Assembly: GCA_963666425.2 (NCBI GenBank)
Contig: OY762825.2
Coordinates: forward strand, 960,001-1,024,000
Direction: 5' to 3'
Source of the DNA: Bacillota bacterium
GTDB taxonomy: Bacteria; Bacillota; JAAYKD01
Length of the DNA stretch: 64,000 nt
Each line of letters opens with the position of its first letter. Within the stretch, counting starts at the first letter, position 1. Shown in pieces: positions 1-64,000 of the stretch. The translations under genes were made by a program, and so were the position numbers. Under the pieces are notes generated by a model. That model saw nothing but the letters and a program-made list of their open reading frames with translations, did not search any database and had not been told where the DNA came from.

Positions 1-25
1 AACACTCCTTTGATCTGAATTCTCT

Positions 26-1480
26 TTATTCATTGCGCAAGACATTCATAACCGGCATCGCGGCAAGTTTTAACGCCGGCAATAAGCCAAAGATCAGGGA
101 TACCGCTCCGGTTGCAGCCCCAACCTGAGCAAAATCTTTCACTACGGACTGCAGAATGACGAAGAAGCCCTGATGATTTGTCATTTGATTGAGAGCCCCC
201 GGCAAACGGAAGATCAGGAAGCCGACACTGGCGCCTACTAAAGAGAGAATCAATGCTTCGGTTAAAGCCATGATCACAATATCTACCCGCTTGGCTCCGA
301 CTGATTTGAGAATTGCCATTTCGCGCTTGCGCTCGTTGATCATAATCAGCATATTGGCAGCCACTAGTAAGGCTGCGTTCAGCAGTACCAAACCCATCAT
401 GGGCAACCGCAGATCCAGGGCCATTCCTTCCTGCACTGTGTTCTGAGCCATTCCTGTTATCGTCTCGGCTGGTACCGCTTGGAATTTCTCAATCAATTGA
501 CGCCCCATGGCCATTTCTGCTTGATTGGGTACACTGACAAAACTAAAATTTGAAAAATTCTGTGCTAAATTGAGTACAATATCCTCCAGATAGGCCATAT
601 CATCAACCTGAATCGTTGCTTCGGCAGCAATGTATTCCACTCCCTTACCGGCTTGCTGCCAGATTTCCTGCCAGGTAGCGAGCGGCAGCTGTATTTCATT
701 CGTCCACCAATACAATTGTTCCGAATTGGTATTAATTTCACCCTGCCAAGTAACCGTTCGCGTCGGAACCGTAATTCTGCCGATCACCGTCACGGTCTTC
801 TGAATCGGATTGGCATAATCCAGAACGACAGCGCCGTTCTGATCTATTTTCAAGGTCGGTATTTCCAAATTGATCTTACTGCCCACTTCCGGTACTGCCA
901 TACCTTGCGGTAGGTCCTGCTTGGTGGAAATGACTGCAACCAATTCTCCGTCATCCTCCGGTATAAACCAGCGCCCATCATAGAGCAGCCTGGCCGGATT
1001 GTTCAAATCGTTTTCCTTGGCTAAATCACGTCCGCGCAACACCGATTCATAGCGATAATCTTTGCTCAGTACCGTAAAACCCGGCAGTCGATAAAGCGGA
1101 GAAACAGAGTTGACTCCTTTGCTCTCAGCCATCTGCCGCAAATCTTCCGCAGTAAAAACTGTTTGTTGATTGCTCTCTAAATAACCTTGCTGATAAATTT
1201 CAGGATGAAAAACCGCTAAATCAGTGAACGGGTTCTCCGTTGGCCGCGAAAAATTCCAGTAACTATCTCCCTCCGGCAATTCTCCTTGCACCTTTTGGGC
1301 ATAAACTACAATTTCCCCACCCAGTACTTCCCGAAAAGCGGCAAACGCTTCCTTGACATAACCCCGGCTTAAGCTGATGGTATAGGTCAAGAAAGCGGCA
1401 GCAACCGCCATGGAAACAACCGCTAAGATACTTCTGGCTAAATTGCGCCAGGCGTTCACAGCTCCTAATCGAAAAAACAT
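26..1480 (-). CDS. FtsX/MacB-type ABC transporter permease (A-type paralog)
   Basis: One N-terminal TM, large extracytoplasmic domain, C-terminal FtsX motif ERKREMAILKSVGA plus 3 TMs; clear paralog of 4168..5703. Confidence 0.85.
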   Translation of the reverse strand: MFFRLGAVNAWRNLARSILAVVSMAVAAAFLTYTISLSRGYVKEAFAAFREVLGGEIVVYAQKVQGELPEGDSYWNFSRPTENPFTDLAVFHPEIYQQGYLESNQQTVFTAEDLRQMAESKGVNSVSPLYRLPGFTVLSKDYRYESVLRGRDLAKENDLNNPARLLYDGRWFIPEDDGELVAVISTKQDLPQGMAVPEVGSKINLEIPTLKIDQNGAVVLDYANPIQKTVTVIGRITVPTRTVTWQGEINTNSEQLYWWTNEIQLPLATWQEIWQQAGKGVEYIAAEATIQVDDMAYLEDIVLNLAQNFSNFSFVSVPNQAEMAMGRQLIEKFQAVPAETITGMAQNTVQEGMALDLRLPMMGLVLLNAALLVAANMLIMINERKREMAILKSVGAKRVDIVIMALTEALILSLVGASVGFLIFRLPGALNQMTNHQGFFVILQSVVKDFAQVGAATGAVSLIFGLLPALKLAAMPVMNVLRNE

Positions 1481-1484
1481 CGAC

Positions 1485-2444
1485 TTAACCCCCGATAATT
1501 TTGGCTAACGTAGTAATCTCAATATTTCCGCCCGACAACAAACAGATCACCTTTTTCCCAGCCGTTGCCGTCTTGTGATATAAAACGGCAGCAAGAGAAG
1601 CAGCAGCGGACGGTTCACACCAGATTTTCGCCCGCTCAATGATCAATCGGGTCGCTTGGATAATTTCCGTTTCTTCCACTGTCACCAAATCATCCACATA
1701 AAGGCGGGATAATTCGTAGCCGAGCTGACCGGATTTTTTGGAGCGGATCCCATCGGCAACACTGGGCTGCCAATTGATGAGCTCTGTTGGTTTCCCCATC
1801 TGCCAAGCCAAGCGCAAGCGTGGACTCAGCGCTGGTTCGACTCCGATCACTTTAGCCTTACTGCCCGATTCTTTGATGGCTGTCGCCACACCGCCCAGCA
1901 AACCGCCGCCGCCGACAGGAACAAAGATAAAATCCGCTTCCGGCAGCTGCTGCATTAACTCTAAGCCAATGGTGCCTTGACCGGCTACGACTGCCGGATC
2001 ATCATAAGGATGAATCAAAGTCATCCCCTCTGCCGCCAGTTCATTCGCTTTGGCAAGACGTTCCGTCGTCGTAAAACCATGAAACAGCACACGTCCGCCA
2101 TAAGCTTCACAAGCATGCACTTTCGCTGGGGAAGCATCCTCCGGCATCACAATGACGGCCTTACTGCCCAGTTTCATCGCAGCATAAGCGACAGCGGTGC
2201 CGTGATTACCGGATGAGCCGGTTACGATACCGGCGGCCAGCTGCTCTGCATTCAATTGTGCCGCGCAGTTGTAGGCACCGCGCACCTTGAAAGAACCTGT
2301 CTTTTGCATATTTTCACATTTGAGCCAAATTTGCGCATCCGCCAGCTGGTTGATACTTTGATTGGTCAGCAGCGGCGTGGTATGGATCACACCGCACAGG
2401 CGGGCTTGGGCTTCCTGTATCATCTTTAAGTCAATCATCATCAT
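1485..2444 (-). CDS. PLP-dependent serine/threonine dehydratase family protein (no ACT domain)
   Basis: KCENMQKTGSFKVRGA PLP-lysine motif, SSGNHG, VGGGGL, EPSAA, LSGGN. Confidence 0.85.
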   Translation of the reverse strand: MMMIDLKMIQEAQARLCGVIHTTPLLTNQSINQLADAQIWLKCENMQKTGSFKVRGAYNCAAQLNAEQLAAGIVTGSSGNHGTAVAYAAMKLGSKAVIVMPEDASPAKVHACEAYGGRVLFHGFTTTERLAKANELAAEGMTLIHPYDDPAVVAGQGTIGLELMQQLPEADFIFVPVGGGGLLGGVATAIKESGSKAKVIGVEPALSPRLRLAWQMGKPTELINWQPSVADGIRSKKSGQLGYELSRLYVDDLVTVEETEIIQATRLIIERAKIWCEPSAAASLAAVLYHKTATAGKKVICLLSGGNIEITTLAKIIGG

Positions 2445-2600
2445 TACTCCTTATCATCGTTTGACAGTTGCCGCTTCGCAGCAAGCAAAGAGAAAATCAG
2501 AATTATATTCGCCCTTTTTTGGCAATCTTCCTTCTTATTTCGCCTCTTGTAATATTCTTCGATCAGACTTACCAAAAACTGCAGCAAATAGCTGACAATC

Positions 2601-4175
2601 CTACTTGAAATCTTGCTTTGCTGCTCTGGCGCGCCGCTCTCGCTGCAGCGCATTCAGCAGAATCTGATTGTTATAGGGGTAATGCGGCGCTTGCGGGTCA
2701 TCCGGTTTGATGGCATAAAAACCGTTTGCCGCTTGAAATGAATCGACGGTTCCGTCGCAGGGAGCCAGCCATTCCTGATAGCGAAAACCAAACAGACTGC
2801 TTTGCATTGCCACGACCTCGCCTTTTTTGACATGCTCACCCGGGTTTTTTAAAAGTGCAGAAACTACTTTCCCATCCGCCACCTCGAGGCGCAGCAAATG
2901 GACATTTTCTGCCTGCTCGCGCTCCAGAGCTTCCGGTGTCGGATTGCTCAAATGATCATAGTGACTGATCATCAGCGGAATGTCTCTGGCATAAAGCAAT
3001 TGATTTACCGTTGCCAAGCGAGCAACCAGAATTGGGTATAAGACCGAGAACAAGAAAACCAGCAAAGTCAGCAGGCCATTTTTAGCGATCAGCAAGCGCA
3101 GACGATCAGCCGGAAGACCGTCGAGTAAATCACTGACTTGCAGAAAAGCCAAGACGAGGCCGACGCCAATCAGAAAACCAAACAATCCCGCCAAAGCTTG
3201 TTCTAAAAATAAAACTGCCGTCAATTGCCAGTTGGAAATACCAATGGATTTACTGACTGCCAATTCCTGTTTGCGTTCCAAAAAAGTCATCAGACTGATG
3301 GTTAAAATACCGACAGCTAAAAACAGCAGCACCAGCAGCAGCAGCCATTGCCCCGGGCTCTGTATGGCTGAAATCAGAATCTCACTTTGCACCAGGGGCA
3401 GCTGCTGATAAACAAACGCCGCTCCGGGAAACATAACTTCCATGCGGTTCAGAAACAATTCATAATTACTCAACTTATCAAAACTCTTGCACAGCAGGAA
3501 TTCCCGATTCGCCTGCTTTTGTCCACTGAGAGCAGCCGCATCACTCTGCAGGATCAGCGGCATTTGCAAATCGTACTGTGTGGCAATGATCCCCTTGACG
3601 GTGAAATCCTGCGTTGTTTTGCTTTGGTAGGCGTTGAAAGCTGTGAGACGAATCGTATCGCCCAAAACGAGATCATATTTCGCCGCTATTGCTTGCGGCA
3701 GCAGCAAATCCCCGCTCCGGCTGAGGGATGCACCTGTAATTTGCGTTTCGTCATAAACAAAAATCTGCGTGTCGGGATCGATCCCTAACAGCTCCCACTC
3801 ACCGTATTGACTGCGGCCAGTAAAAGCCGTTGCCAGTTCATAGCGATCGATCGTAATATTGATACTGACTGATTGATTGCGGTTCATACCGGAGCTCGTT
3901 GTCAGCGAATAACTGCCAAGGGAATTGAAACCGCTTGTTTTCGGCGCTTGCTTCTCATCAAGAATTACCATGATATCGTAAGGTAAATGCAAGCTTTGCG
4001 TATCATTCTTACCGGCGGCAGCATTGGCTTGCAGCATACCGCCATAAAGAATCGTAATGCAGATGGATCCTGCCACCAGCAGAGTGACCAGTCCCAAACG
4101 CCAGCGCCAACGTTTCATATTTTTGAAGGTTAGGGCAAAAACAGTGATGACCTGCCGTCCATGCAGTTTATTCAT
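2601..4175 (-). CDS. FtsX/MacB-type permease (B-type) with C-terminal biotinyl/lipoyl-like domain
   Basis: ERKQELAVSKSIG FtsX motif; tail KNPGEHVKKGEVVA...APCDGTV; start moved to ATG 4175 (GGAGGTG RBS, ATGAATAA overlap with the upstream stop). Confidence 0.8.
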   Translation of the reverse strand: MNKLHGRQVITVFALTFKNMKRWRWRLGLVTLLVAGSICITILYGGMLQANAAAGKNDTQSLHLPYDIMVILDEKQAPKTSGFNSLGSYSLTTSSGMNRNQSVSINITIDRYELATAFTGRSQYGEWELLGIDPDTQIFVYDETQITGASLSRSGDLLLPQAIAAKYDLVLGDTIRLTAFNAYQSKTTQDFTVKGIIATQYDLQMPLILQSDAAALSGQKQANREFLLCKSFDKLSNYELFLNRMEVMFPGAAFVYQQLPLVQSEILISAIQSPGQWLLLLVLLFLAVGILTISLMTFLERKQELAVSKSIGISNWQLTAVLFLEQALAGLFGFLIGVGLVLAFLQVSDLLDGLPADRLRLLIAKNGLLTLLVFLFSVLYPILVARLATVNQLLYARDIPLMISHYDHLSNPTPEALEREQAENVHLLRLEVADGKVVSALLKNPGEHVKKGEVVAMQSSLFGFRYQEWLAPCDGTVDSFQAANGFYAIKPDDPQAPHYPYNNQILLNALQRERRARAAKQDFK

Positions 4176-5703
4176 TGCGCAGCACCTCCATGACCGAAAG
4201 TTTGGCATAATTACGTGCCGGAATAAAGCCAAACAGAACGGCAAGGCAGGAAGTTGCACACATCACGAGCAGGAAATCCTGCGCAAAAAGCAGCAGCACA
4301 GCAGCAAAAGTACTGGGGTTGGTCATTTGATTCAACAGGGATTGGATCCGAATAAAGAAAAAGCCCAGGCCGGATCCGATTGCCGTCACCAAAATGACTT
4401 CACCTAAGATCATCATAATAATATCCAGACGTTTGGCGCCGACCGCTTTGAGGATACCGATCTCTTTTTTACGTTCCGATACCAGAATCAGCGTATTGGC
4501 AGCGACCAATAATCCGGCATTGAGCAAAACCAAGAGGGTCAGGGGCAGGCGCAAATCGGCGGAAAGCACGGTTTGATTCAAGAGCGATGCCTTTGCTTTG
4601 ACGGCATCCTCGGCTAAACGCGGAATCACAGGTTCTAAACTCAAAGCCGACAGAACGCGATCCAGTTGATTCGGCATGCTGACAAAGCTGTACTGCGGGT
4701 ACTTTTGCTGTAGATCATAAACGATATCTTCAAGAAAAGACAAATCGTCCACTTGCAGCAGAAGCTCAGCCGGCTGAAAGGCTGCTCCTTTGGCAGCTTG
4801 CTGCCAAATCATTTGCCAGGTTTCCAAGGGCAGATAGATATCAGAATAATAAGCAAAAACCTTCTCGGTGATTAACCCACCGACGGGATCGCTGTAATCC
4901 ACCAAGCGGGTTACCACAGAGACGGTACCGACAATTTCAATTTCCCAACGGCTGCTGTTGCTGTAATCCGCCAGCCATTCTCCGTTTTGCCAAGAAAAGG
5001 CGGGTACTTCCACCGTGATGAAATCGCCGACCGCCGGCGGCTTGGTAAAAGCAGGTGTTTGCTGATTGGCCGAAACAACACAAACCAAGGACCCATTGTC
5101 TGTTTTCTGCAGCCAGCGTCCTGAACTCAGGTAAGTCTCCATGCTGTAAGCTTCGCTTTCCTCTGCCAGATCTCTCGCCTGCAGCGAGGAAGCGTAGGAT
5201 ATTTCCGGTCCGGTATAAGAACCATCCGCTAATCTGACCAAGAGATCCTGCGGCAAAGGAGTTGCTTGTTTCGCCGGATCGACTTGGGTGATTGTATCCG
5301 CAGGCATGCGATAGAGGGGCTGCAGACCGGTCAATTCTTCTTCCGCTGCCAGCGCAGTCAGATCCTGCTCACTGAAACGGCCTCCGCTTGCTCCGGTCGT
5401 CAAGTAACCGGTTGCAGCCATCTTGGGAAAGAGCAACGACAAATCCGTAAAAAAATCCAAAGCGCCCCATTGATATTGCCAATTTGTATTTTCATCCGGA
5501 ATTTCCGCTGTGATTTTATCGGCATAAACCACAATTTCACCGTTAAACATGCGGCGCAGGGGCTGTCCCGCTAAATTGCTGTAACCCCTGCCTAAACTGA
5601 TGACATAAGTAAAAAAAGCCGCCGCCAAAGCCATGGAAACCACCGCCAGGATACTTCGAGCCAAATTGCGCCAGGCATTCTGAATTCCCAATTTGAAAAA
5701 CAT
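4168..5703 (-). CDS. FtsX/MacB-type ABC transporter permease (A-type paralog)
   Basis: ERKKEIGILKAVGA motif; start MFFKLG at 5703 matches the paralog's MFFRLG and follows an AAAGGGGGAG RBS. Confidence 0.85.
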   Translation of the reverse strand: MFFKLGIQNAWRNLARSILAVVSMALAAAFFTYVISLGRGYSNLAGQPLRRMFNGEIVVYADKITAEIPDENTNWQYQWGALDFFTDLSLLFPKMAATGYLTTGASGGRFSEQDLTALAAEEELTGLQPLYRMPADTITQVDPAKQATPLPQDLLVRLADGSYTGPEISYASSLQARDLAEESEAYSMETYLSSGRWLQKTDNGSLVCVVSANQQTPAFTKPPAVGDFITVEVPAFSWQNGEWLADYSNSSRWEIEIVGTVSVVTRLVDYSDPVGGLITEKVFAYYSDIYLPLETWQMIWQQAAKGAAFQPAELLLQVDDLSFLEDIVYDLQQKYPQYSFVSMPNQLDRVLSALSLEPVIPRLAEDAVKAKASLLNQTVLSADLRLPLTLLVLLNAGLLVAANTLILVSERKKEIGILKAVGAKRLDIIMMILGEVILVTAIGSGLGFFFIRIQSLLNQMTNPSTFAAVLLLFAQDFLLVMCATSCLAVLFGFIPARNYAKLSVMEVLRNE

Positions 5704-5962
5704 GCGTGCTCCCCCTTTGTACCTCTTCTTCCTTTCCGATTGCCTATCGATTTTCCTTTCAGTCAAAGAAATTTAATAATTAATTCGTTATCAAACTATC
5801 TTCCTGCTGATCAGCCGCTCTGCCGGAGCTTCAATTTTACATTTGAAAATTCAGACTGAAAAAGGAATTTCTCACGAGGGAAGAGAATGTTAACTTCAAT
5901 AAGGTAGCAATTGCGCCCGAGTGCCGTCCTATTGAGCCGGCACTTTAATATTATCCGAAGGA

Positions 5963-8320
5963 GTGATGACCGTGTCCTTTCTACCCGAAGCAGAACCTCG
6001 CTTAAGCGGTAACGCCTTGAAAATTTTGGAAATGCGTTACTTGATACATGAAGGTGACAAATATGAAAAGCCCGCTCAATTGTTTTGGCGCGTCGCCCAG
6101 ACGATTGCACAGGCAGAAGCGTTTTACGGCAGTGATGACAGCGCCATTCAGGTCTGGGCGGAGACGTTTTATAAGCATATGTGCTCGATGTATTTTTTAC
6201 CGAATTCTCCCACCTTAATGAACGCCGGTCGTCCTTTGGGACAGTTGTCCGCCTGTTTTGTCTTACCGGTGGAAGACAGTATGGAAGGAATTTTCAGTGC
6301 CGTCGGCAACGCAGCACTCGTGCATAAATCCGGCGGTGGTACCGGTTTTGATTTTTCCCAATTGCGGCCAAAGAATGCTCTGGTCAAATCGACGGGCGGG
6401 GTAGCGTCCGGTCCGGTTGCTTTCTTGAAAGTATTCAATGCCGCCACCGAAGCGGTCAAACAGGGCGGCGTCCGCCGCGGCGCCAATATGGGGATTTTAC
6501 GGGTGGATCATCCGGATATCAGAGAATTTATCCACTGCAAAACCGACAATATGGATATTACCAATTTTAACCTTTCCATCGCCATTACCGATGATTTCAT
6601 GACCGCTTTACAAGAAAAGAAGGAGATCAGTTTAATCCACTACGGCAAAGAATACGAAAAAGTTGCTGCCGAAGAATTATGGCAGGAAATCATCCAATCC
6701 GCTTGGGGGAATGGTGAACCGGGTATCGTCTTCATCGATCGCATGAATGAACATAATCCGGTCGAACACATTGGGCGGATCAAAGCCACCAATCCCTGTG
6801 GTGAGCAGCCCTTACTGGACAACGAATCCTGCAATCTTGGTTCGATCAATCTGGCTTTGATGGTCAAATCGCGCGACGGACATACCGAAGTGGATTATGA
6901 TCTGCTGGCCGAAGTGATTCAAACCGGCGTCCGTTTCCTGGATGATGTCATCGATGTCAATAAATACCCCTTACCGCAGATTCGAGAAGCCAGCCTGCTG
7001 ACCCGTAAAATCGGTCTGGGTGTGATGGGCTTTGCCGATATGCTATTTCAATTAAAAATCGCTTACAACAGTCCGGAAGCGGTCAAGGTCGCAGAAGAAA
7101 TTATGACCTTTATCCAGGCCATCGCTCAGAGTACCTCTGCGGAATTAGCCAAGGAACGCGGCTGCTTCCCTGCCTGGAAAGGTTCCCGCTTTGAAAAGGA
7201 AGGCCGTCTGATGCGCAACGCCACTCTGACCACCGTTGCACCCACCGGTTCCATCTCCATGATTTCCGGCTGCAGTTCCGGTATCGAGCCTGCCTTTGCT
7301 TTAGCTTATGTCAAAACCGTCCTGGACGGAACTCAGTTATTGGAAGTTAATCCTTATTTCGCGGCGCACGCGCACAGAGAAGGTTTCTATAACAGCAGCC
7401 TAATGTCTGCTCTCAGCCAGACTGGACGTGTCGGTGATTTAGTCGATGTGCCGGAGGAAGCAAAAGCGATTTTCGTCACCGCGCAGGAGATTTCGCCGGA
7501 AGCGCATATTGCCATTCAGGCCGCGTTCCAAAAGCACATCGATAATGCTGTTTCTAAAACGATCAATTTCGCCAACAATGCCTCGGAAGAGGAGATTAAT
7601 CACGCTTACATGCTGGCCTATCAGAACGGCTGCAAAGGACTTACCGTCTACCGCGATGGTTCCCGCGATGTGCAGGTTTATACTGCAGGTACCAAAAAGC
7701 CAACGGAAACCGGCAAAGAAGCGCAAAAATCCTTCAATAACCCAGACCGCTTTACCACCCGTCCGCGTCCGGCTGTGACCAAAGGTGAAATCGAAAAATT
7801 CTCGATCGGCTGTGGTTCTCTGTTTGTGATGAGTTCCCGGGATGAGATCGGTTTGGCCGAAGTTTTCTGCGAAACCGGTAAATTCGGCGGCTGTGCTTCT
7901 CAATCGGAAGCAACCGGACGTCTGATCAGTTACTGCCTGCGTTTGGGGCGCTCTCCGGAAGAAATCGAAGTCATCGCCGGCAATATCATCGAGCAGCTGC
8001 GCGGCATCCGCTGTCCGGCCTGCATCCGCCGCCCGGGTATCACAGTCACTTCCTGCCCCGATGCAATCTCCCGCGCCTTGCTGCGTCAGTTCCCGAATCT
8101 ACAGAAGAACATGCATGCCAACACAGCGGCACCGACGCAATTCGATCAATTGCCGCTGCTGCACAGCAGCGGAGCCGATGAAGTTGTGACGGCGCAGACT
8201 GCCGGTATCATGCAATCGGCTTTACCGGTCAGCAATCCCTGTCCAGAATGCGGCCAGGAATTAATCCCAGGCAGCGGTTGTTATACTTGTTCTAATTGCG
8301 GTTATTCCAAATGCGGCTAA
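5963..8320 (+). CDS. nrdJ: Adenosylcobalamin-dependent (class II) ribonucleotide reductase with TSCPD domain and Zn-ribbon tail
   Basis: PNSPTLMN, SACF, TNPCGEQPL, APTGSIS, GCKGLTVYRDGSR, TSCPD, CPECG...CSNCGYSKCG; true start may be GTG 5972. Confidence 0.93.
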   Translation: MMTVSFLPEAEPRLSGNALKILEMRYLIHEGDKYEKPAQLFWRVAQTIAQAEAFYGSDDSAIQVWAETFYKHMCSMYFLPNSPTLMNAGRPLGQLSACFVLPVEDSMEGIFSAVGNAALVHKSGGGTGFDFSQLRPKNALVKSTGGVASGPVAFLKVFNAATEAVKQGGVRRGANMGILRVDHPDIREFIHCKTDNMDITNFNLSIAITDDFMTALQEKKEISLIHYGKEYEKVAAEELWQEIIQSAWGNGEPGIVFIDRMNEHNPVEHIGRIKATNPCGEQPLLDNESCNLGSINLALMVKSRDGHTEVDYDLLAEVIQTGVRFLDDVIDVNKYPLPQIREASLLTRKIGLGVMGFADMLFQLKIAYNSPEAVKVAEEIMTFIQAIAQSTSAELAKERGCFPAWKGSRFEKEGRLMRNATLTTVAPTGSISMISGCSSGIEPAFALAYVKTVLDGTQLLEVNPYFAAHAHREGFYNSSLMSALSQTGRVGDLVDVPEEAKAIFVTAQEISPEAHIAIQAAFQKHIDNAVSKTINFANNASEEEINHAYMLAYQNGCKGLTVYRDGSRDVQVYTAGTKKPTETGKEAQKSFNNPDRFTTRPRPAVTKGEIEKFSIGCGSLFVMSSRDEIGLAEVFCETGKFGGCASQSEATGRLISYCLRLGRSPEEIEVIAGNIIEQLRGIRCPACIRRPGITVTSCPDAISRALLRQFPNLQKNMHANTAAPTQFDQLPLLHSSGADEVVTAQTAGIMQSALPVSNPCPECGQELIPGSGCYTCSNCGYSKCG

Positions 8321-8398
8321 ACAGGCTGAGAAGATCAATTTAACCTGTTTATGAGGTAAGCACTAAGTTATCCAGGCAAACCCTACAGAAACCGATAC

Positions 8399-8427
8399 TG
8401 GACAAATCCGGATAGGGATGTTATACT
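8399..8427 (+). promoter_or_regulatory. SigA-type promoter for the riboswitch/permease operon
   Basis: TGGACA-17 bp-TATACT with extended TG, about 15 bp upstream of the aptamer. Confidence 0.7.
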
Positions 8428-8442
8428 CAGGAACATAAAAAA

Positions 8443-8610
8443 GTTGGTAGAGGCGCGGAGAGAAAAGTAACCGAAATGAGAAGGCATTCAATGACTTCGG
8501 TGAAAGGGTAAACCGCCGAAACTGTTTTCCGGCAGGAAAGCAGGTTGGGCTGCATGGAAATACCATGTAGACTCCTGAAAATACGTTGTATTTTCAGAGG
8601 AGCTATCGAT
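8443..8610 (+). promoter_or_regulatory. Lysine riboswitch (L-box) aptamer, predicted OFF switch
   Basis: GGTAGAGGCGC...AGTA...GAAAGG...CGCCGAA...TTGGG...AATA...ACT...GCTATC hallmarks; P1 GTTGGTAG/CTATCGAT. Confidence 0.88.
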
Positions 8611-8642
8611 TGTTAACTTTTTTCCGCACCGAAATGGGCATT

Positions 8643-8676
8643 AAAAAGTTGCATCGATACAGATGCAACTTTTTTT
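8643..8676 (+). terminator. Riboswitch-controlled intrinsic terminator
   Basis: AAAAAGTTGCATC-gataca-GATGCAACTTTTTTT; the 5' arm is complementary to 8604-8622 (antiterminator). Confidence 0.85.
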
Positions 8677-8747
8677 AATACCCATTTTTCTTTAGGCTCG
8701 GTTAATCTATCGGCCGATGCCTTGCGACTGCGAAAGGAGTTTTTCTC

Positions 8748-10130
8748 ATGAATGAAAACACACACAACCTAGCTGAACTGCAATCGGAAAAAACCGAATT
8801 CAAAAGAGAAGTCGGTCTCTTCGGCGGCATCAGCGTGCTGGGCGGCATCATGGTCGGTTCCGGCATCTTCTACCTTGGTTCCTATGTTCTGATGCGTTCC
8901 GGCATGAGCATGGGGCTTTCCCTGCTTGTCTGGGTTATTGGCGGTTTAGTTACTCTGCTCAGCGGTATCTGCTATGCCGAACTCGGCGCCATGATGCCAA
9001 AAGCAGGCGGCGGTTATGTCTACCTGCGGGAAGCGTTCGGTGAACGTATTGCCTTTATGAGCGGAATCAACGGCTTCGTGCTGGGCAGCTCCGGCTCCAT
9101 TGCTGCTTTGGCTATCGCCTTCCCCAATCTACTGGGCAGCTTTTTCAGCATCAGTCCCGTCGCCGGCAAAGCCATTGCCATTGGCCTGATCGTGCTGCTC
9201 TCTGCCATCAATATCCTGGGCATTAAATTTGGTTCTTTAGTCCAGAATATCTTCCTGATTGCCAAACTGATTCCGATTGCCGTCATCTTAATCTGCGGCT
9301 TACTGCTGGGTCAACAGACGCCTAATTTAAGCCTCATCCCTGCTTCTCAGCCTTCCTTTGTGCAGCTCTGCAGCATGATCGCCTTTGCCGTGGTGGCAAC
9401 CCTGTGGGCTTATGAAGGTTGGACCAATCTGAATACGATCAGCGAAGAAATCAAGAATCCTCACCGCAATTTGCCGCTCGCCATTATCTTAGCCATCACG
9501 AGCGTCACGGTTCTCTACACACTCTTCAATTTCGCTATTTATCGTGTGCTGCCGCTCGACGCGATTACCACCTTGTTCAACAGTAAAAGTTACTTTTTAG
9601 GCACCGAAGTTGCCGGCACGCTCTTCGGCAGTACCGGTCGGCTATTGGTCAGCTTGACCATGGCCATCTCGGTTTTCGGCGCTCTCAACGGCTGCGTCAT
9701 GGTTTTCCCCCGCACCTATTATGCCATGGCCAAAGACGGTCTGTTTTTCTCCTCCTGCGGTAAACTGCATGAAACTTATAAAACGCCGGTCAATGCGCAA
9801 ATCGCTTCTGCTCTGATTTCTATCGTTTTAGTCCTCTCGCGCAATCTGGATCAACTGACCTCCCTCGTTGTCTTCAGTGCTTTTATCTTTAATATTCTGA
9901 TTTTCTATTCCGTGATCGTTCTGCGTAAAAAATATCCCAACTTGAACCGTCCCTACCGTGTCTGGCTCTATCCGATCAGCGTCATCCTGACCATGGTGAT
10001 TATGGTTGGTTTGATGGTCAACACCTTCATCGAAGACCCGACCACCTCCCTGATTGGCCTGGTTGTACCGGCGGCCGGCTTTGTCATCTATGAAATCATT
10101 CGCCGCAGAAAAACCACTGTGGCAGCATAG
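8748..10130 (+). CDS. APC-superfamily (LAT-like) amino acid permease
   Basis: MVGSGIF, YAELGAMMPKAGGGYVYL, WAYEGW, EEIKNP motifs; about 12 TMs. Confidence 0.9.
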   Translation: MNENTHNLAELQSEKTEFKREVGLFGGISVLGGIMVGSGIFYLGSYVLMRSGMSMGLSLLVWVIGGLVTLLSGICYAELGAMMPKAGGGYVYLREAFGERIAFMSGINGFVLGSSGSIAALAIAFPNLLGSFFSISPVAGKAIAIGLIVLLSAINILGIKFGSLVQNIFLIAKLIPIAVILICGLLLGQQTPNLSLIPASQPSFVQLCSMIAFAVVATLWAYEGWTNLNTISEEIKNPHRNLPLAIILAITSVTVLYTLFNFAIYRVLPLDAITTLFNSKSYFLGTEVAGTLFGSTGRLLVSLTMAISVFGALNGCVMVFPRTYYAMAKDGLFFSSCGKLHETYKTPVNAQIASALISIVLVLSRNLDQLTSLVVFSAFIFNILIFYSVIVLRKKYPNLNRPYRVWLYPISVILTMVIMVGLMVNTFIEDPTTSLIGLVVPAAGFVIYEIIRRRKTTVAA

Positions 10131-10142
10131 GAGAATAAAAAA

Positions 10143-11741
10143 ATGACTACCATCCTCTATCATGGCAACATCTACGTCCGGCAAGGTCAATTTGCAGAAG
10201 CGCTGCTGATTGAAGATAATATGATCCGCCGGATTGGCAGCAATGAAGAAATTCTGCAAGAAGCTCCGGCTGAAGCGGAACGCATCGATTTAGCGGGACG
10301 CACGGTCCTGCCCGGCTTCAATGATTCCCATATGCATCTGCAAATGGTCGGCCGCGATATGCAGACAGTCAACCTCTACGGCGCTACTTCCATTCAGGAA
10401 GTCATTCGCCGCGGCCGCGCGTTCCTCAGCGAACATCCGGTTCCCGCAGGCAGCGTCGTCAACGGCAGCGGTTGGAATCAGGACTATTTCAGTGATGAAG
10501 TGCGTCTGCTCAACCGCCACGATCTCGATCAGATTTCAACAGAACACATCCTTATTTTCAGCCGTGCCTGTGGTCATGTTCTGACAGCCAATACACTGGC
10601 GATCGAAACCGCCAGTGTAACCGCCGCCACGCCGCAGCCAGCCGGTGGCCATTTTGATACCGATGCGGATGGCAGCCCGAACGGTATTTTCCGGGAAAGC
10701 GCCAACGCCCTGATCTACCGGCTGCAGCCGGCTGAAGATCTTCCCGCCATTCTGCACAGCCTCAATCTGGCGATGGATTATGCGGCCTCGCAAGGCATCA
10801 CTTCCGTGCAGACCATGGATGTCAACAGCAACAATACCGAAATTATGCTGGCAGCGTATACAGAAGTGCTGGCGGAACGCCCGACTCTGCGCGTTTATCA
10901 TCAATGCAACATCACCACATTGGACGCACTGCACGCTTTTGCCGCCAAAGGTTATCTCACCGGCAAGGTGAATGGACTGCAGATGATTGGACCAATCAAA
11001 CTGTTCATGGATGGCTCTCTGGGGGCACGCACCGCCCTGATGCGGCAGCCTTATGCCGATGATCCCACCACAAGTGGCATCCAATGTGTCGATCAGACGG
11101 AGCTGAATCAACTGGTTGCGGAGGCGAATCAACTTGGTTTTCAGGTTACTGCCCACGCCATCGGTGACGGTGCCATCGAGCTGATCCTGAATGCCTATGA
11201 ATCCGTTCAGCAAGTGGGCCAAAATCCCCTGCGCAACGGCGTCGTCCATTGTCAGATCACCGACCCGGCGCAGCTGCAGCGTTTCCTCAGTTATGATATC
11301 CTGGCTCAGGTTCAGCCGATTTTCCTGCATTATGATCTGCACATCGTCAGAGAAAGAGTGGGAAGTACGCTAGCCGACACATCCTACGCCTTTGGCAGCA
11401 TGCAGCAAATGGGCATCCATGTCAGCTTTGGTACCGACTCGCCGGTGGAAAATATGAATCCGTTCCATAATATCTACTGTGCCGTAACGCGCCGCGATCT
11501 CAACGGCAGTGCGCCTTATAACCCAAGCGAAGCCTATACCGTTGCGGACGCGGTCGACGCTTACACCCTCGGCAGCGCCTATGTCAGCTTTGAGGAAAAC
11601 AAAAAAGGCCGTTTGCAGCCCGGTTTCCTTGCCGATCTGGTCGTGCTGAGTGATGATATTTTCAGCATCGCACCAACTGAGATCAAGGATATCACCGCTG
11701 TGATGACCATAGTAGACGGTAGAATCGTTTATAGAGTTTAG
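10143..11741 (+). CDS. YtcJ-like amidohydrolase (amidohydrolase 3 family)
   Basis: PGFNDSHMH, KLFMDGSLGARTA, HAIGD, VHCQ, GTDSPVE. Confidence 0.88.
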   Translation: MTTILYHGNIYVRQGQFAEALLIEDNMIRRIGSNEEILQEAPAEAERIDLAGRTVLPGFNDSHMHLQMVGRDMQTVNLYGATSIQEVIRRGRAFLSEHPVPAGSVVNGSGWNQDYFSDEVRLLNRHDLDQISTEHILIFSRACGHVLTANTLAIETASVTAATPQPAGGHFDTDADGSPNGIFRESANALIYRLQPAEDLPAILHSLNLAMDYAASQGITSVQTMDVNSNNTEIMLAAYTEVLAERPTLRVYHQCNITTLDALHAFAAKGYLTGKVNGLQMIGPIKLFMDGSLGARTALMRQPYADDPTTSGIQCVDQTELNQLVAEANQLGFQVTAHAIGDGAIELILNAYESVQQVGQNPLRNGVVHCQITDPAQLQRFLSYDILAQVQPIFLHYDLHIVRERVGSTLADTSYAFGSMQQMGIHVSFGTDSPVENMNPFHNIYCAVTRRDLNGSAPYNPSEAYTVADAVDAYTLGSAYVSFEENKKGRLQPGFLADLVVLSDDIFSIAPTEIKDITAVMTIVDGRIVYRV

Positions 11742-11781
11742 GTCAAATTTCTCCAGAGAAAAGAATAAAAAAAGCCAAAGA

Positions 11782-11860
11782 GAAGCTGCAGCAAAATGCA
11801 AAAATTGCTGCAGTTCCTTTTTTTATGCACTGACGGCACTTGTCACAATCCGTCAAAGCC
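11782..11860. repeat. IS1182-end-like palindrome/remnant that doubles as a terminator
   Basis: GCTGCAGCAAAATGCAAAAATTGCTGCAG plus T-tract; aligns for about 75 bp with 56634-56708, downstream of the IS1182 transposase. Confidence 0.6.
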
Positions 11861-12196
11861 TTTTCATAATTCTGCCCGCTGCTCGCTCACCGTACCATCT
11901 GGTTGAGAAGAAAAACGACTGCTTCAGTATCGGCTTTGCCCGATCTGAACCAGTTCGATCGTTTGTCTCATCTATTGTATTTTAGCGAATATTTTTATTT
12001 ATTTATGAATATCTCAGTAGGTTAGTCTACTGTCATTGCGATTATTGTAGTTCATAACCGAGGATTAATTCGTCTTATTCCTTGATTCGTTCTCGTAATG
12101 GGCACTCTTGGAGAATACACGTTGCTTAACAAAGATGTTCTGGATTCGACTCGTTCCTATTTTCTCAATATCTGCAGTTTCCAAGTTTTAGCAAGA

Positions 12197-12225
12197 TTGA
12201 CTTCCCTTTTTATTTCCTATATACT
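12197..12225 (+). promoter_or_regulatory. SigA-type promoter
   Basis: TTGACT-17 bp-TATACT upstream of the 12301 CDS. Confidence 0.6.
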
Positions 12226-12300
12226 CATAGCGGTTAATCGGATTATTCCATGTCAGCAGACAAAGAACTACATTGATATAAAGTAATTCATCTGGAGGAG

Positions 12301-13011
12301 GTGATGAACGCCATGCGTAAATTCAACTGGTGGCAATTTTCATTTTTTCTCTCTCTTATTTTAAACATCCCAATGCTGCTGGGTTTCATTTCTGTCTTCT
12401 TTTTCTTTCAGTATTATGGAATTGAGACCGCGGTCCCCTTTGCCGGAGTTCGTTTACACGAAATTGGCTTGGCTCCGTCAATGCTGACATTACTAGTCTG
12501 TTATCCTTCATTTCCTGCAAAGTTGGATACCAAACCTATGATCAAATGGCTTTATGGGGCTTTAACAATTCCTTGCTTGATTTATTATTCAAAAAAAATG
12601 AGCCTTCCTACCGAAGACTTCCGCTTCAGTATTCTTTTCTTTGCTGCGGTTTTAACCCTAATTGGCTTTCTTTTACGGAAACGCATCTGGAAGTTTCGCT
12701 ACATAACCTATGTGCTTGGTTTTACGCTTTTTACAAGTATATTTGTAATCATAAACACATCCTATCGAACTCAATTTAATATTTGTGATTATCTCGGCGA
12801 AAGCTATGCAGTGACTTACGCGCTGGGTGTAAATGCCTACCTCGTTCAATGTGAGATAGAGCCAAATCTTGATTCGCAAGATGCTGAATCAGTTATAAAG
12901 CTCTATCAAAACAAATTTCTGGTCGTGAATTATTTCGAAAATGACATCTTGAAGGATAATTACACCAGATTTTCACGGGTTGTCATCATGCCAAGCACAG
13001 AAAATCCGTAA
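12301..13011 (+). CDS. Hypothetical AT-rich multi-pass membrane protein
   Basis: GGAGGAGGTG RBS, about 5 hydrophobic segments, no recognisable motif; start may be ATG 12313. Confidence 0.7.
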   Translation: MMNAMRKFNWWQFSFFLSLILNIPMLLGFISVFFFFQYYGIETAVPFAGVRLHEIGLAPSMLTLLVCYPSFPAKLDTKPMIKWLYGALTIPCLIYYSKKMSLPTEDFRFSILFFAAVLTLIGFLLRKRIWKFRYITYVLGFTLFTSIFVIINTSYRTQFNICDYLGESYAVTYALGVNAYLVQCEIEPNLDSQDAESVIKLYQNKFLVVNYFENDILKDNYTRFSRVVIMPSTENP

Positions 13012-13023
13012 TAACATAAGAAA

Positions 13024-13146
13024 GGGGCTGTAGCAAAACAGCCTAAAAAGGAACAGAGCCTTGTGACTGCCAAAAAAAAGCAAACACGAGGCTCTGTTTT
13101 ACGCTAAGGAGGAGCTGCAGCAAAACAAAAATTGCTGCAGCTCCTC
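13024..13146. repeat. IS1182-end-like/MITE-like element with two hairpins
   Basis: GGGGCTGTAGCAAAA identical to 56634-56648; hairpins AACAGAGCCTTGTG/CACGAGGCTCTGTT and GAGGAGCTGCAGCAA/TTGCTGCAGCTCCTC. Confidence 0.6.
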
Positions 13147-13197
13147 AGTTGTTTTAATCAAGACAATCGATTTGGTTCACAGTGGAACCTTAATTGA

Positions 13198-14322
13198 TTA
13201 TTCCTTCTCAAACATCTCTTTTACTTTGACCAACTCTTCGATAATGGCAATATGCTGCGGACAGTGGCTTTCGCAATTGCCGCAGGCAATACAGTCAGAA
13301 GCTTTGCCGCGCTCCTGCGTTTGACGGGTATAGTGCATGGCGGGGAAATTATTGCTGCCGAATTGCTGCACCATATTGTAGATGCTGAACAAGGAAGGAA
13401 TATTGATCCGCATCGGACAGCCATCGACGCAGTACTGGCAGGCCGTGCAGGGAATCGCAGTCGATTGTTTGATGATCTCAACTGCCTTGTCTATCGTCTC
13501 ATGTTCTGTTTGTGTGAGAGGCTGGAATTCTTTCATGTAGCTGCAGTTGTCTTTCATCTGTTCCAAGTTTGACATACCGCTTAAGACCATAAAGACACCT
13601 TCCAGCGAAGCGGCATAGCGGATCGCCCAGGAGGCAGCGGAAGCGGTAGGATTCACGCTCTGAAAGAGTTCGCTGATTTCCGCTGTCGGATTGGCCAAAG
13701 CACCGCCCTTGATCGGCTCCATGACAATGATCGGCTTGTTGTATTTGCGAGCGACCGCATAACAAGCACCGGACTGCACGCTGGGACGATCCCAGTCGGC
13801 ATAGTTGATCTGCAGCTGGACAAAGTCCACTTCCGGATGCTTATCGAGGATTTTTTCCAAAACTTCAGCCGTATCGTGGAAAGAGAAGCCGACAAAGCGG
13901 GCTTTCCCTTCTGCTTTCAATTTTTGCAGGTAATCAAAACCACCGGTCCGCTCTGCGCGCTGGTTATTCTCGATGCCTAAATTATGCAGTAGATAAAAAT
14001 CAAAATAATCTACTCCGCAGCGCTGCAATTGTTCTGCAAAGAAGCGGTCATAATCTTCCGGCTTTTCAATCATAAACATCGGCATTTTGTCGGCCAGCAG
14101 GAATTGATTGCGTTGATGACGTTTGACCAAACCTTCGCGCAGCGCGACTTCGGATTTACCGCCATGATAGGGATAGGCAGTATCAAAATAGGTAAAGCCT
14201 TGCTCTAAACAGGTATCTACCATTTGATTGACCTGTGCTTGATCAATGGTTTTACCATCTTCCAGCAGCGGTAAACGCATCGCACCAAAGCCGAGTCTCT
14301 GAGGATTTAAACCGGTAATCAT
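13198..14322 (-). CDS. Aldo/keto reductase with C-terminal 4Fe-4S dicluster domain
   Basis: LGFGAMRLP, YFDTAYPY, GFSFH, MEPIKGG; CTACQYCVDGCP and CIACGNCESHCP. Confidence 0.9.
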   Translation of the reverse strand: MITGLNPQRLGFGAMRLPLLEDGKTIDQAQVNQMVDTCLEQGFTYFDTAYPYHGGKSEVALREGLVKRHQRNQFLLADKMPMFMIEKPEDYDRFFAEQLQRCGVDYFDFYLLHNLGIENNQRAERTGGFDYLQKLKAEGKARFVGFSFHDTAEVLEKILDKHPEVDFVQLQINYADWDRPSVQSGACYAVARKYNKPIIVMEPIKGGALANPTAEISELFQSVNPTASAASWAIRYAASLEGVFMVLSGMSNLEQMKDNCSYMKEFQPLTQTEHETIDKAVEIIKQSTAIPCTACQYCVDGCPMRINIPSLFSIYNMVQQFGSNNFPAMHYTRQTQERGKASDCIACGNCESHCPQHIAIIEELVKVKEMFEKE

Positions 14323-14440
14323 ATGTCTCTCTCCTTTTGATCTTTGCAGTTTTCATTTCTGATTGAATAAGAAAACAGAGGGCGTAAAATATTTCGCCCT
14401 CTGTATTATATTCTTGACATCCTTCTGATTTTCCTGCTTT

Positions 14441-15094
14441 TTATTCGCCGAACTCTTTCAAATCGTCTGCTACCCGAAAATCCGCTTCCGTTTTTTGCCG
14501 CAGCTCGGCAAGCGACACTCCTTTGCGAATCTCCCGCAGCAGCAATCCTGTCGCTGTTACTTCCAGCACCGCCAGCTCCGTAATGATCAGATTCACTTTG
14601 TTCTTCGCCGTCAATGGCAAACGACAGCGCTTGAGAATTTTAGCTGCGTCGCCTTTGGCTGTATGAGTCGTCACCACGATCACTTGTTTAGCCCCCGCGA
14701 CAAGGTCCATTGCCCCACCCATACCCGGAACTAATTTGCCGGGGATGATATGGCTGGCCAAGGAACCGGCTTCATCCACTTCTAAAGCTCCTAGAATCGT
14801 TTTATCCAGATGCCCGCCGCGGATGATGGCAAATGAGGTGGCACTGTCGAAAAAGCTGCCATGATCTCGCAGCGTTACCGGAAGTCCGCCGGCATTGGTG
14901 ATATGAGCATTCTTCGTCTCGCCGGTTGCGGCTCGGTCCATCCCGATGATGCCGTTTTCCGACTGCAGGATCACATTAAAGGCTGCCGGGATATAATCCG
15001 CGACCAAAGTCGGCAAACCGATACCCAGATTGACAACATCGCCGTCTTCGAGCTCTAGGGCAGCTCGACGGGCAATTACTTCTTTCGCGTCCAT
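14441..15094 (-). CDS. atoA: Butyrate/acetate:acetoacetate CoA-transferase subunit B
   Basis: VNLGIGLP, QSENG catalytic Glu, PGMGGAMDL. Confidence 0.9.
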   Translation of the reverse strand: MDAKEVIARRAALELEDGDVVNLGIGLPTLVADYIPAAFNVILQSENGIIGMDRAATGETKNAHITNAGGLPVTLRDHGSFFDSATSFAIIRGGHLDKTILGALEVDEAGSLASHIIPGKLVPGMGGAMDLVAGAKQVIVVTTHTAKGDAAKILKRCRLPLTAKNKVNLIITELAVLEVTATGLLLREIRKGVSLAELRQKTEADFRVADDLKEFGE

Positions 15095-15750
15095 CAGGCC
15101 ACCCCTTTCAGAATATAATCCACAAAAATACCGGAGGTCATAATATAATTGCGGTCCAATTCGCCAACTTCTACAATCGTCTCAGCTGTGGCAATCACCA
15201 CATCGCAAGCCATCGCCATCAGATGATTGAAATTCTTGGTCGTTCCTTCATAAAAGCAATTACCAGCCTGATCAATCACGGTCGCATGAATCAGGGCGAT
15301 ATCCCCGTGCAGCGGCAATTCCAGCAAGTAATCTTTGCCGTTGACCGAGATGATTTGTTTGCCCTGCTCGATTTCGGTGCCCAAACCGGTGGCAGTCAGC
15401 ACGCCGCCCAAGCCACTGCCGCCGCAGCGAATCCGTTCGGCCAACGTCCCTTGCGGCACCAGTTCCACTTCCAATTCGCCGGTGCTCATTTGCTGCCCGG
15501 TTTCCGGATTCATGCCAATATGCGAGACGATTAATTTCTTAACTCGTTTGGTAGCGATCAATTTGGAGATACCGATTCCCGGCATCGCGGTATCATTGGC
15601 AATGATCGTATAATCTTGCACATCCTTGGCAATCAGAGCATCCACCAACCGCTCAGAAGTGCCATTGCCAAGAAAACCGCCAATCATCACAGTCATGCCA
15701 TCGCGGAATAACTGCATGGCTGTACTGAGATCGATCAATTTATTCTTCAC
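15094..15750 (-). CDS. atoD: Butyrate/acetate:acetoacetate CoA-transferase subunit A
   Basis: DGMTVMIGGF, PQGTLAERIR, KNFN; GTG start at 15750 behind GAAGGTGA. Confidence 0.9.
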   Translation of the reverse strand: MKNKLIDLSTAMQLFRDGMTVMIGGFLGNGTSERLVDALIAKDVQDYTIIANDTAMPGIGISKLIATKRVKKLIVSHIGMNPETGQQMSTGELEVELVPQGTLAERIRCGGSGLGGVLTATGLGTEIEQGKQIISVNGKDYLLELPLHGDIALIHATVIDQAGNCFYEGTTKNFNHLMAMACDVVIATAETIVEVGELDRNYIMTSGIFVDYILKGVA

Positions 15751-15754
15751 GTCA

Positions 15755-16621
15755 TCACCTTCCCTGTTCCTGCTGTTCATACAGGAAGAATCCCGCTTTG
15801 CTTTTGCGTCCCAATTTTCCGGCCCGCACCATCTTACGCAAGTAAGGCTGCGGACGATATTTGCTGTCGCCGGTTTCCCGCTGCAGTACCTCCATAATGT
15901 CAAGCACTACATCCAGTCCGATTAAATCAGCCAAGGCCAAAGGGCCCATGGGATGATTGGCTCCCAGCTGCATGGCTGTGTCAATATCCGCTGCAGAAGC
16001 AATCCCTTCTGCCAGAATCCCGATCGCTTCGTTGATCATCGGAATCAGGATGCGGTTGACGACAAAGCCGGGCGCTTCCTCCACCAACACGGCTTGCTTC
16101 TCCAGTTTAGCGCAGAAGCCTCGAATCACCTGGATCGTTGCTTCGCTGGTTTGGCTGCCTTTGACGATTTCCACCAATTTCATCAGAGGAGCTGGATTGA
16201 AGAAGTGCATGCCGATCATCCGCTGCGGACACTGCACCGCGGCAGCCAGTTCGGTGATCGACAGTGAGGAAGTATTGCTGGCAAAGATCGTCTGCGTGCT
16301 GCAAACTAAATCGAGCTGACGAAAGAGCTCTTTTTTGACTGCTGCTTTCTCTACCACTGCTTCCAACACCAATTCACACGGAACAGCCTCTTCTATGGCA
16401 GTGGCTTGATGCAGATTGTTCTGCAGCGCACGTTTGGCATCCGCTGAAAGACGGCCTTTCTCCACCTGGCGGCTCAGGATTTTATCGATGTTGGCAAAAC
16501 TTCTCTCCACTGCCAGAGGATTGAGATCATAAAGATAAGTCGTAAAGCCTGCCGCCGCAAAACATTGCGCGATGCCGCTGCCCATCGTGCCGGCGCCAAT
16601 CACAAAAACACTCATTTTCAT
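15755..16621 (-). CDS. hbd: 3-hydroxybutyryl-CoA dehydrogenase
   Basis: GAGTMGSGIA, SNTSSLSI, GMHFFNP, NHPMGP. Confidence 0.92.
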   Translation of the reverse strand: MKMSVFVIGAGTMGSGIAQCFAAAGFTTYLYDLNPLAVERSFANIDKILSRQVEKGRLSADAKRALQNNLHQATAIEEAVPCELVLEAVVEKAAVKKELFRQLDLVCSTQTIFASNTSSLSITELAAAVQCPQRMIGMHFFNPAPLMKLVEIVKGSQTSEATIQVIRGFCAKLEKQAVLVEEAPGFVVNRILIPMINEAIGILAEGIASAADIDTAMQLGANHPMGPLALADLIGLDVVLDIMEVLQRETGDSKYRPQPYLRKMVRAGKLGRKSKAGFFLYEQQEQGR

Positions 16622-16636
16622 CTTCTCCCCGTTTTA

Positions 16637-17407
16637 TTATTTCTGCCTGGCTCTGCCGCGCTGTAAAAAAGCGGTCATCCGCTCCTGTCGGTCCGCTGCT
16701 GCAAAGCAACGCTGAAATGCGCTGGCTTCCCGCTGACAGTCTGCCGCCAGCAAAGCTGTCTGCTGCGCCATCAACAGTTGTTTGGCTTCTCTGACCGCAA
16801 CGCGGCTGCATTGACCGAACCGCTGCAGTGTTCGCTCCAGTAAAGCTTCCAAATCTGCCGGTTCAGCCAGATATTCCACTAAGCCAATCCGATAAGCTTC
16901 CTCACCTTGAATGGTTTCACCGCTGAACAACAAACGTTTGGCTTGCCCTAAGCCAACCAAACGAACCAAACGAAAGCTGCCGCCAAAAGCGGGCGTGATG
17001 CCGAGTCCGGTTTCCGGTTGGCCAAAAACGGCTCGGGTGGAGGCGATACGCAAGTCGCAGGCCATCGCCAATTCCATGCCGCCGCCCAGGGCGTAGCCTT
17101 GCACCAGCGCAATGCTGGGGATGCTCAGCTGTTCTAATTGAGCAAAGACCCGATTGCCGTTTTGTGAAAATGCGTAAGCTTGTTCCGGTGTGAGATCCTG
17201 CATTTCGCTGATATCAGCACCGGCCACAAAGGCCTTTTCCTCGGCACCGCGTAAAACCAGACAACTGAGCGACTGAATGGCTGCGAGTGTGGTGAAAGCT
17301 TCTGATAATTCCTGTAATACTTCACTGTTCAGCGCATTCAGCGCCTGCGGCCGCTGGATCGTCAGGATGGCAACATTTTCCTTGATTTCCAAGCAAGTGT
17401 TATTCAT
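16637..17407 (-). CDS. crt: Enoyl-CoA hydratase (crotonase)
   Basis: AFVAGADI, ALGGGMELAMACD, GQPETGLG. Confidence 0.88.
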   Translation of the reverse strand: MNNTCLEIKENVAILTIQRPQALNALNSEVLQELSEAFTTLAAIQSLSCLVLRGAEEKAFVAGADISEMQDLTPEQAYAFSQNGNRVFAQLEQLSIPSIALVQGYALGGGMELAMACDLRIASTRAVFGQPETGLGITPAFGGSFRLVRLVGLGQAKRLLFSGETIQGEEAYRIGLVEYLAEPADLEALLERTLQRFGQCSRVAVREAKQLLMAQQTALLAADCQREASAFQRCFAAADRQERMTAFLQRGRARQK

Positions 17408-17409
17408 TT

Positions 17410-18609
17410 TTAATTCTCCCTGCAGCGCTCGTCACGTTCGACAATCAGAGCCTCTCCCATTCCGCCGCCGATACAAAGCGTGGCTAAACCATATCGCAGA
17501 CTGCGCTTTTTCATTTCATACAGCAAGCTAACCAAGATCCGGGCACCCGACGCGCCAATGGGATGTCCCAGGGCAATGGCGCCGCCGTTGACATTGACCT
17601 TGTCCGAATTCCAGCCTAATTCCTGCATGACAGCCAGTGATTGGGCGGCAAACGCTTCGTTCGCCTCAATCAAATCCAATTGATCCATTGTCATTTCTGC
17701 TTTGACCAAAGCTTGCTGCACCGCTGGAATCGGTCCCAATCCCATAAAGGCCGGATCTACCCCGGCAGAGCCGCTGGCCACAATCCGTGCCAGTGGTTTT
17801 AAGTGATTTTCCAGCAAAAAACGTTCCCCGCAGACAATCACCGCGGCTGCTCCGTCGTTGATACCGGAAGCGTTACCGGCGGTGACAGTACCCTCTTTGC
17901 TGAAAGCAGGCCGTAAGCGCTGCAATCCGGCCAGGTTGCTGCCGAAACGAGGATGCTCATCCTGTTGAAAAATCGTCACGTTTTTTTTGCGGTCCACCAA
18001 TTCGATCGGCACAATTTCATCAACAAAGCGTCCGCTTTGGATGGCAGCCTCCGCTTTTAGCTGTGAGGCCAAGGCGAATTGATCTTGGGCTTCCCTTGTG
18101 ATCTGATAGCGCTGGGCGACATTTTCCGCAGTCAAACCCATATGATATTGCAAAAAGACGTCCGTCAGACCATCGTAAACCATCAGATCCGTTGCCTCGG
18201 CATTGCCCATACGGGCACCATAGCGCATGCTCTGCAGCGCATAGGGAGCAAGATCCATATTCTCCATGCCCCCGGCGACCACACAATCGGCTTCTCCGGC
18301 TAAAATGCTGCGCTGCGCGTAAACAACCGCTGTTAAACCGGAACCGCAGACTTTATTGATGGTCATGGCGGGGATCGTATAGGGAATTCCGGCTTTGACT
18401 GCTGCCTGGCGGGCAGGGTTTTGACCCAAGCCAGCCTGTAGGACATTACCCATGACCACTTCGCTAACCTGATTGCTCTGCAAAGCTGCTCGCTCTAGCG
18501 CCGCCGCGATCACTTTAGCAGCCAATTCTACCGCTGGTGTGTCTTTCAGACTGCCGTTCATCGTGCCGATAGCGGTACGGCAGGCACTGACGATGTAGAT
18601 TTTCTCCAT
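17410..18609 (-). CDS. thlA: Acetyl-CoA acetyltransferase (thiolase)
   Basis: [27 protein letters not shown]; start MEKIYI. Confidence 0.93.
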
Positions 18610-18704
18610 TGTTCCCTCTCCTTTGTTTTCTTCGCCGGATTTTTCTAAAGCGGATCCGGTTTCCGCTTGCACTCGCTAAAAAGCTCGCACCGCAAGCAGC
18701 CCTG

Positions 18705-19502
18705 CTAAGTTCGCCGCAACGTCTGCCGGCGAATCATTTCTTTGGCAATAAACGTCGCCACATCATCGGCGTATTTACCGGCACCAAATCCGGCGTCATA
18801 ACCCAATTCTTTGGCCAACTCACCGGTGATACGCGCACCGCCGCAAATCATCAGCAGCTGCTCCCGCACTCCTTCCGCCTCACTCAATTCAATCAGTTCG
18901 GTTAAGTTTCTGATATGAACCTCTTTCTGCGTCACGGTCTGCGAGACCAAAAGCACATCCGCCGCCACTTGCAGCGCCTTTTGCAGCAGCTCTTCATTGG
19001 CTACCTGGCTGCCGAGATTATAGGTTTCAAACATCTCATAACGTTCCAGACCGTAATGACCGGCAAAGCCTTTGCGGTTGATAATCGCGTCAATCCCCAC
19101 CGTATGCGCATCACTGCCGGTGGAAGCGCCGACCACAACGATCTTGCGGCCCAATTCGCTGCGAATCAAAGCATCCGTTGCTGCCAGCGACATGGCTTGC
19201 TCAGCCATCGCCGCAACCTGAAGCTTGCTGTAATCCACACTGTGCAGCAGAGAGCCATAGAGAATATAGAATGAAAAATGACGATCCAAACGCTGATGAT
19301 GAACCACGGAAGCGTTCGACAAACCCATTTGAGCGGCCAACGCCAAAGCGGCCGCCACACCCTTTTCATCGTCGGCAACCGGCAGACTAAAGCTCAGCTG
19401 CACTTTGCCGTCGTTCATCGTATCACCGTAGGGTTTCAGGTGCTGCAAGTCCAAGGCAGTCTCGGCAGCAGAACTCTGCTGTTTATACAGGCTTCCGCTC
19501 AT
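18705..19502 (-). CDS. kamE: Lysine 5,6-aminomutase beta (B12-binding) subunit
   Basis: KPYGDTMNDGKVQLSF; DAHTVG (DxHxxG); KGFAGHYGLE. Confidence 0.93.
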   Translation of the reverse strand: MSGSLYKQQSSAAETALDLQHLKPYGDTMNDGKVQLSFSLPVADDEKGVAAALALAAQMGLSNASVVHHQRLDRHFSFYILYGSLLHSVDYSKLQVAAMAEQAMSLAATDALIRSELGRKIVVVGASTGSDAHTVGIDAIINRKGFAGHYGLERYEMFETYNLGSQVANEELLQKALQVAADVLLVSQTVTQKEVHIRNLTELIELSEAEGVREQLLMICGGARITGELAKELGYDAGFGAGKYADDVATFIAKEMIRRQTLRRT

Positions 19503-21061
19503 CGCTCCATCCCCTCTCGCTGCATCGCTTCGGCAAACGGATTGAAGTAAACATATTCTTTGACCACCACACCCTCCAGACCCTTACCACCTGCTTTACT
19601 GCGGCGAATGTTGGCGAAAATGCCTTTTTCCAGTGCGGCAAAAAGTTGGATACGGTCGATTTCCCGCAATAAATCACAAGCTTTTTGCAGTACTTCTGCG
19701 GCGCGTGTCTCGACGATACCGCCGGAACGGAAGCTGATTTCATCCCCTAAATTCTGCATGGTACGAAAGACATACTGGGCATTGGCAATGGAAAGAGCGC
19801 GATCGGACATCAAAGGCGTATGAATGGCTTCAGTGAGCATACCGAGCAGATGGATCTTCTGCCCGGTCAGGATCGTTACCATATTAAACAGGGTATCCTG
19901 GACCTGGCCTTGGAAAATATCACCGGTCATAAACTTCGTGGGAGGCATATACTTCAGCGGTGCCTGCGGGAAGATTTCCCGCGCCATTTGGGCCTGCGCC
20001 AGCTCCAGGACAAAACCATTGGTCACATCGGGTGAGATTTCAAAAGCGTGGCCTAAGCCCATCTGTTCTGCAGGTAGCCCCGCCTGCAGGGCCAATTGTT
20101 CATTTAGAAACTGGGAAGCCAATACCGTATGCGCTTCTTCCACCGCATCGGCTGTCGTCAGATAATTGTCTTCTCCGGTATTAATGATCACACCGGCAAA
20201 GGCATTGATCCGGCGCGAAAAAGCCTGATCAATCAAAGTCCGCTGCATATTGATATCACGGAAGAGGATCCCGTAAAGCGCGTCGTTGAGCATCACATCC
20301 AAACGCTCCAGAGCGCCCATGGCGGCAATTTCCGGCATACAAAGCCCGGAGCAATAATTACAAAGACGAATATAGCGTCCGGTTTCCTCACCGACTCTAT
20401 CCAAGGCTGCCCGCATCAGCCGGAAGTTTTCCTGGGTGGCATAAGTGCCGCCAAAACCCTCCGTTGTGGCGCCGTAAGGCACATAATCCAACAAACTTTG
20501 CCCGGTGGTGCGAATCACGGCAATCACATCGGCTCCTTGTTTCGCTGCCGCTGTTGCCTGCGTGATGTCTTCATAGATATTGCCGGTTGCCACAATCAAA
20601 TAGAGCAAGGGGCCTTCTTTGTCGCCATGTTGTGCCAGAAAATCCTGCCGCACTTGCCGATTGGCTGTAATCCGCTGCAGCGCGGCTGACAAAAAGGGAG
20701 CCAAAGCCCGGCGCTGTGCTGCTCGATCCTGCCGCGGTATCCGGCTGAGGTCGAGCGAATCGGCCGCGATCGCTTCGACGATCTGCTGTGGGGTCATGCC
20801 AGATTGAATAACGGCATTGGCAATGGCATCGGCAGCACCGCAAGCCAGTAGATTTTTACTGACCAGGTGATCCACCAAAATATTCGGCAAGGGTACCTGT
20901 GCTGCTGTAATGCCATCAACGCCGAGTAAGCGGCAGATTGCCCGTTCCACACTGACGGTAGTATGACAATCAATGAATTCTTGGGTATGCTGGGCAATGT
21001 TGGCTGCATAACAGCGTGCCTGCGCCACTAAATCACGGTTTAAATTTAATTTACTTTGCAT
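19499..21061 (-). CDS. kamD: Lysine 5,6-aminomutase alpha subunit
   Basis: IVATGNIYED, RTTGQSLLDYVPYG, NYCSGLCMPE, KYMPPTK. Confidence 0.95.
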   Translation of the reverse strand: MQSKLNLNRDLVAQARCYAANIAQHTQEFIDCHTTVSVERAICRLLGVDGITAAQVPLPNILVDHLVSKNLLACGAADAIANAVIQSGMTPQQIVEAIAADSLDLSRIPRQDRAAQRRALAPFLSAALQRITANRQVRQDFLAQHGDKEGPLLYLIVATGNIYEDITQATAAAKQGADVIAVIRTTGQSLLDYVPYGATTEGFGGTYATQENFRLMRAALDRVGEETGRYIRLCNYCSGLCMPEIAAMGALERLDVMLNDALYGILFRDINMQRTLIDQAFSRRINAFAGVIINTGEDNYLTTADAVEEAHTVLASQFLNEQLALQAGLPAEQMGLGHAFEISPDVTNGFVLELAQAQMAREIFPQAPLKYMPPTKFMTGDIFQGQVQDTLFNMVTILTGQKIHLLGMLTEAIHTPLMSDRALSIANAQYVFRTMQNLGDEISFRSGGIVETRAAEVLQKACDLLREIDRIQLFAALEKGIFANIRRSKAGGKGLEGVVVKEYVYFNPFAEAMQREGMER

Positions 21062-22338
21062 GAGGATGCCTTGCTTTCATGCTGATTGCGCAAATGGCGC
21101 GCCAAATTATCGGGTTCCAGAGAGAGTCCGATCCCCTGTTCCAATTGTGCGACTCCGCTGATGGCTGCCGCCTGTTCTTTGCGGCAGACCGGACAATGAC
21201 AGACATTTTCATAATGGCGCGGTTCGGTATAAGCAGCAATCACACCTTCGAAATTGCGCAGAATCACCCGATCCGGCGTCTCACTGATCAGATAATTCGG
21301 CATGACCGGAATCTTGCCGCCGCCGCCGGGTGCATCGATTACATAGGTAGGAACGGCAAAGCCGGAGGTGTGTCCACGCAATGCTTCAATAATCTCAATG
21401 CCTTTGCTGACCGGAGTCCGGAAGTGTTCCAAGCCGAAAGAAAGATCGCATTGATAAAGATAATAAGGCCGCACTCTGATTTTCACCAATTCCTGCACCA
21501 GGTTTTTCATGACAAAGACGCAATCATTGACCCCGGCCAGTAAAACGCTTTGATTGCCCAGGGGAATCCCGACATCCGCCAGGCGGCTGCAGGCAGCCGT
21601 GGATTCGGCGGTAATTTCATTGGCATGATTAAAATGCGTGTTCAGCCAAATCGGATGGTATTTTTTCAGCATCTCCACCAATTCTGGCGTAATACGCTGG
21701 GGACAGACCACCGGCATGCGCGAACCGATGCGAATGATTTCCACATGCGGAATCGCCCGCAGTGCGGCAATGATCGTTTCCAGACGATCGTCGCTCAGCG
21801 TCAGGGGATCACCGCCGGAGAGCAGCACATCCCGTATTTCGCTATGGGCAGCGATGTAAGCAATACCGCGCCGGATGCGATCCATCGCCACAGCACTGTC
21901 ATGCTGACCGGCAAAACGTCGCCGCGTGCAATGCCGGCAATACATGGAGCACTGATCGGTTACCAAAAAAAGCACTCTGTCCGGATAACGATGGGTCACA
22001 CCGGGCACAGGAGCATCCTCATCCTCATGCAGAGGATCCATTAAGTCGGCAGGTGCCCGCTGCAATTCCTGCGCGGTGGGAACTGCCTGACGGCGAATCG
22101 GACACCAGGGGTCATTCGGATCGATCAGGCTGAGATAATACGGTGTAATCGCCATGCGCAAATTGCCCAGGCACTGCGCGATGCCCAGCTCTTCTTCCGG
22201 TGTCAGGGAGAGATAAGTTTTCAGCTGCGCCAGTGTTTCAATTCGATTTTCAATTTGCCAATGCCAATCCTGCCATTGCTGATCCGAAACATGCGGAAAT
22301 AACTCTGTTCTTCTGGATACGCTGGACAAAATGATCAC
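21046..22338 (-). CDS. kamA: Lysine 2,3-aminomutase (radical SAM/PLP)
   Basis: THRYPDR, CSMYCRHCTRRR, LSGGDPL, DAPGGGGKIP; start may be TTG 22329. Confidence 0.95.
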   Translation of the reverse strand: MIILSSVSRRTELFPHVSDQQWQDWHWQIENRIETLAQLKTYLSLTPEEELGIAQCLGNLRMAITPYYLSLIDPNDPWCPIRRQAVPTAQELQRAPADLMDPLHEDEDAPVPGVTHRYPDRVLFLVTDQCSMYCRHCTRRRFAGQHDSAVAMDRIRRGIAYIAAHSEIRDVLLSGGDPLTLSDDRLETIIAALRAIPHVEIIRIGSRMPVVCPQRITPELVEMLKKYHPIWLNTHFNHANEITAESTAACSRLADVGIPLGNQSVLLAGVNDCVFVMKNLVQELVKIRVRPYYLYQCDLSFGLEHFRTPVSKGIEIIEALRGHTSGFAVPTYVIDAPGGGGKIPVMPNYLISETPDRVILRNFEGVIAAYTEPRHYENVCHCPVCRKEQAAAISGVAQLEQGIGLSLEPDNLARHLRNQHESKASSCKVN

Positions 22339-22381
22339 CCTTTCTTATTTCAACGACTGTTTTGTCTGAATGAACCAGAAT

Positions 22382-23419
22382 CTAGACGTATTTTTCTTCA
22401 AAATAAGCCCGCAGCGCTGCATTTTCCCGTAATTCAGTTAACGTTACTTCGGCATGCCCTTTGGTGTAGCCATTGCCGATGATCATAGTCACATCCTTAC
22501 CGACGCCTTCCGCACCCAGGGCTGCTTTGGTGAAGCTGGTCGCCATTGAGAAAAAATAGACAATGCCATTGTCGCGCACCGGCAGGATACAGGCCATTTC
22601 CGTATTCGGAATATTGACGCAGCTGATGGAAATATCCACTTCTTTGCCCTGGTTTGCCGCCAAGGTTTTCTCCAGAACATCCAATGGCTGCGTAGCGCTG
22701 GAAACGATGACCTGATGCGCCAAATTCAGTGCTTTCAGCTTGCTGATATCGCTTTCTTTACGCACCATGGCGATGACATTACCGGTCGGTCCCGCACACT
22801 TCATGGCCTCATACAAGCAAAGCATACCGGATTTGCCACCCGCTCCCAGAATCAGAACACTGTCACCGGGTTTGACCAGTTTGGCGGTTTGTGCGGGAGC
22901 CCCGGCAATATCGAGCGCAGCGAGAGCCAGGTTTTCACTCATGTCGTCCGGCAATTTTGCATAGATACCGCTCTCAAAGAGAATGGCCTGGGCTTTCACA
23001 TCCACACGATCGATTGCTTGATGCACCGCGATAATTTCTTCGATGCAAAGCGGTGTCAGCGAGAGCGAAACCAGGGTCGCAATCTTATCACCGATTTTCA
23101 GTTCGGTATCCCGCAGAGCAGGACCGATGGCGGCAACATGCCCGATCAGCATGCCGCCGGACCCGGTCACGGGGTTCTGCATCTTGCCTTTTTCGGCTAC
23201 GATTGCCATGATTTGCGCCCGTATTTGTGCTTCATCGCCATTGACCGCTCGTTTGATCTGATTAAAGGAAGCGGAATCGATGTTCAAAGCCGTGACATTG
23301 ATCAGAATTTCATTATCATAAAGCACTGACATATCATTGTTGATCCGCGTGGCAGCCTGCGGCAGCACGCCCATCGGTTCCAGCACGCGGTGCGTGCCAT
23401 ATTTGTTGCCTAAATTCAT
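22382..23419 (-). CDS. kdd: L-erythro-3,5-diaminohexanoate dehydrogenase
   Basis: KYGTHRV, LNIDSASF, NPVTGSGGM, GAGGKSG, GNGY. Confidence 0.92.
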   Translation of the reverse strand: MNLGNKYGTHRVLEPMGVLPQAATRINNDMSVLYDNEILINVTALNIDSASFNQIKRAVNGDEAQIRAQIMAIVAEKGKMQNPVTGSGGMLIGHVAAIGPALRDTELKIGDKIATLVSLSLTPLCIEEIIAVHQAIDRVDVKAQAILFESGIYAKLPDDMSENLALAALDIAGAPAQTAKLVKPGDSVLILGAGGKSGMLCLYEAMKCAGPTGNVIAMVRKESDISKLKALNLAHQVIVSSATQPLDVLEKTLAANQGKEVDISISCVNIPNTEMACILPVRDNGIVYFFSMATSFTKAALGAEGVGKDVTMIIGNGYTKGHAEVTLTELRENAALRAYFEEKYV

Positions 23420-23446
23420 GATAAAAACAACTCCTATCCCGGTTTT

Positions 23447-24277
23447 TTACTCTGCGCTGGGCAGTCCCAAAATGCTTCTGGCTTCCGCCGGTGTGGCCAC
23501 CTGACGTCCGAATTCATTGGCCAGGCGAACCACTTTTTCAACTAATTCACCATTGCTCTTGGCTTTGATTCCTTTGGCAAGATAGATCGTATCCTCAAAA
23601 CCCACTCTGACATGACCGCCCAGGATGATCGCCATGGCGGCGAGAGGAAAAGCCGCTCTCCCGATTCCTGTCACCGTGTAACTGGCCCCGGGCGGCAGAC
23701 TCTCCGCCAGGAATAAAAGATCCCGCGGTTCTCCGCTGATGCCGCCGTTGACACCCAAAACCAAATTGAAATGCAGCGGTCCGCTCAAATAACCTTGTTT
23801 TGTTAAGCGCAGCGCCATATCGATCATACCCTTATCGAACACTTCGATTTCTGGTTTCACCCGGTGCTCCTGCATATGAAGCGCAAATTCCTTAATCGTA
23901 TTTTCTGTATTGACAAAAATGTCATCGCCGCCAAAATTACAAGTACCGCAATCCAGCGAAGCCATGATCGGATTCAGGCTCAACGGCTGCAGGCGTTCGG
24001 TATTACTCATACCGGTTGCACCGCCGGTTGAGGGCTGCACGATCAAAGTGCTGGGACATTGCCGATAAATTTCCTCGATACAGGCCCGAAAGCGCTCCGC
24101 GCTTTGGGTCGGTCGGCCGTCATCTTCTCTGACATGCAGATGAATGATGCTGGCTCCAGCCTGCCAGGCTTGCTTGGCTTCCGCTCCGATTTCCGCGATC
24201 GTATAAGGGACAGCTGGATTCTGCTGCTTCGTCACTTCCGCACCGCAGATGGAAGCAGTGATGATCAATTTTTCCAT
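23447..24277 (-). CDS. kce: 3-keto-5-aminohexanoate cleavage enzyme
   Basis: MEKLIIT, IHLHVR, STGGA, GTCNFG, RVGFED. Confidence 0.92.
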   Translation of the reverse strand: MEKLIITASICGAEVTKQQNPAVPYTIAEIGAEAKQAWQAGASIIHLHVREDDGRPTQSAERFRACIEEIYRQCPSTLIVQPSTGGATGMSNTERLQPLSLNPIMASLDCGTCNFGGDDIFVNTENTIKEFALHMQEHRVKPEIEVFDKGMIDMALRLTKQGYLSGPLHFNLVLGVNGGISGEPRDLLFLAESLPPGASYTVTGIGRAAFPLAAMAIILGGHVRVGFEDTIYLAKGIKAKSNGELVEKVVRLANEFGRQVATPAEARSILGLPSAE

Positions 24278-24675
24278 CACGATTCCCTGCTTTCTTTGTT
24301 TCTCTGTTTGCCTTTTGGTACAACGCAGGTACCGACTGCCTGACAAACCAGCACAGGCTGCGGCAGAACGTCACAGGCGGAATCATTCAGATCGGATCGC
24401 GGCATAATCACCTTATGAGCGAAAAATTCCATCTGCCGCGAGGTGTTGCCGACGCGGATGATCCGCCCCGTTGCTTCAATATAATCTCCGGCGTAAACGG
24501 GACTGAAAAACTCCACCTTCTCGTAAGCGCGAAATAAACCTTCATCTCCATCACTGCGAATCAAAAGTTCCGTAGCGACATCCCCGAACAACTGCAGCAT
24601 TTTTGCCCCGTCCACCAGATTGCCGCCATAATGGGCATCCTGGCTGCCCATGCGGACACGAATCATTACAGGCAT
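24277..24675 (-). CDS. kal: 3-aminobutyryl-CoA ammonia-lyase (hotdog fold)
   Basis: [29 protein letters not shown]. Confidence 0.93.
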
Positions 24676-24716
24676 TTTTTCTCCCTCCTTTTTTTGTTTT
24701 GCTCTGTTTTGACCGC

Positions 24717-24763
24717 AAAAAAAGCGCTAGGGTTATCAAATACAAGATTTGATCTCCAGCGCT
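24717..24763 (-). terminator. Intrinsic terminator overlapping the 3' end of the lysine aptamer
   Basis: Minus strand AGCGCTGG-AG-ATCAAAT-cttgt-ATTTGAT-AACC-CTAGCGCT followed by a T-tract. Confidence 0.8.
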
Positions 24764-24922
24764 CCATGGTTATTTTACCATGACAGAACCGTTGCTCTCG
24801 GCAACGATTCCAAAGCAGGCAGCAAAACGTGCTGTCAGCTTTTCGGCAGGTGTTACATTCGGCCGGTTCATCCAGGACGTTCCCTATCCCCGGTTTACCT
24901 TACAACCTGCTCCTCTATCCCT
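24755..24922 (-). promoter_or_regulatory. Lysine riboswitch aptamer, predicted ON switch
   Basis: Minus strand ATAGAGGAGCAGG...GGTA...GAA...CCTGCCGAAA...TTGG...CTGTCATGG...CCATGGAGCGCT. Confidence 0.85.
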
Positions 24923-24937
24923 ATTCACTTTATTTAC

Positions 24938-24966
24938 AATATAACAATATTTTACAAAATAGTCAA
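24938..24966 (-). promoter_or_regulatory. SigA-type promoter of the kal...atoA operon
   Basis: TTGACT-17 bp-TATATT with extended TG, just upstream of the aptamer. Confidence 0.72.
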
Positions 24967-24994
24967 GTAGCAGAGCGGAATTCTCACAAATAAT

Positions 24995-26446
24995 TTACTT
25001 TTCCAATAAGTCTAAAATCCCAGCTTCCAATCCCAGCAAACGGCAAATCCGGCGCGCTTCCTGCGGAATTGTCTCCTCACGATCTACCGGTAAAAGCGTA
25101 TAATCCATGCTGCGGTTCAGATAAAGTACCGGATCTTCCCCTGACTGCATGGCTCGCTTAAACTCCAAGGCATCCAGCTTCTGCAGTCCCGTTACTTGAT
25201 AATGGGCATTGGCAAAGCTTGCCACGCCGTCATAATGGGTTGTCAGCACCGTCATACCGGGTTGCTGGTTAAAATAAGCTGTCATTGCCTGCAGCAGCAG
25301 TGCACCTTCTTTGGGATTAGTCCCTCTGACAAATTCATCCAGAGCCAGGAAGGTGAATTGTCCTTGATGGTCGCGAAGAAAGTGATTCAACCTGCTGATT
25401 TCTGCGCCGAAACTGCTCAATCCCAGTTCGGCCGATTGCTGATCTTCGCCCAGATAAGCCAAGTGGCTGAATAACGGTAAAACAGCCGTTTTGGCATAGA
25501 TGAAAAATCCCAGCTGCCAGAGCGTGAGATTCAGCATCAGGCTGCGCAGTAGAATGCTTTTTCCTCCCATATTGGCTCCCGTGATCACGGTGGCACCCGG
25601 CTGTAAACGAATGCTAACCGGAGTGAAGCGGCGCTGCCAACTCTGCAGAATTGCCGCAACTTTAGGATGGATCATCTCCTGCAAAATAACAACCGGTTCC
25701 GGTGCCAATGCCGGCCTTGTCAGATGCTCAGTGATCGCTAAGCGTGCCTTGGCAAGATCCAATTCCAGGCAGCCCAACGAACGGGTTGCTTGCTGCAGTT
25801 CCGTTAAGTAGGGCAACAAATGTTCTGTGATGTTTTGTTTTACCAGCATTTCTTCCACTGCTTCGGCTGCCGCCCATCTGCTCCGTTCGGCTAACAGATC
25901 CGCCTGTTCCACTGGCGAAGCGAGGCGCAGTAGTTGCTCACAGCGCAGTTTTTGCTGCCGTATGGTTGCCAAAGCCGGATAGGAAAATTCATCCAGATAA
26001 AAAGCTCTTAAGCCATGTTGCTGCGGATCCAACCAAACGAGCGCTGCCGCCAGTGAAGGCAGCTGAATTTGGTGCAAACACAATCGATTCAAGAGAGCGG
26101 CACCCTGCGACTGTAAATCCTGATACTGCAGCAAGAAAACTTTCAGCTGAAACAGCGCTATTTCATCCAAAATCTCATTTCTGCTCAAAGCAGTGAGGAT
26201 ACCCTCAATTTCCTGGACAGAATGATAGAAATTTCGCAGTTTAACGAAGAAAAGAGGATATTTTGCTTGCGCCTGCATGAGAATTTCCAGATTATCCAAA
26301 GCCGCCTGTTGCTCTTTTTCCTCTCCCGGCAAGTAAAAAACCAGATTTTTTAAAGCACGCCGACCATAGGGGGAACACACTTGCAGTTGATCCAATACGA
26401 AACTTAAATCCTGCGGATAGCAGGATGTGACTTGGCTAAATTGCAT
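24995..26446 (-). CDS. kamC: MutS-like ATPase subunit of the lysine 5,6-aminomutase reactivase
   Basis: TGANMGGKS, LSSFGAE, LDEFVRGTNP, TTHY; lacks MutS DNA-binding domains; kam context. Confidence 0.85.
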   Translation of the reverse strand: MQFSQVTSCYPQDLSFVLDQLQVCSPYGRRALKNLVFYLPGEEKEQQAALDNLEILMQAQAKYPLFFVKLRNFYHSVQEIEGILTALSRNEILDEIALFQLKVFLLQYQDLQSQGAALLNRLCLHQIQLPSLAAALVWLDPQQHGLRAFYLDEFSYPALATIRQQKLRCEQLLRLASPVEQADLLAERSRWAAAEAVEEMLVKQNITEHLLPYLTELQQATRSLGCLELDLAKARLAITEHLTRPALAPEPVVILQEMIHPKVAAILQSWQRRFTPVSIRLQPGATVITGANMGGKSILLRSLMLNLTLWQLGFFIYAKTAVLPLFSHLAYLGEDQQSAELGLSSFGAEISRLNHFLRDHQGQFTFLALDEFVRGTNPKEGALLLQAMTAYFNQQPGMTVLTTHYDGVASFANAHYQVTGLQKLDALEFKRAMQSGEDPVLYLNRSMDYTLLPVDREETIPQEARRICRLLGLEAGILDLLEK

Positions 26447-27492
26447 ACAATCCCCTCCTCAACATCAATGATCGGTAGACGAATGGTCTCAGCCAGCAGC
26501 TGAATGAATTGTTCCGCTGCATAAGCAGGATGATCAACCGCATAAGCGTTTGCCGCGATGGCTAAGATGGAAATCTGCTGCCTGACCAGAATCCTGGCGC
26601 CTGCTGCCAAAAATTGCCGGAGGTGACGATCCTGCGCCAAAATGTAGCTGCCATTGTTGACGGTTAATGTGAAACCCTGCAGTCGAATCTGGCTGTGCTG
26701 TAATTGCCGTAAAAGCAAATCGGTTACAGCACCGGCGGTATAAAAAGCGATACTGTCCCGCTGCAAATAAGCCGGTAAAGAAAAATCAGAACTGCGGGCC
26801 AAGGAAGCAGAAACATACTGCCGACTGCCGTCTTTTTGACAAATCAGATACTGGGTTCCTTCCAGGGCAGCAGAAGGCAGCTCAGTCAGCGGCAAAGAGA
26901 ATAACTGAACAATGCGAAGTGTTTCACCAATGGTTTCCGCCATGCTTTGATGGAAGGAAGCGCCGCTGCAAAGGATCACACCATCCCCGCTTGCTTCCAT
27001 TGGCAAAACGCGGCGCCCCATCGCACCGTCAATTAAAATCTTCTCTGCTCCTAGCTGCTTCATCTCCTGTTGAATTTGCCATAACTGTCTCCGCATGGAT
27101 GGTCCCGCTAATTGGATATAACCGTCACTGCAGGCGCGCACCAGGACGATCCTGCCTAACGGCGTGGCAATTTCCGTGACTTGTTCGATCTGTTTGGTGA
27201 TATCACAAAACGGCAGGAGGCCTGCCGCAGTGGCGAATAAGCTTCCTTTGGGGATGTAAATTTCGGGTTTCGTCGTCTGGCTGAGCAGATCACGGTTTTC
27301 GCCATCGCGGCCGATGGAAGTCAAGCCGATGCACGGATGTGCATCACTGCTGTTCAATCCCCGCAGCAGACTGTTCAGCACTGTCGTCTTGCCGGCATTT
27401 TTCGACAAACCGATAATCGAAATGTTTGGATGAGCCTCCGTCAGTTGTGCTAAAAAGAGCGAGGTTTGTTGTGACGAAATATGCTGCAGCAT
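26404..27492 (-). CDS. kamB: Lysine 5,6-aminomutase reactivase subunit
   Basis: IGLSKNAGKTT, TSIGRDGE, TPLG, AGP, LIDGA; overlaps kamC. Confidence 0.8.
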   Translation of the reverse strand: MLQHISSQQTSLFLAQLTEAHPNISIIGLSKNAGKTTVLNSLLRGLNSSDAHPCIGLTSIGRDGENRDLLSQTTKPEIYIPKGSLFATAAGLLPFCDITKQIEQVTEIATPLGRIVLVRACSDGYIQLAGPSMRRQLWQIQQEMKQLGAEKILIDGAMGRRVLPMEASGDGVILCSGASFHQSMAETIGETLRIVQLFSLPLTELPSAALEGTQYLICQKDGSRQYVSASLARSSDFSLPAYLQRDSIAFYTAGAVTDLLLRQLQHSQIRLQGFTLTVNNGSYILAQDRHLRQFLAAGARILVRQQISILAIAANAYAVDHPAYAAEQFIQLLAETIRLPIIDVEEGIVCNLAKSHPAIRRI

Positions 27493-27657
27493 AACAAAAC
27501 CTCCTTCGCCCTCCATCAATCTGTTTATGTTCAATTCGCGGATGACCTGCGCTATCCCTGCCAATTTTCTCCTGCTGACAAAAAAGCAAGGCAAAAGAAA
27601 ACACGCTGTTTTCCTTCGCCTTGCTATGAATTTTTTCGCTGCCTCGTTGGGATCATC

Positions 27658-28008
27658 TTATAATAGGATGAGTGTTACGCCTTGATTTCCCCGGCTTAAG
27701 TCCTGATCTTTGCGTAAATCGGGACAAGCGCTCAGCATGATGCGGGTAGTTTCGTCAAAAATCGTGAAATTCTCTCCATACACAATCGCTTTAATTTTCT
27801 GCAGCTTTAGTTGCTGATTAAAAAACGTTCTGCTGCCGCTGCGCAAAGCGCCGCCCACGCCGGTAGAACCATAACCATGAATTACTTTCAAGATCTTACC
27901 GCCCAAAGCACGGCAGGTAAGAATTTCGCTGCCCAGCAGGATTTTCGCTTCTTCTACCGTGGGATAATTGCGTTCCAAATTATAAACCATAATTTTCTGT
28001 TTGCTCAT
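27658..28008 (-). CDS. Stand-alone Smr domain protein
   Basis: KVIHGYGSTG and GNQGVTLI Smr-type motifs. Confidence 0.8.
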   Translation of the reverse strand: MSKQKIMVYNLERNYPTVEEAKILLGSEILTCRALGGKILKVIHGYGSTGVGGALRSGSRTFFNQQLKLQKIKAIVYGENFTIFDETTRIMLSACPDLRKDQDLSRGNQGVTLILL

Positions 28009-28022
28009 GCGATTTTGATCCC

Positions 28023-28556
28023 CTATTGCAGAGAACGGATTTGACCAAGCGGCCAGATCACAGCGACTGCTCTGCCAATCACATCCGCTTCACTGACAAA
28101 TGAAGTCGTATGCCAGAAGCGTGCATCTTCGGAGTGTTCCCGGTTATCTCCCATAAAGAAGAGGTAACCAAGCGGTATTTCGTATTTTTGGGTGTAACTC
28201 ACGGTAGTGCCCACCGCATAACTTTCGTTCAGCAATTCTCCGTTGCGATAGACCCGTCCGCTGGAAAATTCCAGCACATCGCCACCTTTTCCGATCAGCC
28301 GTTTGACATAGGGAGCGACACTCGGCGGTTGATCCGGGCAAGGAAATACTAAAATATCACCGTATTCAAAATCACGGTAGTATTTGGTGAATTTCTCGAC
28401 AACGATCCGCTCGCCAATTGCGATGGTCGGACTCATCGAACTGGTAGGAACCAACGGGAACACTGCCACAAAAAAATAAATAAACGCTACAATCGCGGCA
28501 GAAATCGCCAGCTCTACTAAAAATTCTTTTACATCTTTTAGTGTCAAAAAGCACAA
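28023..28556 (-). CDS. lepB: Signal peptidase I
   Basis: SSMSPT (Ser), YVKRLIG (Lys), MGDNREHSEDAR. Confidence 0.92.
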   Translation of the reverse strand: MCFLTLKDVKEFLVELAISAAIVAFIYFFVAVFPLVPTSSMSPTIAIGERIVVEKFTKYYRDFEYGDILVFPCPDQPPSVAPYVKRLIGKGGDVLEFSSGRVYRNGELLNESYAVGTTVSYTQKYEIPLGYLFFMGDNREHSEDARFWHTTSFVSEADVIGRAVAVIWPLGQIRSLQ

Positions 28557-28786
28557 CCTTCTTTCCCATTAAAACAAGACCCGATGCAACGTATTATAGC
28601 ATGATCGCCTGCGCTTGTCATCTCTCTTTTTTTGCGGAGTAATTCCATTTTTTGAAGAATGCTGCTTAACACCAAAAGAACATCTGATATTTATTCTGAA
28701 ATCAGGCAGGAAAAAACTGCGTAAAATTGAAAGTAAAGGTATCAGTAACAGCTTTGCTGTTTCAAGCATAAGGAGGATAAAAAAAC

Positions 28787-29986
28787 ATGGCTTTAGTGAT
28801 TAAAAGTGCGAATTTATGGGACGGAACTGGGGCAGCGCTGCAGGAGAATATGGGTATTGTGATGGAGAACGGCAAATTTACCCGGATTGCTCCCTGTGCC
28901 GAAGTAATCCCGGCGGAAGGCGATACCGTTATCGATGTTGCCGGTAAGTTTGTCATGCCTGGCATGATTGACTGTCATGTCCATGTTTGCAGCAGCGGCG
29001 AACCCAACGAAGCGGCCACGATGAGAGATGCCAGCGATGGTTACAAGGTGCTGATTGGCACTCAGATGATCCGTCAGGATTTGGAGGCCGGCTTTACAAC
29101 CGTCCGCAATATGGGCACTGAGCATTATTTGGATATGGATTTAAAGAAAGCCTGGTCGGAAGGCCGCATCACTGGCAGCCGGATCATTACTTCCGGACCT
29201 TTCATTACCATGACCGGCGGCCATGGCTGGACCTCCGGATTGGAATCCGATGGAGAAGACGAATGCCGAAAGCATGCACGGCAAGTATTGCGTCAAGGTG
29301 TAGAAGTTGTGAAAATCATGGCGACCGGCGGCGTGATGACCCCTGGCGTGGAACCCGGTTCTCCTCAACTGACCGAAGCGGAAATTCGTGCTGCCGTGGA
29401 AGAAGCGCATAAAGCCGGCCGTAAAACCGCCACCCATGCGCAGGGCACCGAAGGAATCAAGAATGCCGTGCGCGCCGGTATCGACAGTATTGAGCATGGC
29501 ATTTTTCTGGATGAAGAATTGCTGGAAATGATGAAATCCCGCGGTACTGCTTTGGTTCCTACCCTGGTGGCTCCCTGGCACATCAATGACGGCGGTGTTG
29601 CTGCCGGAATCCCGGTGTATGCTGTAGAAAAATCCATGCGCATCGCACCTTCCCATATGAAGAGCTTCCGCATGGCAGTGCAAGCCGGTTTGAAAATCGC
29701 CCTCGGCACCGACTCAGGCACACCGCTGAACTTTCATGGCTGTAATGCGTTTGAATTGCAATTAATGACCGAAAATGGTATGAGTAATGAAGAAGCACTG
29801 TTGGCGGCAACCAAGGTTGCCTCCGAAGTGGTTGACCGCGCCAATCTGATTGGCAGCGTTGAAGTAGGTAAATTGGCTGATTTACTGATCGTCGAAGGCA
29901 ATCCCCTGCAGAACATTCAAGTCTTGGTAGAAAAATCTCATATCAAAACAGTAATCCAAAACGGTAAGGTTGTCCATACCAGATAA
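28787..29986 (+). CDS. Amidohydrolase family (Xaa-Pro dipeptidase-like) protein
   Basis: PGMIDCHVH, TGGHG, KIMATGGV, THA, SIEHG, GTDSG. Confidence 0.87.
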   Translation: MALVIKSANLWDGTGAALQENMGIVMENGKFTRIAPCAEVIPAEGDTVIDVAGKFVMPGMIDCHVHVCSSGEPNEAATMRDASDGYKVLIGTQMIRQDLEAGFTTVRNMGTEHYLDMDLKKAWSEGRITGSRIITSGPFITMTGGHGWTSGLESDGEDECRKHARQVLRQGVEVVKIMATGGVMTPGVEPGSPQLTEAEIRAAVEEAHKAGRKTATHAQGTEGIKNAVRAGIDSIEHGIFLDEELLEMMKSRGTALVPTLVAPWHINDGGVAAGIPVYAVEKSMRIAPSHMKSFRMAVQAGLKIALGTDSGTPLNFHGCNAFELQLMTENGMSNEEALLAATKVASEVVDRANLIGSVEVGKLADLLIVEGNPLQNIQVLVEKSHIKTVIQNGKVVHTR

Positions 29987-29992
29987 AAATAA

Positions 29993-30053
29993 CCGCAGTC
30001 ATCACGTTTGACGGCTTTGCTGCCGTCACAACCGTACTGACTGCGGCTTTTTT
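29993..30053 (+). terminator. Intrinsic terminator
   Basis: CCGCAGTCA...TGACTGCGG stem followed by a T-tract. Confidence 0.65.
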
Positions 30054-30363
30054 GCAATACCGCCGCTCAATTCTTATCCTCTATGCTTTGATGCGCTCGT
30101 TGCTGCCGTCACCTCAAAAGAAAGTCAAAGCAGAGAAGCAGCTTTTTTCAACTGTCAGCCCTAGCCGTAAAATCTTCTTTGCCGATCTTTTGTAGATTCC
30201 AAAATGAAGTAGAATCTTTTATGATCAGGCGAAAACTGAAAAAGGACTTTTAAGCGGAAGGCAAGAATGTAATCACGATATGTTTAAAAATATGTGATAT
30301 CACATAATGAGCGCTAAAAGATGAGAAAAGCTTGGCTGTTAGTTGCCTAAAAGGAGGGCTTTT

Positions 30364-32037
30364 ATGGAGAAGTTTATTTTCGGTATTCTGGGGGGAGCCA
30401 GTCTGCTCATGATCGGACTCGACATGCTGGGTGACGGTCTGGAGCGAGCAGCAGGTGATTCCATGCGGAAGATCCTGAGTATGTTGACCAACAATCTTTT
30501 TGTCGGTGTTTTGGTTGGTACCTTACTCACCGCCGTCACCCAGAGTTCTACTGCTGTCACCGTTCTGACCGTCGGCTTTGTCAACTCTGGTCTGATGACC
30601 TTAAAGCAAGCGCTGGGTATCATTTATGGGGCAAATATCGGGACTACAATGTCCGGTCAGATCTTACGTTTAAATATTACGAAATATGCTTTACCAATCA
30701 TTTTTGTCGGTGTTATCTTTCAATCGATGGCCAAAAGCCAGAAATTGAAAAACCTCGCCAGCGCAATTATCGGCTTCGGTTTGCTTTTTTTAGGCCTTTC
30801 CACACTGACTTCCGGCTCAAGTTATGTCTCCACCAATCCCGCTCTGAAAGAAATGCTGGTCCGCTATACTGCAAATCCACTTTGGGGAGTGCTGATCGGA
30901 CTGGTTGTCACAGCAATCATTGAATCTTCCGCTGCGGTAACCGGCTTGGTCATCGGTCTTGCTTCCTCCGGTTTGTTAGATTTTTCCGCAGCAACTGCGC
31001 TGATATTGGGCAGCAACGTCGGGACTTGCGTCACCTCGGTGATTGCTTCTCTGCGGTCCAATCGGGCGGCGCAGCGCACAGCGCTGGGCCATACAATTTT
31101 TAATGTGATCGGGGTCGGCACCATGCTGATCATCTACAATCCCATGCTGACCTGGATGGCCTCCACCGCCAACAACATCATTGGTCAAATCGCTAACATG
31201 AACAGTATCTTTAATATTGGCAGTACGCTTATTTTCATCCCCTTTACCGACCTTTTTGCCAAATTGCTGTATAAAATCATACCGGATCGCGAACAGGATG
31301 CCCATCGCATCGTCGGACCGCGTTATCTGGACAAAAATCTATTGGAAAGTCCCGGTTTAGCCCTGCAGGCCATGTACCGCGAATTGGTCGACTGCATCGA
31401 CTTAGCCATCGGTATGTATCGCAAAGTTTATCTTTCCCTGATCAACAATGACAGAAAACCCTTGAGCGAAGTCCTGGATGATGAGGTTGTCCTAAACGAG
31501 CTGCAGGATGAACTCACTCGCTATGTGGTGGAATTCGGTCAGCACGAGCCAACCGAGGACCAAGTAGCGCATATTCCTTCCATTCTGCATATTGCCGGGG
31601 ATGCCGAACGGATCGGCGACCATGCCAAGGAAATGGTTGAACATGCAGAAAAAAAGGTCGACCGCAAACTTGTTTTCTCTGCCATCGCACAGCAAGAATT
31701 GATTGCCATCATCGCTAAATTGGACGATCTCTCGCTGATCGCCAGAGAAACCCTGATTGACCTTGCGAAACCCATTCCCAGCACCATCCGCAGAACTCAG
31801 ACAATTCAATGGGAAATTGTCGTGCTGATTCAAAGCAGCCAGCAAGGACATATTGAGCGTCTGGAAGCCGGTAGCTGTACGGTCAGTGCCGGCATCCTCT
31901 ACATGGATATTCTCTCCCATATTGAGCGGATCTCCGAACATTTGATGAATATCGTGCAGCGCGGTCCCGGTGATGTGCTGCGCTACAATGCCTTACCCAA
32001 CAGAACACCAGCCAGCTATCATCTCGACTCGATCTAA
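30364..32037 (+). CDS. Na+/phosphate cotransporter with PhoU domains
   Basis: QSSTAVT, GANIGTT, GSNVGT repeats; ERIGDHA and ERISEH PhoU motifs. Confidence 0.9.
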   Translation: MEKFIFGILGGASLLMIGLDMLGDGLERAAGDSMRKILSMLTNNLFVGVLVGTLLTAVTQSSTAVTVLTVGFVNSGLMTLKQALGIIYGANIGTTMSGQILRLNITKYALPIIFVGVIFQSMAKSQKLKNLASAIIGFGLLFLGLSTLTSGSSYVSTNPALKEMLVRYTANPLWGVLIGLVVTAIIESSAAVTGLVIGLASSGLLDFSAATALILGSNVGTCVTSVIASLRSNRAAQRTALGHTIFNVIGVGTMLIIYNPMLTWMASTANNIIGQIANMNSIFNIGSTLIFIPFTDLFAKLLYKIIPDREQDAHRIVGPRYLDKNLLESPGLALQAMYRELVDCIDLAIGMYRKVYLSLINNDRKPLSEVLDDEVVLNELQDELTRYVVEFGQHEPTEDQVAHIPSILHIAGDAERIGDHAKEMVEHAEKKVDRKLVFSAIAQQELIAIIAKLDDLSLIARETLIDLAKPIPSTIRRTQTIQWEIVVLIQSSQQGHIERLEAGSCTVSAGILYMDILSHIERISEHLMNIVQRGPGDVLRYNALPNRTPASYHLDSI

Positions 32038-32060
32038 ACTTTAATTGAACTGCTAAAATC

Positions 32061-32107
32061 AAACAGCCTGCCGACGATTCGCTTCGCAATCGTCGGCAGG
32101 CTGTTTG
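32061..32107. terminator. Bidirectional terminator between convergent genes
   Basis: AAACAGCCTGCCGACGATT/AATCGTCGGCAGGCTGTTT. Confidence 0.8.
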
Positions 32108-32111
32108 ATTT

Positions 32112-33050
32112 TCAGAACATTTTTCGCTTGTAAAGCCGAATAGCACAGGCTCCACTCAAAAAAGTGGCAGCCAAAACAATCAGCCAGAAGGAATACGGTG
32201 AAGCGGCAAAAGGTAAATACTCCACATTCATGCCGTAAAAGCTGCCGACAATCGTTGGTACCGAGAGTACGATCGTGATCGCAGCCAAAAAGCGCATGAC
32301 GATATTCATATTATTGGAAATAATCGAAGCGAAGGCGTCCATGGTACCGGTGATAATATTGCTGTAAATATCGGTCATTTCGATCGCCTGGCGATTTTCT
32401 ATAATGACATCCTCCAGGATCTCAGCATCTTCGGGATAATTCTTGACTTGTTCATGCCGAGTCATTTTTTCCAAGACCACTTCGTTGGACTGCAAAGCAG
32501 TGGAAAAATAAACCAGACTCTTCTGCAGTGCCATCATGCGGTATAATTCTTTATTCTCGGTCGAAGCATGCAAGGCATCCTCAATCTCATGGCTTTGTTT
32601 GGAAATCAAACGCAGATAATGCATAAAGCGTGAATCATTGCGATACAGCATCTGTAAAATCGTCCGTGTTTTGTAGGCGGTCTGGATATTGCGTACTTTG
32701 CCGTTAATAAAATCGTCCAGGATCGTACCGTTATACAAGCAAACCGTCAGCAGCGCTTTCGGTAGAATAATCATGGCAACCGGGATGGTAGTAAAGACAC
32801 CGACCTCCGCATCCGGTTCCTGAAAAGGCGTATCCACAACGATCAAAGTCTGCCCTTCATCGGTTTCAATGCGGGCACGTTCTTCATCATCGAGCGCTGC
32901 CCTTACAAATTCGGGTAAAACATCCAAGGCCTCACAGGTTTGGCGAATTTCTTCTTCTGTGGGACTCACCAGATGCACCCAACAGCCTTTTTCCTGTTCC
33001 TGTAATGTGATCAATTGACCATTCTCATCGGTTTTAAAAATCGTGATCAT
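32112..33050 (-). CDS. corA: CorA-family Mg2+ transporter
   Basis: YGMNV signature with two C-terminal TMs; ATG 33050 behind AAGGAG. Confidence 0.9.
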   Translation of the reverse strand: MITIFKTDENGQLITLQEQEKGCWVHLVSPTEEEIRQTCEALDVLPEFVRAALDDEERARIETDEGQTLIVVDTPFQEPDAEVGVFTTIPVAMIILPKALLTVCLYNGTILDDFINGKVRNIQTAYKTRTILQMLYRNDSRFMHYLRLISKQSHEIEDALHASTENKELYRMMALQKSLVYFSTALQSNEVVLEKMTRHEQVKNYPEDAEILEDVIIENRQAIEMTDIYSNIITGTMDAFASIISNNMNIVMRFLAAITIVLSVPTIVGSFYGMNVEYLPFAASPYSFWLIVLAATFLSGACAIRLYKRKMF

Positions 33051-33092
33051 TTCTGTCAGCTCCTTTTTTGCCTGCAAAAAAAGAGTGCCGGA

Positions 33093-33197
33093 CTAAGCCG
33101 AAAAAACAGATTGATCGGCAGCGGTTTTCATGCAGAATTTATTTTGTTTTAGAAGTATCCTGTGTATAGGGCAACTACTTCCGGGGTCGCCATCCAT
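33093..33197 (-). CDS. Putative 34-aa leader peptide (uORF) of corA
   Basis: GGAGGTGG RBS, then MDGDPGSSCPIHRILLKQNKFCMKTAADQSVFSA; stop lies inside a hairpin followed by T7. Confidence 0.55.
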   Translation of the reverse strand: MDGDPGSSCPIHRILLKQNKFCMKTAADQSVFSA

Positions 33198-33366
33198 TCA
33201 AACCACCTCCGCTGTTAGTGTAACGCAACAGATCAGAAAAAGCAAGAAAAAAATTGAAAATCGACGAATATTTTTTGGTTTAAGCCGGTGGGGAGCGATT
33301 AGCGCTGATTTGCTCGCTTGATTTCACGATAGCAAGCTCTCAGCCGAGATTCTTGCCTTCAGTAAA

Positions 33367-33400
33367 AAAGGCAGATCGAAATTACTTTCGATCTGCCTTT
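33367..33400 (-). terminator. Intrinsic terminator
   Basis: AAAGGCAGATCGAAA/TTTCGATCTGCCTTT. Confidence 0.75.
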
Positions 33401-33403
33401 GGT

Positions 33404-34555
33404 TTATTTCTCTAGCTGCATCACTGCGCAGACACTGTTAAGAAAGAGTGTCATGCCCAAATCAATTCCTTCAATCTGCAGCCATTCGTCGGTGCGATGC
33501 GCATTGCCACCATAGGCACAGCCAAAACAAACAGCCGGCACATGATAAGACATGGCCACATTGGCATCCGTACTGCTGGCGCTGGTCTCAATACTCAAAC
33601 CAAGCTGCGCCAACTGCTGTTGGATGGTAACAACCAATGCATGGTCGGCAGCAGTCTCCCCGCCGGGACGATCGCCTTTCAGAATCACTTCTACCTCAAC
33701 ACCGTCCGCTTTTTGAACCTCCGTGATGATCGTTCGCACTTCGGCTTCCACTGCTTCCAAAGCCGTGCGCTGCGTCGAACGCATATCGATCAGCATGCTG
33801 GCCTCTGCTGCAATCGTATTGATCGAAGTGCCGCCTTCAATTACACCAACGTTATAGGTGGTTTTCGGATTTTGCGCGACTTTGATTTCCGCAATCCGTG
33901 CGATCATCTTACCCAAAGAATGTACAGCACTGGGGACGCCAAAATCACCGAAACTATGGCCGCCACCGGTCTTTATTTTCACCTGCAGTCTGCGGCTGGT
34001 GATACCGCCATTGGTCACACCGCCCAAAGCGCCGTCAATCACCAGCACGTAATCCACTTGCTGATGATAGGTTTTCATGGCTTCCTTCATGCCTTTTAAA
34101 TCGCCAAGACCTTCTTCCCCGGAGGTGGCGACACAAAGCAGATCACCGGGCAACTGGATCTGGAAGGCTTTCAGCGCTTCAATCAACCAAATCATGCTGG
34201 TGACACCAAATGAATTATCCCGGATACCGGGCGCATACAGCCTGCCGTCTTTTCTGGTGACTGTGAGATCGGTCCCACGCGGAAAAACGGTATCATGATG
34301 CGCTGCCAGCATCACAACCGGACCTGAACCGCTGCCGGGATACCAGCCAATCACATTGAGTGCGCTGTCGATTGAAACATTCTGCAAACCAAGCTGAGTA
34401 AAGCGTTCCTGTAAATAAGCAGCGCGGTCTCCTTCATCCCAGCTGGGAGAAGGGACAGAGCAAATACCGATATCCTCTTGCAGCATCTCTTCGACATGAT
34501 CTAAAAACCATTGCCTTGTTTGTAATAACTGCGGATATTTTCGAGAAAGTTCCAT
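33404..34555 (-). CDS. M20-family metallopeptidase/hydrolase
   Basis: AHHDTV, PGIRDN, GEEGLGDL, GGHS, STDAN, NAH. Confidence 0.88.
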   Translation of the reverse strand: MELSRKYPQLLQTRQWFLDHVEEMLQEDIGICSVPSPSWDEGDRAAYLQERFTQLGLQNVSIDSALNVIGWYPGSGSGPVVMLAAHHDTVFPRGTDLTVTRKDGRLYAPGIRDNSFGVTSMIWLIEALKAFQIQLPGDLLCVATSGEEGLGDLKGMKEAMKTYHQQVDYVLVIDGALGGVTNGGITSRRLQVKIKTGGGHSFGDFGVPSAVHSLGKMIARIAEIKVAQNPKTTYNVGVIEGGTSINTIAAEASMLIDMRSTQRTALEAVEAEVRTIITEVQKADGVEVEVILKGDRPGGETAADHALVVTIQQQLAQLGLSIETSASSTDANVAMSYHVPAVCFGCAYGGNAHRTDEWLQIEGIDLGMTLFLNSVCAVMQLEK

Positions 34556-34615
34556 GTTTGATTCCAGCCTTTCCTTTTGATTTGATATCTGCCTCGGCGT
34601 TTCAAAAAAAGCCAG

Positions 34616-36262
34616 CTAGATTCTCGGTTCTGCTTTCTTCTTTTCCTCCGCTTCGGATGATTCCTGCGCATTCATTGGCTCTTCTGTTATCGCAGAGGCG
34701 GACGCTGCGGCTGCTGCGAGACAACCCGGATAGGCAGCATTCTCCTCCGTCTCAGTCAGCGGCAAAGCTTCTGCTGCCGTTTCCAGTTCCTGTAAAGGTT
34801 GTTCCGGTAATGCCGCCATCACAGCTCGTTCCTCTGCCCAAAGGTGTAAAGCCAACATATATTCGCTCATAGTGCGGGAGAGCGGCACTGTCTTTTCGAT
34901 ACCTGCCAGCAAATCCTGTTGATCCAACTGCCTGTTGGCATCGAATGCTTCCACCATACCGGTAATCACAGCTTGTTCAATTTCTGATCCGCTGTAACCT
35001 TCCGAAGCATCAGACAAAGTCCTTAAATCAAATTCACTCAAAGTTTTTCTGCGTTTGCTCAAATGAATTTGGAAAATATCCATTCTTTCCTGTGGCTGCG
35101 GTAAATCAACAAAAAAGATTTCGTCGAACCGACCTTTCCGCAGTAATTCCGGTGGCAGCTTTTCAATTGCATTGGCGGTAGCAAATACAAAGACCGCCGT
35201 CGTTTTCTCCTGCATCCAAGTCAGGAACGTGCCGAAGACTCTGGCACTGACACCGGAATCACCGCTGCCGCCGGTACCGGCCAGACCCTTTTCAATTTCA
35301 TCAATCCATAAAATACAGGGAGCGATCGCTTCGGCTGTTTGAATTGCCTTGCGCATGTTTTCCTCTGACGAACCCACAATTCCGGCAAAAATCTTACCCA
35401 TATCGAGGCGCAGCAGCGGTAGTTGCCACAATGCAGAGGCCGCTTTGGCGCACAGGCTCTTACCGCAGCCGGGAATACCGGTCACCAGCACACCTTTGGG
35501 CGCCGGTAAGCCAAAAGCCTTGGCTTCATCGGTGAAGGAGCGCCCGCGTTTGCGCAGCCATTCCTTCAATGCGCCCAAACCGCCTACCGCTTCCATTCCT
35601 TCTGTGACCGGATAATAATCCAGAATACCAGTTTTACGAATAACCTGCCGTTTTTCTTCTAAGATTAAATCAATATCCGCTGCGTCCAGCACCCCATCGG
35701 TGACAACCGCCTTGGAAAAAGCATTTTCAATCTCATCCAAGGTCAATCCCTGTGCTGCTTTCACCAGCTTTTCCCGTTCCGCCGTGGATAAATTCACCTT
35801 ATATTGATGTTCTCCTTGTTGCTGCACCACTGTATCCAGCAGGGTATTGATTTCTTCTTCGCCGGGTAAAAAGAAATCCACCACGGTAACAACCTTCTGC
35901 AATTCCACCGGGATGGTCAAGGTAGGACTGATTAAGATGATCGTCTTGAAATCCTGCTTGATCACACCAGCCAGATTTTTTAGTTTTCTGACGGTTACAT
36001 TGCGTGATTCCAGGAAAGGATGAAAATCCAAAAAACAAAAAATAGCCGGACGGTTAAATTTTTCCACAAATTCCAAAGCCGCCAAAGGTTCGACCGTGTT
36101 CGGTACCGCTGCCAACCCCCTGCGGTACAATCCGGTCGCGACAGTCCAGGTATAGACAACTTTGGCGATCGGTCCACTGCTTGCCACTTCCTGTATGGTA
36201 TCGACAATGCGTTTTTCTTCCCAGGAAGGGACATACAACAAGGGGTAACGGGCTTTGATCAA
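34616..36262 (-). CDS. Ycf46-like AAA+ ATPase
   Basis: N-terminal ARYPLLY..EE.R; GIPGCGKS, WIDEIEK, LRKGRFDE; frame stays open upstream to an ACG at 36295. Confidence 0.88.
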   Translation of the reverse strand: MIKARYPLLYVPSWEEKRIVDTIQEVASSGPIAKVVYTWTVATGLYRRGLAAVPNTVEPLAALEFVEKFNRPAIFCFLDFHPFLESRNVTVRKLKNLAGVIKQDFKTIILISPTLTIPVELQKVVTVVDFFLPGEEEINTLLDTVVQQQGEHQYKVNLSTAEREKLVKAAQGLTLDEIENAFSKAVVTDGVLDAADIDLILEEKRQVIRKTGILDYYPVTEGMEAVGGLGALKEWLRKRGRSFTDEAKAFGLPAPKGVLVTGIPGCGKSLCAKAASALWQLPLLRLDMGKIFAGIVGSSEENMRKAIQTAEAIAPCILWIDEIEKGLAGTGGSGDSGVSARVFGTFLTWMQEKTTAVFVFATANAIEKLPPELLRKGRFDEIFFVDLPQPQERMDIFQIHLSKRRKTLSEFDLRTLSDASEGYSGSEIEQAVITGMVEAFDANRQLDQQDLLAGIEKTVPLSRTMSEYMLALHLWAEERAVMAALPEQPLQELETAAEALPLTETEENAAYPGCLAAAAASASAITEEPMNAQESSEAEEKKKAEPRI

Positions 36263-36287
36263 AACAGAAAAAGCCTCTCTGTTGATT

Positions 36288-37061
36288 TTATTCGTAACGA
36301 TCCTTCCTTTCTTCTTCCGGCAGTGCGGATTTTTTCAGAATCAGCCGCTGCATCAATTCTGTCATCTCTTCCTGAAGATCAGCCAATGACCAATGAGCAA
36401 CTCTTTCTAAGCTAAATTCCGGATAGCGATATTGAAATGTTTTTGGCGCCACATGGAAAACCATGCCGATGCCTTGGCTCAAATAACTGTAAATCGCCGC
36501 TGGCGCGGTTTCACCCAGCATCTGGCGGCGTAAGATCTCTTCTACCTCCGTCTGTCGAAAAGCAATGCCATTCTCCTGCAGAAAGGCAAGATGATATTGC
36601 ACCGGCTGATGCCACTCGGGCAACAAAAAGCTGCTGAGTTTCAGATCCGGCTGAACCGGACGCTGTTTGAAAGCCAAATAAATCACCGGTGCCTGACCGA
36701 CAGTCGAGGGAAAACGCAGTACCAAACCTCCAGCCGGTTCCAGGACACGTGTCATCTTTTCTTCATCAATAAAACGCAGCAAATTTTGCTCGGATCGGCT
36801 GACATGCAGCGGAGAAAAATCCTCCAGATCATAACCGGTTGCCGTCAGCGGTACTCCGGCCTTTAAGAAAACACTGATCAAGTTATATATGGAAATCGCC
36901 TCAATTCGGGTAACACTTCCCTCTTGCACCCCGGCAACCTGCAGAATCGCTTCTGCATCCCGGCGGATTTCCATTCGCTCCTCAATAGAATAGGTGACAT
37001 CTTCCCGCACAGCCAATCGCTCCTTTGTTCGAATTTTTATATCCGGGAAGGAAGAAGCCAA
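36288..37061 (-). CDS. Hypothetical protein
   Basis: 257-codon ORF abutting the AAA ATPase; no motif recognised. Confidence 0.65.
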   Translation of the reverse strand: MASSFPDIKIRTKERLAVREDVTYSIEERMEIRRDAEAILQVAGVQEGSVTRIEAISIYNLISVFLKAGVPLTATGYDLEDFSPLHVSRSEQNLLRFIDEEKMTRVLEPAGGLVLRFPSTVGQAPVIYLAFKQRPVQPDLKLSSFLLPEWHQPVQYHLAFLQENGIAFRQTEVEEILRRQMLGETAPAAIYSYLSQGIGMVFHVAPKTFQYRYPEFSLERVAHWSLADLQEEMTELMQRLILKKSALPEEERKDRYE

Positions 37062-37123
37062 CCCGGCTAGAATTGAATAAGAGAATTACACATTTTAAAT
37101 AAAAGGATAAAGGTTGATATCTC

Positions 37124-38041
37124 ATGCAAATTGCTCGCTTAATCCCCACTGATCTTCGCTTGGAACCTTTGCTCGGGGAAATCGCTGCCACTCTGGATCA
37201 TACTGTCTACAACAAAACGACCACGCTCAGTAATTTACGGGATTTGATCCAGAGTTACCAAGGTCTGGTTGTCTCAGACAGCAGTAAAATTTACGCTTTT
37301 CTTATCTATCATTTAAAGGGATCGGTTTGTTTTCTCGACTTTGCCTTCGCCGGAGCCTATCAGACACGTAAAGCGATGCTGAATCATTTAATTGCGGCAC
37401 TCAGCCGTTTGAGCAAAGACGATCCGGAAATCGACACCATCCGCTGTGATTTTATCCCTTGGTTTGCCGATGCTTTGCCGGAAGCATTGCTTGCCAATCA
37501 TTTTCTGCTGAGTCCCCGGCTTTTGATGCGGGCGGATGCTCCTTTCCGTTTTCCGGTTGAAGCAAATCCAGACCGATCCATGCTGCCTTGGCAGCCGGAA
37601 TATCATCAGCAGGCTGCTCAATTGCTGGCGCAGATTTTCAGCGGCAGTGAGGAGAGCCGCTGGGATTCCTCCATTCGCAGCACGGCAGGCTGCCGTCAAT
37701 TTTTGGCAGAAACCTACAGCGGCCGCTTTGGTATTTTCGATCCGGGTATTTCCACTTTGCTGCGCTATCAGGATCAACCGGCAGGGCTGGCCTTGTGCTC
37801 CTGGGGAGAAGAGGGTGACGGCTTTATTGCAGCCTTCGGTGTACTGCCTCAATTTGCCGGGCATGGCTTGGGCAGCAGCTTATTGCGTCATGTTCTGCAC
37901 GAATTCGATGCCATGCTGGCTCCGGCGGTAGAATTGGCTGTTAGTCAAAGCAATGAAGCGGCAGTCCGTTTGTACACCTCTCATCAATTCGAGATAAAAG
38001 ACAAAGCTTCCTTGTATTACTTTTCGATCGTACGAGATTAA
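37124..38041 (+). CDS. GNAT-family N-acetyltransferase
   Basis: GVLPQFAGHGLG motif A; NEAAVRLY. Confidence 0.85.
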   Translation: MQIARLIPTDLRLEPLLGEIAATLDHTVYNKTTTLSNLRDLIQSYQGLVVSDSSKIYAFLIYHLKGSVCFLDFAFAGAYQTRKAMLNHLIAALSRLSKDDPEIDTIRCDFIPWFADALPEALLANHFLLSPRLLMRADAPFRFPVEANPDRSMLPWQPEYHQQAAQLLAQIFSGSEESRWDSSIRSTAGCRQFLAETYSGRFGIFDPGISTLLRYQDQPAGLALCSWGEEGDGFIAAFGVLPQFAGHGLGSSLLRHVLHEFDAMLAPAVELAVSQSNEAAVRLYTSHQFEIKDKASLYYFSIVRD

Positions 38042-38125
38042 TTTCCTCTTCTCTGGCTTCGCTGTGCAGGAAACGAGCCGGCGATTGGCTGCCAAATCAA
38101 ATCGTCACGGCTGCCTCCGCTGCAA

Positions 38126-38162
38126 AAAGGGTAGATACTGAACTTGCGGTATCTGCCCTTTT
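38126..38162. terminator. Bidirectional terminator
   Basis: AAAAGGGTAGATAC/GTATCTGCCCTTTT. Confidence 0.7.
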
Positions 38163-38192
38163 GCTTGCATCGAAAGCGCCTCGGCGCGGCGG

Positions 38193-39269
38193 TCAATATT
38201 TCCCGGTTCCTGCAGGGATCAACTGAAAACCCATGCCGTGCCGGATATACGGCAGCAATGCAAGGCTTTTTTCAGTGACTTGGCCGATTCTGTTCTGTCT
38301 GGGATCGGCAGGCAGCGCCAAGCGGGCAATTTCCAGCTCACCGGAGTAGCGTTCATAGAGATGATTCGCCAGACAAATGCTGCCCTGCGGACGCTGCCAA
38401 CCGGCAGAGTCCGCTGCGATAGCGCTGCCTTTTTCCGCGTAATTACGACTGGTAACCGAGCGGATCACATAGGGTGAACTATCCTGTCTTTCCTGCTGCG
38501 GTAAGTGATACCACCGCTCTGAGCCACTGTGCAGTTGTACCTCAATTTTCAACTGATTCTGCAGCAAGTCCTGGCAGGCTTGCCACGAACCGCTGCTCAA
38601 AGCGGCATCTCCTACAATCACCTGATCCGTTTCGGTCTCCTGCCATAACTGCAGATAAGCAAGCAGCGGCGGTTGCAGGCGCGTAGTCTCTACGGTTGGT
38701 AACCCTGCCCGAATCGGCTCCCGTTTCTCTGCATCTCCAGCGATAAACGCCATCGTTTGCATTCCGTATTGGTGACACAAGCGATTCTGTTTTTGTACAT
38801 CTTCACGACTCAAGCCGCTGTAAGGTTTGGGATAAAAATTATGGCAGGCTGCCAGGTGATCAAATTGCGCATTGGCCTTTTGCAAACTCTGCAGATAAGC
38901 TTCATCTAAAGTGGAAGCATTCAACAAAACAGGTGAATCCTGACTATACCCGGCAATTTCCTGGATCGAAAAACCATAATCGATACGAGTATACTCCAGC
39001 TGCAACTCTCTTACCGCTGCGAGATTGCGGCACTGCAGAGCTTCAAGGCTGGTCGGCCCGATATCGGCAATCAATTGCAGACCAAACTGCCGGGTTAATT
39101 TTGCCAGATGATTGAATTGCCTGAGCAAATTGACAGTAGTTTGCTCAGGCAGATGCAGTGAGGTAAAAATCCAGCGCATCCCGATGGCAGCCGCCTGTTC
39201 AACAGACGACTCCATCTGCGTCAAGGAGCCATTCAGATAGACTCCAATTCCCAAACCTGGTGTTTTCAT
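38193..39269 (-). CDS. MupG/DUF871-family 6-phospho-N-acetylmuramidase-like protein
   Basis: IFTSLHLPE, RIDYG, LNAST, CHNFYP, GLPTVE, RYSGELEI. Confidence 0.88.
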   Translation of the reverse strand: MKTPGLGIGVYLNGSLTQMESSVEQAAAIGMRWIFTSLHLPEQTTVNLLRQFNHLAKLTRQFGLQLIADIGPTSLEALQCRNLAAVRELQLEYTRIDYGFSIQEIAGYSQDSPVLLNASTLDEAYLQSLQKANAQFDHLAACHNFYPKPYSGLSREDVQKQNRLCHQYGMQTMAFIAGDAEKREPIRAGLPTVETTRLQPPLLAYLQLWQETETDQVIVGDAALSSGSWQACQDLLQNQLKIEVQLHSGSERWYHLPQQERQDSSPYVIRSVTSRNYAEKGSAIAADSAGWQRPQGSICLANHLYERYSGELEIARLALPADPRQNRIGQVTEKSLALLPYIRHGMGFQLIPAGTGKY

Positions 39270-39470
39270 AGGATCACGCTCCTGTATAAGCCGTTTTTCG
39301 TTTCATAAACATCACTGCTTGCCTGCACTCAAATCAAGACAGCAGTCAATTGCTCCGCTCCGGATATCACCCAGTCTGCGCTTTTATGCGTCAGAGCCCT
39401 GTATAAAAAAGCCGCAGTCGCTATAGACTGCAGCTGATTATCGAGAACATCATAAAATCTGCGTTTCGAC

Positions 39471-39821
39471 TTAAAACCCACCGAGAAAAGCTAAAAAGGC
39501 CAAAACGGCTATGACAATCGCCATGCCACGGGCTGTCTTTTTTTTGGCTTCCTCCGGTTCGGTCTTTGTCATCCAAAAGAATAATGCCGCTGTAATAGCA
39601 TAACTGAAACAGGGATTCAACTCGACCTTGGCCATCAGCTGCAGAATGCTCAGGCCGCTGATCACATAAGCATAGATGGTGATTTGCTTTTTTCGGCGCT
39701 GAAAGCCCTCCGGATCTTTCCCACTCAGCTTATCAGCAAATTGATTAATACCAAAGACCAAGATTCCGCTGAAAACCAGCCAAATGAATGCATTCCATGG
39801 AATCGTACTCCAATCAACCAT
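39471..39821 (-). CDS. Small hypothetical membrane protein
   Basis: GAGGAGG RBS; 4 hydrophobic segments. Confidence 0.7.
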   Translation of the reverse strand: MVDWSTIPWNAFIWLVFSGILVFGINQFADKLSGKDPEGFQRRKKQITIYAYVISGLSILQLMAKVELNPCFSYAITAALFFWMTKTEPEEAKKKTARGMAIVIAVLAFLAFLGGF

Positions 39822-40054
39822 ACTTTATCCTCCTCGTTTGGTTTGCCGTTGGCCGGGATCCGAATTCTTGCAGCGGTCCTGACAGAGTATTGCACTTAAA
39901 TACGGCTGTAAACCTATCTAGGTATCAATTTGATTTCTACACAACATTTTCCTTCTTTTCTCCCGATATCTTTTCCGGATTACCCTCTTTACCATTTGCA
40001 TTTATAAAGGTATAATGATAGGGGTATCCCAAGAAATACAGGAGGTCATTCTCG

Positions 40055-41260
40055 ATGAAAGTTTTAGTTCTCAATTGCGGCAGCTCTTCTTTAAAGTATC
40101 AATTATTTGATGCAACCGATGAAAGCGTTCTTGCCAAAGGCCGCGTAGAACGGATCGGTATTGACGGGTCTTTCCTAGTGCACAAAGGCAGCGGAGACGA
40201 AATCACGGTAGAGACAGCAATGCCTGATCACAAGGTAGCTATTAAGAACGTTTTAAATATGCTCACCAATGAAAAATACGGTGTGATCAAATCCTTTGAT
40301 GAAATTGGAGCGGTGGGGCATCGTGTTGTGCACGGCGGAGAAGATTTCTCTGGATCCGTACTGATCACCGAAGCAGTCAAGGCGTCCCTAACCCGCAATA
40401 TCGAACTGGCGCCGCTGCACAATCCGCCAAATCTGATGGGCATCGAAGCAGTGGAAGCTGCCATGCCCGGTGTGCCGAATATCGGTGTCTTTGATACCGC
40501 TTTTCACTCCACCATGCCGAAGTTCAGTTATCTTTACGCTTTGCCCTATAGCCTCTATGAAAAGTATAAAATCCGCCGTTATGGCTTCCACGGCACTTCT
40601 CATAAATTCGTTTCCCAGCGCTGCGCTGTGCTGATGGGCAAACCGATCGAAGCATTGAAAATCATCACGGCTCATTTGGGCAATGGCTGTTCTCTGACTG
40701 CCGTCGATGGCGGTAAATCCGTCGATACTTCGATGGGTTTCACTCCCCTGGAAGGCGTCATGATGGGAACCCGCTCCGGTGATTTTGATCCCGCTATCGT
40801 TGGTTACGTCATGCAAAAAGAAAATCTGAGCTTTGATGAATTCAGTAAAATGGTCAACAAAGATTCCGGTATGCTCGGTATCACCGGTATTTCCAGCGAT
40901 ATGCGCGATGTGGAAACCGCTGCCGATGCCGGCAATGATCGCGCTTTGCTGGGTTTGGATATGTTTGAGTATCAGATTCGCAAAATGATCGGCTCCTATG
41001 TAGCTGTGCTCAATGGTATTGACGCGCTTGTCTTTACGGCGGGAATCGGCGAAAATGATTCTGCCATGCGCAGTAAAATCTGCAGCCATCTGGGCTGGTT
41101 GGGCGTCGAAATCGACGAAAACCTCAATAACAATCGTAAGATCAAGGAAAAAGAAATTTCCACGGCAAATTCCAAAATTCGTGTCTTTGTCATTCCCACC
41201 AACGAAGAACTTGCCATCGCCAGAGACACCTACGCCATCGTGACCGGCAAAATGAAATAA
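40055..41260 (+). CDS. ackA: Acetate kinase
   Basis: LNCGSSSLK, GHRVVHGG, APLHNP, YGFHGTSH, TNEE; TTTACC-17 bp-TATAAT upstream at 39988-40016. Confidence 0.97.
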   Translation: MKVLVLNCGSSSLKYQLFDATDESVLAKGRVERIGIDGSFLVHKGSGDEITVETAMPDHKVAIKNVLNMLTNEKYGVIKSFDEIGAVGHRVVHGGEDFSGSVLITEAVKASLTRNIELAPLHNPPNLMGIEAVEAAMPGVPNIGVFDTAFHSTMPKFSYLYALPYSLYEKYKIRRYGFHGTSHKFVSQRCAVLMGKPIEALKIITAHLGNGCSLTAVDGGKSVDTSMGFTPLEGVMMGTRSGDFDPAIVGYVMQKENLSFDEFSKMVNKDSGMLGITGISSDMRDVETAADAGNDRALLGLDMFEYQIRKMIGSYVAVLNGIDALVFTAGIGENDSAMRSKICSHLGWLGVEIDENLNNNRKIKEKEISTANSKIRVFVIPTNEELAIARDTYAIVTGKMK

Positions 41261-41296
41261 GAAAACCAAGTCAAATCCTTCAATCTATTGTATTAG

Positions 41297-41371
41297 AAAC
41301 CCGGACAGCTGCCTATGACGCACCTTCAGTTTGCACTGAGGATGGCTATAGGCAGCTGTCCGGGTTTTTTT
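41297..41371 (+). terminator. Long-stem intrinsic terminator
   Basis: AAACCCGGACAGCTGCCTAT/ATAGGCAGCTGTCCGGGTTTTTTT. Confidence 0.8.
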
Positions 41372-41405
41372 GATATTCGTGATCAGACCATCGGCTGGTT
41401 CAATG

Positions 41406-42506
41406 TTAGCGCAGGATCATTAAGTCTCTGGGGAAGCCGGTGATGATCCGCGCTCCGCCGGCTGTCATGACGGCATCATCCTCGATTCGCACTCCACCCA
41501 ACCCTGGCAGATATATTCCGGGTTCGATCGTGAACGCATTGCCAATAACAAAGGGCGTTTGATTACCTTTGACCACATAGGGTTCTTCGTGCGTATCGAG
41601 GCCGAGACCATGACCGGAACGATGAATAAAATAAGCACCATAACCGGCAGCCGTTATTTTACCGCGCGCCAAGGCATCCAGTTCCTCTCCGGTCATGCCG
41701 GGCTTGCTGTTCTGGCGGGCATATTCCTGTGCTTCCTGCACAATCCGGTAGATCTTCTTCAATTCAGCCGGCAGTTCACCAATGGCAAAGGTTCTGGTAA
41801 TATCCGCCGTATAACCTTGATACTTGGCTACAATATCGAGAATGACGGTTTCTCCTTCAGCTAAGGCCTTATCTGAGGTAATCGCATGCGGTAAACAGCC
41901 GCGTTCACCGGAAATCACACTGCCACCGCCGCTGCCGCCAAAAGCTCGGATCGTTTTTTCCAAGAGAGCGGCTACTTCCAACTCCGTCACCCCGGGTTTC
42001 ATGGTTGCCTGCGCCGCTTTCAGCGCTTCTTCCACACAAATAACCGCTTTGCACATCAGTGAAACCTCTTCTTCTTCTTTCACACTGCGCATTTGGTTCA
42101 AAATCGAATCCAATGCTTTGATGCTGACCTGATTTTTCATGGCGGTCAAAATCAAATCCCATTCGAGCAAGCGCGTGCTGCGATATTCACAGGCAATCAC
42201 TTTCCCGCTTAAATGACTGGCGGTAAAGGCTGCTTCGCATGCTTTTTGCGGTCCCTCTTCATCTGTCCAGGGGAATATTTGCGCAATACCGGTGATGCGG
42301 CGGATTTTTTCCGCTTCCAACTGAGGGCAAACCACAAAAGGCTCTCCCTGCACAGGAAAAACTGCCATGGTGACCCGTTCGCTCAGGTTCATGGTCAAAC
42401 CGGTCAGATAGAAGAAATTGGAACCGGGAACGATGAGAGCGGCATCAAAACCAGACTGCTGTAGTAAGGAACGTAGTTTTTCCAGTCGATTGATCAATGA
42501 AAGCAA
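41406..42506 (-). CDS. Xaa-Pro aminopeptidase (M24)
   Basis: PHA, DITRT, HRSGHGLGLDTHEEP, TIEPGIY, GVRIED. Confidence 0.92.
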   Translation of the reverse strand: MLSLINRLEKLRSLLQQSGFDAALIVPGSNFFYLTGLTMNLSERVTMAVFPVQGEPFVVCPQLEAEKIRRITGIAQIFPWTDEEGPQKACEAAFTASHLSGKVIACEYRSTRLLEWDLILTAMKNQVSIKALDSILNQMRSVKEEEEVSLMCKAVICVEEALKAAQATMKPGVTELEVAALLEKTIRAFGGSGGGSVISGERGCLPHAITSDKALAEGETVILDIVAKYQGYTADITRTFAIGELPAELKKIYRIVQEAQEYARQNSKPGMTGEELDALARGKITAAGYGAYFIHRSGHGLGLDTHEEPYVVKGNQTPFVIGNAFTIEPGIYLPGLGGVRIEDDAVMTAGGARIITGFPRDLMILR

Positions 42507-42542
42507 CTCCTTTTCAAATCATTCTATTTTAGAATTTCGCTG

Positions 42543-43325
42543 CTATGATAAGGAATCCTGCCGCTCTTTTGCATCCAAAGCCAGCGGTTTGCGCTTTTTA
42601 GCCCAAAATAAAATCAGGATGCCTAAAATGATCATGACAACGCTGAACACCTGTGCTGCTTTTAAGGGACCCAGCCATTCGCTGTCTGTGCGCAGCTGCT
42701 CGATGAAAAAGCGTCCGACCGAATACAAGATCAAATAACTGGCTGTCACGACCCCGGGCTGTTGCTTTCGCTCCCGCAGCATGGCATACAGAAAAGCAAA
42801 GAGCAAAATGTCCCAAATCGATTCATAGAGGAAGGTGGGATGACGGTATTCCCCTGCAATCAGCATTCCCCAGGGCAGTGTCGTAATACTGCCAAAGGCT
42901 TCCTGATTAAACCAGTTGCCCCAACGTCCGATGGCTTGCGCCAATGCCATACAGGGCATGGCCAAATCCAGGTAAGGCCAGATATTCGTCTTTCTGTAGC
43001 GAAAGTAAAAATACGCGGCTGCGATCCCCGCGATGATACCGCCATGAATCGCCAACCCCCCCTCCCAGATGCGGATGATCTCATTGGCATGACTGCCGTA
43101 ATAATCCAAATGAAAGAGGACATAGTAAATACGCGCTCCTAAAACGCCGCTGGGAATCGCCAGCAGAACCGCATCCAATAGATATTCCTCATTCAATCCG
43201 GAACGTCTGGCTTGGCGTAAGCCAATGATCAGCGCGAGGGCCATACCCAAAGCGATTAATACACCATACCAGCGGATCGAAAAATAAGCTGATTGAAACA
43301 AATAAGGACTGTTTGGAACCGGCAT
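42543..43325 (-). CDS. lgt: Prolipoprotein diacylglyceryl transferase
   Basis: RWYG, GARIYY, GGLAIHGG, GRWGNWFNQE, HPTFLYE. Confidence 0.95.
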   Translation of the reverse strand: MPVPNSPYLFQSAYFSIRWYGVLIALGMALALIIGLRQARRSGLNEEYLLDAVLLAIPSGVLGARIYYVLFHLDYYGSHANEIIRIWEGGLAIHGGIIAGIAAAYFYFRYRKTNIWPYLDLAMPCMALAQAIGRWGNWFNQEAFGSITTLPWGMLIAGEYRHPTFLYESIWDILLFAFLYAMLRERKQQPGVVTASYLILYSVGRFFIEQLRTDSEWLGPLKAAQVFSVVMIILGILILFWAKKRKPLALDAKERQDSLS

Positions 43326-43383
43326 CTCACCATCACCTTTCTTTATGAAAATTCCTGCCGCATACGCCATGCCAAAAAAACGT

Positions 43384-44721
43384 TTAGCCTGACACGGATT
43401 CTCTTTGCAGCCGTTCGGCCAAATCACGTCGCTGCTCCAAGCTATACTGCTCAGAAATCACTAATTCAATAATATCTTCAGCCAACTTGACCTCATCATG
43501 CCGAACATAATTCTGATACTTCAAATAATCATTTTGTACCACTTTTACCCCGAGTTTACTGATCGTGACAAGATCCGCTTCCACCGGCGCGCCGCCTTCT
43601 TTGGAATATGACTGCACCCATTTCTCGATGACTTGACCGGTATTGACGATGGCATAGTCCAGCACATTCCGATCCAAAAACTGCATGATTGTTTTTACAT
43701 AATCGGAAGCCTTATGATAATCGGTTTCTCCCGGCTGGACCATCATGTTGCAGACATAAATCGTCAGTGCCGCGCTGGCGGTAATTGCTTCGGAAATTCC
43801 TAATACCAACAGATTGGGAATGATGCTGGTATAGAGACTGCCCGGACCTAAAATGACAGCATCCGCCTCATGGATTGCCTTTAAAACTTCTGGCATAGAG
43901 CTGGGATGAGCAGGTTCCAGTCTGACGGTACGAATTTTGGCGTGAGCATGACCGATTGCTGATTCCCCGCGGATCAGCCGGCCATCCTGTGTTTCCGCCA
44001 CCAAGGTCACATTCTCCAACGTGGAAGGGAATACCTGACCCCCCACCGCCAAGACTTTAGAAGTTTCCTGCACTGCTTTTTCAAAATTCCCATCGTTGAC
44101 TGCAGTCATGGCAGCCAAAAATAGATTGCCGAAATTATGCCCGGCCAGACTGCCTTCGGTAAAACGATATTCAAACAATTGCTGCAGCGACGGCTCTGTA
44201 TTTGCCATCGCCAAGATACAGTTGCGAATATCGCCTGGCGGCAGTGTGCCCAATTCCTCACGCAGCCGACCGGAAGAACCACCGTCATCGGCCATGGTGA
44301 CAATGGCGGTCAAATTACTGGTATACTGCTTCAAACCGCGAATCAAGACAGATAAACCGGAACCACCGCCGATGACGACCAGTTTTGGTCCGCGCTTCAA
44401 TTGACGTTTCTGATAAAACAAATCGGCCAGATGCTGAGCGGAATCGGGCAGCATGATGGCGGTCACACTCTTCGCCAAGCGACGGGTGGCGTAGATGATC
44501 AGACCAAGTCCTGCGATCAGCAGCAAACCTCCCAAAGAAGGCCCAAAGCGCGTCCCGGTAATGCGATATAGAATCACTTGAATCTCGTCAGCATAGCGCT
44601 GAAAGTCTAAACCGAAAACGATGAAAGCACCGAAACCGATGAAACAGAAACCCAGCAGAATCAACACCAGCCAACGTTTCACCCGCATTCCGGGCAAAAA
44701 CCAACGACCGAAGCGTTTCAT
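43384..44721 (-). CDS. yvcK: YvcK/GlmR UDP-GlcNAc-binding protein with N-terminal TMs
   Basis: GGGSGL, DDGGSSGRLR, PPGDIRN, GHNFGN, GPGSLYTS. Confidence 0.92.
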   Translation of the reverse strand: MKRFGRWFLPGMRVKRWLVLILLGFCFIGFGAFIVFGLDFQRYADEIQVILYRITGTRFGPSLGGLLLIAGLGLIIYATRRLAKSVTAIMLPDSAQHLADLFYQKRQLKRGPKLVVIGGGSGLSVLIRGLKQYTSNLTAIVTMADDGGSSGRLREELGTLPPGDIRNCILAMANTEPSLQQLFEYRFTEGSLAGHNFGNLFLAAMTAVNDGNFEKAVQETSKVLAVGGQVFPSTLENVTLVAETQDGRLIRGESAIGHAHAKIRTVRLEPAHPSSMPEVLKAIHEADAVILGPGSLYTSIIPNLLVLGISEAITASAALTIYVCNMMVQPGETDYHKASDYVKTIMQFLDRNVLDYAIVNTGQVIEKWVQSYSKEGGAPVEADLVTISKLGVKVVQNDYLKYQNYVRHDEVKLAEDIIELVISEQYSLEQRRDLAERLQRESVSG

Positions 44722-45626
44722 GGATTGATTTTATCCTCCGATTCTTCCGTATCTCTAAGCCTTTTTTTAACATCACGATGACTGACATCGACCGTATAGC
44801 CACGTAAACGCAGCTCATCAGCCAGTTTCTCTGCAACAGTGACCGAGCGATGACGTCCCCCTGTGCAGCCGATGGCAATCACCAGTTGATTCTTCCCTTC
44901 CAATTTATAATTGGGTAAGAGAAAATCCATCAGGTCCACTAATTTACTGAGGAACATGCGGCTGACCGGCCATTTCATCACATAATCGATCACACTGGCA
45001 TGCAGCCCGGTAAATTCTCGCAGATCTTCCACCCAATAGGGATTGGGCATAAAACGGACATCAAACAGCAAATCAGCATCCAGCGGCAGACCGAATTTAA
45101 AGCCGAATGAAACGATATGTACCAGCAACTGTGATTTCTCCTCTGGGTGCATGAATAAATTCTGCACTGTCTCCACCAATTGATGCGGTGTGAGATCGGA
45201 AGTATCAAGGATATGATTCGCTCGCCCTTTGAGAAAGCTGGTTTTGCTGCGTTCTTTTTCGATCCCTTCCAACAAACGGCCATTGGGCAACAGAGGGTGC
45301 GGACGGCGCGATTCTTTAAATCGGCGCACCAAAGCTTCGTCACTGGCATCCAGAAAGAGGATCTCATAGCGCACATCCTGCTTATCCAGTTGCTCTAAAG
45401 CAGCAAAGATCGAATAAAAATACTCACCGCCGCGGACATCGACACAAATCGCCGCCCTTCGGATATGCTGCGGCTCTTCATTGAGTAATTTCGTAAATTG
45501 CGGTAAAAGCGCCGGTGGTAAATTGTCGACACAAAAGAAATCCAAATCCTCCAAGGCATGCAAAGCAGAGGATTTCCCGGCTCCGGACATACCGGTTACG
45601 ATCAACAAAAAACGATCGTTCATCAT
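44718..45626 (-). CDS. rapZ: RapZ/YvcJ nucleotide-binding protein
   Basis: GMSGAGKS, VDNLPP, SFGFKFG, DVRFMPNP, GCTGGRHRSV. Confidence 0.95.
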   Translation of the reverse strand: MMNDRFLLIVTGMSGAGKSSALHALEDLDFFCVDNLPPALLPQFTKLLNEEPQHIRRAAICVDVRGGEYFYSIFAALEQLDKQDVRYEILFLDASDEALVRRFKESRRPHPLLPNGRLLEGIEKERSKTSFLKGRANHILDTSDLTPHQLVETVQNLFMHPEEKSQLLVHIVSFGFKFGLPLDADLLFDVRFMPNPYWVEDLREFTGLHASVIDYVMKWPVSRMFLSKLVDLMDFLLPNYKLEGKNQLVIAIGCTGGRHRSVTVAEKLADELRLRGYTVDVSHRDVKKRLRDTEESEDKINP

Positions 45627-45828
45627 ACAGCCTCCTATATCATTCAAAGAGCTTCCAGATTATCAGGATCCAGCGATGGGAAACAGACCGTCTTGCACTT
45701 ATTCGCCACTCGGCAGAAAATATCCTTATCCTGAAAGAGAAATTTCCAAAAGGTTTCACGAGCGATTCGATTGAATCTGTGATATAATCGTTTTGGTTCA
45801 TCGCATCTTGAATGCTAGGAGGAAAAGC

Positions 45829-47079
45829 ATGGAATTATTCTGGAATGGCAACAATTGGTCTCTGCAATTGGATGCTCTGATTGCACTTGGTATCTCAATG
45901 CTGCTTTTTCTGTTTGGCAAAAAAATAGGCCGATGGTTCCCGGTCATCGGCCGCTCTTATATTCCAGCGTCCGTCATCGGAGGAGTGCTTTTCGCAATCA
46001 TCAATTTCATCGGCTACCAAACCGATTTTTTCACGCTCAGTTTTGATACCGGCGTGCAAATTCCAGCCATGGGTGGCTTTTTCGCCTGCATCGGCTTGAA
46101 TTTAGCTTTCAGCAAACAGGCCAAGTTGGAACGCAATTTGTTGATTTATTGGTTGCTCTGCATCCTGACCATCTTAGGACAAAATCTGCTCGGTGTCGCT
46201 TTGGCAGCGCTCTTCCGCTTGCCTCTTTTTCTGGGCGTTTTAGCCGGTTCAGCTTCCCTGGTAGGTGGTTATGGTCTGGCCGCTTCCATCGGCCCCGCCG
46301 CTGCAAACCTCGGGCTGGTTGGTGCGTCGGAAATTGGCATTGCTTCCGCTACCTTCGGCTTAATTGCCGGCGCTTTCACCGGCGGCCCCTTCGCCAGGTT
46401 CCTCAACCAGCGTTATCATGTGATAGAAAAACAAGCTGCACCAGCTGTTTTTTACAATCAATCGTCCGGTCAGCGGGAGCAGCGCCAACCAGGTGACGAA
46501 ATGCTGCATTTCACCATCAATTCCTTTCTGCTGCATACGGTGCTGCTCAGCTTTATTCTGGCTGTCAGCGCCGCCACGGTACCGATTTTGGAAAAATTCT
46601 TCCCCGGACTGACCATTCCCACCTCGGTTTCTGCGATGATCATCGGTATGCTGGTTGGCTATCTGATCAAACTCGACGGCAAATTTCCATTAAACCAGGC
46701 CATTCTCAATTTATACAGTGAACTTTTTCTGGCTATTTTTCTGACCATGGCGGCCATGTCACTGCAACTCTGGGAACTCTCCAGCCTGGCTTTACCACTG
46801 CTGGTCATCCTCGTCTGCCAGGTTTTATTTACCTTTCTCTTCTGTTATTTTGTGACCTTCCCCGTCATGGGTAAAAACTATGAAGCGCTTGTGATGTGCT
46901 CCGGTATGATCGGCCATGTCTTAGGCGCCACCCCCAACGCGATGGCCAACATGGAAGCGATCACTTCCCAACACGGTCCTGCCGACCAGGCAAATTTCAT
47001 CGTTCCGATGGCAGGCGGTTTTATGGGAGATATGGTGAACGTTCCGCTGGTCATGTTGCTTTTGAATTTGTTAACCTAA
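45829..47079 (+). CDS. gltS: Sodium/glutamate symporter family protein
   Basis: IPASVIGG, ASATFGL..G...GGP, GATPNAMANM. Confidence 0.85.
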   Translation: MELFWNGNNWSLQLDALIALGISMLLFLFGKKIGRWFPVIGRSYIPASVIGGVLFAIINFIGYQTDFFTLSFDTGVQIPAMGGFFACIGLNLAFSKQAKLERNLLIYWLLCILTILGQNLLGVALAALFRLPLFLGVLAGSASLVGGYGLAASIGPAAANLGLVGASEIGIASATFGLIAGAFTGGPFARFLNQRYHVIEKQAAPAVFYNQSSGQREQRQPGDEMLHFTINSFLLHTVLLSFILAVSAATVPILEKFFPGLTIPTSVSAMIIGMLVGYLIKLDGKFPLNQAILNLYSELFLAIFLTMAAMSLQLWELSSLALPLLVILVCQVLFTFLFCYFVTFPVMGKNYEALVMCSGMIGHVLGATPNAMANMEAITSQHGPADQANFIVPMAGGFMGDMVNVPLVMLLLNLLT

Positions 47080-47213
47080 AATTGAAAAAAGGTGCAAAAT
47101 TCCTGCTTTCCCGGGCAGCGATGAGCTCTTTTCTTAAAGGAGCCGGGCAAAGCGCCGGCGAAATAAAGTCTTGATAAATAGGTTTCCATACGATAAAAGG
47201 AGATGGCAGATCA

Positions 47214-48098
47214 ATGGGTAATGTAAAACTGTTTTGGATCGATGAGAAGAAAATGGAAGAGCTGCGCATGGAAGACATTGCCTTAAATGAAGAGCAAAAA
47301 AACTTGATTGAACAGAACATCAGTACGATGTTTGGTTTACGCTTGATCACCGGCGATTACCAGATGAGCGACAGCCATGCCTTAGCCATTGATACTTTGG
47401 CCTTAGATGCCAATGATCACCCTGTCATCATCTACTACCGCCGTCCTTATGTAACCGACACCGTCAATCGCGGCTTAAGCGCCATGGCTTGGCTGCATTC
47501 GCACCACAGTGAATTTCAGCTGTTGGTCATGCATCATCTGGGTCAGGAAGCGGCCAACCGCATCCAATGGCTGCAGCCGCGCCTCTTCTGCCTCAGCGAT
47601 GAATATACCCAATATGAATTGAACGCAGCCGCTCTGACCAGAATCTCTACAGAATTAATCCGGTATTGTTTTTACGGTGAGAATTTATTGCTGATCGAAC
47701 GTCTCGCTCTGCCGGAAGCAAGCGACCGGGAAAATCCGTTTCAAGCCCAACTCGACCGCTATTTGGCCAACGCCAGCCTGCCCGTGCAGCAGCTCTATCA
47801 GGAGTTCGTCAGCTTGATTGACAGTCAGGGTAATGACGCGAATGTCAGCTGGCAAATGGATTCGATTGCCTGGGCTAGGTTACGCAATTTCGCTGTGCTG
47901 CAGGCCCAGAATGATACCTTACATATTTACCTCAATCTGCCTTTGGAGGCTGTCAGTATTGAAGAAATGCAATATGACTTTGTGCATAACAACAAACTCA
48001 ATGAATTGACTTTTGGCAGCATCGAATTGACCATCCGAACTTCGGAAGAACTGATGCTGAGCAGCGATTTGATCGTCCGCGCCTATAAATATAACTAA
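47214..48098 (+). CDS. DUF91/NucS-like plus DUF5655-like protein with degenerate nuclease site
   Basis: IDTLALD..PVII, WL..H..EFQLLV, I.W..PRL.C pattern recalled from this family. Confidence 0.6.
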   Translation: MGNVKLFWIDEKKMEELRMEDIALNEEQKNLIEQNISTMFGLRLITGDYQMSDSHALAIDTLALDANDHPVIIYYRRPYVTDTVNRGLSAMAWLHSHHSEFQLLVMHHLGQEAANRIQWLQPRLFCLSDEYTQYELNAAALTRISTELIRYCFYGENLLLIERLALPEASDRENPFQAQLDRYLANASLPVQQLYQEFVSLIDSQGNDANVSWQMDSIAWARLRNFAVLQAQNDTLHIYLNLPLEAVSIEEMQYDFVHNNKLNELTFGSIELTIRTSEELMLSSDLIVRAYKYN

Positions 48099-48139
48099 AG
48101 AACAGCACTTCGGAATTTCAAAAACCTGATTTTTTAGCC

Positions 48140-48190
48140 AAAATACCCCTGCCGCTGTCGTGTTATAACGACAACAGCAGGGATATTTTT
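48140..48190. terminator. Bidirectional terminator
   Basis: AAAATACCCCTG...CAGGGATATTTT imperfect stem between convergent genes. Confidence 0.65.
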
Positions 48191-48263
48191 CTTATTCAAT
48201 GGTATCCTTAGCGAAAAACCGCAGGCTTGCCGCTTTTTCTCTGTCATTGGCGACGGCTCAAGC

Positions 48264-50621
48264 CTAGATTTCCTGAGCTGTGCGGGAAATGATCTCTTCC
48301 TGATGAAATTTATCCAGGTTGACAAAGTAATCGCTGTATCCCGCCACCCGCACCAGCAAATCACGATATTCAGCGGGCTTCGCCTGCGCCTTGCGCAGCG
48401 TTTCGGTATCGACCACATTGAACTGAATGTGATGCCCGCCCAAACGGAAATAAGTGCGCACCAGCTGCGTCAATTTTGTAATTCCCTCTTCGCCGGCCAA
48501 AGCCGAGGGCAGGAAGCGCTGGTTGAGCAGAGTGCCGCCGGTCAGGCTCTGGTCCATTTTACCTAAGGATTTCACAACAGCGGTTGGACCGTTGCGGTCC
48601 GCGCCATGCGAGGGAGAAGTACCGTCCGATTCCGGCAGCAGAGCAAGACGGCCGTCCGGTGTCGCTCCCAGCATCTTGCCAAAATAAACATGGCAGGTGG
48701 TGGAAAGCATATTGAGATGATAAGTAGCGCCTTTGGTGCTGCTGCGGCCTTCGATGTTCTGAATAAGAGAAGCAAAAACGCGCTGCATCAGCGAATCCGC
48801 CGCGTCCTCATCATTGCCGAAGAAAGGCGTTTTATTGAGCAGGTATTGGCGCAGGGGTTCTTCCTCGGCAAAGTTCTGCGCTAACGCTGTCAGCAGCTGT
48901 GCCATGGAAATGGTTTTCTCTTCAAATACATGCTTTTTCAGTGCCGACAAACTATCCGTGATGGTACCGGTGCCACAGCATTGGATATAGGTCGTGTTAT
49001 ATTTAGGCCCGCCATCGTAATAATCGTGTCCGCTTTCAATACAGCCGTCCATTAAAACAGAAAGAAACGTCGCCGGTGCAAAACGCCTGTAGAGATACTC
49101 CAAATAGTTATTAATCTTGATCTTTGTATTCACAACAAATTCCAATTGCCGTTCAAAAGCAGCATACAAGGCTTCGAAATCAGCAAACTTTGTTGCATCG
49201 CCGGTTTTCAGACCGATTGTCTTACCGGTCAAGGGGTCGACCCCGTTGTTCAGCACCAATTCTAAAATTTTCGGCACATTCAGATAACCGGTCAGCAGAT
49301 AAGCTTCTTTACCGAAACAACCGGTTTCGATACAGCCGCTGTTGCCGCCTTCTCTGGCATCTTCGATACTCTTGCCGGCTCTGACCTGTTCCATTACAAC
49401 CTGATCGGTGTTAAAAATGGAAGGATAACCATAGCCTTTGCGAATAATCTTCGCCGCTGTTTTCAGAAAATGTTCCGGCGTCCTGGCGCTGATCTGCACA
49501 TTGCATTGCGGCTGCAGCAGATGCAGCTCCTCGAAGACTTCCAGCAGCAGATAGGAAACCTCGCTGACCCCGTCGCTGCCGTCGCGATGCAGGCCACCGA
49601 TATTGATATTGACAAAATCGTTATAGGTACCGCTCTCCAGGGCAGTTACGCCAACTTTCGGCGGAGCGGGGTGATTGTTGAATTTAATCCAGAGGCACGC
49701 CAGCAATTCCTTGGCTTGTTCTCTGGTTAAAGAACCTTCTGCAATTCCTTTTTCATAAAACGGCGTCAGATGCTGATCCAGGTGTCCCGGACTCATCGCG
49801 TCCCAACCATTCATTTCGGTAATGGTGCCAAGATGCACAAACCAATACATCTGCAGCGCTTCCTGAAAGTCACGCGGCGCCTCGGCCGGAACCCGATGGC
49901 AGACTTGCGCGATTTTCAGCAATTCCGCTTGCCGCTTGGTATCCTGACAAACGGCCGCCATGGCTTCTGCCCGTTCGGCATGCCGTTCGGCAAAGCGGAT
50001 CACAGCCCGGCAGCTGATGATCATGGCTTTCCATTCTTCATTTTTACTGCCAGCCTCCGGATCTTCCAGCCAATCCAGCTTACTTTGCGCCAGCTCAATG
50101 GCGCGGATAAAATCCAACATGCCTTTTTGATAGATTTTACCGTCCAGAGACGTATGGCCTGGTGCTCTTTGCTCCATAAATTCTGTGAATAAACCAGCCT
50201 CATACAGCGATTTCCAGGTCGTATCGATTTCGGCAAAGGCTTTGTCACGCATACTGCGCCCGCGCCAATAAGGGATAATTTCTTCTTCATATAACTGACG
50301 GTCCTGTGCTGTGACCTTATAACTCGCCATTTCGCGGGAATTGAGAATATCCAAATCCTCTAGGGAATGACAAGTCAGTTCCGGAAAGGAAGGCACGACG
50401 GCGGGAGCGCTGCCCCGTTCGCCGACAATCAACTCATCTTCGCCAAAATAAATGGTCTTTTGATCGCATAAGTGATAAAAATTCATCGCCCGCATCACGG
50501 GAACAGAATACTTGCCGTCATTCGCTTTATAAAAATCAGTCACCAATTTCGCCCGTTCCGCTGAAAAAGCAGGCTGTGCCTCGCGGCTGAGCTGACGCAA
50601 GCGTGCAATGCGTTCATTCAT
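48264..50621 (-). CDS. hypD: Glycyl radical enzyme, trans-4-hydroxy-L-proline dehydratase
   Basis: EFMEQRAPGH, ESGTYNDF, SGCIETGCFGKEAY, STTCH, RVAGYS; single catalytic Cys rather than the PFL Cys-Cys pair. Confidence 0.88.
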   Translation of the reverse strand: MNERIARLRQLSREAQPAFSAERAKLVTDFYKANDGKYSVPVMRAMNFYHLCDQKTIYFGEDELIVGERGSAPAVVPSFPELTCHSLEDLDILNSREMASYKVTAQDRQLYEEEIIPYWRGRSMRDKAFAEIDTTWKSLYEAGLFTEFMEQRAPGHTSLDGKIYQKGMLDFIRAIELAQSKLDWLEDPEAGSKNEEWKAMIISCRAVIRFAERHAERAEAMAAVCQDTKRQAELLKIAQVCHRVPAEAPRDFQEALQMYWFVHLGTITEMNGWDAMSPGHLDQHLTPFYEKGIAEGSLTREQAKELLACLWIKFNNHPAPPKVGVTALESGTYNDFVNINIGGLHRDGSDGVSEVSYLLLEVFEELHLLQPQCNVQISARTPEHFLKTAAKIIRKGYGYPSIFNTDQVVMEQVRAGKSIEDAREGGNSGCIETGCFGKEAYLLTGYLNVPKILELVLNNGVDPLTGKTIGLKTGDATKFADFEALYAAFERQLEFVVNTKIKINNYLEYLYRRFAPATFLSVLMDGCIESGHDYYDGGPKYNTTYIQCCGTGTITDSLSALKKHVFEEKTISMAQLLTALAQNFAEEEPLRQYLLNKTPFFGNDEDAADSLMQRVFASLIQNIEGRSSTKGATYHLNMLSTTCHVYFGKMLGATPDGRLALLPESDGTSPSHGADRNGPTAVVKSLGKMDQSLTGGTLLNQRFLPSALAGEEGITKLTQLVRTYFRLGGHHIQFNVVDTETLRKAQAKPAEYRDLLVRVAGYSDYFVNLDKFHQEEIISRTAQEI

Positions 50622-50685
50622 AAAAAAAATCCCTCTTTTCATTCTGTTAGATACTGCTCGGTGCTGCAGCGCCGGTTTGATTCAA

Positions 50686-51561
50686 TTAAACGATACTGCT
50701 CACCTGTAAACCAAAACTGCGCAGCAGGAGGACAGCTGCTTCCATCTCTGCTGCCGTCGGAATGGCTGTTTCGCTCAATTGGTAGGTGCGGCCTAATTTC
50801 TGATACTTACTCTTTTGCATTTGATGGAAGGGAAGCAGGTTTACCGGCCAACTGCCGCCGGTTGCAGCGAGGAATTTTCCCATCGCCTGCAAATTCTCTT
50901 CCGCGTTATTGATGCCGGGAATCAATGGCATTCTGACGATACCATGCTGGCCCGACCGGATCAGTTTCGTCAGGTTAGCCAGAATTAGTTCGTTCCCTAC
51001 CCCGGTATATTTTTTATGCTGCTCGCTGTCCATGATTTTTAGATCATAGAGGAATAAATCGGTTTCGGCAGCAATCGGCTGCAGCACTTCCCAAGCCGCA
51101 AAACCACTGGTGTCCACTGCCCGGTGAATGCCTTCTTTGCCGCAGGTTTGCAGCAGTTCCAGCAGAAAATCCGGTTGACAGAGCGGCTCTCCGCCGGAAA
51201 ACGTCACACCGCCGCCGGATTGATCGTAGAATAAGAGATCACGGCGGATTTTTTGCATCACTTCGCTTGTTGTTTGGATCGAACCTGCCATCACGCGTCC
51301 CTGCGCCGGGCAAATTTCTGCACAGGCGCCGCACTGCTGGCAGGTATCCGTTTCACCTAAACTGACAGGACAAACCGTCAGGCAGCGCCCACAGCTGATA
51401 CATAGCTCAGGTTGGCGCATCAACTCTGCCGCAAACGATTGACTCTCCGGATTGTGACACCACTGACAGCGTAAGGGACAGCCTTTGAAAAAAACAGTGG
51501 TCCGAATCCCGGGACCGTCCTGTGTTGAATAGCGACGAATATCAAAAACCAGACCTTCCAT
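50686..51561 (-). CDS. Glycyl-radical enzyme activase with ferredoxin-like insert
   Basis: DGPGIRT, GCPLRCQWCHNPE, two CxxCxxCxxxCP motifs, SGGEP. Confidence 0.92.
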   Translation of the reverse strand: MEGLVFDIRRYSTQDGPGIRTTVFFKGCPLRCQWCHNPESQSFAAELMRQPELCISCGRCLTVCPVSLGETDTCQQCGACAEICPAQGRVMAGSIQTTSEVMQKIRRDLLFYDQSGGGVTFSGGEPLCQPDFLLELLQTCGKEGIHRAVDTSGFAAWEVLQPIAAETDLFLYDLKIMDSEQHKKYTGVGNELILANLTKLIRSGQHGIVRMPLIPGINNAEENLQAMGKFLAATGGSWPVNLLPFHQMQKSKYQKLGRTYQLSETAIPTAAEMEAAVLLLRSFGLQVSSIV

Positions 51562-51790
51562 GCCATTACCTCGCTTATTGAAATAAAATAAAAAAACGAG
51601 TAAATATCTGTATCTGCAGTGATTCTCGTTTTGCATCGCTTGTTTATTTCGCTGTTTTCAATGGAAATCCTGCCGCCGCAGCGGCAGCAAAATGTACAAT
51701 GTCAAGTAAGAAGAAGGATTTTTCCCTGTTTGACCGAACATGAAAAGAGTAAGGTCATTCAAATTCAGACAAAGAAAGGGATGCAATCAA

Positions 51791-52429
51791 ATGTTGGAAA
51801 CCTCTGCTCTATTTAAATTAACTTACGGACTGTTTCTGATTGGAGCAGCCGCCGACGGCCGGCAAAATGCCTGTATCACGAACACATTAATGCAAGTCAC
51901 CAGTGACCCGCTGCGTTGCGTTGCAACCGTGACCAAAACACATTTTACCCATGAATTGCTGATCAAAACCGGTAAATTATCTGTTTCCGTACTATCAATG
52001 GAAGCAAAACTTGGCATGTTCAACTGGTTTGGTATGCAGAGCGGGCATACCGTGGATAAACTCAGCAACTACCCGCACGAGACCGATGCCAATGGCTGTC
52101 CTTACCTGACGGAAGGTGTCTGTGCAGTCTACGAAGGAACTGTCGTACAGACGCTCGATTTAGGTACTCATACTCTATTCCTCTTTGATGTCACGGCAGC
52201 GCGCATCATTAAAAACATCGCTCCTATGACTTACGGTGATTACCGGATTCTGAAAAGCGGCAAGCAGGCTGAACCAGCAAAACCAGCAGAATCTGATAAA
52301 CTAGAGGCGAAATGGATCTGCAGTGTCTGCCATTACGAGTATGATGGTACAATACCCTTTGAAGAGTTACCGGACGATTATACTTGCCCTGTCTGCGGTG
52401 TAGGCAAAAACATGTTTGTCAAAGTTTAG
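51791..52429 (+). CDS. Flavin reductase-like domain fused to rubredoxin
   Basis: NACITNT, GTHTLF; [10 protein letters not shown]...CPVCG. Confidence 0.88.
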
Positions 52430-52507
52430 TTCTATCTGAAACAGCAAACACTCTGCTCCAATGACCAGAAGCACCCAGCTGCTTCAAATCGTTTGAGTAA
52501 AACGCTT

Positions 52508-52548
52508 CGGGAGGTAGGCTATCCATTCTTTGGGTAGTCTACCTCCCT
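52508..52548. terminator. Hairpin terminator at the left edge of the island
   Basis: GGGAGGTAGGCTATCCA/TGGGTAGTCTACCTCCC. Confidence 0.65.
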
Positions 52549-52554
52549 GTTATT

Positions 52555-53769
52555 TTATTCGGTTGGATTTCTCATAGTACTTGCCAGACTGCCTTTGGTT
52601 AGCAAAACAGTAGTAATCGTACTTACCACTGCAGTAGAAATTAAAGCAATGATAAACGGCAACCAACTAACACTAAATGAATTAGTAAATTGCATCGAAA
52701 TAAATCCTGCGATCCTTGTTCCCAATAAACCTCCAAGAAGTGCAATAATGATGCATTCAGCAATAAACATCATTTGGATCTGTATTTGACTGAATCCAAC
52801 GATTCGCAATAAAGCAAGCTCTTTACGTCGAGATAACGTCAATGCAATGGAGTTGACGAGCACAATAAGAATGGAAACAAACATCATTACCGGAACATAA
52901 TAATCTGCCATCACTTCAAATCGCTCAAAATCGCCATATAATAATGCGCCTACATCATAAATTGTCCAAACCTGTAAAGGCAAATTGTCCTCATTTATTC
53001 GAGTCATCAGAGTATTCTTTAATTCGTCCATTTCATCTAAAGAGCATTCAATAGAAATAAAAGACACCGGTTCGTCACCACCAACGAGTTGCTGAAGAGT
53101 ATCCAATTCGACCCAATCAACCATATACATAACACTGGAAGAATCATATAAACTTTGAACCTGAACTTGTTTCTTTACCAGATTCGGAATATACCAGTCA
53201 TAACCGGCTTTCTCATTAGAAATTGTTGGAACGGTTAAATCCATATAATCTCCAGCACCTAAGTGTAATAGAGGACTGCGTATCTCTCCATTATTGTTTT
53301 TAAATCTCTGATCGGTTGCCAGGTAAATTTTTCCATAATTATTGATAAAAACACCTTCGGTTACATCCGCAGTATACAAGTATCTTTTAATATTCTCAAC
53401 AGGATCAATTCTTCCAGCAACATAGCTCCAACCATCTCGCATTCTATACGGAGCAATCAGAACCTTTTCCTGTTTGACACCAGGTGCTACTTCTTCTAGG
53501 AAGGCGTTTACAGGTGTTGCTGAGAAAGGTTTAATATCGAGTGGATCAGCATAAATCATTGTTGATGAGGTTTTTATTTCGGTTCTTTCATCGACAATAA
53601 TTACGTTTTCCCCGAATAAAAAGCGCAAAGGTACTAATGCATAATCCTGTAGCATGCCCAAACCACTCAGCCCTATGCAGCTCACTAATACAGCAAGCGC
53701 TAAACCGATTATGGCTAAGGAATAATTCCGAAAGTTTCGCCGAAAAGACACGAATGTCATCCAAAGCAT
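52555..53769 (-). CDS. FtsX/MacB-type permease (A-type)
   Basis: RRKELALLRIVG; paralog of 60943..62148. Confidence 0.85.
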   Translation of the reverse strand: MLWMTFVSFRRNFRNYSLAIIGLALAVLVSCIGLSGLGMLQDYALVPLRFLFGENVIIVDERTEIKTSSTMIYADPLDIKPFSATPVNAFLEEVAPGVKQEKVLIAPYRMRDGWSYVAGRIDPVENIKRYLYTADVTEGVFINNYGKIYLATDQRFKNNNGEIRSPLLHLGAGDYMDLTVPTISNEKAGYDWYIPNLVKKQVQVQSLYDSSSVMYMVDWVELDTLQQLVGGDEPVSFISIECSLDEMDELKNTLMTRINEDNLPLQVWTIYDVGALLYGDFERFEVMADYYVPVMMFVSILIVLVNSIALTLSRRKELALLRIVGFSQIQIQMMFIAECIIIALLGGLLGTRIAGFISMQFTNSFSVSWLPFIIALISTAVVSTITTVLLTKGSLASTMRNPTE

Positions 53770-53790
53770 ATGATCAACTCCTTAGTCTAC

Positions 53791-54864
53791 CTAAGCGTCA
53801 TTTAATAATTTAGGAATGGCTGTCCCTAAAAACTGCATAGTAATAATCAAAGTACTGAACAAGCCAACGCCATAATAAATTCCCACATCTTTTACTAACG
53901 TCCAAAAAATATCTAGTGGTTTTGTTACTAATCCCAAGGAATTAGATATGATTGGCAGAATGGCAGCCGTTGCTAAAAATCCAATAAGGAATGTGATCGT
54001 TGTTTGCATCAGGGTAGGAAGCATTAACCATGGTTTCTTGATTCCCATTGCCAATAAAACGCCGGTTTGATAGGCCCCACTTCGCTGACCGATATAGAGC
54101 AAGACTGCTGACGATGTTGCTGTGATTCCCAATATCAGTAAACGCAAACTCATAACCATTGTGTCGGATAACCCTAGACTGTTTTTTGTATTGGAATAAT
54201 TTTCTTCATATTTTTCAATGATGTATCTGGCATCGACCTTCTCTAATTCGTCTTCAACAAAACCAATATCGACTTTTCCATCCAACTGTATCGCTTTTGT
54301 ACCAAAAAGTGAGGATAGTCTCAGGAACCCTTCTTCATTGAGTAAAGGTTTTGTTACGACTCCTTTTTTACTGCTCACTATTCCCGATATTTCGTATTCA
54401 ATAGGCGGAATTGATATGCCCGGCAATACTTTTAAATGATCGCCAACATTTAATTGATAGGCTGCTGCTAATTGTCCCGGTATTGCGACCTCATCCGCAT
54501 TAGTTGGTAAATTACCGCCTTCCATTTCTATGAGTATTCTGGTTTCTTCTTTCGGTATCAGCAAAAAGTCCATTTCGCTTGAATATACAAAGGCTTCTGT
54601 TGTGAATACTTCTTCAATATATTTGACACCTCGGATACTCATGATTTTCTTCATTTCTTCATCATCAATATTTCCAATGATTTCAATATCAAATGGCCAG
54701 TCCGATCTTTGTACATCAGCGACTTTTTCTGACATTTCGTTTAACGCTGTTCCTAAAAGTACATAGCTACTCAAAGAGCCGATGACTGCTAATATCATGA
54801 TCATTAACTGTAGTCGGTTCCTAGTGATGTTCCATTGAATCAGCTTTACCGATAGTTTGAACAT
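53791..54864 (-). CDS. FtsX/MacB-type permease (B-type)
   Basis: DWPFD, QRSGAYQTGVL; paralog of 59848..60930. Confidence 0.82.
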   Translation of the reverse strand: MFKLSVKLIQWNITRNRLQLMIMILAVIGSLSSYVLLGTALNEMSEKVADVQRSDWPFDIEIIGNIDDEEMKKIMSIRGVKYIEEVFTTEAFVYSSEMDFLLIPKEETRILIEMEGGNLPTNADEVAIPGQLAAAYQLNVGDHLKVLPGISIPPIEYEISGIVSSKKGVVTKPLLNEEGFLRLSSLFGTKAIQLDGKVDIGFVEDELEKVDARYIIEKYEENYSNTKNSLGLSDTMVMSLRLLILGITATSSAVLLYIGQRSGAYQTGVLLAMGIKKPWLMLPTLMQTTITFLIGFLATAAILPIISNSLGLVTKPLDIFWTLVKDVGIYYGVGLFSTLIITMQFLGTAIPKLLNDA

Positions 54865-54886
54865 CTTCGTTTTCTCCTTCGGTTCT

Positions 54887-55567
54887 CTACTTGTTTACCA
54901 TTTTTCCATCTCTTAATTTTAATACCCGATTTGCCAAGGGAACCAGTTCTGCATTATGCGTCACCATTAAGCATGCTGAATTGTTTTCTTTCACCATTTC
55001 CTGTAATAAGTTCATGACCTCCAGGCTGGTTACGGAATCTAAGTTTCCTGTCGGTTCATCGGCAAAGACGATTTTCGGCTTTGTCACTAAGGCTCGGGCT
55101 ACAGTAACTCGCTGCTGTTCTCCTCCAGATAATTGCCCTGGTCTGTGATGTGCCCGATCACCCAATCCGACCCTTGTTAACATTTCCATGGATTTTTCGA
55201 CTGGATTGGGTTGCCCTGTTATGCGTAACGGTATCTGCACATTTTCTAAAGCAGTCAGGTTTGGTAATAAGTTAAACGACTGAAAAATGAAACCGAAAGA
55301 CCGGCTACGTAAATGAGATAACTCATTATCATTCAGTTTATAGATCGACACGTCGTCTACGAAAACTTCTCCTCGATCCGGTGCATCTAAACCAGACAAG
55401 GTATGAAGCAGGGTCGTTTTTCCTGAACCGGAAGGTCCCACCAACATGACAAGCTCTCCCTGATACACTTCAATGTTGATTTGATCTAAAGCGATTACTT
55501 CTTGTTCTCCCATAAGGAAGACTCGACGTAAATTCTCACCTCTGATTGCGAGTGTTTGGTTCTCCAT
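54887..55567 (-). CDS. LolD/MacB-type ABC ATP-binding protein
   Basis: GPSGSGKT, FIFQSFNL, LSGGEQQR, ADEPTGNLD, VTHN. Confidence 0.95.
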   Translation of the reverse strand: MENQTLAIRGENLRRVFLMGEQEVIALDQINIEVYQGELVMLVGPSGSGKTTLLHTLSGLDAPDRGEVFVDDVSIYKLNDNELSHLRSRSFGFIFQSFNLLPNLTALENVQIPLRITGQPNPVEKSMEMLTRVGLGDRAHHRPGQLSGGEQQRVTVARALVTKPKIVFADEPTGNLDSVTSLEVMNLLQEMVKENNSACLMVTHNAELVPLANRVLKLRDGKMVNK

Positions 55568-55915
55568 ATTTACACCTCACCAAATTTAAAAGTATTTATA
55601 TCATTTAAACAATGCCACAACGCATTTACAAAATCCTTTTCTATTTTGATTTTAGCCTAATCCTTCAATCAGTTAAAAATCAAGATTCGTGTAAATTCTT
55701 GTTCTAAAATTGCATCAGAGTATTCACGAATGAATAACCAACAGTATACGTTATAACGCACAAGCTAAAATATAACGTGTTAATGCAGTAATTGCCATTA
55801 AGAATCCAGGTTCAATATTCTTTGGTATTTCGACCCTTATTTTTTTCTGTTTGATTCAAGCTCAAGCTCGGCGCTAATATTCGAACATTGTTATGAATTG
55901 CTTTTCATCACCTCC

Positions 55916-56287
55916 TCAAATAGCGGTCGAAAGATAAGTCATTTCCATGGAAAGCAATCTGAAATCCAGCATGGCATCCGGATCAAATTCGTCAGATAAT
56001 TTCGCTAAATCTATTGCACGATCATAATCTTCAAGTGATAGATCGAAATAGTATTTCGATATTGACTGCAAGATTTGTCCTTTGCTTCCATAGCGTAACA
56101 AATGATCGATTGATGTGATAAGTGCGCCCGCAAGCTGTGGCAGGAGTTCACATGCTGGAAGATTTTTTCCTTGCTCCCAATTATATACTGTCGTTGCAGA
56201 CACTCCCAGCATAGAAGCTAAATCCCCCGGTAATAGTCCCTTTCTTTCCCGTAATTTCCTAATTCTCTCTCCTACCAGCTCTCGCAT
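55916..56287 (-). CDS. XRE-family helix-turn-helix regulator
   Basis: IRKLRERKGL..DLASMLGVSATTVYNWEQGKNLP. Confidence 0.85.
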   Translation of the reverse strand: MRELVGERIRKLRERKGLLPGDLASMLGVSATTVYNWEQGKNLPACELLPQLAGALITSIDHLLRYGSKGQILQSISKYYFDLSLEDYDRAIDLAKLSDEFDPDAMLDFRLLSMEMTYLSTAI

Positions 56288-56633
56288 GAGATTCCCCCCT
56301 CCTCCGTTTGGTATTTCTTCAGTACTATTTTCTTCAGCTTTCTTTTCTTCAATATTAATTCGAATTCCTTTATATCTGTTTAACTACATATTTAAATTTA
56401 ACTGATTAATAATTTTCTATATATAAAACCACCTTCTCGCGTTTTGCAGCGAAAGGGTGGTGCTTTTTTTGACCTAGTAGTCTTGTTAAGTTTGCGCTAT
56501 TTGATTATTATGATGCATCTGATGCGTTTATGGAATAGATGGCATTCTTGTTCAAAGACACTAGGTATTATTACCGATGACATGGCAAACATCGGAAGCG
56601 CACTCCATTCTGCAATTTATCATAATGAAAAAC

Positions 56634-57577
56634 GGGGCTGTAGCAAAATGAAAAATTGCTACAGTCCCTTTTTGATGCTCCAGTATCATTTTTCACAAAC
56701 GGAAAGCAAGCAAATACGAAAACTAGCAGACAATAATATAAAGGTCAGACAAAATCTCACCCAAATACAGGAACTATTCTGGTTTTTATTAATATTAAGC
56801 CGTAAGTTTTTTAAACAATTGTCTGCCGGTGCGATTTTGTTGAATCTTGTTGTGTAATTTGTTGATGTTGTAGCCCATTGCCACCAAAAGAATCTCTGCC
56901 AAAACCTTTTTATTGTCGCGGAGCAGGAACTGACGGAAGCCGTAATCCTGCTTGATCACGCCGAAGGCTCCTTCTGACTGAATGGAACGATTCATCCGCA
57001 GCAAGATCCCCTTGGCACTGGTGATCCGCTCCAGTGACTGTTGACGCTGCTCAATGAATTTCTTGGAGACCTGCAGTTTCCTGTTTCCCTTCGATCGGGT
57101 GCATTTCTTTTTATAGGGACACGTTCCGCAATCCTCACATGCGTAGTAGGTGATCTCACTTTCAAAACCAGACTTGCTCTTACGTTTGCCTGTATAAACT
57201 GCTCTGAGTTTCTTTTCAGCCTGACAGGTGTATTCATCCAGTGTCTTGTCATAGGCCATGTTTTCCCTCAGCACCATGTTGCTCTTGTATTTCTTCGTTT
57301 TAGACCGCTCATAATTTTGAGGCTTAATGTAACACTGTGTGGTTTTATTTTCAAAAAAGGTGTAATTTTCCTCGCTCTCATAACCCGCATCCGCTGTGAC
57401 ATCTTCGTAACTTGTCTTAAGATGTGATTCCATATTTTCCAGCAAGGGTATGAGTGTAAGCTGATCGCTGCGCTCACTGGAAACCTGGACACCTGTAATA
57501 TATTCACCTTCCACTCCAAGTTGGATGTTATAACCCGGTTTCAATTGCGCGTTACGCATATGATCGTCTTTCATATG
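56634..57577 (-). mobile_element. Truncated IS1182-family element (3' half of the transposase plus palindromic right end)
   Basis: Transposase fragment followed by GGGGCTGTAGCAAAATGAAAAATTGCTACAGTCCC. Confidence 0.75.
56795..57574 (-). pseudogene. IS1182-family transposase, N-terminally truncated
   Basis: MKDDHMRNAQLKPGYNIQ, ADAGYESEENY, NRSIQSEGAFG are internal IS1182 DDE motifs; the N-terminal half is absent. Confidence 0.88.
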
Positions 57578-57649
57578 CTTACCCTAAAGCGGTCACGGTT
57601 AACGTCAAAGTGCGGTCAAAAGTTCCAGTCAGTTTGCGGCTAAAGCTAC

Positions 57650-57869
57650 TTGGCAGCAACACCAATAGTGTCGTGGTATTTCTGGAAAATCGCTTCATAT
57701 TGCCCGACAAGCAGGTATGTTGTGCAGTAAAATCGATTGGGTTGGTATAATCGAATTCAAGGTACGACTTTCAGCGATATCCCAGCTCCTGCAATTCATC
57801 CGATAACCACCGAACCATACTGGATTTGCCAACCCCTGAAACGCCTTCAATAAAAATCAGCTCTGTCAC
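57650..57869 (-). pseudogene. P-loop NTPase/kinase N-terminal fragment
   Basis: GGGGGG RBS, GTG start, MTELIFIEGVSGVGKS Walker A, in-frame TGA at 57771-57773. Confidence 0.6.
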
Positions 57870-58256
57870 TGGTTATCCCCCCAACAATCCGTACCTATCT
57901 GTATATAGAGCACGATTTCCTAAAATTTTACCTTAACAAGCCGGATTTCATAGTTCTTTTTGTTAATTCCACAACATTTCCACAATCTCGTAAGTATCCG
58001 AAAAACATGATTTTTCTCACATCTTCTTCCTTAGTAGTGTCAATGCCAAATAGCATCTGGCGCTCATAGAATTTCGTGGTATTTTTTCATCTATTTTTAA
58101 TCGCTCACAGACAAACGTATATATTATCTATTAATATGCCCTTTCCCTTTTGTCGACTTTGCTAGAGCAAATACTTCATACTTTTTCCGATAAGAAATAT
58201 AGAGGATTTTTCCAGTTTTTATCGAATTAAATAGAAAACTTTTGGAGGGAAAAATC

Positions 58257-58865
58257 ATGCAGCGAAAACGTTTATTATTACTTATTGTTTTTGTATCAAT
58301 ACTTATGGCCGCATGCTCCTATAATATAGCTAATCCTTCCTATAATGAAATCGAAGTGAATGAGTTTCAGTGGCAGTCATTCATTTGGAAACCGTATGAA
58401 ATAAATGGAACTAACTATGAAAAAGCCGCGCTTTTTATTCCGATTGAGTTTGAGGGTTCTAAGAATACAGAGAGAAAATATTTGCTCCAATTAGATACAG
58501 GAATTTTCAATTCGAAAATCGATGGAATCACCTTCAATAGCATAAACCCGCCTCATGAAATATTAGTTGCAGACGCTGGCGAGGGTATAATTTTTAACGG
58601 GAGGATCGCTGGTTATGATGTAAAAAAAACGCTAAGTGCCGTAAGGAAGGAAGCTGGAGTAATCATTGATGAATCTGTCCCGATAGAGATTATAGTGGGT
58701 TCATTAGGTTTGCAGTTTTTCTTAGGTAAAACCTTAGTCTTGGATTTTCCAAACAATAGATTATCTATAACTTCCTCAGAAAAGCAATTACCAGTGGACC
58801 TAACAGAAAATGTTACTTATTATCCGGCAAAAATAATGAACAACTTTTTTACTTTGTCAAGATAA
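58257..58865 (+). CDS. Lipoprotein with retropepsin-like aspartic protease motifs, probably truncated
   Basis: GGAGGG RBS; lipobox LMAAC; LQLDTG and GSLGLQF...LVLDFPN. Confidence 0.65.
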   Translation: MQRKRLLLLIVFVSILMAACSYNIANPSYNEIEVNEFQWQSFIWKPYEINGTNYEKAALFIPIEFEGSKNTERKYLLQLDTGIFNSKIDGITFNSINPPHEILVADAGEGIIFNGRIAGYDVKKTLSAVRKEAGVIIDESVPIEIIVGSLGLQFFLGKTLVLDFPNNRLSITSSEKQLPVDLTENVTYYPAKIMNNFFTLSR

Positions 58866-59144
58866 TAATATAAATAAAATTACGTTCACTGTTTCGAAAG
58901 ACTCACTCCTTACTAATTATATTATTCAAAACTGGTTAAATAATGAAGTTTCACTTGGACAAACTTGGACATTTGACTTAATTCACAGTGAAGTTGAAAG
59001 CAATCCAAGATTTGTTGAAATTAGTATAAGCGATGCATAGTCTACAGATGAGATTTTATCTATTTACACTTTTTGTCTATTCTCTTTAAATTATATGAAT
59101 GAATTACAACTTTAAGTATTGACCAAGATTTGAAGGGAGAATTT

Positions 59145-59825
59145 ATGAGTCATAATCAAGTTGCTTTAAAAGGAATTGATTTAATACGCATCTTCCACTT
59201 GGGAGATCAGGAAGTTCGTGCATTAGATGAGATCAACATTGAAGTGTATCCGGGCGAGTTGGTCATGTTATTGGGACCTTCCGGTTCCGGTAAGACGACA
59301 CTGTTACATACCTTATCTGGTTTAGATACGCCGGACAGGGGAGAAGTGTTTGTCGACAACATTTCAATTTATAAACTCAACGATAATGAATTATCACATT
59401 TGAGAAGCCGCTCCTTCGGTTTTATTTTCCAGTCGTTCAACTTATTGCCAAACCTGACGGCCATAGAAAATGTACAGATCCCCTTGCGCATCACAGGGCA
59501 GCCTGACCCGGTTAAAAAATCCATGGAAATGCTCAAGCGTGTGGGCTTGGCGGACCGGGCACATCACAGGCCAGGGCAGTTATCGGGTGGAGAACAGCAG
59601 CGAGTTACCGTGGCTCGGGCTTTAGTCACCAAACCCAAGATCGTTTTTGCCGACGAACCCACCGGTAACCTGGACTCGGTGACCAGCTTAGAGATCATGA
59701 ATCTTCTGCAAGAGATGGTCAAAGAGAACAATTCTGCATGCCTGATGGTCACTCATAATGCTGAACTGGTTCCACTGGCGAACCGGGTCTTATATTTAAG
59801 AGACGGAAAAATGGTCAACAAGTAG
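59145..59825 (+). CDS. LolD/MacB-type ABC ATP-binding protein
   Basis: Same motifs as 54887..55567; 28 of 226 residues differ by manual count. Confidence 0.95.
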   Translation: MSHNQVALKGIDLIRIFHLGDQEVRALDEINIEVYPGELVMLLGPSGSGKTTLLHTLSGLDTPDRGEVFVDNISIYKLNDNELSHLRSRSFGFIFQSFNLLPNLTAIENVQIPLRITGQPDPVKKSMEMLKRVGLADRAHHRPGQLSGGEQQRVTVARALVTKPKIVFADEPTGNLDSVTSLEIMNLLQEMVKENNSACLMVTHNAELVPLANRVLYLRDGKMVNK

Positions 59826-59847
59826 AAGTCGAAGGAGGAAATCGAAG

Positions 59848-60930
59848 ATGTTTCAATTCTCGGCGAAACTGATCCAATGGAATCTGGCGAGAAATCGAAG
59901 TCAGAATTGGATCATGATCCTGGCTGTGATCGGTTGTTTGACCAGTTATATTCTTTTAGGAACGGCTCTCAATGCGATCAGTGCAGAAATCGTGCAGAGT
60001 CAGAGGGACGATTGGCCATTTGATCTAACGATAAAAGTTCCAACGGAGGATGAAAAAAACAAGATCCGTCAGATCGAAGGAGTTTACCACTCGGAAGAGC
60101 TGAACATGGAGGAAGTCTATTTTTATTCCAATACTGTGACTGCCATCGGTATACCGGAAGAAGAAACAGCCTTGATCCTGGAACTGGAGTCAGGTAGTTT
60201 ACCGCAAAACGATGATCGGGTTACCATTCCGGGAGAAGTATCAAGAGCCTATAATTTATCGATCGGTCAAAAGATCTTACTTAGAACCTCTACAACGATA
60301 TACGCAGGAAAAGAATTTGAGATCGCAGGGATCTTCAGCACGAAAAAAGGAGTCACCAAAACGTTTGTGGTCACCAATGCTGCGATCAATCAACTCAATC
60401 TGCAGCATTCCGGATCATCACTGGTAATCCAGTTAGATGGTAAAGCGGATTTGGAGAAAACCTATTATAAAGTTCTGGATATAAACCCCAAATTAGTGGT
60501 GACCATGGACAGTGCAGGATATGAGAATGCACAGGTTACAGGAACGATTTCCGATTCTTTGATCAAAAGCTTGCGGTTCCTGATCTTAGCGATCTCTGCA
60601 ACTTCACTGGCAGTCCTGTTTTATCTCAGCCAAAGAAGTGGTGCTTACCAGACCGGCGTCTTACGTGCGATCGGGGTCAAACGCTTCTGGCTTTTGCTGC
60701 CACCACTGATTCAGATCAGCGTAGTTTTTCTGATCAGCAGTGGGATCGCATATGTTCTTCTGCCGATCCTATCTCAAATTTTGGGTTTGAACGAAGCTGG
60801 TAGTGCCAACTTGTCTTCAGTCGGTTGGGACCTTCTGGTATTTTTTGCCATTGGGTTATTGAGTACGATTGCAGTCAATCTCCAGTTTTTGCATCGTTCG
60901 ATCCCCACTTTGCTTAAAGATACCTGGTAA
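59848..60930 (+). CDS. FtsX/MacB-type permease (B-type)
   Basis: DWPFD, QRSGAYQTGVLRAIG. Confidence 0.82.
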   Translation: MFQFSAKLIQWNLARNRSQNWIMILAVIGCLTSYILLGTALNAISAEIVQSQRDDWPFDLTIKVPTEDEKNKIRQIEGVYHSEELNMEEVYFYSNTVTAIGIPEEETALILELESGSLPQNDDRVTIPGEVSRAYNLSIGQKILLRTSTTIYAGKEFEIAGIFSTKKGVTKTFVVTNAAINQLNLQHSGSSLVIQLDGKADLEKTYYKVLDINPKLVVTMDSAGYENAQVTGTISDSLIKSLRFLILAISATSLAVLFYLSQRSGAYQTGVLRAIGVKRFWLLLPPLIQISVVFLISSGIAYVLLPILSQILGLNEAGSANLSSVGWDLLVFFAIGLLSTIAVNLQFLHRSIPTLLKDTW

Positions 60931-60942
60931 GGAGGTGTTGAA

Positions 60943-62148
60943 ATGTTATGGATCACACGCACTTCCTTCTGGAGGAACAAAAGCAAATATACGTTAGCGA
61001 TGATCGGGTTGACCTTAGCTGTTTTATTGAGTTGCCTGGGTCTTTCCGCTTTAATGATGCTAAAGACAGCAACTTTGAGACCTTTAACTTTTGTTGCCGG
61101 TGGGCAGATTATGATCACCGATATCCGTACGGAGATCACCACTGCAGGCAATACTCTTTACGCGGATGCGCTGACGGTCAAGCCTTATAAATCGGAGATC
61201 GCTGAAGATCTGATCAGCGAAGTTGTAGTGGATGCAACGTTGCATTATACATTAGTTGCACCCTATCAATACATCTATAGCGGTAATAAGGTAAATTGGC
61301 AGTATATCTTTGCCAGAGACAACCCTTCCGAAACGTTGACCGATCTTTATCTTTTACAAGGCGTTTACTTAAGCGGAAATGAAGAAGAGAATACCATCAT
61401 TATGGTGGGACCGCAATGGGATGACATGACAAAAGCCTGGGATGGTTCTTCGGTCAATACGGATCATCGGTTTTCGATTCCGGAATTGGTTGAGATCAAT
61501 GGTGTTTATGATTGGAATGCGTCCGTATTGACTTCGGAAAGCTATTTCGTCAAAGGGATCCATGATTACAATAAAACATTATATTTTGTTGAATGGACAG
61601 AGCTTGAGACGTTACAAAAACAAGTGGGCGGTGATTCGCCTGTCTCTTGGGTTTCTATTGAAACCTCATTAGATCAGATGGATAGCTTGAAACAAGCATT
61701 GGAACAAAAAATACAGGAAGATGATCTACCACTGAAAGTCTTGACCATCTATGACTTAGGTTCCATGCTTTTAGGCGATTTCAGTCGTTTGGAAAAGATG
61801 ACCGATTATTATGTTCCGGTGATGTTATTTGTAACCATCCTGATCGTGATGATCAACGCGGTAGCCTTGACGATTTCACGCAAAAAAGAACTGGCTTTAT
61901 TACGAGTGTTGGGAATGAGTCAGTCCGAGGTGCAATTAAGCTTTTTAGTCGAATGTATGCTGACGGCAGTTATCGGAGGCGCCTTAGGAACGGCTTTGGC
62001 CTCAGGATTAGGAGTTGTTTTAGCAAAAGATCCGTCCGTGAGCTTATTACCTTTACTGGTATGTATTGTGTCGACGATGCTGATCAGTGGTATTTCAATA
62101 TTTGTTTTATTCAACCTTGATTCCCGTAACTCCCCACTAGGTTGCTAA
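60943..62148 (+). CDS. FtsX/MacB-type permease (A-type)
   Basis: RKKELALLRVLG; paralog of 52555..53769. Confidence 0.85.
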   Translation: MLWITRTSFWRNKSKYTLAMIGLTLAVLLSCLGLSALMMLKTATLRPLTFVAGGQIMITDIRTEITTAGNTLYADALTVKPYKSEIAEDLISEVVVDATLHYTLVAPYQYIYSGNKVNWQYIFARDNPSETLTDLYLLQGVYLSGNEEENTIIMVGPQWDDMTKAWDGSSVNTDHRFSIPELVEINGVYDWNASVLTSESYFVKGIHDYNKTLYFVEWTELETLQKQVGGDSPVSWVSIETSLDQMDSLKQALEQKIQEDDLPLKVLTIYDLGSMLLGDFSRLEKMTDYYVPVMLFVTILIVMINAVALTISRKKELALLRVLGMSQSEVQLSFLVECMLTAVIGGALGTALASGLGVVLAKDPSVSLLPLLVCIVSTMLISGISIFVLFNLDSRNSPLGC

Positions 62149-62207
62149 TTAGATTGCAACTGCCATTTGAAAACACTTAAAACCTGCATAGTAGGTGGTT
62201 TTATTTA
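62113..62207 (+). mobile_element. IS200/IS1541-like left-end remnant (no tnpA)
   Basis: AACCTTGATTCCCGTAACT...ACCTGCATAGTAGGTGGTTTTATTT resembles Firmicute IS200 left ends (recalled, not searched). Confidence 0.45.
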
Positions 62208-62220
62208 TTGTTTCACAATG

Positions 62221-62259
62221 AAAAACGGCTCGCAGTGTTTTGCTGCGAGCCGTTTTTTT
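62221..62259. terminator. Bidirectional terminator
   Basis: AAAAACGGCTCGCAG/CTGCGAGCCGTTTTTTT. Confidence 0.8.
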
Positions 62260-62262
62260 GAA

Positions 62263-63327
62263 CTAATCGACAATCTGTGTCCAGCCGAATTCGTCGGGTA
62301 TTCTGCCCCATTGGATGCCGGTTAAGGTATCATAGACTTTCTGGGCAATTTCGCCGTTTTTAAAGTTGTTGATGATCATTTTCTTGCCTTTGTAGAACAA
62401 TTCACCAACCGGTGAAACCACGGCGGCAGTGCCGACAGCAAAGACTTCATCTAATTGGCCTGCGTCATAAGCCTGCACGATTTCATCAATGGAAAGCTGG
62501 CGTTCGCTGACCTTCAATCCCCAGTGACGCATCAAGGTCAACGCGGAATCGCGGGTAATGCCCGGTAAAATGGTTCCATCCAGGGGCGGAGTAATGATCT
62601 CACCATGAATCTTAAAAATGATATTGGTGGTGCCGACTTCTTCAACAAATTTCCGATGAATCCCATCCAGCCACAGCACCTGCGAATAGCCGAGCTTTTT
62701 CGCTTTGACCTGACCGATGATGGAAGCGGCATAATTACCGCCGGTTTTCGCTTCACCGGTACCGCCTTTGACCGACCGCACAAACTCATCTTCCACAAAA
62801 ATCCTGACCGGATTTACACCTTCCGGGTAATAGGATCCGGAGGGTGAGAGCAGAACGATAAACTGATAGGTTTTGGAGGCAGACACACTGACGGAGGCTT
62901 GCGTTGCATAGCAGAAGGGGCGAATATAGAGAGAGGTTTCCGGCAGACGAGGCACCCAATCCTGATCCACTTTAACCAAAGCGCGAACCGCCTGCAGAAA
63001 ATCTGCTTTGGGCACGGGAGGCATGGCAATCCGCAGATTGCTGCGTTCCATCCGGGCGCCATTGGCTTCGGGGCGGAACAATTGAATGCGTCCATCGGCA
63101 CGGCGGTATGCTTTTAAGCCTTCGAATGTCTCCTGCGCATAATGCAAAACCATCGAAGCGGGGTCCATGATGATTGGTCCATAGGGAACGATTCTGGGAT
63201 CATGCCAACCTTCTTCTTCGTTATAGTCCAACAAAAACATATGGTCGGTAAATAACTTACCGAAGCCCAGTTTGCTTTCGTCCGGCCGTACTTTGGGGTT
63301 GGTTGTTCGGGTAATCTTAATTTCCAT
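62263..63327 (-). CDS. ilvE: Branched-chain amino acid aminotransferase
   Basis: LHYAQETFEGLKAY, YIRP, AKTGGNY (PLP Lys), ILPGITR, GTAAVVSP. Confidence 0.95.
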   Translation of the reverse strand: MEIKITRTTNPKVRPDESKLGFGKLFTDHMFLLDYNEEEGWHDPRIVPYGPIIMDPASMVLHYAQETFEGLKAYRRADGRIQLFRPEANGARMERSNLRIAMPPVPKADFLQAVRALVKVDQDWVPRLPETSLYIRPFCYATQASVSVSASKTYQFIVLLSPSGSYYPEGVNPVRIFVEDEFVRSVKGGTGEAKTGGNYAASIIGQVKAKKLGYSQVLWLDGIHRKFVEEVGTTNIIFKIHGEIITPPLDGTILPGITRDSALTLMRHWGLKVSERQLSIDEIVQAYDAGQLDEVFAVGTAAVVSPVGELFYKGKKMIINNFKNGEIAQKVYDTLTGIQWGRIPDEFGWTQIVD

Positions 63328-63469
63328 TGATTAAAAATCCTCTCTTTCATCTGAAAGGCTCTGCTCGCTTCTTTCTCTCTCTCTTCGAACTAAGAAGCCT
63401 TTCTTGTTACGGGAATGCACTGCGTCTGAATCGCAGCAGCGCATTCCCTATTCTGTTCTACAGAGAGAC

Positions 63470-64000
63470 TTATTTCACCTTCATCAAACTGTTGAAGAAC
63501 GGTTTATAGGTGCCGTCCGTTTGGGCACGATATTGTGCATTATAACCCAATAAGACGAGATCGCCTTCGCCGTAAACAACCCGAACCGCAGCCGCTTTAC
63601 CGGCAATCAAGTCGCCGCCATACAATAATCCGCTCTGCAAAATATCGCGCTCAGGATATTTCGCCAGAACTTGATAATTTTCAGCATGCTTATTGTCTGT
63701 AATCACATAAGCCGGGCTGTCGAAATTGAGCGTATAACCCACTTCCGGCATACCCCAGTTGATGGGATTCGCCAAATGGATGGTGCGTAAGGTAGCGCCG
63801 TTGGTGAAGAATTCGTCCATTGTCTTACCGTCTACCACGTTTTTCAGTCCAAGATCGAACGCTTTCACAAGCCAGTCACAGGATCCGGCTTGCGCAACCA
63901 CACGGCCGCCGGCTTTGACGAATTCCTTGAGTGCCTGAATGCCTTCTGCCTTGATGCCGCTGATGTACTCTTCCGGGATGGCGCCCATATATTGACGCAT
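63470..64000 (-). CDS. C-terminal class I glutamine-amidotransferase-like domain, probably of an M14-type peptidase (runs off the window)
   Basis: LKEFVKAGG, LQSG.L.G...AGKAA, G.G.LVL.G...QYRAQT.GT.K pattern. Confidence 0.6.
   Translation of the reverse strand: MRQYMGAIPEEYISGIKAEGIQALKEFVKAGGRVVAQAGSCDWLVKAFDLGLKNVVDGKTMDEFFTNGATLRTIHLANPINWGMPEVGYTLNFDSPAYVITDNKHAENYQVLAKYPERDILQSGLLYGGDLIAGKAAAVRVVYGEGDLVLLGYNAQYRAQTDGTYKPFFNSLMKVK

Follow-up and report, generated by a model that had tools for sequence, protein, structure and literature searches.

Uptake control by OFF-type lysine riboswitches (L-boxes) has been described for LysP/GabP (COG0833), YvsH (COG0531), LysW/NhaC, and the LysXY ABC transporter (PMC5584792). 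The locus considered here lies in a 64,000-nucleotide stretch of Bacillota DNA, referred to below as the window; it appears to follow the same mode of control, and its permease, like YvsH, falls in the APC superfamily. However, the known L-box-controlled lysine transporters are carriers alone, whereas the window cassette couples a hydrolase to the carrier.

In the frl system of E. coli, the APC permease FrlA serves an N-ε-substituted lysine, from which lysine is then released inside the cell. This release depends on a kinase and a deglycase, with no amidohydrolase, and the regulator is the repressor protein FrlR rather than a riboswitch. A unit with the same kinds of components as the window cassette is described in Clostridioides difficile: there, a lysine riboswitch heads what looks like a single operon for a carrier, YfcC (a putative basic amino-acid antiporter), and an amide hydrolase, an M20D amidohydrolase (PMC11477304). 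The two units are non-homologous: the carrier is of the DcuC type in C. difficile and an APC protein here, and the M20 fold stands in place of the amidohydrolase TIM barrel.

YtcJ-like enzymes of family PF07969 that free an amine from an N-acyl amide include the formamide deformylase NfdA and metallo bile salt hydrolases such as BwBSH1 (bioRxiv 10.64898/2026.04.05.716592). Both act on other substrates and, as far as that account describes them, have no link with lysine or a riboswitch. An earlier note on this DNA had cited the formamide deformylase as a precedent; this is correct, but it is not the sole one, and more relevant are the ε-lysine acylases of Streptomyces (SmELA, SgELA, ScELA, and SamELA; EC 3.5.1.17), which are YtcJ-like metal amidohydrolases (PMC10699109). 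As a group they free L-lysine from N-ε-acyl-lysine and leave N-α-acetyl-lysine uncut; SgELA hydrolyzes N-ε-acetyl-lysine at 11.1 U/mg but not N-α-acetyl-lysine (PMC10699109). The available text of the reports on these acylases (PMC10699109, PMC11511702) speaks of neither a riboswitch nor a permease partner, nor of a physiological role for them. Similarly, a YtcJ-like enzyme under an L-box receives no mention in the available text of PMC5584792, PMC11477304, and PMC3766115, and no description of a cassette formed by an L-box, a permease, and a YtcJ-like amidohydrolase was found in the literature searched, subscription journals being outside its scope.

The leader and the gene pair

The aptamer occupies positions 8440–8613 (+ strand) of the window, where cmscan matched the Rfam L-box model RF00168 from end to end (model 1–182 of 182) at 85.3 bits (gathering threshold 30, E 6.6e-21). 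A whole-genome riboswitch scan recovered the same element. Folding places an intrinsic terminator wholly downstream of the aptamer, at 8635–8689 (+ strand); its core stem, AAAAAGUUGCAUC / GAUGCAACUUUUU, is followed by a U-run, and an outer helix with a further U-run lengthens the structure (-23.0 kcal/mol, z -7.9, equally stable shuffles 0/200); two other analyses gave a concordant result. In the competing antiterminator helix (8604–8659, + strand), positions 8604–8622, made up of the P1 3′ strand of the aptamer and the bases downstream of it, pair with the terminator's 5′ arm at 8643–8659 (-17.6 kcal/mol, z -3.1, equally stable shuffles 0/200). Since the antiterminator takes up the 3′ strand of P1, the arrangement is the classical OFF one, and the leader reads as an OFF-type lysine riboswitch with a terminator/antiterminator platform, for which a response to lysine is predicted. 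A hairpin with a U-run wholly 3′ of the aptamer was found in 66 of 68 orthologous leaders, and the terminator core GCATCG recurs in the hairpins of about 48 of the 68, as read by eye from the listing.

The transcript may start a few bases 5′ of the aptamer, from a promoter-like site at 8399–8427 (+ strand; TGGACA-17-TATACT, with a TG before the -10 hexamer). This site agrees with the sigma-70 consensus at 10 of 12 positions and is a consensus match only, in a region that holds 6 promoter-like sites against 5.0 expected.

Downstream of the leader, an open reading frame of 460 amino acids for a LAT-like APC-superfamily permease (8748–10130, + strand) is followed on the same strand, after a gap of 12 nt (10131–10142), by one of 532 amino acids for a YtcJ-like metal amidohydrolase of the Amidohydro_3 family (10143–11741, + strand). 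A GGAG motif lies 8 nt 5′ of the ATG of the amidohydrolase gene. The two-gene unit directly under an OFF switch that the earlier note had claimed was thus borne out by the reading frames, the Rfam match, and the terminator and antiterminator folds: the observation is real, and the structure of the leader is far beyond chance.

For the source of this DNA, two RNA sequencing runs are listed, each with 0.06 of the sampled words.

The permease

Pfam matches to AA_permease_2 (206.1 bits, cut-off 27) and AA_permease (121.5 bits, cut-off 24.6) assign the first protein to the amino-acid permeases of the APC superfamily. None of the NCBIfam models was matched above its cut-off. The best of them was the L-type amino-acid transporter model TIGR00911 (224 bits, cut-off 701.8), and not the model for basic amino acid/polyamine antiporters (112 bits), the family to which YvsH belongs. 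As to the kinship with FrlA suggested in the earlier note, the FrlA model NF008466 is the second-best NCBIfam match, but at 188.2 bits against an equivalog cut-off of 800 the permease is not a FrlA ortholog.

Among solved chains, the nearest are xCT, BasC, y+LAT1/2, and b0,+AT (E 5e-64 to 1e-53). Alignments to xCT and BasC show that the LAT/BasC motifs GSGIF in TM1 and AYEGW in TM6 are kept in the permease. These motifs bind the α-carboxylate and α-amino groups of the substrate. The permease is the predicted importer, either of the substrate of the neighboring enzyme or of lysine.

The permease could simply carry lysine. The permease would then be an ordinary L-lysine importer and the amidohydrolase would act on lysine conjugates from inside the cell or from other routes, such as N-ε-acyl-lysines from the turnover of acylated proteins or X-Lys and N-α-acyl-Lys peptides, the two genes having a regulator in common and separate substrates. 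We consider this rather unlikely, although y+LAT1/2 and b0,+AT carry lysine and the control of plain lysine transporters by an L-box is the established, usual arrangement (PMC5584792). Against it, the genome already has another L-box-controlled unit, encoding an amino-acid ABC transporter.

The amidohydrolase

The second protein matches Amidohydro_3 (PF07969) over positions 3–472 of the 472-position profile, with 349.5 bits against a cut-off of 29.7, and no signal peptide is visible in its 532 residues. In 118 aligned amidohydrolase sequences, H63, H65, K286 (within a KLFxDGS motif), H338, H369, and D432 are invariant, and these residues are kept in distant relatives and paralogs; H145 is also invariant. 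By analogy with BwBSH1, the first six would form a two-metal ligand set composed of an HxH motif, a bridging lysine, two histidines, and an aspartate. NfdA and BwBSH1 likewise belong to PF07969, and in their two-metal center a carboxylated lysine forms the bridge and a further histidine is auxiliary (H196 in BwBSH1, for which H145 is the counterpart here), whereas BwBSH1 differs in being a secreted protein of 101 kDa with an extra C-terminal domain (bioRxiv 10.64898/2026.04.05.716592).

By published description, the ε-lysine acylases resemble the window enzyme in their YtcJ-like class and their length, and the SgELA ligands H76, H78, H330, H365, and D431 are spaced like H63, H65, H338, H369, and D432 (PMC10699109). 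All of them come from Streptomyces and share more than 75–80% mutual identity (PMC10699109), and they are set beside the window enzyme by description. They are reported to be without a carboxylated lysine (PMC11511702), whereas K286 is invariant in the window enzyme, positions being matched by description only; the latter would therefore be at best a distant functional analogue.

The AlphaFold2 model (pLDDT 96.2, pTM 0.92) has as its best PDB fold matches 3IGH and 3ICJ (Foldseek probability 1.00; sequence E 1.7e-53 and 4.1e-49; TM 0.76/0.83 and 0.73/0.83; 29% identity). These closest solved structures are uncharacterized metal-dependent hydrolases of Pyrococcus and are uninformative on the substrate, and look-alikes in the ESM Atlas fall only in generic "amidohydrolase" clusters. 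The L-Lys/L-Arg carboxypeptidase Cc2672 (3MTW) is a structural neighbor of low similarity, which counts in favor of an enzyme working on internal lysine conjugates beside a plain lysine importer. The two strong paralogs in the same genome adjoin genes for an M14 carboxypeptidase, GPI, PGM, an FAD oxidase, and a nucleotidyltransferase, and these neighborhoods gave no pointer to the substrates of the family.

The amidohydrolase is predicted to be a lysine-releasing hydrolase. In PF07969, substrate specificity is very diverse, and the vast majority of the superfamily is uncharacterized (bioRxiv 10.64898/2026.04.05.716592), which leaves room for a product other than lysine, useful only when lysine is low; the pair might, for example, detoxify a lysine antimetabolite or use an unrelated amide as a nitrogen source. 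A comparison with three distant L-box-linked enzymes and three unlinked paralogs, made at the 117 positions that the close clade conserves, is compatible with this reading, in that it yielded no lysine-pointing specificity residues: only G168 and T413 separate linked from unlinked enzymes, too few for any statement about the binding site. Nevertheless, we hold a non-lysine product to be improbable, since the OFF-type L-box targets described in the available text of PMC5584792 and PMC3766115 all make or import lysine.

Conservation and spread

The ortholog set comprised 80 loci, 74 of which had enough upstream DNA for an L-box to be judged; it was present on the same strand in 67 of these 74 (45 of the 55 loci scanned with Rfam, and 22 more by a home-made nhmmer profile with E 9.9e-24 or better). 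The earlier note had named riboswitch co-occurrence in orthologous operons as a check, and the orthologs do carry the riboswitch. The seven L-box-less loci are scattered on the tree, so that at least five losses are required. Their neighbors include a DAG-kinase-like gene, a glycerate kinase, a sigma factor, SSB, another APC permease (L022), and an M20 peptidase (L073), and no alternative regulator was identified among them.

The permease gene lies directly 5′ of the amidohydrolase gene in 59 of the 80 loci, with permease orthologs at 54–79% identity, and no other conserved gene accompanies the pair in the 80 loci. The idea put forward in the earlier note, that an imported blocked lysine is hydrolyzed to lysine, is upheld by these counts in its regulatory and genomic half, while its chemical half is what we infer.

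In 12 loci, the L-box immediately precedes the amidohydrolase gene; 11 of them have no permease (L009, L024, L043, L046, L051, L053, L061, L065, L068, L075, and L079) and L017 has a permease remnant only. In L056 an L-box precedes each of the two genes, as is the case in L078 as far as its short contig reaches. The amidohydrolase is itself a regulated unit, and in loci that lack the permease it still has an L-box of its own. The 11 permease-less loci imply that the substrate need not arrive via this permease and, together with the separate L-boxes of L056, they speak for a merely shared regulator. On the other hand, that reading does not account well for the adjacency of the genes in 59 of 80 loci, nor for the result of sampling from the permease side: of 151 genomes drawn evenly from the phylum, six encoded the permease (threshold E <= 1e-90), and all six had the order L-box, permease, amidohydrolase. 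Three of these six cassettes are distant, with amidohydrolases of only 37–41% identity, and such persistence would be unusual for independent genes.

In L046, L053, and L075, the L-box-controlled YtcJ-like gene has as its back-to-back neighbor a unit in which an L-box controls a DcuC/YfcC-type carrier, and in L053, where the DNA reaches, an M20 peptidase gene follows the carrier. Such back-to-back units occur in some Oscillospiraceae.

Carriers of the cassette include many gut and sediment bacteria, among them the cultivable Intestinimonas butyriciproducens, Anaerofilum hominis, and Bittarella massiliensis. The gene pair is present in five phyla: the cassette, with a recognizably similar terminator, is also found in Sutterellaceae, Hallella, and Erysipelotrichaceae, whereas Sphaerochaeta has the pair without an L-box, and in Cetobacterium the contig stops before any leader. 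In the scan of species-level genomes, a relative with the signature motifs of this amidohydrolase branch turned up in at least 579. According to the tree, the association with the riboswitch has survived many inter-phylum transfers, which points to a direct metabolic connection with lysine and speaks against a product of another kind.

Possible relation to diaminopimelate metabolism

Two further readings place the enzyme upstream of lysine. In the first, a DAP-containing peptidoglycan fragment or N-acyl-DAP would be imported, the enzyme would free meso- or LL-DAP, and LysA would convert it to lysine. In its favor, dap genes are commonly under L-boxes (PMC5584792). The top PDB match of the permease, the cystine carrier xCT, was likewise counted for it, as DAP resembles cystine in shape; however, the matched chain is a consensus-engineered protein, and its rank therefore says little on the substrate. 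A route from tetrahydrodipicolinate to DAP was not identified in this genome with models for DapL, DapH, DapD, and Ddh, which also suits DAP salvage: DapL and Ddh were below cut-off or without a match, and the best aminotransferase candidate is generic and adjoins panB. Yet 4 of 24 cassette-bearing genomes, among them an isolate genome and a complete chromosome, have no lysA match and all keep the L-box, the permease, and the enzyme; there, a product that precedes lysine in the pathway would serve no purpose. In addition, neither dap nor lys genes are conserved next to the pair in any of the 80 loci. DAP salvage is thus very unlikely. Since lysA is present in 18 of the 24 genomes, the cassette is not tied to auxotrophy.

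In the second reading, the enzyme would be a biosynthetic N-acyl-diaminopimelate deacylase, a non-orthologous replacement of DapE or of the Bacillus-type deacetylase. In Thermotogae and Staphylococcaceae, M20 amidohydrolases with that role are reported from operons under an L-box (PMC5584792). In this genome, which is 98.5% complete, DapD had no match and the best DapH score was 59 bits (cut-off 231.75), contributed solely by hexapeptide repeats, so that no N-acyl-DAP would be made; moreover, the partner gene encodes a permease and is not a dap gene. This role is scarcely credible.

A proposed model for lysine salvage

On balance, we lean toward the cassette being a self-contained, lysine-repressed salvage system for the uptake and deacylation of side-chain-blocked lysine. 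When lysine is scarce, the aptamer would be empty and the antiterminator would form, allowing transcription of the permease and amidohydrolase genes. The LAT-like permease would then import a lysine derivative with a free α-amino-acid head, the likeliest class being N-ε-acyl-L-lysine, that is, acetyl-, formyl-, and other acyl-lysines or ε-isopeptides. In the cytoplasm, the two-metal YtcJ-like amidohydrolase would cut the amide, giving free L-lysine and an acid. When lysine is plentiful, the bound aptamer would lock P1, and transcription would end at the terminator (8635–8689), before the permease gene. That lysine would be the product is suggested by the control of the cassette, which amounts to end-product repression. 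A free α-amino-acid head would suit the LAT/BasC motifs of the permease, and a blocked side chain the N-ε specificity of the YtcJ-like Streptomyces acylases.

More tentatively, the cassette and the non-homologous unit formed by an L-box, a YfcC-type carrier, and an M20 enzyme may together represent an unrecognized riboswitch-controlled class that recovers lysine from post-translationally or chemically acylated lysine, that is, from acyl-lysines and from ε-isopeptides closed to proteases. The YtcJ-like enzyme would be the first ε-lysine acylase with a known physiological role outside Streptomyces, and the riboswitch-bearing unit would be a mobile cassette, transferred whole among no fewer than three phyla. 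We regard this wider interpretation as conceivable, with the balance somewhat against it.

Implications

The cassette offers a clean example of a riboswitch moving with its operon across phyla. If the salvage model is true, a large orphan branch of PF07969 would gain a testable function, and the lysine riboswitch regulon, which covers synthesis, transport, and fermentation, would come to include the recovery of blocked lysine by hydrolysis. ε-Lysine acylases are also sought as biocatalysts for acyl-lysine surfactants, and those reported are few, closely related, and poorly expressible (PMC10699109, PMC11511702). Anaerobes of the gut account for many of the carriers, one of them being Intestinimonas, which ferments lysine and fructoselysine. 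In the gut, the diet, host proteins, and cell walls could plausibly supply acyl-lysines and isopeptides as substrates, and their salvage would bear on the lysine supply of amino-acid fermenters.

The Cassette and Its Leader

In the window, the gene for an APC permease (8748-10130, + strand; 460 aa; Pfam AA_permease_2, 206 bits) is followed, after a 12-nt spacing, by that for a YtcJ-like amidohydrolase (10143-11741, +; 532 aa; Pfam Amidohydro_3, 349.5 bits, full length); a GGAG lies 8 nt ahead of the start codon of the latter. Upstream lies a lysine riboswitch (L-box), whose aptamer (8440-8613, +) matches the full Rfam Lysine riboswitch model with 85.3 bits against a gathering threshold of 30 (E = 6.6e-21); ahead of it, a promoter-like site that resembles the consensus (TGGACA-17-TATACT) ends at 8427. 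ORF, Pfam, and Rfam evidence bears out every checkable detail of the switch and two-gene unit described in the earlier note. Downstream, a 236-aa ORF (12301-13011, +) has its own promoter-like site (12197-12225); it has no Pfam or NCBIfam match and is not kept beside the cassette among the neighbors of the orthologous loci.

Between aptamer and permease gene, positions 8635-8689 form a long hairpin with U-runs (-23.0 kcal/mol, z = -7.9), a terminator as stable as which none was found in 200 shuffles. When the 3' arm of this hairpin is omitted from the fold, 8604-8622 pairs with 8643-8659 as an antiterminator (-17.6 kcal/mol; 0 of 200 shuffles as good), and this helix takes up the 3' strand of aptamer stem P1. 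A lysine-stabilized P1 would thus exclude the antiterminator and let the terminator form, which makes the leader, from its folded structures, a predicted transcriptional OFF switch. In 66 of 68 orthologous leaders, a simple heuristic in-house script placed a hairpin and U-run entirely 3' of the aptamer, and about 48 of the 68, including those of Sutterellaceae and Hallella, share by eye the core GCATCG with the terminator of the window.

Conservation of the Cassette

A one-genome-per-species scan identified at least 579 stretches with a relative bearing the signature motifs of this amidohydrolase branch. The comparison set consists of the best 80 of these (loci L001-L080; 47-62% identity) and is not a random sample, a selection that is partly offset by an even sample of 151 genomes. 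Among these best 80 of at least 579, a permease ortholog (54-79% identity) lies immediately upstream of the amidohydrolase in 59 loci (55 full length, four cut by a contig end), and the neighbors of the 80 loci include no further conserved gene besides the pair.

Rfam searches of 55 loci detected an upstream same-strand Lysine riboswitch in 45 (18/19, 9/16, and 18/20); an nhmmer profile made from the initial L-box matches was positive in 22 of the other 25 (E = 9.9e-24 or better), the remaining three being without upstream DNA. With six loci left out as unjudgeable (L008, L016, L036, L041, L059, and L063), the L-box is present at 67 of 74 judgeable loci, again from the best 80 of at least 579, as had been predicted for the orthologous operons. 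The seven loci in which these upstream searches found no L-box (L019, L022, L025, L031, L032, L067, and L073) are scattered on a FastTree tree of the enzymes and require at least five losses.

In 12 loci the amidohydrolase comes immediately after the L-box: 11 are without permease and one, L017, has a permease remnant only. Such stand-alone, L-box-controlled enzymes fit the main rival explanation, in which the permease would be an importer of plain lysine and the enzyme would act on conjugates from other sources; we regard it as rather unlikely. In the Sutterella-labeled locus L056, the order is reversed, with the amidohydrolase before the permease and a separate L-box for each (357-533 and 2418-2598). 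A second locus with this label, L078 (L-boxes 1-135 and 2140-2238), is arranged similarly within the limits of its short contig, where the second riboswitch is truncated at the contig end and no permease is visible.

The association was also found from the permease side. At a threshold of E <= 1e-90, 6 of the 151 genomes taken evenly from the phylum had a permease match, each with an L-box just upstream and an amidohydrolase just downstream. In three of them, permease and amidohydrolase are just 50-51% and 37-41% identical, respectively, which indicates that the three-part unit predates the 80-locus clade and extends beyond it.

Spread between Phyla

On the enzyme tree, rows from Sutterellaceae (Pseudomonadota), Hallella (Bacteroidota), Sphaerochaeta, Cetobacterium, and Erysipelotrichaceae are nested among those of Clostridia. 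The L-box is present in the Sutterellaceae, Hallella, and Erysipelotrichaceae rows, which indicates that the cassette crossed phyla together with its riboswitch. In addition, the terminator hairpin (core GTTGCATCGAT...ATGCAAC) is recognizably alike in Clostridia, Sutterellaceae, and Hallella leaders, which indicates that the expression platform was transferred together with the aptamer, as one complete riboswitch. Sphaerochaeta is represented by one row (L073), in which both genes are present but no L-box, and an M20 peptidase gene (L073:998-2428, +) lies directly upstream of the pair; the contig from Cetobacterium (L041) stops before any leader. Taxonomic labels of MAGs may be imperfect; mis-binning is an unlikely source of this spread, because 22 rows are labeled Sutterellaceae and several have lineage-specific neighbor genes in common. 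The window's organism itself comes from a small class of GTDB: order and class alike comprise 10 genomes.

Other Lysine Riboswitches and Lysine Genes

A scan of the window's own genome (G000; 3.2 Mb, 98.5% complete) found exactly three L-boxes. One, outside the window (G000:C1:397006-397176, -; 95.8 bits), lies ahead of an amino-acid ABC transporter (binding protein, permease, and ATPase). In the second L-box of the window (24749-24925, -; Rfam, 75.2 bits), the terminator begins 14 nt inside the aptamer, its 5' arm overlapping the aptamer 3' end (hairpin, -19.4 kcal/mol), an overlap that predicts an ON-type arrangement. Downstream of it is a complete lysine fermentation operon (14441-24674, -; kal, kce, kdd, kamA, kamD, kamE, thiolase, crotonase, hbd, atoD, and atoA), and upstream the reactivase gene kamC (24995-26446). 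One ligand is therefore predicted to turn salvage off and fermentation on in the same genome. L-boxes before kal-kce have already been described (PMC5584792). The L-box regulon, as described in two reports, covers synthesis, transport, and, in few species, catabolism (kal-kce), and the amidohydrolases that they list stand at the end of dap operons (PMC3766115; PMC5584792).

In the window's own genome, lysA is present (475 bits), and despite this the genome-wide scan placed no L-box before lysine synthesis genes. DapD and Ddh gave no match and DapH reached just 59 bits against 231.75, so that the acyl branches of diaminopimelate (DAP) synthesis are not seen there. For this reason, a biosynthetic role of the enzyme as an N-acyl-DAP deacylase was rejected, and we give it hardly any credence. 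Among 24 other cassette genomes, lysA scored over the cut-off in 18, at 297.3 against 297.9 in one, and weakly (216 bits) in another; four, including an Anaerofilum hominis isolate and a complete 2.0-Mb chromosome, had no lysA match at all. These four retain L-box, permease, and enzyme, which points to lysine, and not DAP, as the useful product and makes salvage of DAP very unlikely.

In Clostridioides difficile, a fourth L-box has been reported ahead of yfcC and an M20D amidohydrolase of unknown function (PMC11477304). Similarly, three loci of one Oscillospiraceae clade have two lysine riboswitches pointing away from each other: L053 (3406-3584, -, and 3765-3928, +), L046 (1540-1722, -, and 2033-2196, +), and L075 (1174-1352, -, and 3737-3901, +). 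One precedes the YtcJ-like amidohydrolase and the other a carrier of the DcuC/YfcC type, after which L053 has an M20 peptidase; such a unit is of the same kind as the yfcC-M20D operon. The region gives the impression of a small "lysine salvage island" in which two unrelated hydrolases are brought together.

The Permease and the Amidohydrolase

The best NCBIfam models for the permease, L-type amino-acid transporter (LAT; 224 bits) and the fructoselysine permease FrlA (188 bits), lie far below their cut-offs (701.8 and 800, respectively), and the basic amino acid/polyamine antiporter model gave just 112 bits. Its closest solved relatives are xCT, BasC, y+LAT1/2, and b0,+AT (E = 5e-64 to 1e-53). 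In alignments to xCT and BasC, it retains GSGIF (TM1) and AYEGW (TM6), motifs by which LAT-type carriers bind their substrate at its alpha-carboxylate and alpha-amino groups. These sequence motifs favor a substrate with a free alpha-amino-acid head and, consequently, a lysine blocked on its side chain rather than at N-alpha.

No signal peptide was evident on inspection of the amidohydrolase sequence. H63, H65, K286, H338, H369, D432, and H145 are invariant among 118 relatives and fit the active site described for BwBSH1, a YtcJ-like bile salt hydrolase, with its two metals, carboxylated lysine, and auxiliary histidine (preprint 10.64898/2026.04.05.716592). The AlphaFold2 model is confident (pLDDT 96.2), its sole close structural matches being the uncharacterized Pyrococcus proteins 3IGH and 3ICJ, and no NCBIfam model came near its cut-off. 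The preprint on BwBSH1 lists characterized members of PF07969 and describes most of the superfamily as uncharacterized; the present branch is an orphan. In the window's genome, matches to Amidohydro_3 number 48, three full-length YtcJ-like genes among them, and tblastn gave more than 20 to an M20 peptidase; this abundance of amide hydrolases suggests a peptide- and amino-acid-based lifestyle.

The epsilon-lysine acylases (ELAs) of Streptomyces are classed as YtcJ-like amidohydrolases; SgELA (metal ligands H76, H78, H330, H365, and D431) showed 11.1 U/mg on N-epsilon-acetyl-lysine and was inactive on N-alpha-acetyl-lysine and the other N-alpha-acyl amino acids tried (PMC10699109). Accessions of ELAs are WP_004948872 (SmELA), WP_069631407 (SgELA), and CAB61667 (ScELA) (PMC10699109; PMC11511702). 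Known ELAs are reported to be all >80% identical to each other and to be without a carboxylated lysine (PMC11511702). By that description, the invariant K286 of the window's enzyme may reflect an active-site type unlike that of the Streptomyces acylases.

A Candidate Lysine-Salvage Cassette

The interpretation in the earlier note gains partial support, through the genomic prediction that held; its chemistry is a proposal. We lean toward the reading in which an imported blocked lysine is hydrolyzed to lysine and, within it, an N-epsilon-acyl-lysine would be the probable class of substrate. The permease would import the side-chain-blocked lysine, the cytoplasmic amidohydrolase would free lysine, and lysine would shut the unit off through the L-box. 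Three independent lines point to such a salvage unit. The predicted OFF control is of the end-product type and was kept through many transfers, even with the genes separated, which leaves a product other than lysine improbable. A carrier is closely tied to a cytoplasmic hydrolase, and the pair has no further partner gene. Finally, the same structural family offers a precedent for freeing lysine from N-epsilon-acyl-lysine.

The L-box, the APC permease, and the YtcJ-like amidohydrolase are all of known kinds. In the literature searched, no description was found of an L-box-controlled YtcJ-like enzyme or of the fixed L-box/permease/amidohydrolase combination. It is this fixed combination that would be new, as a candidate riboswitch-controlled cassette for hydrolytic lysine salvage.
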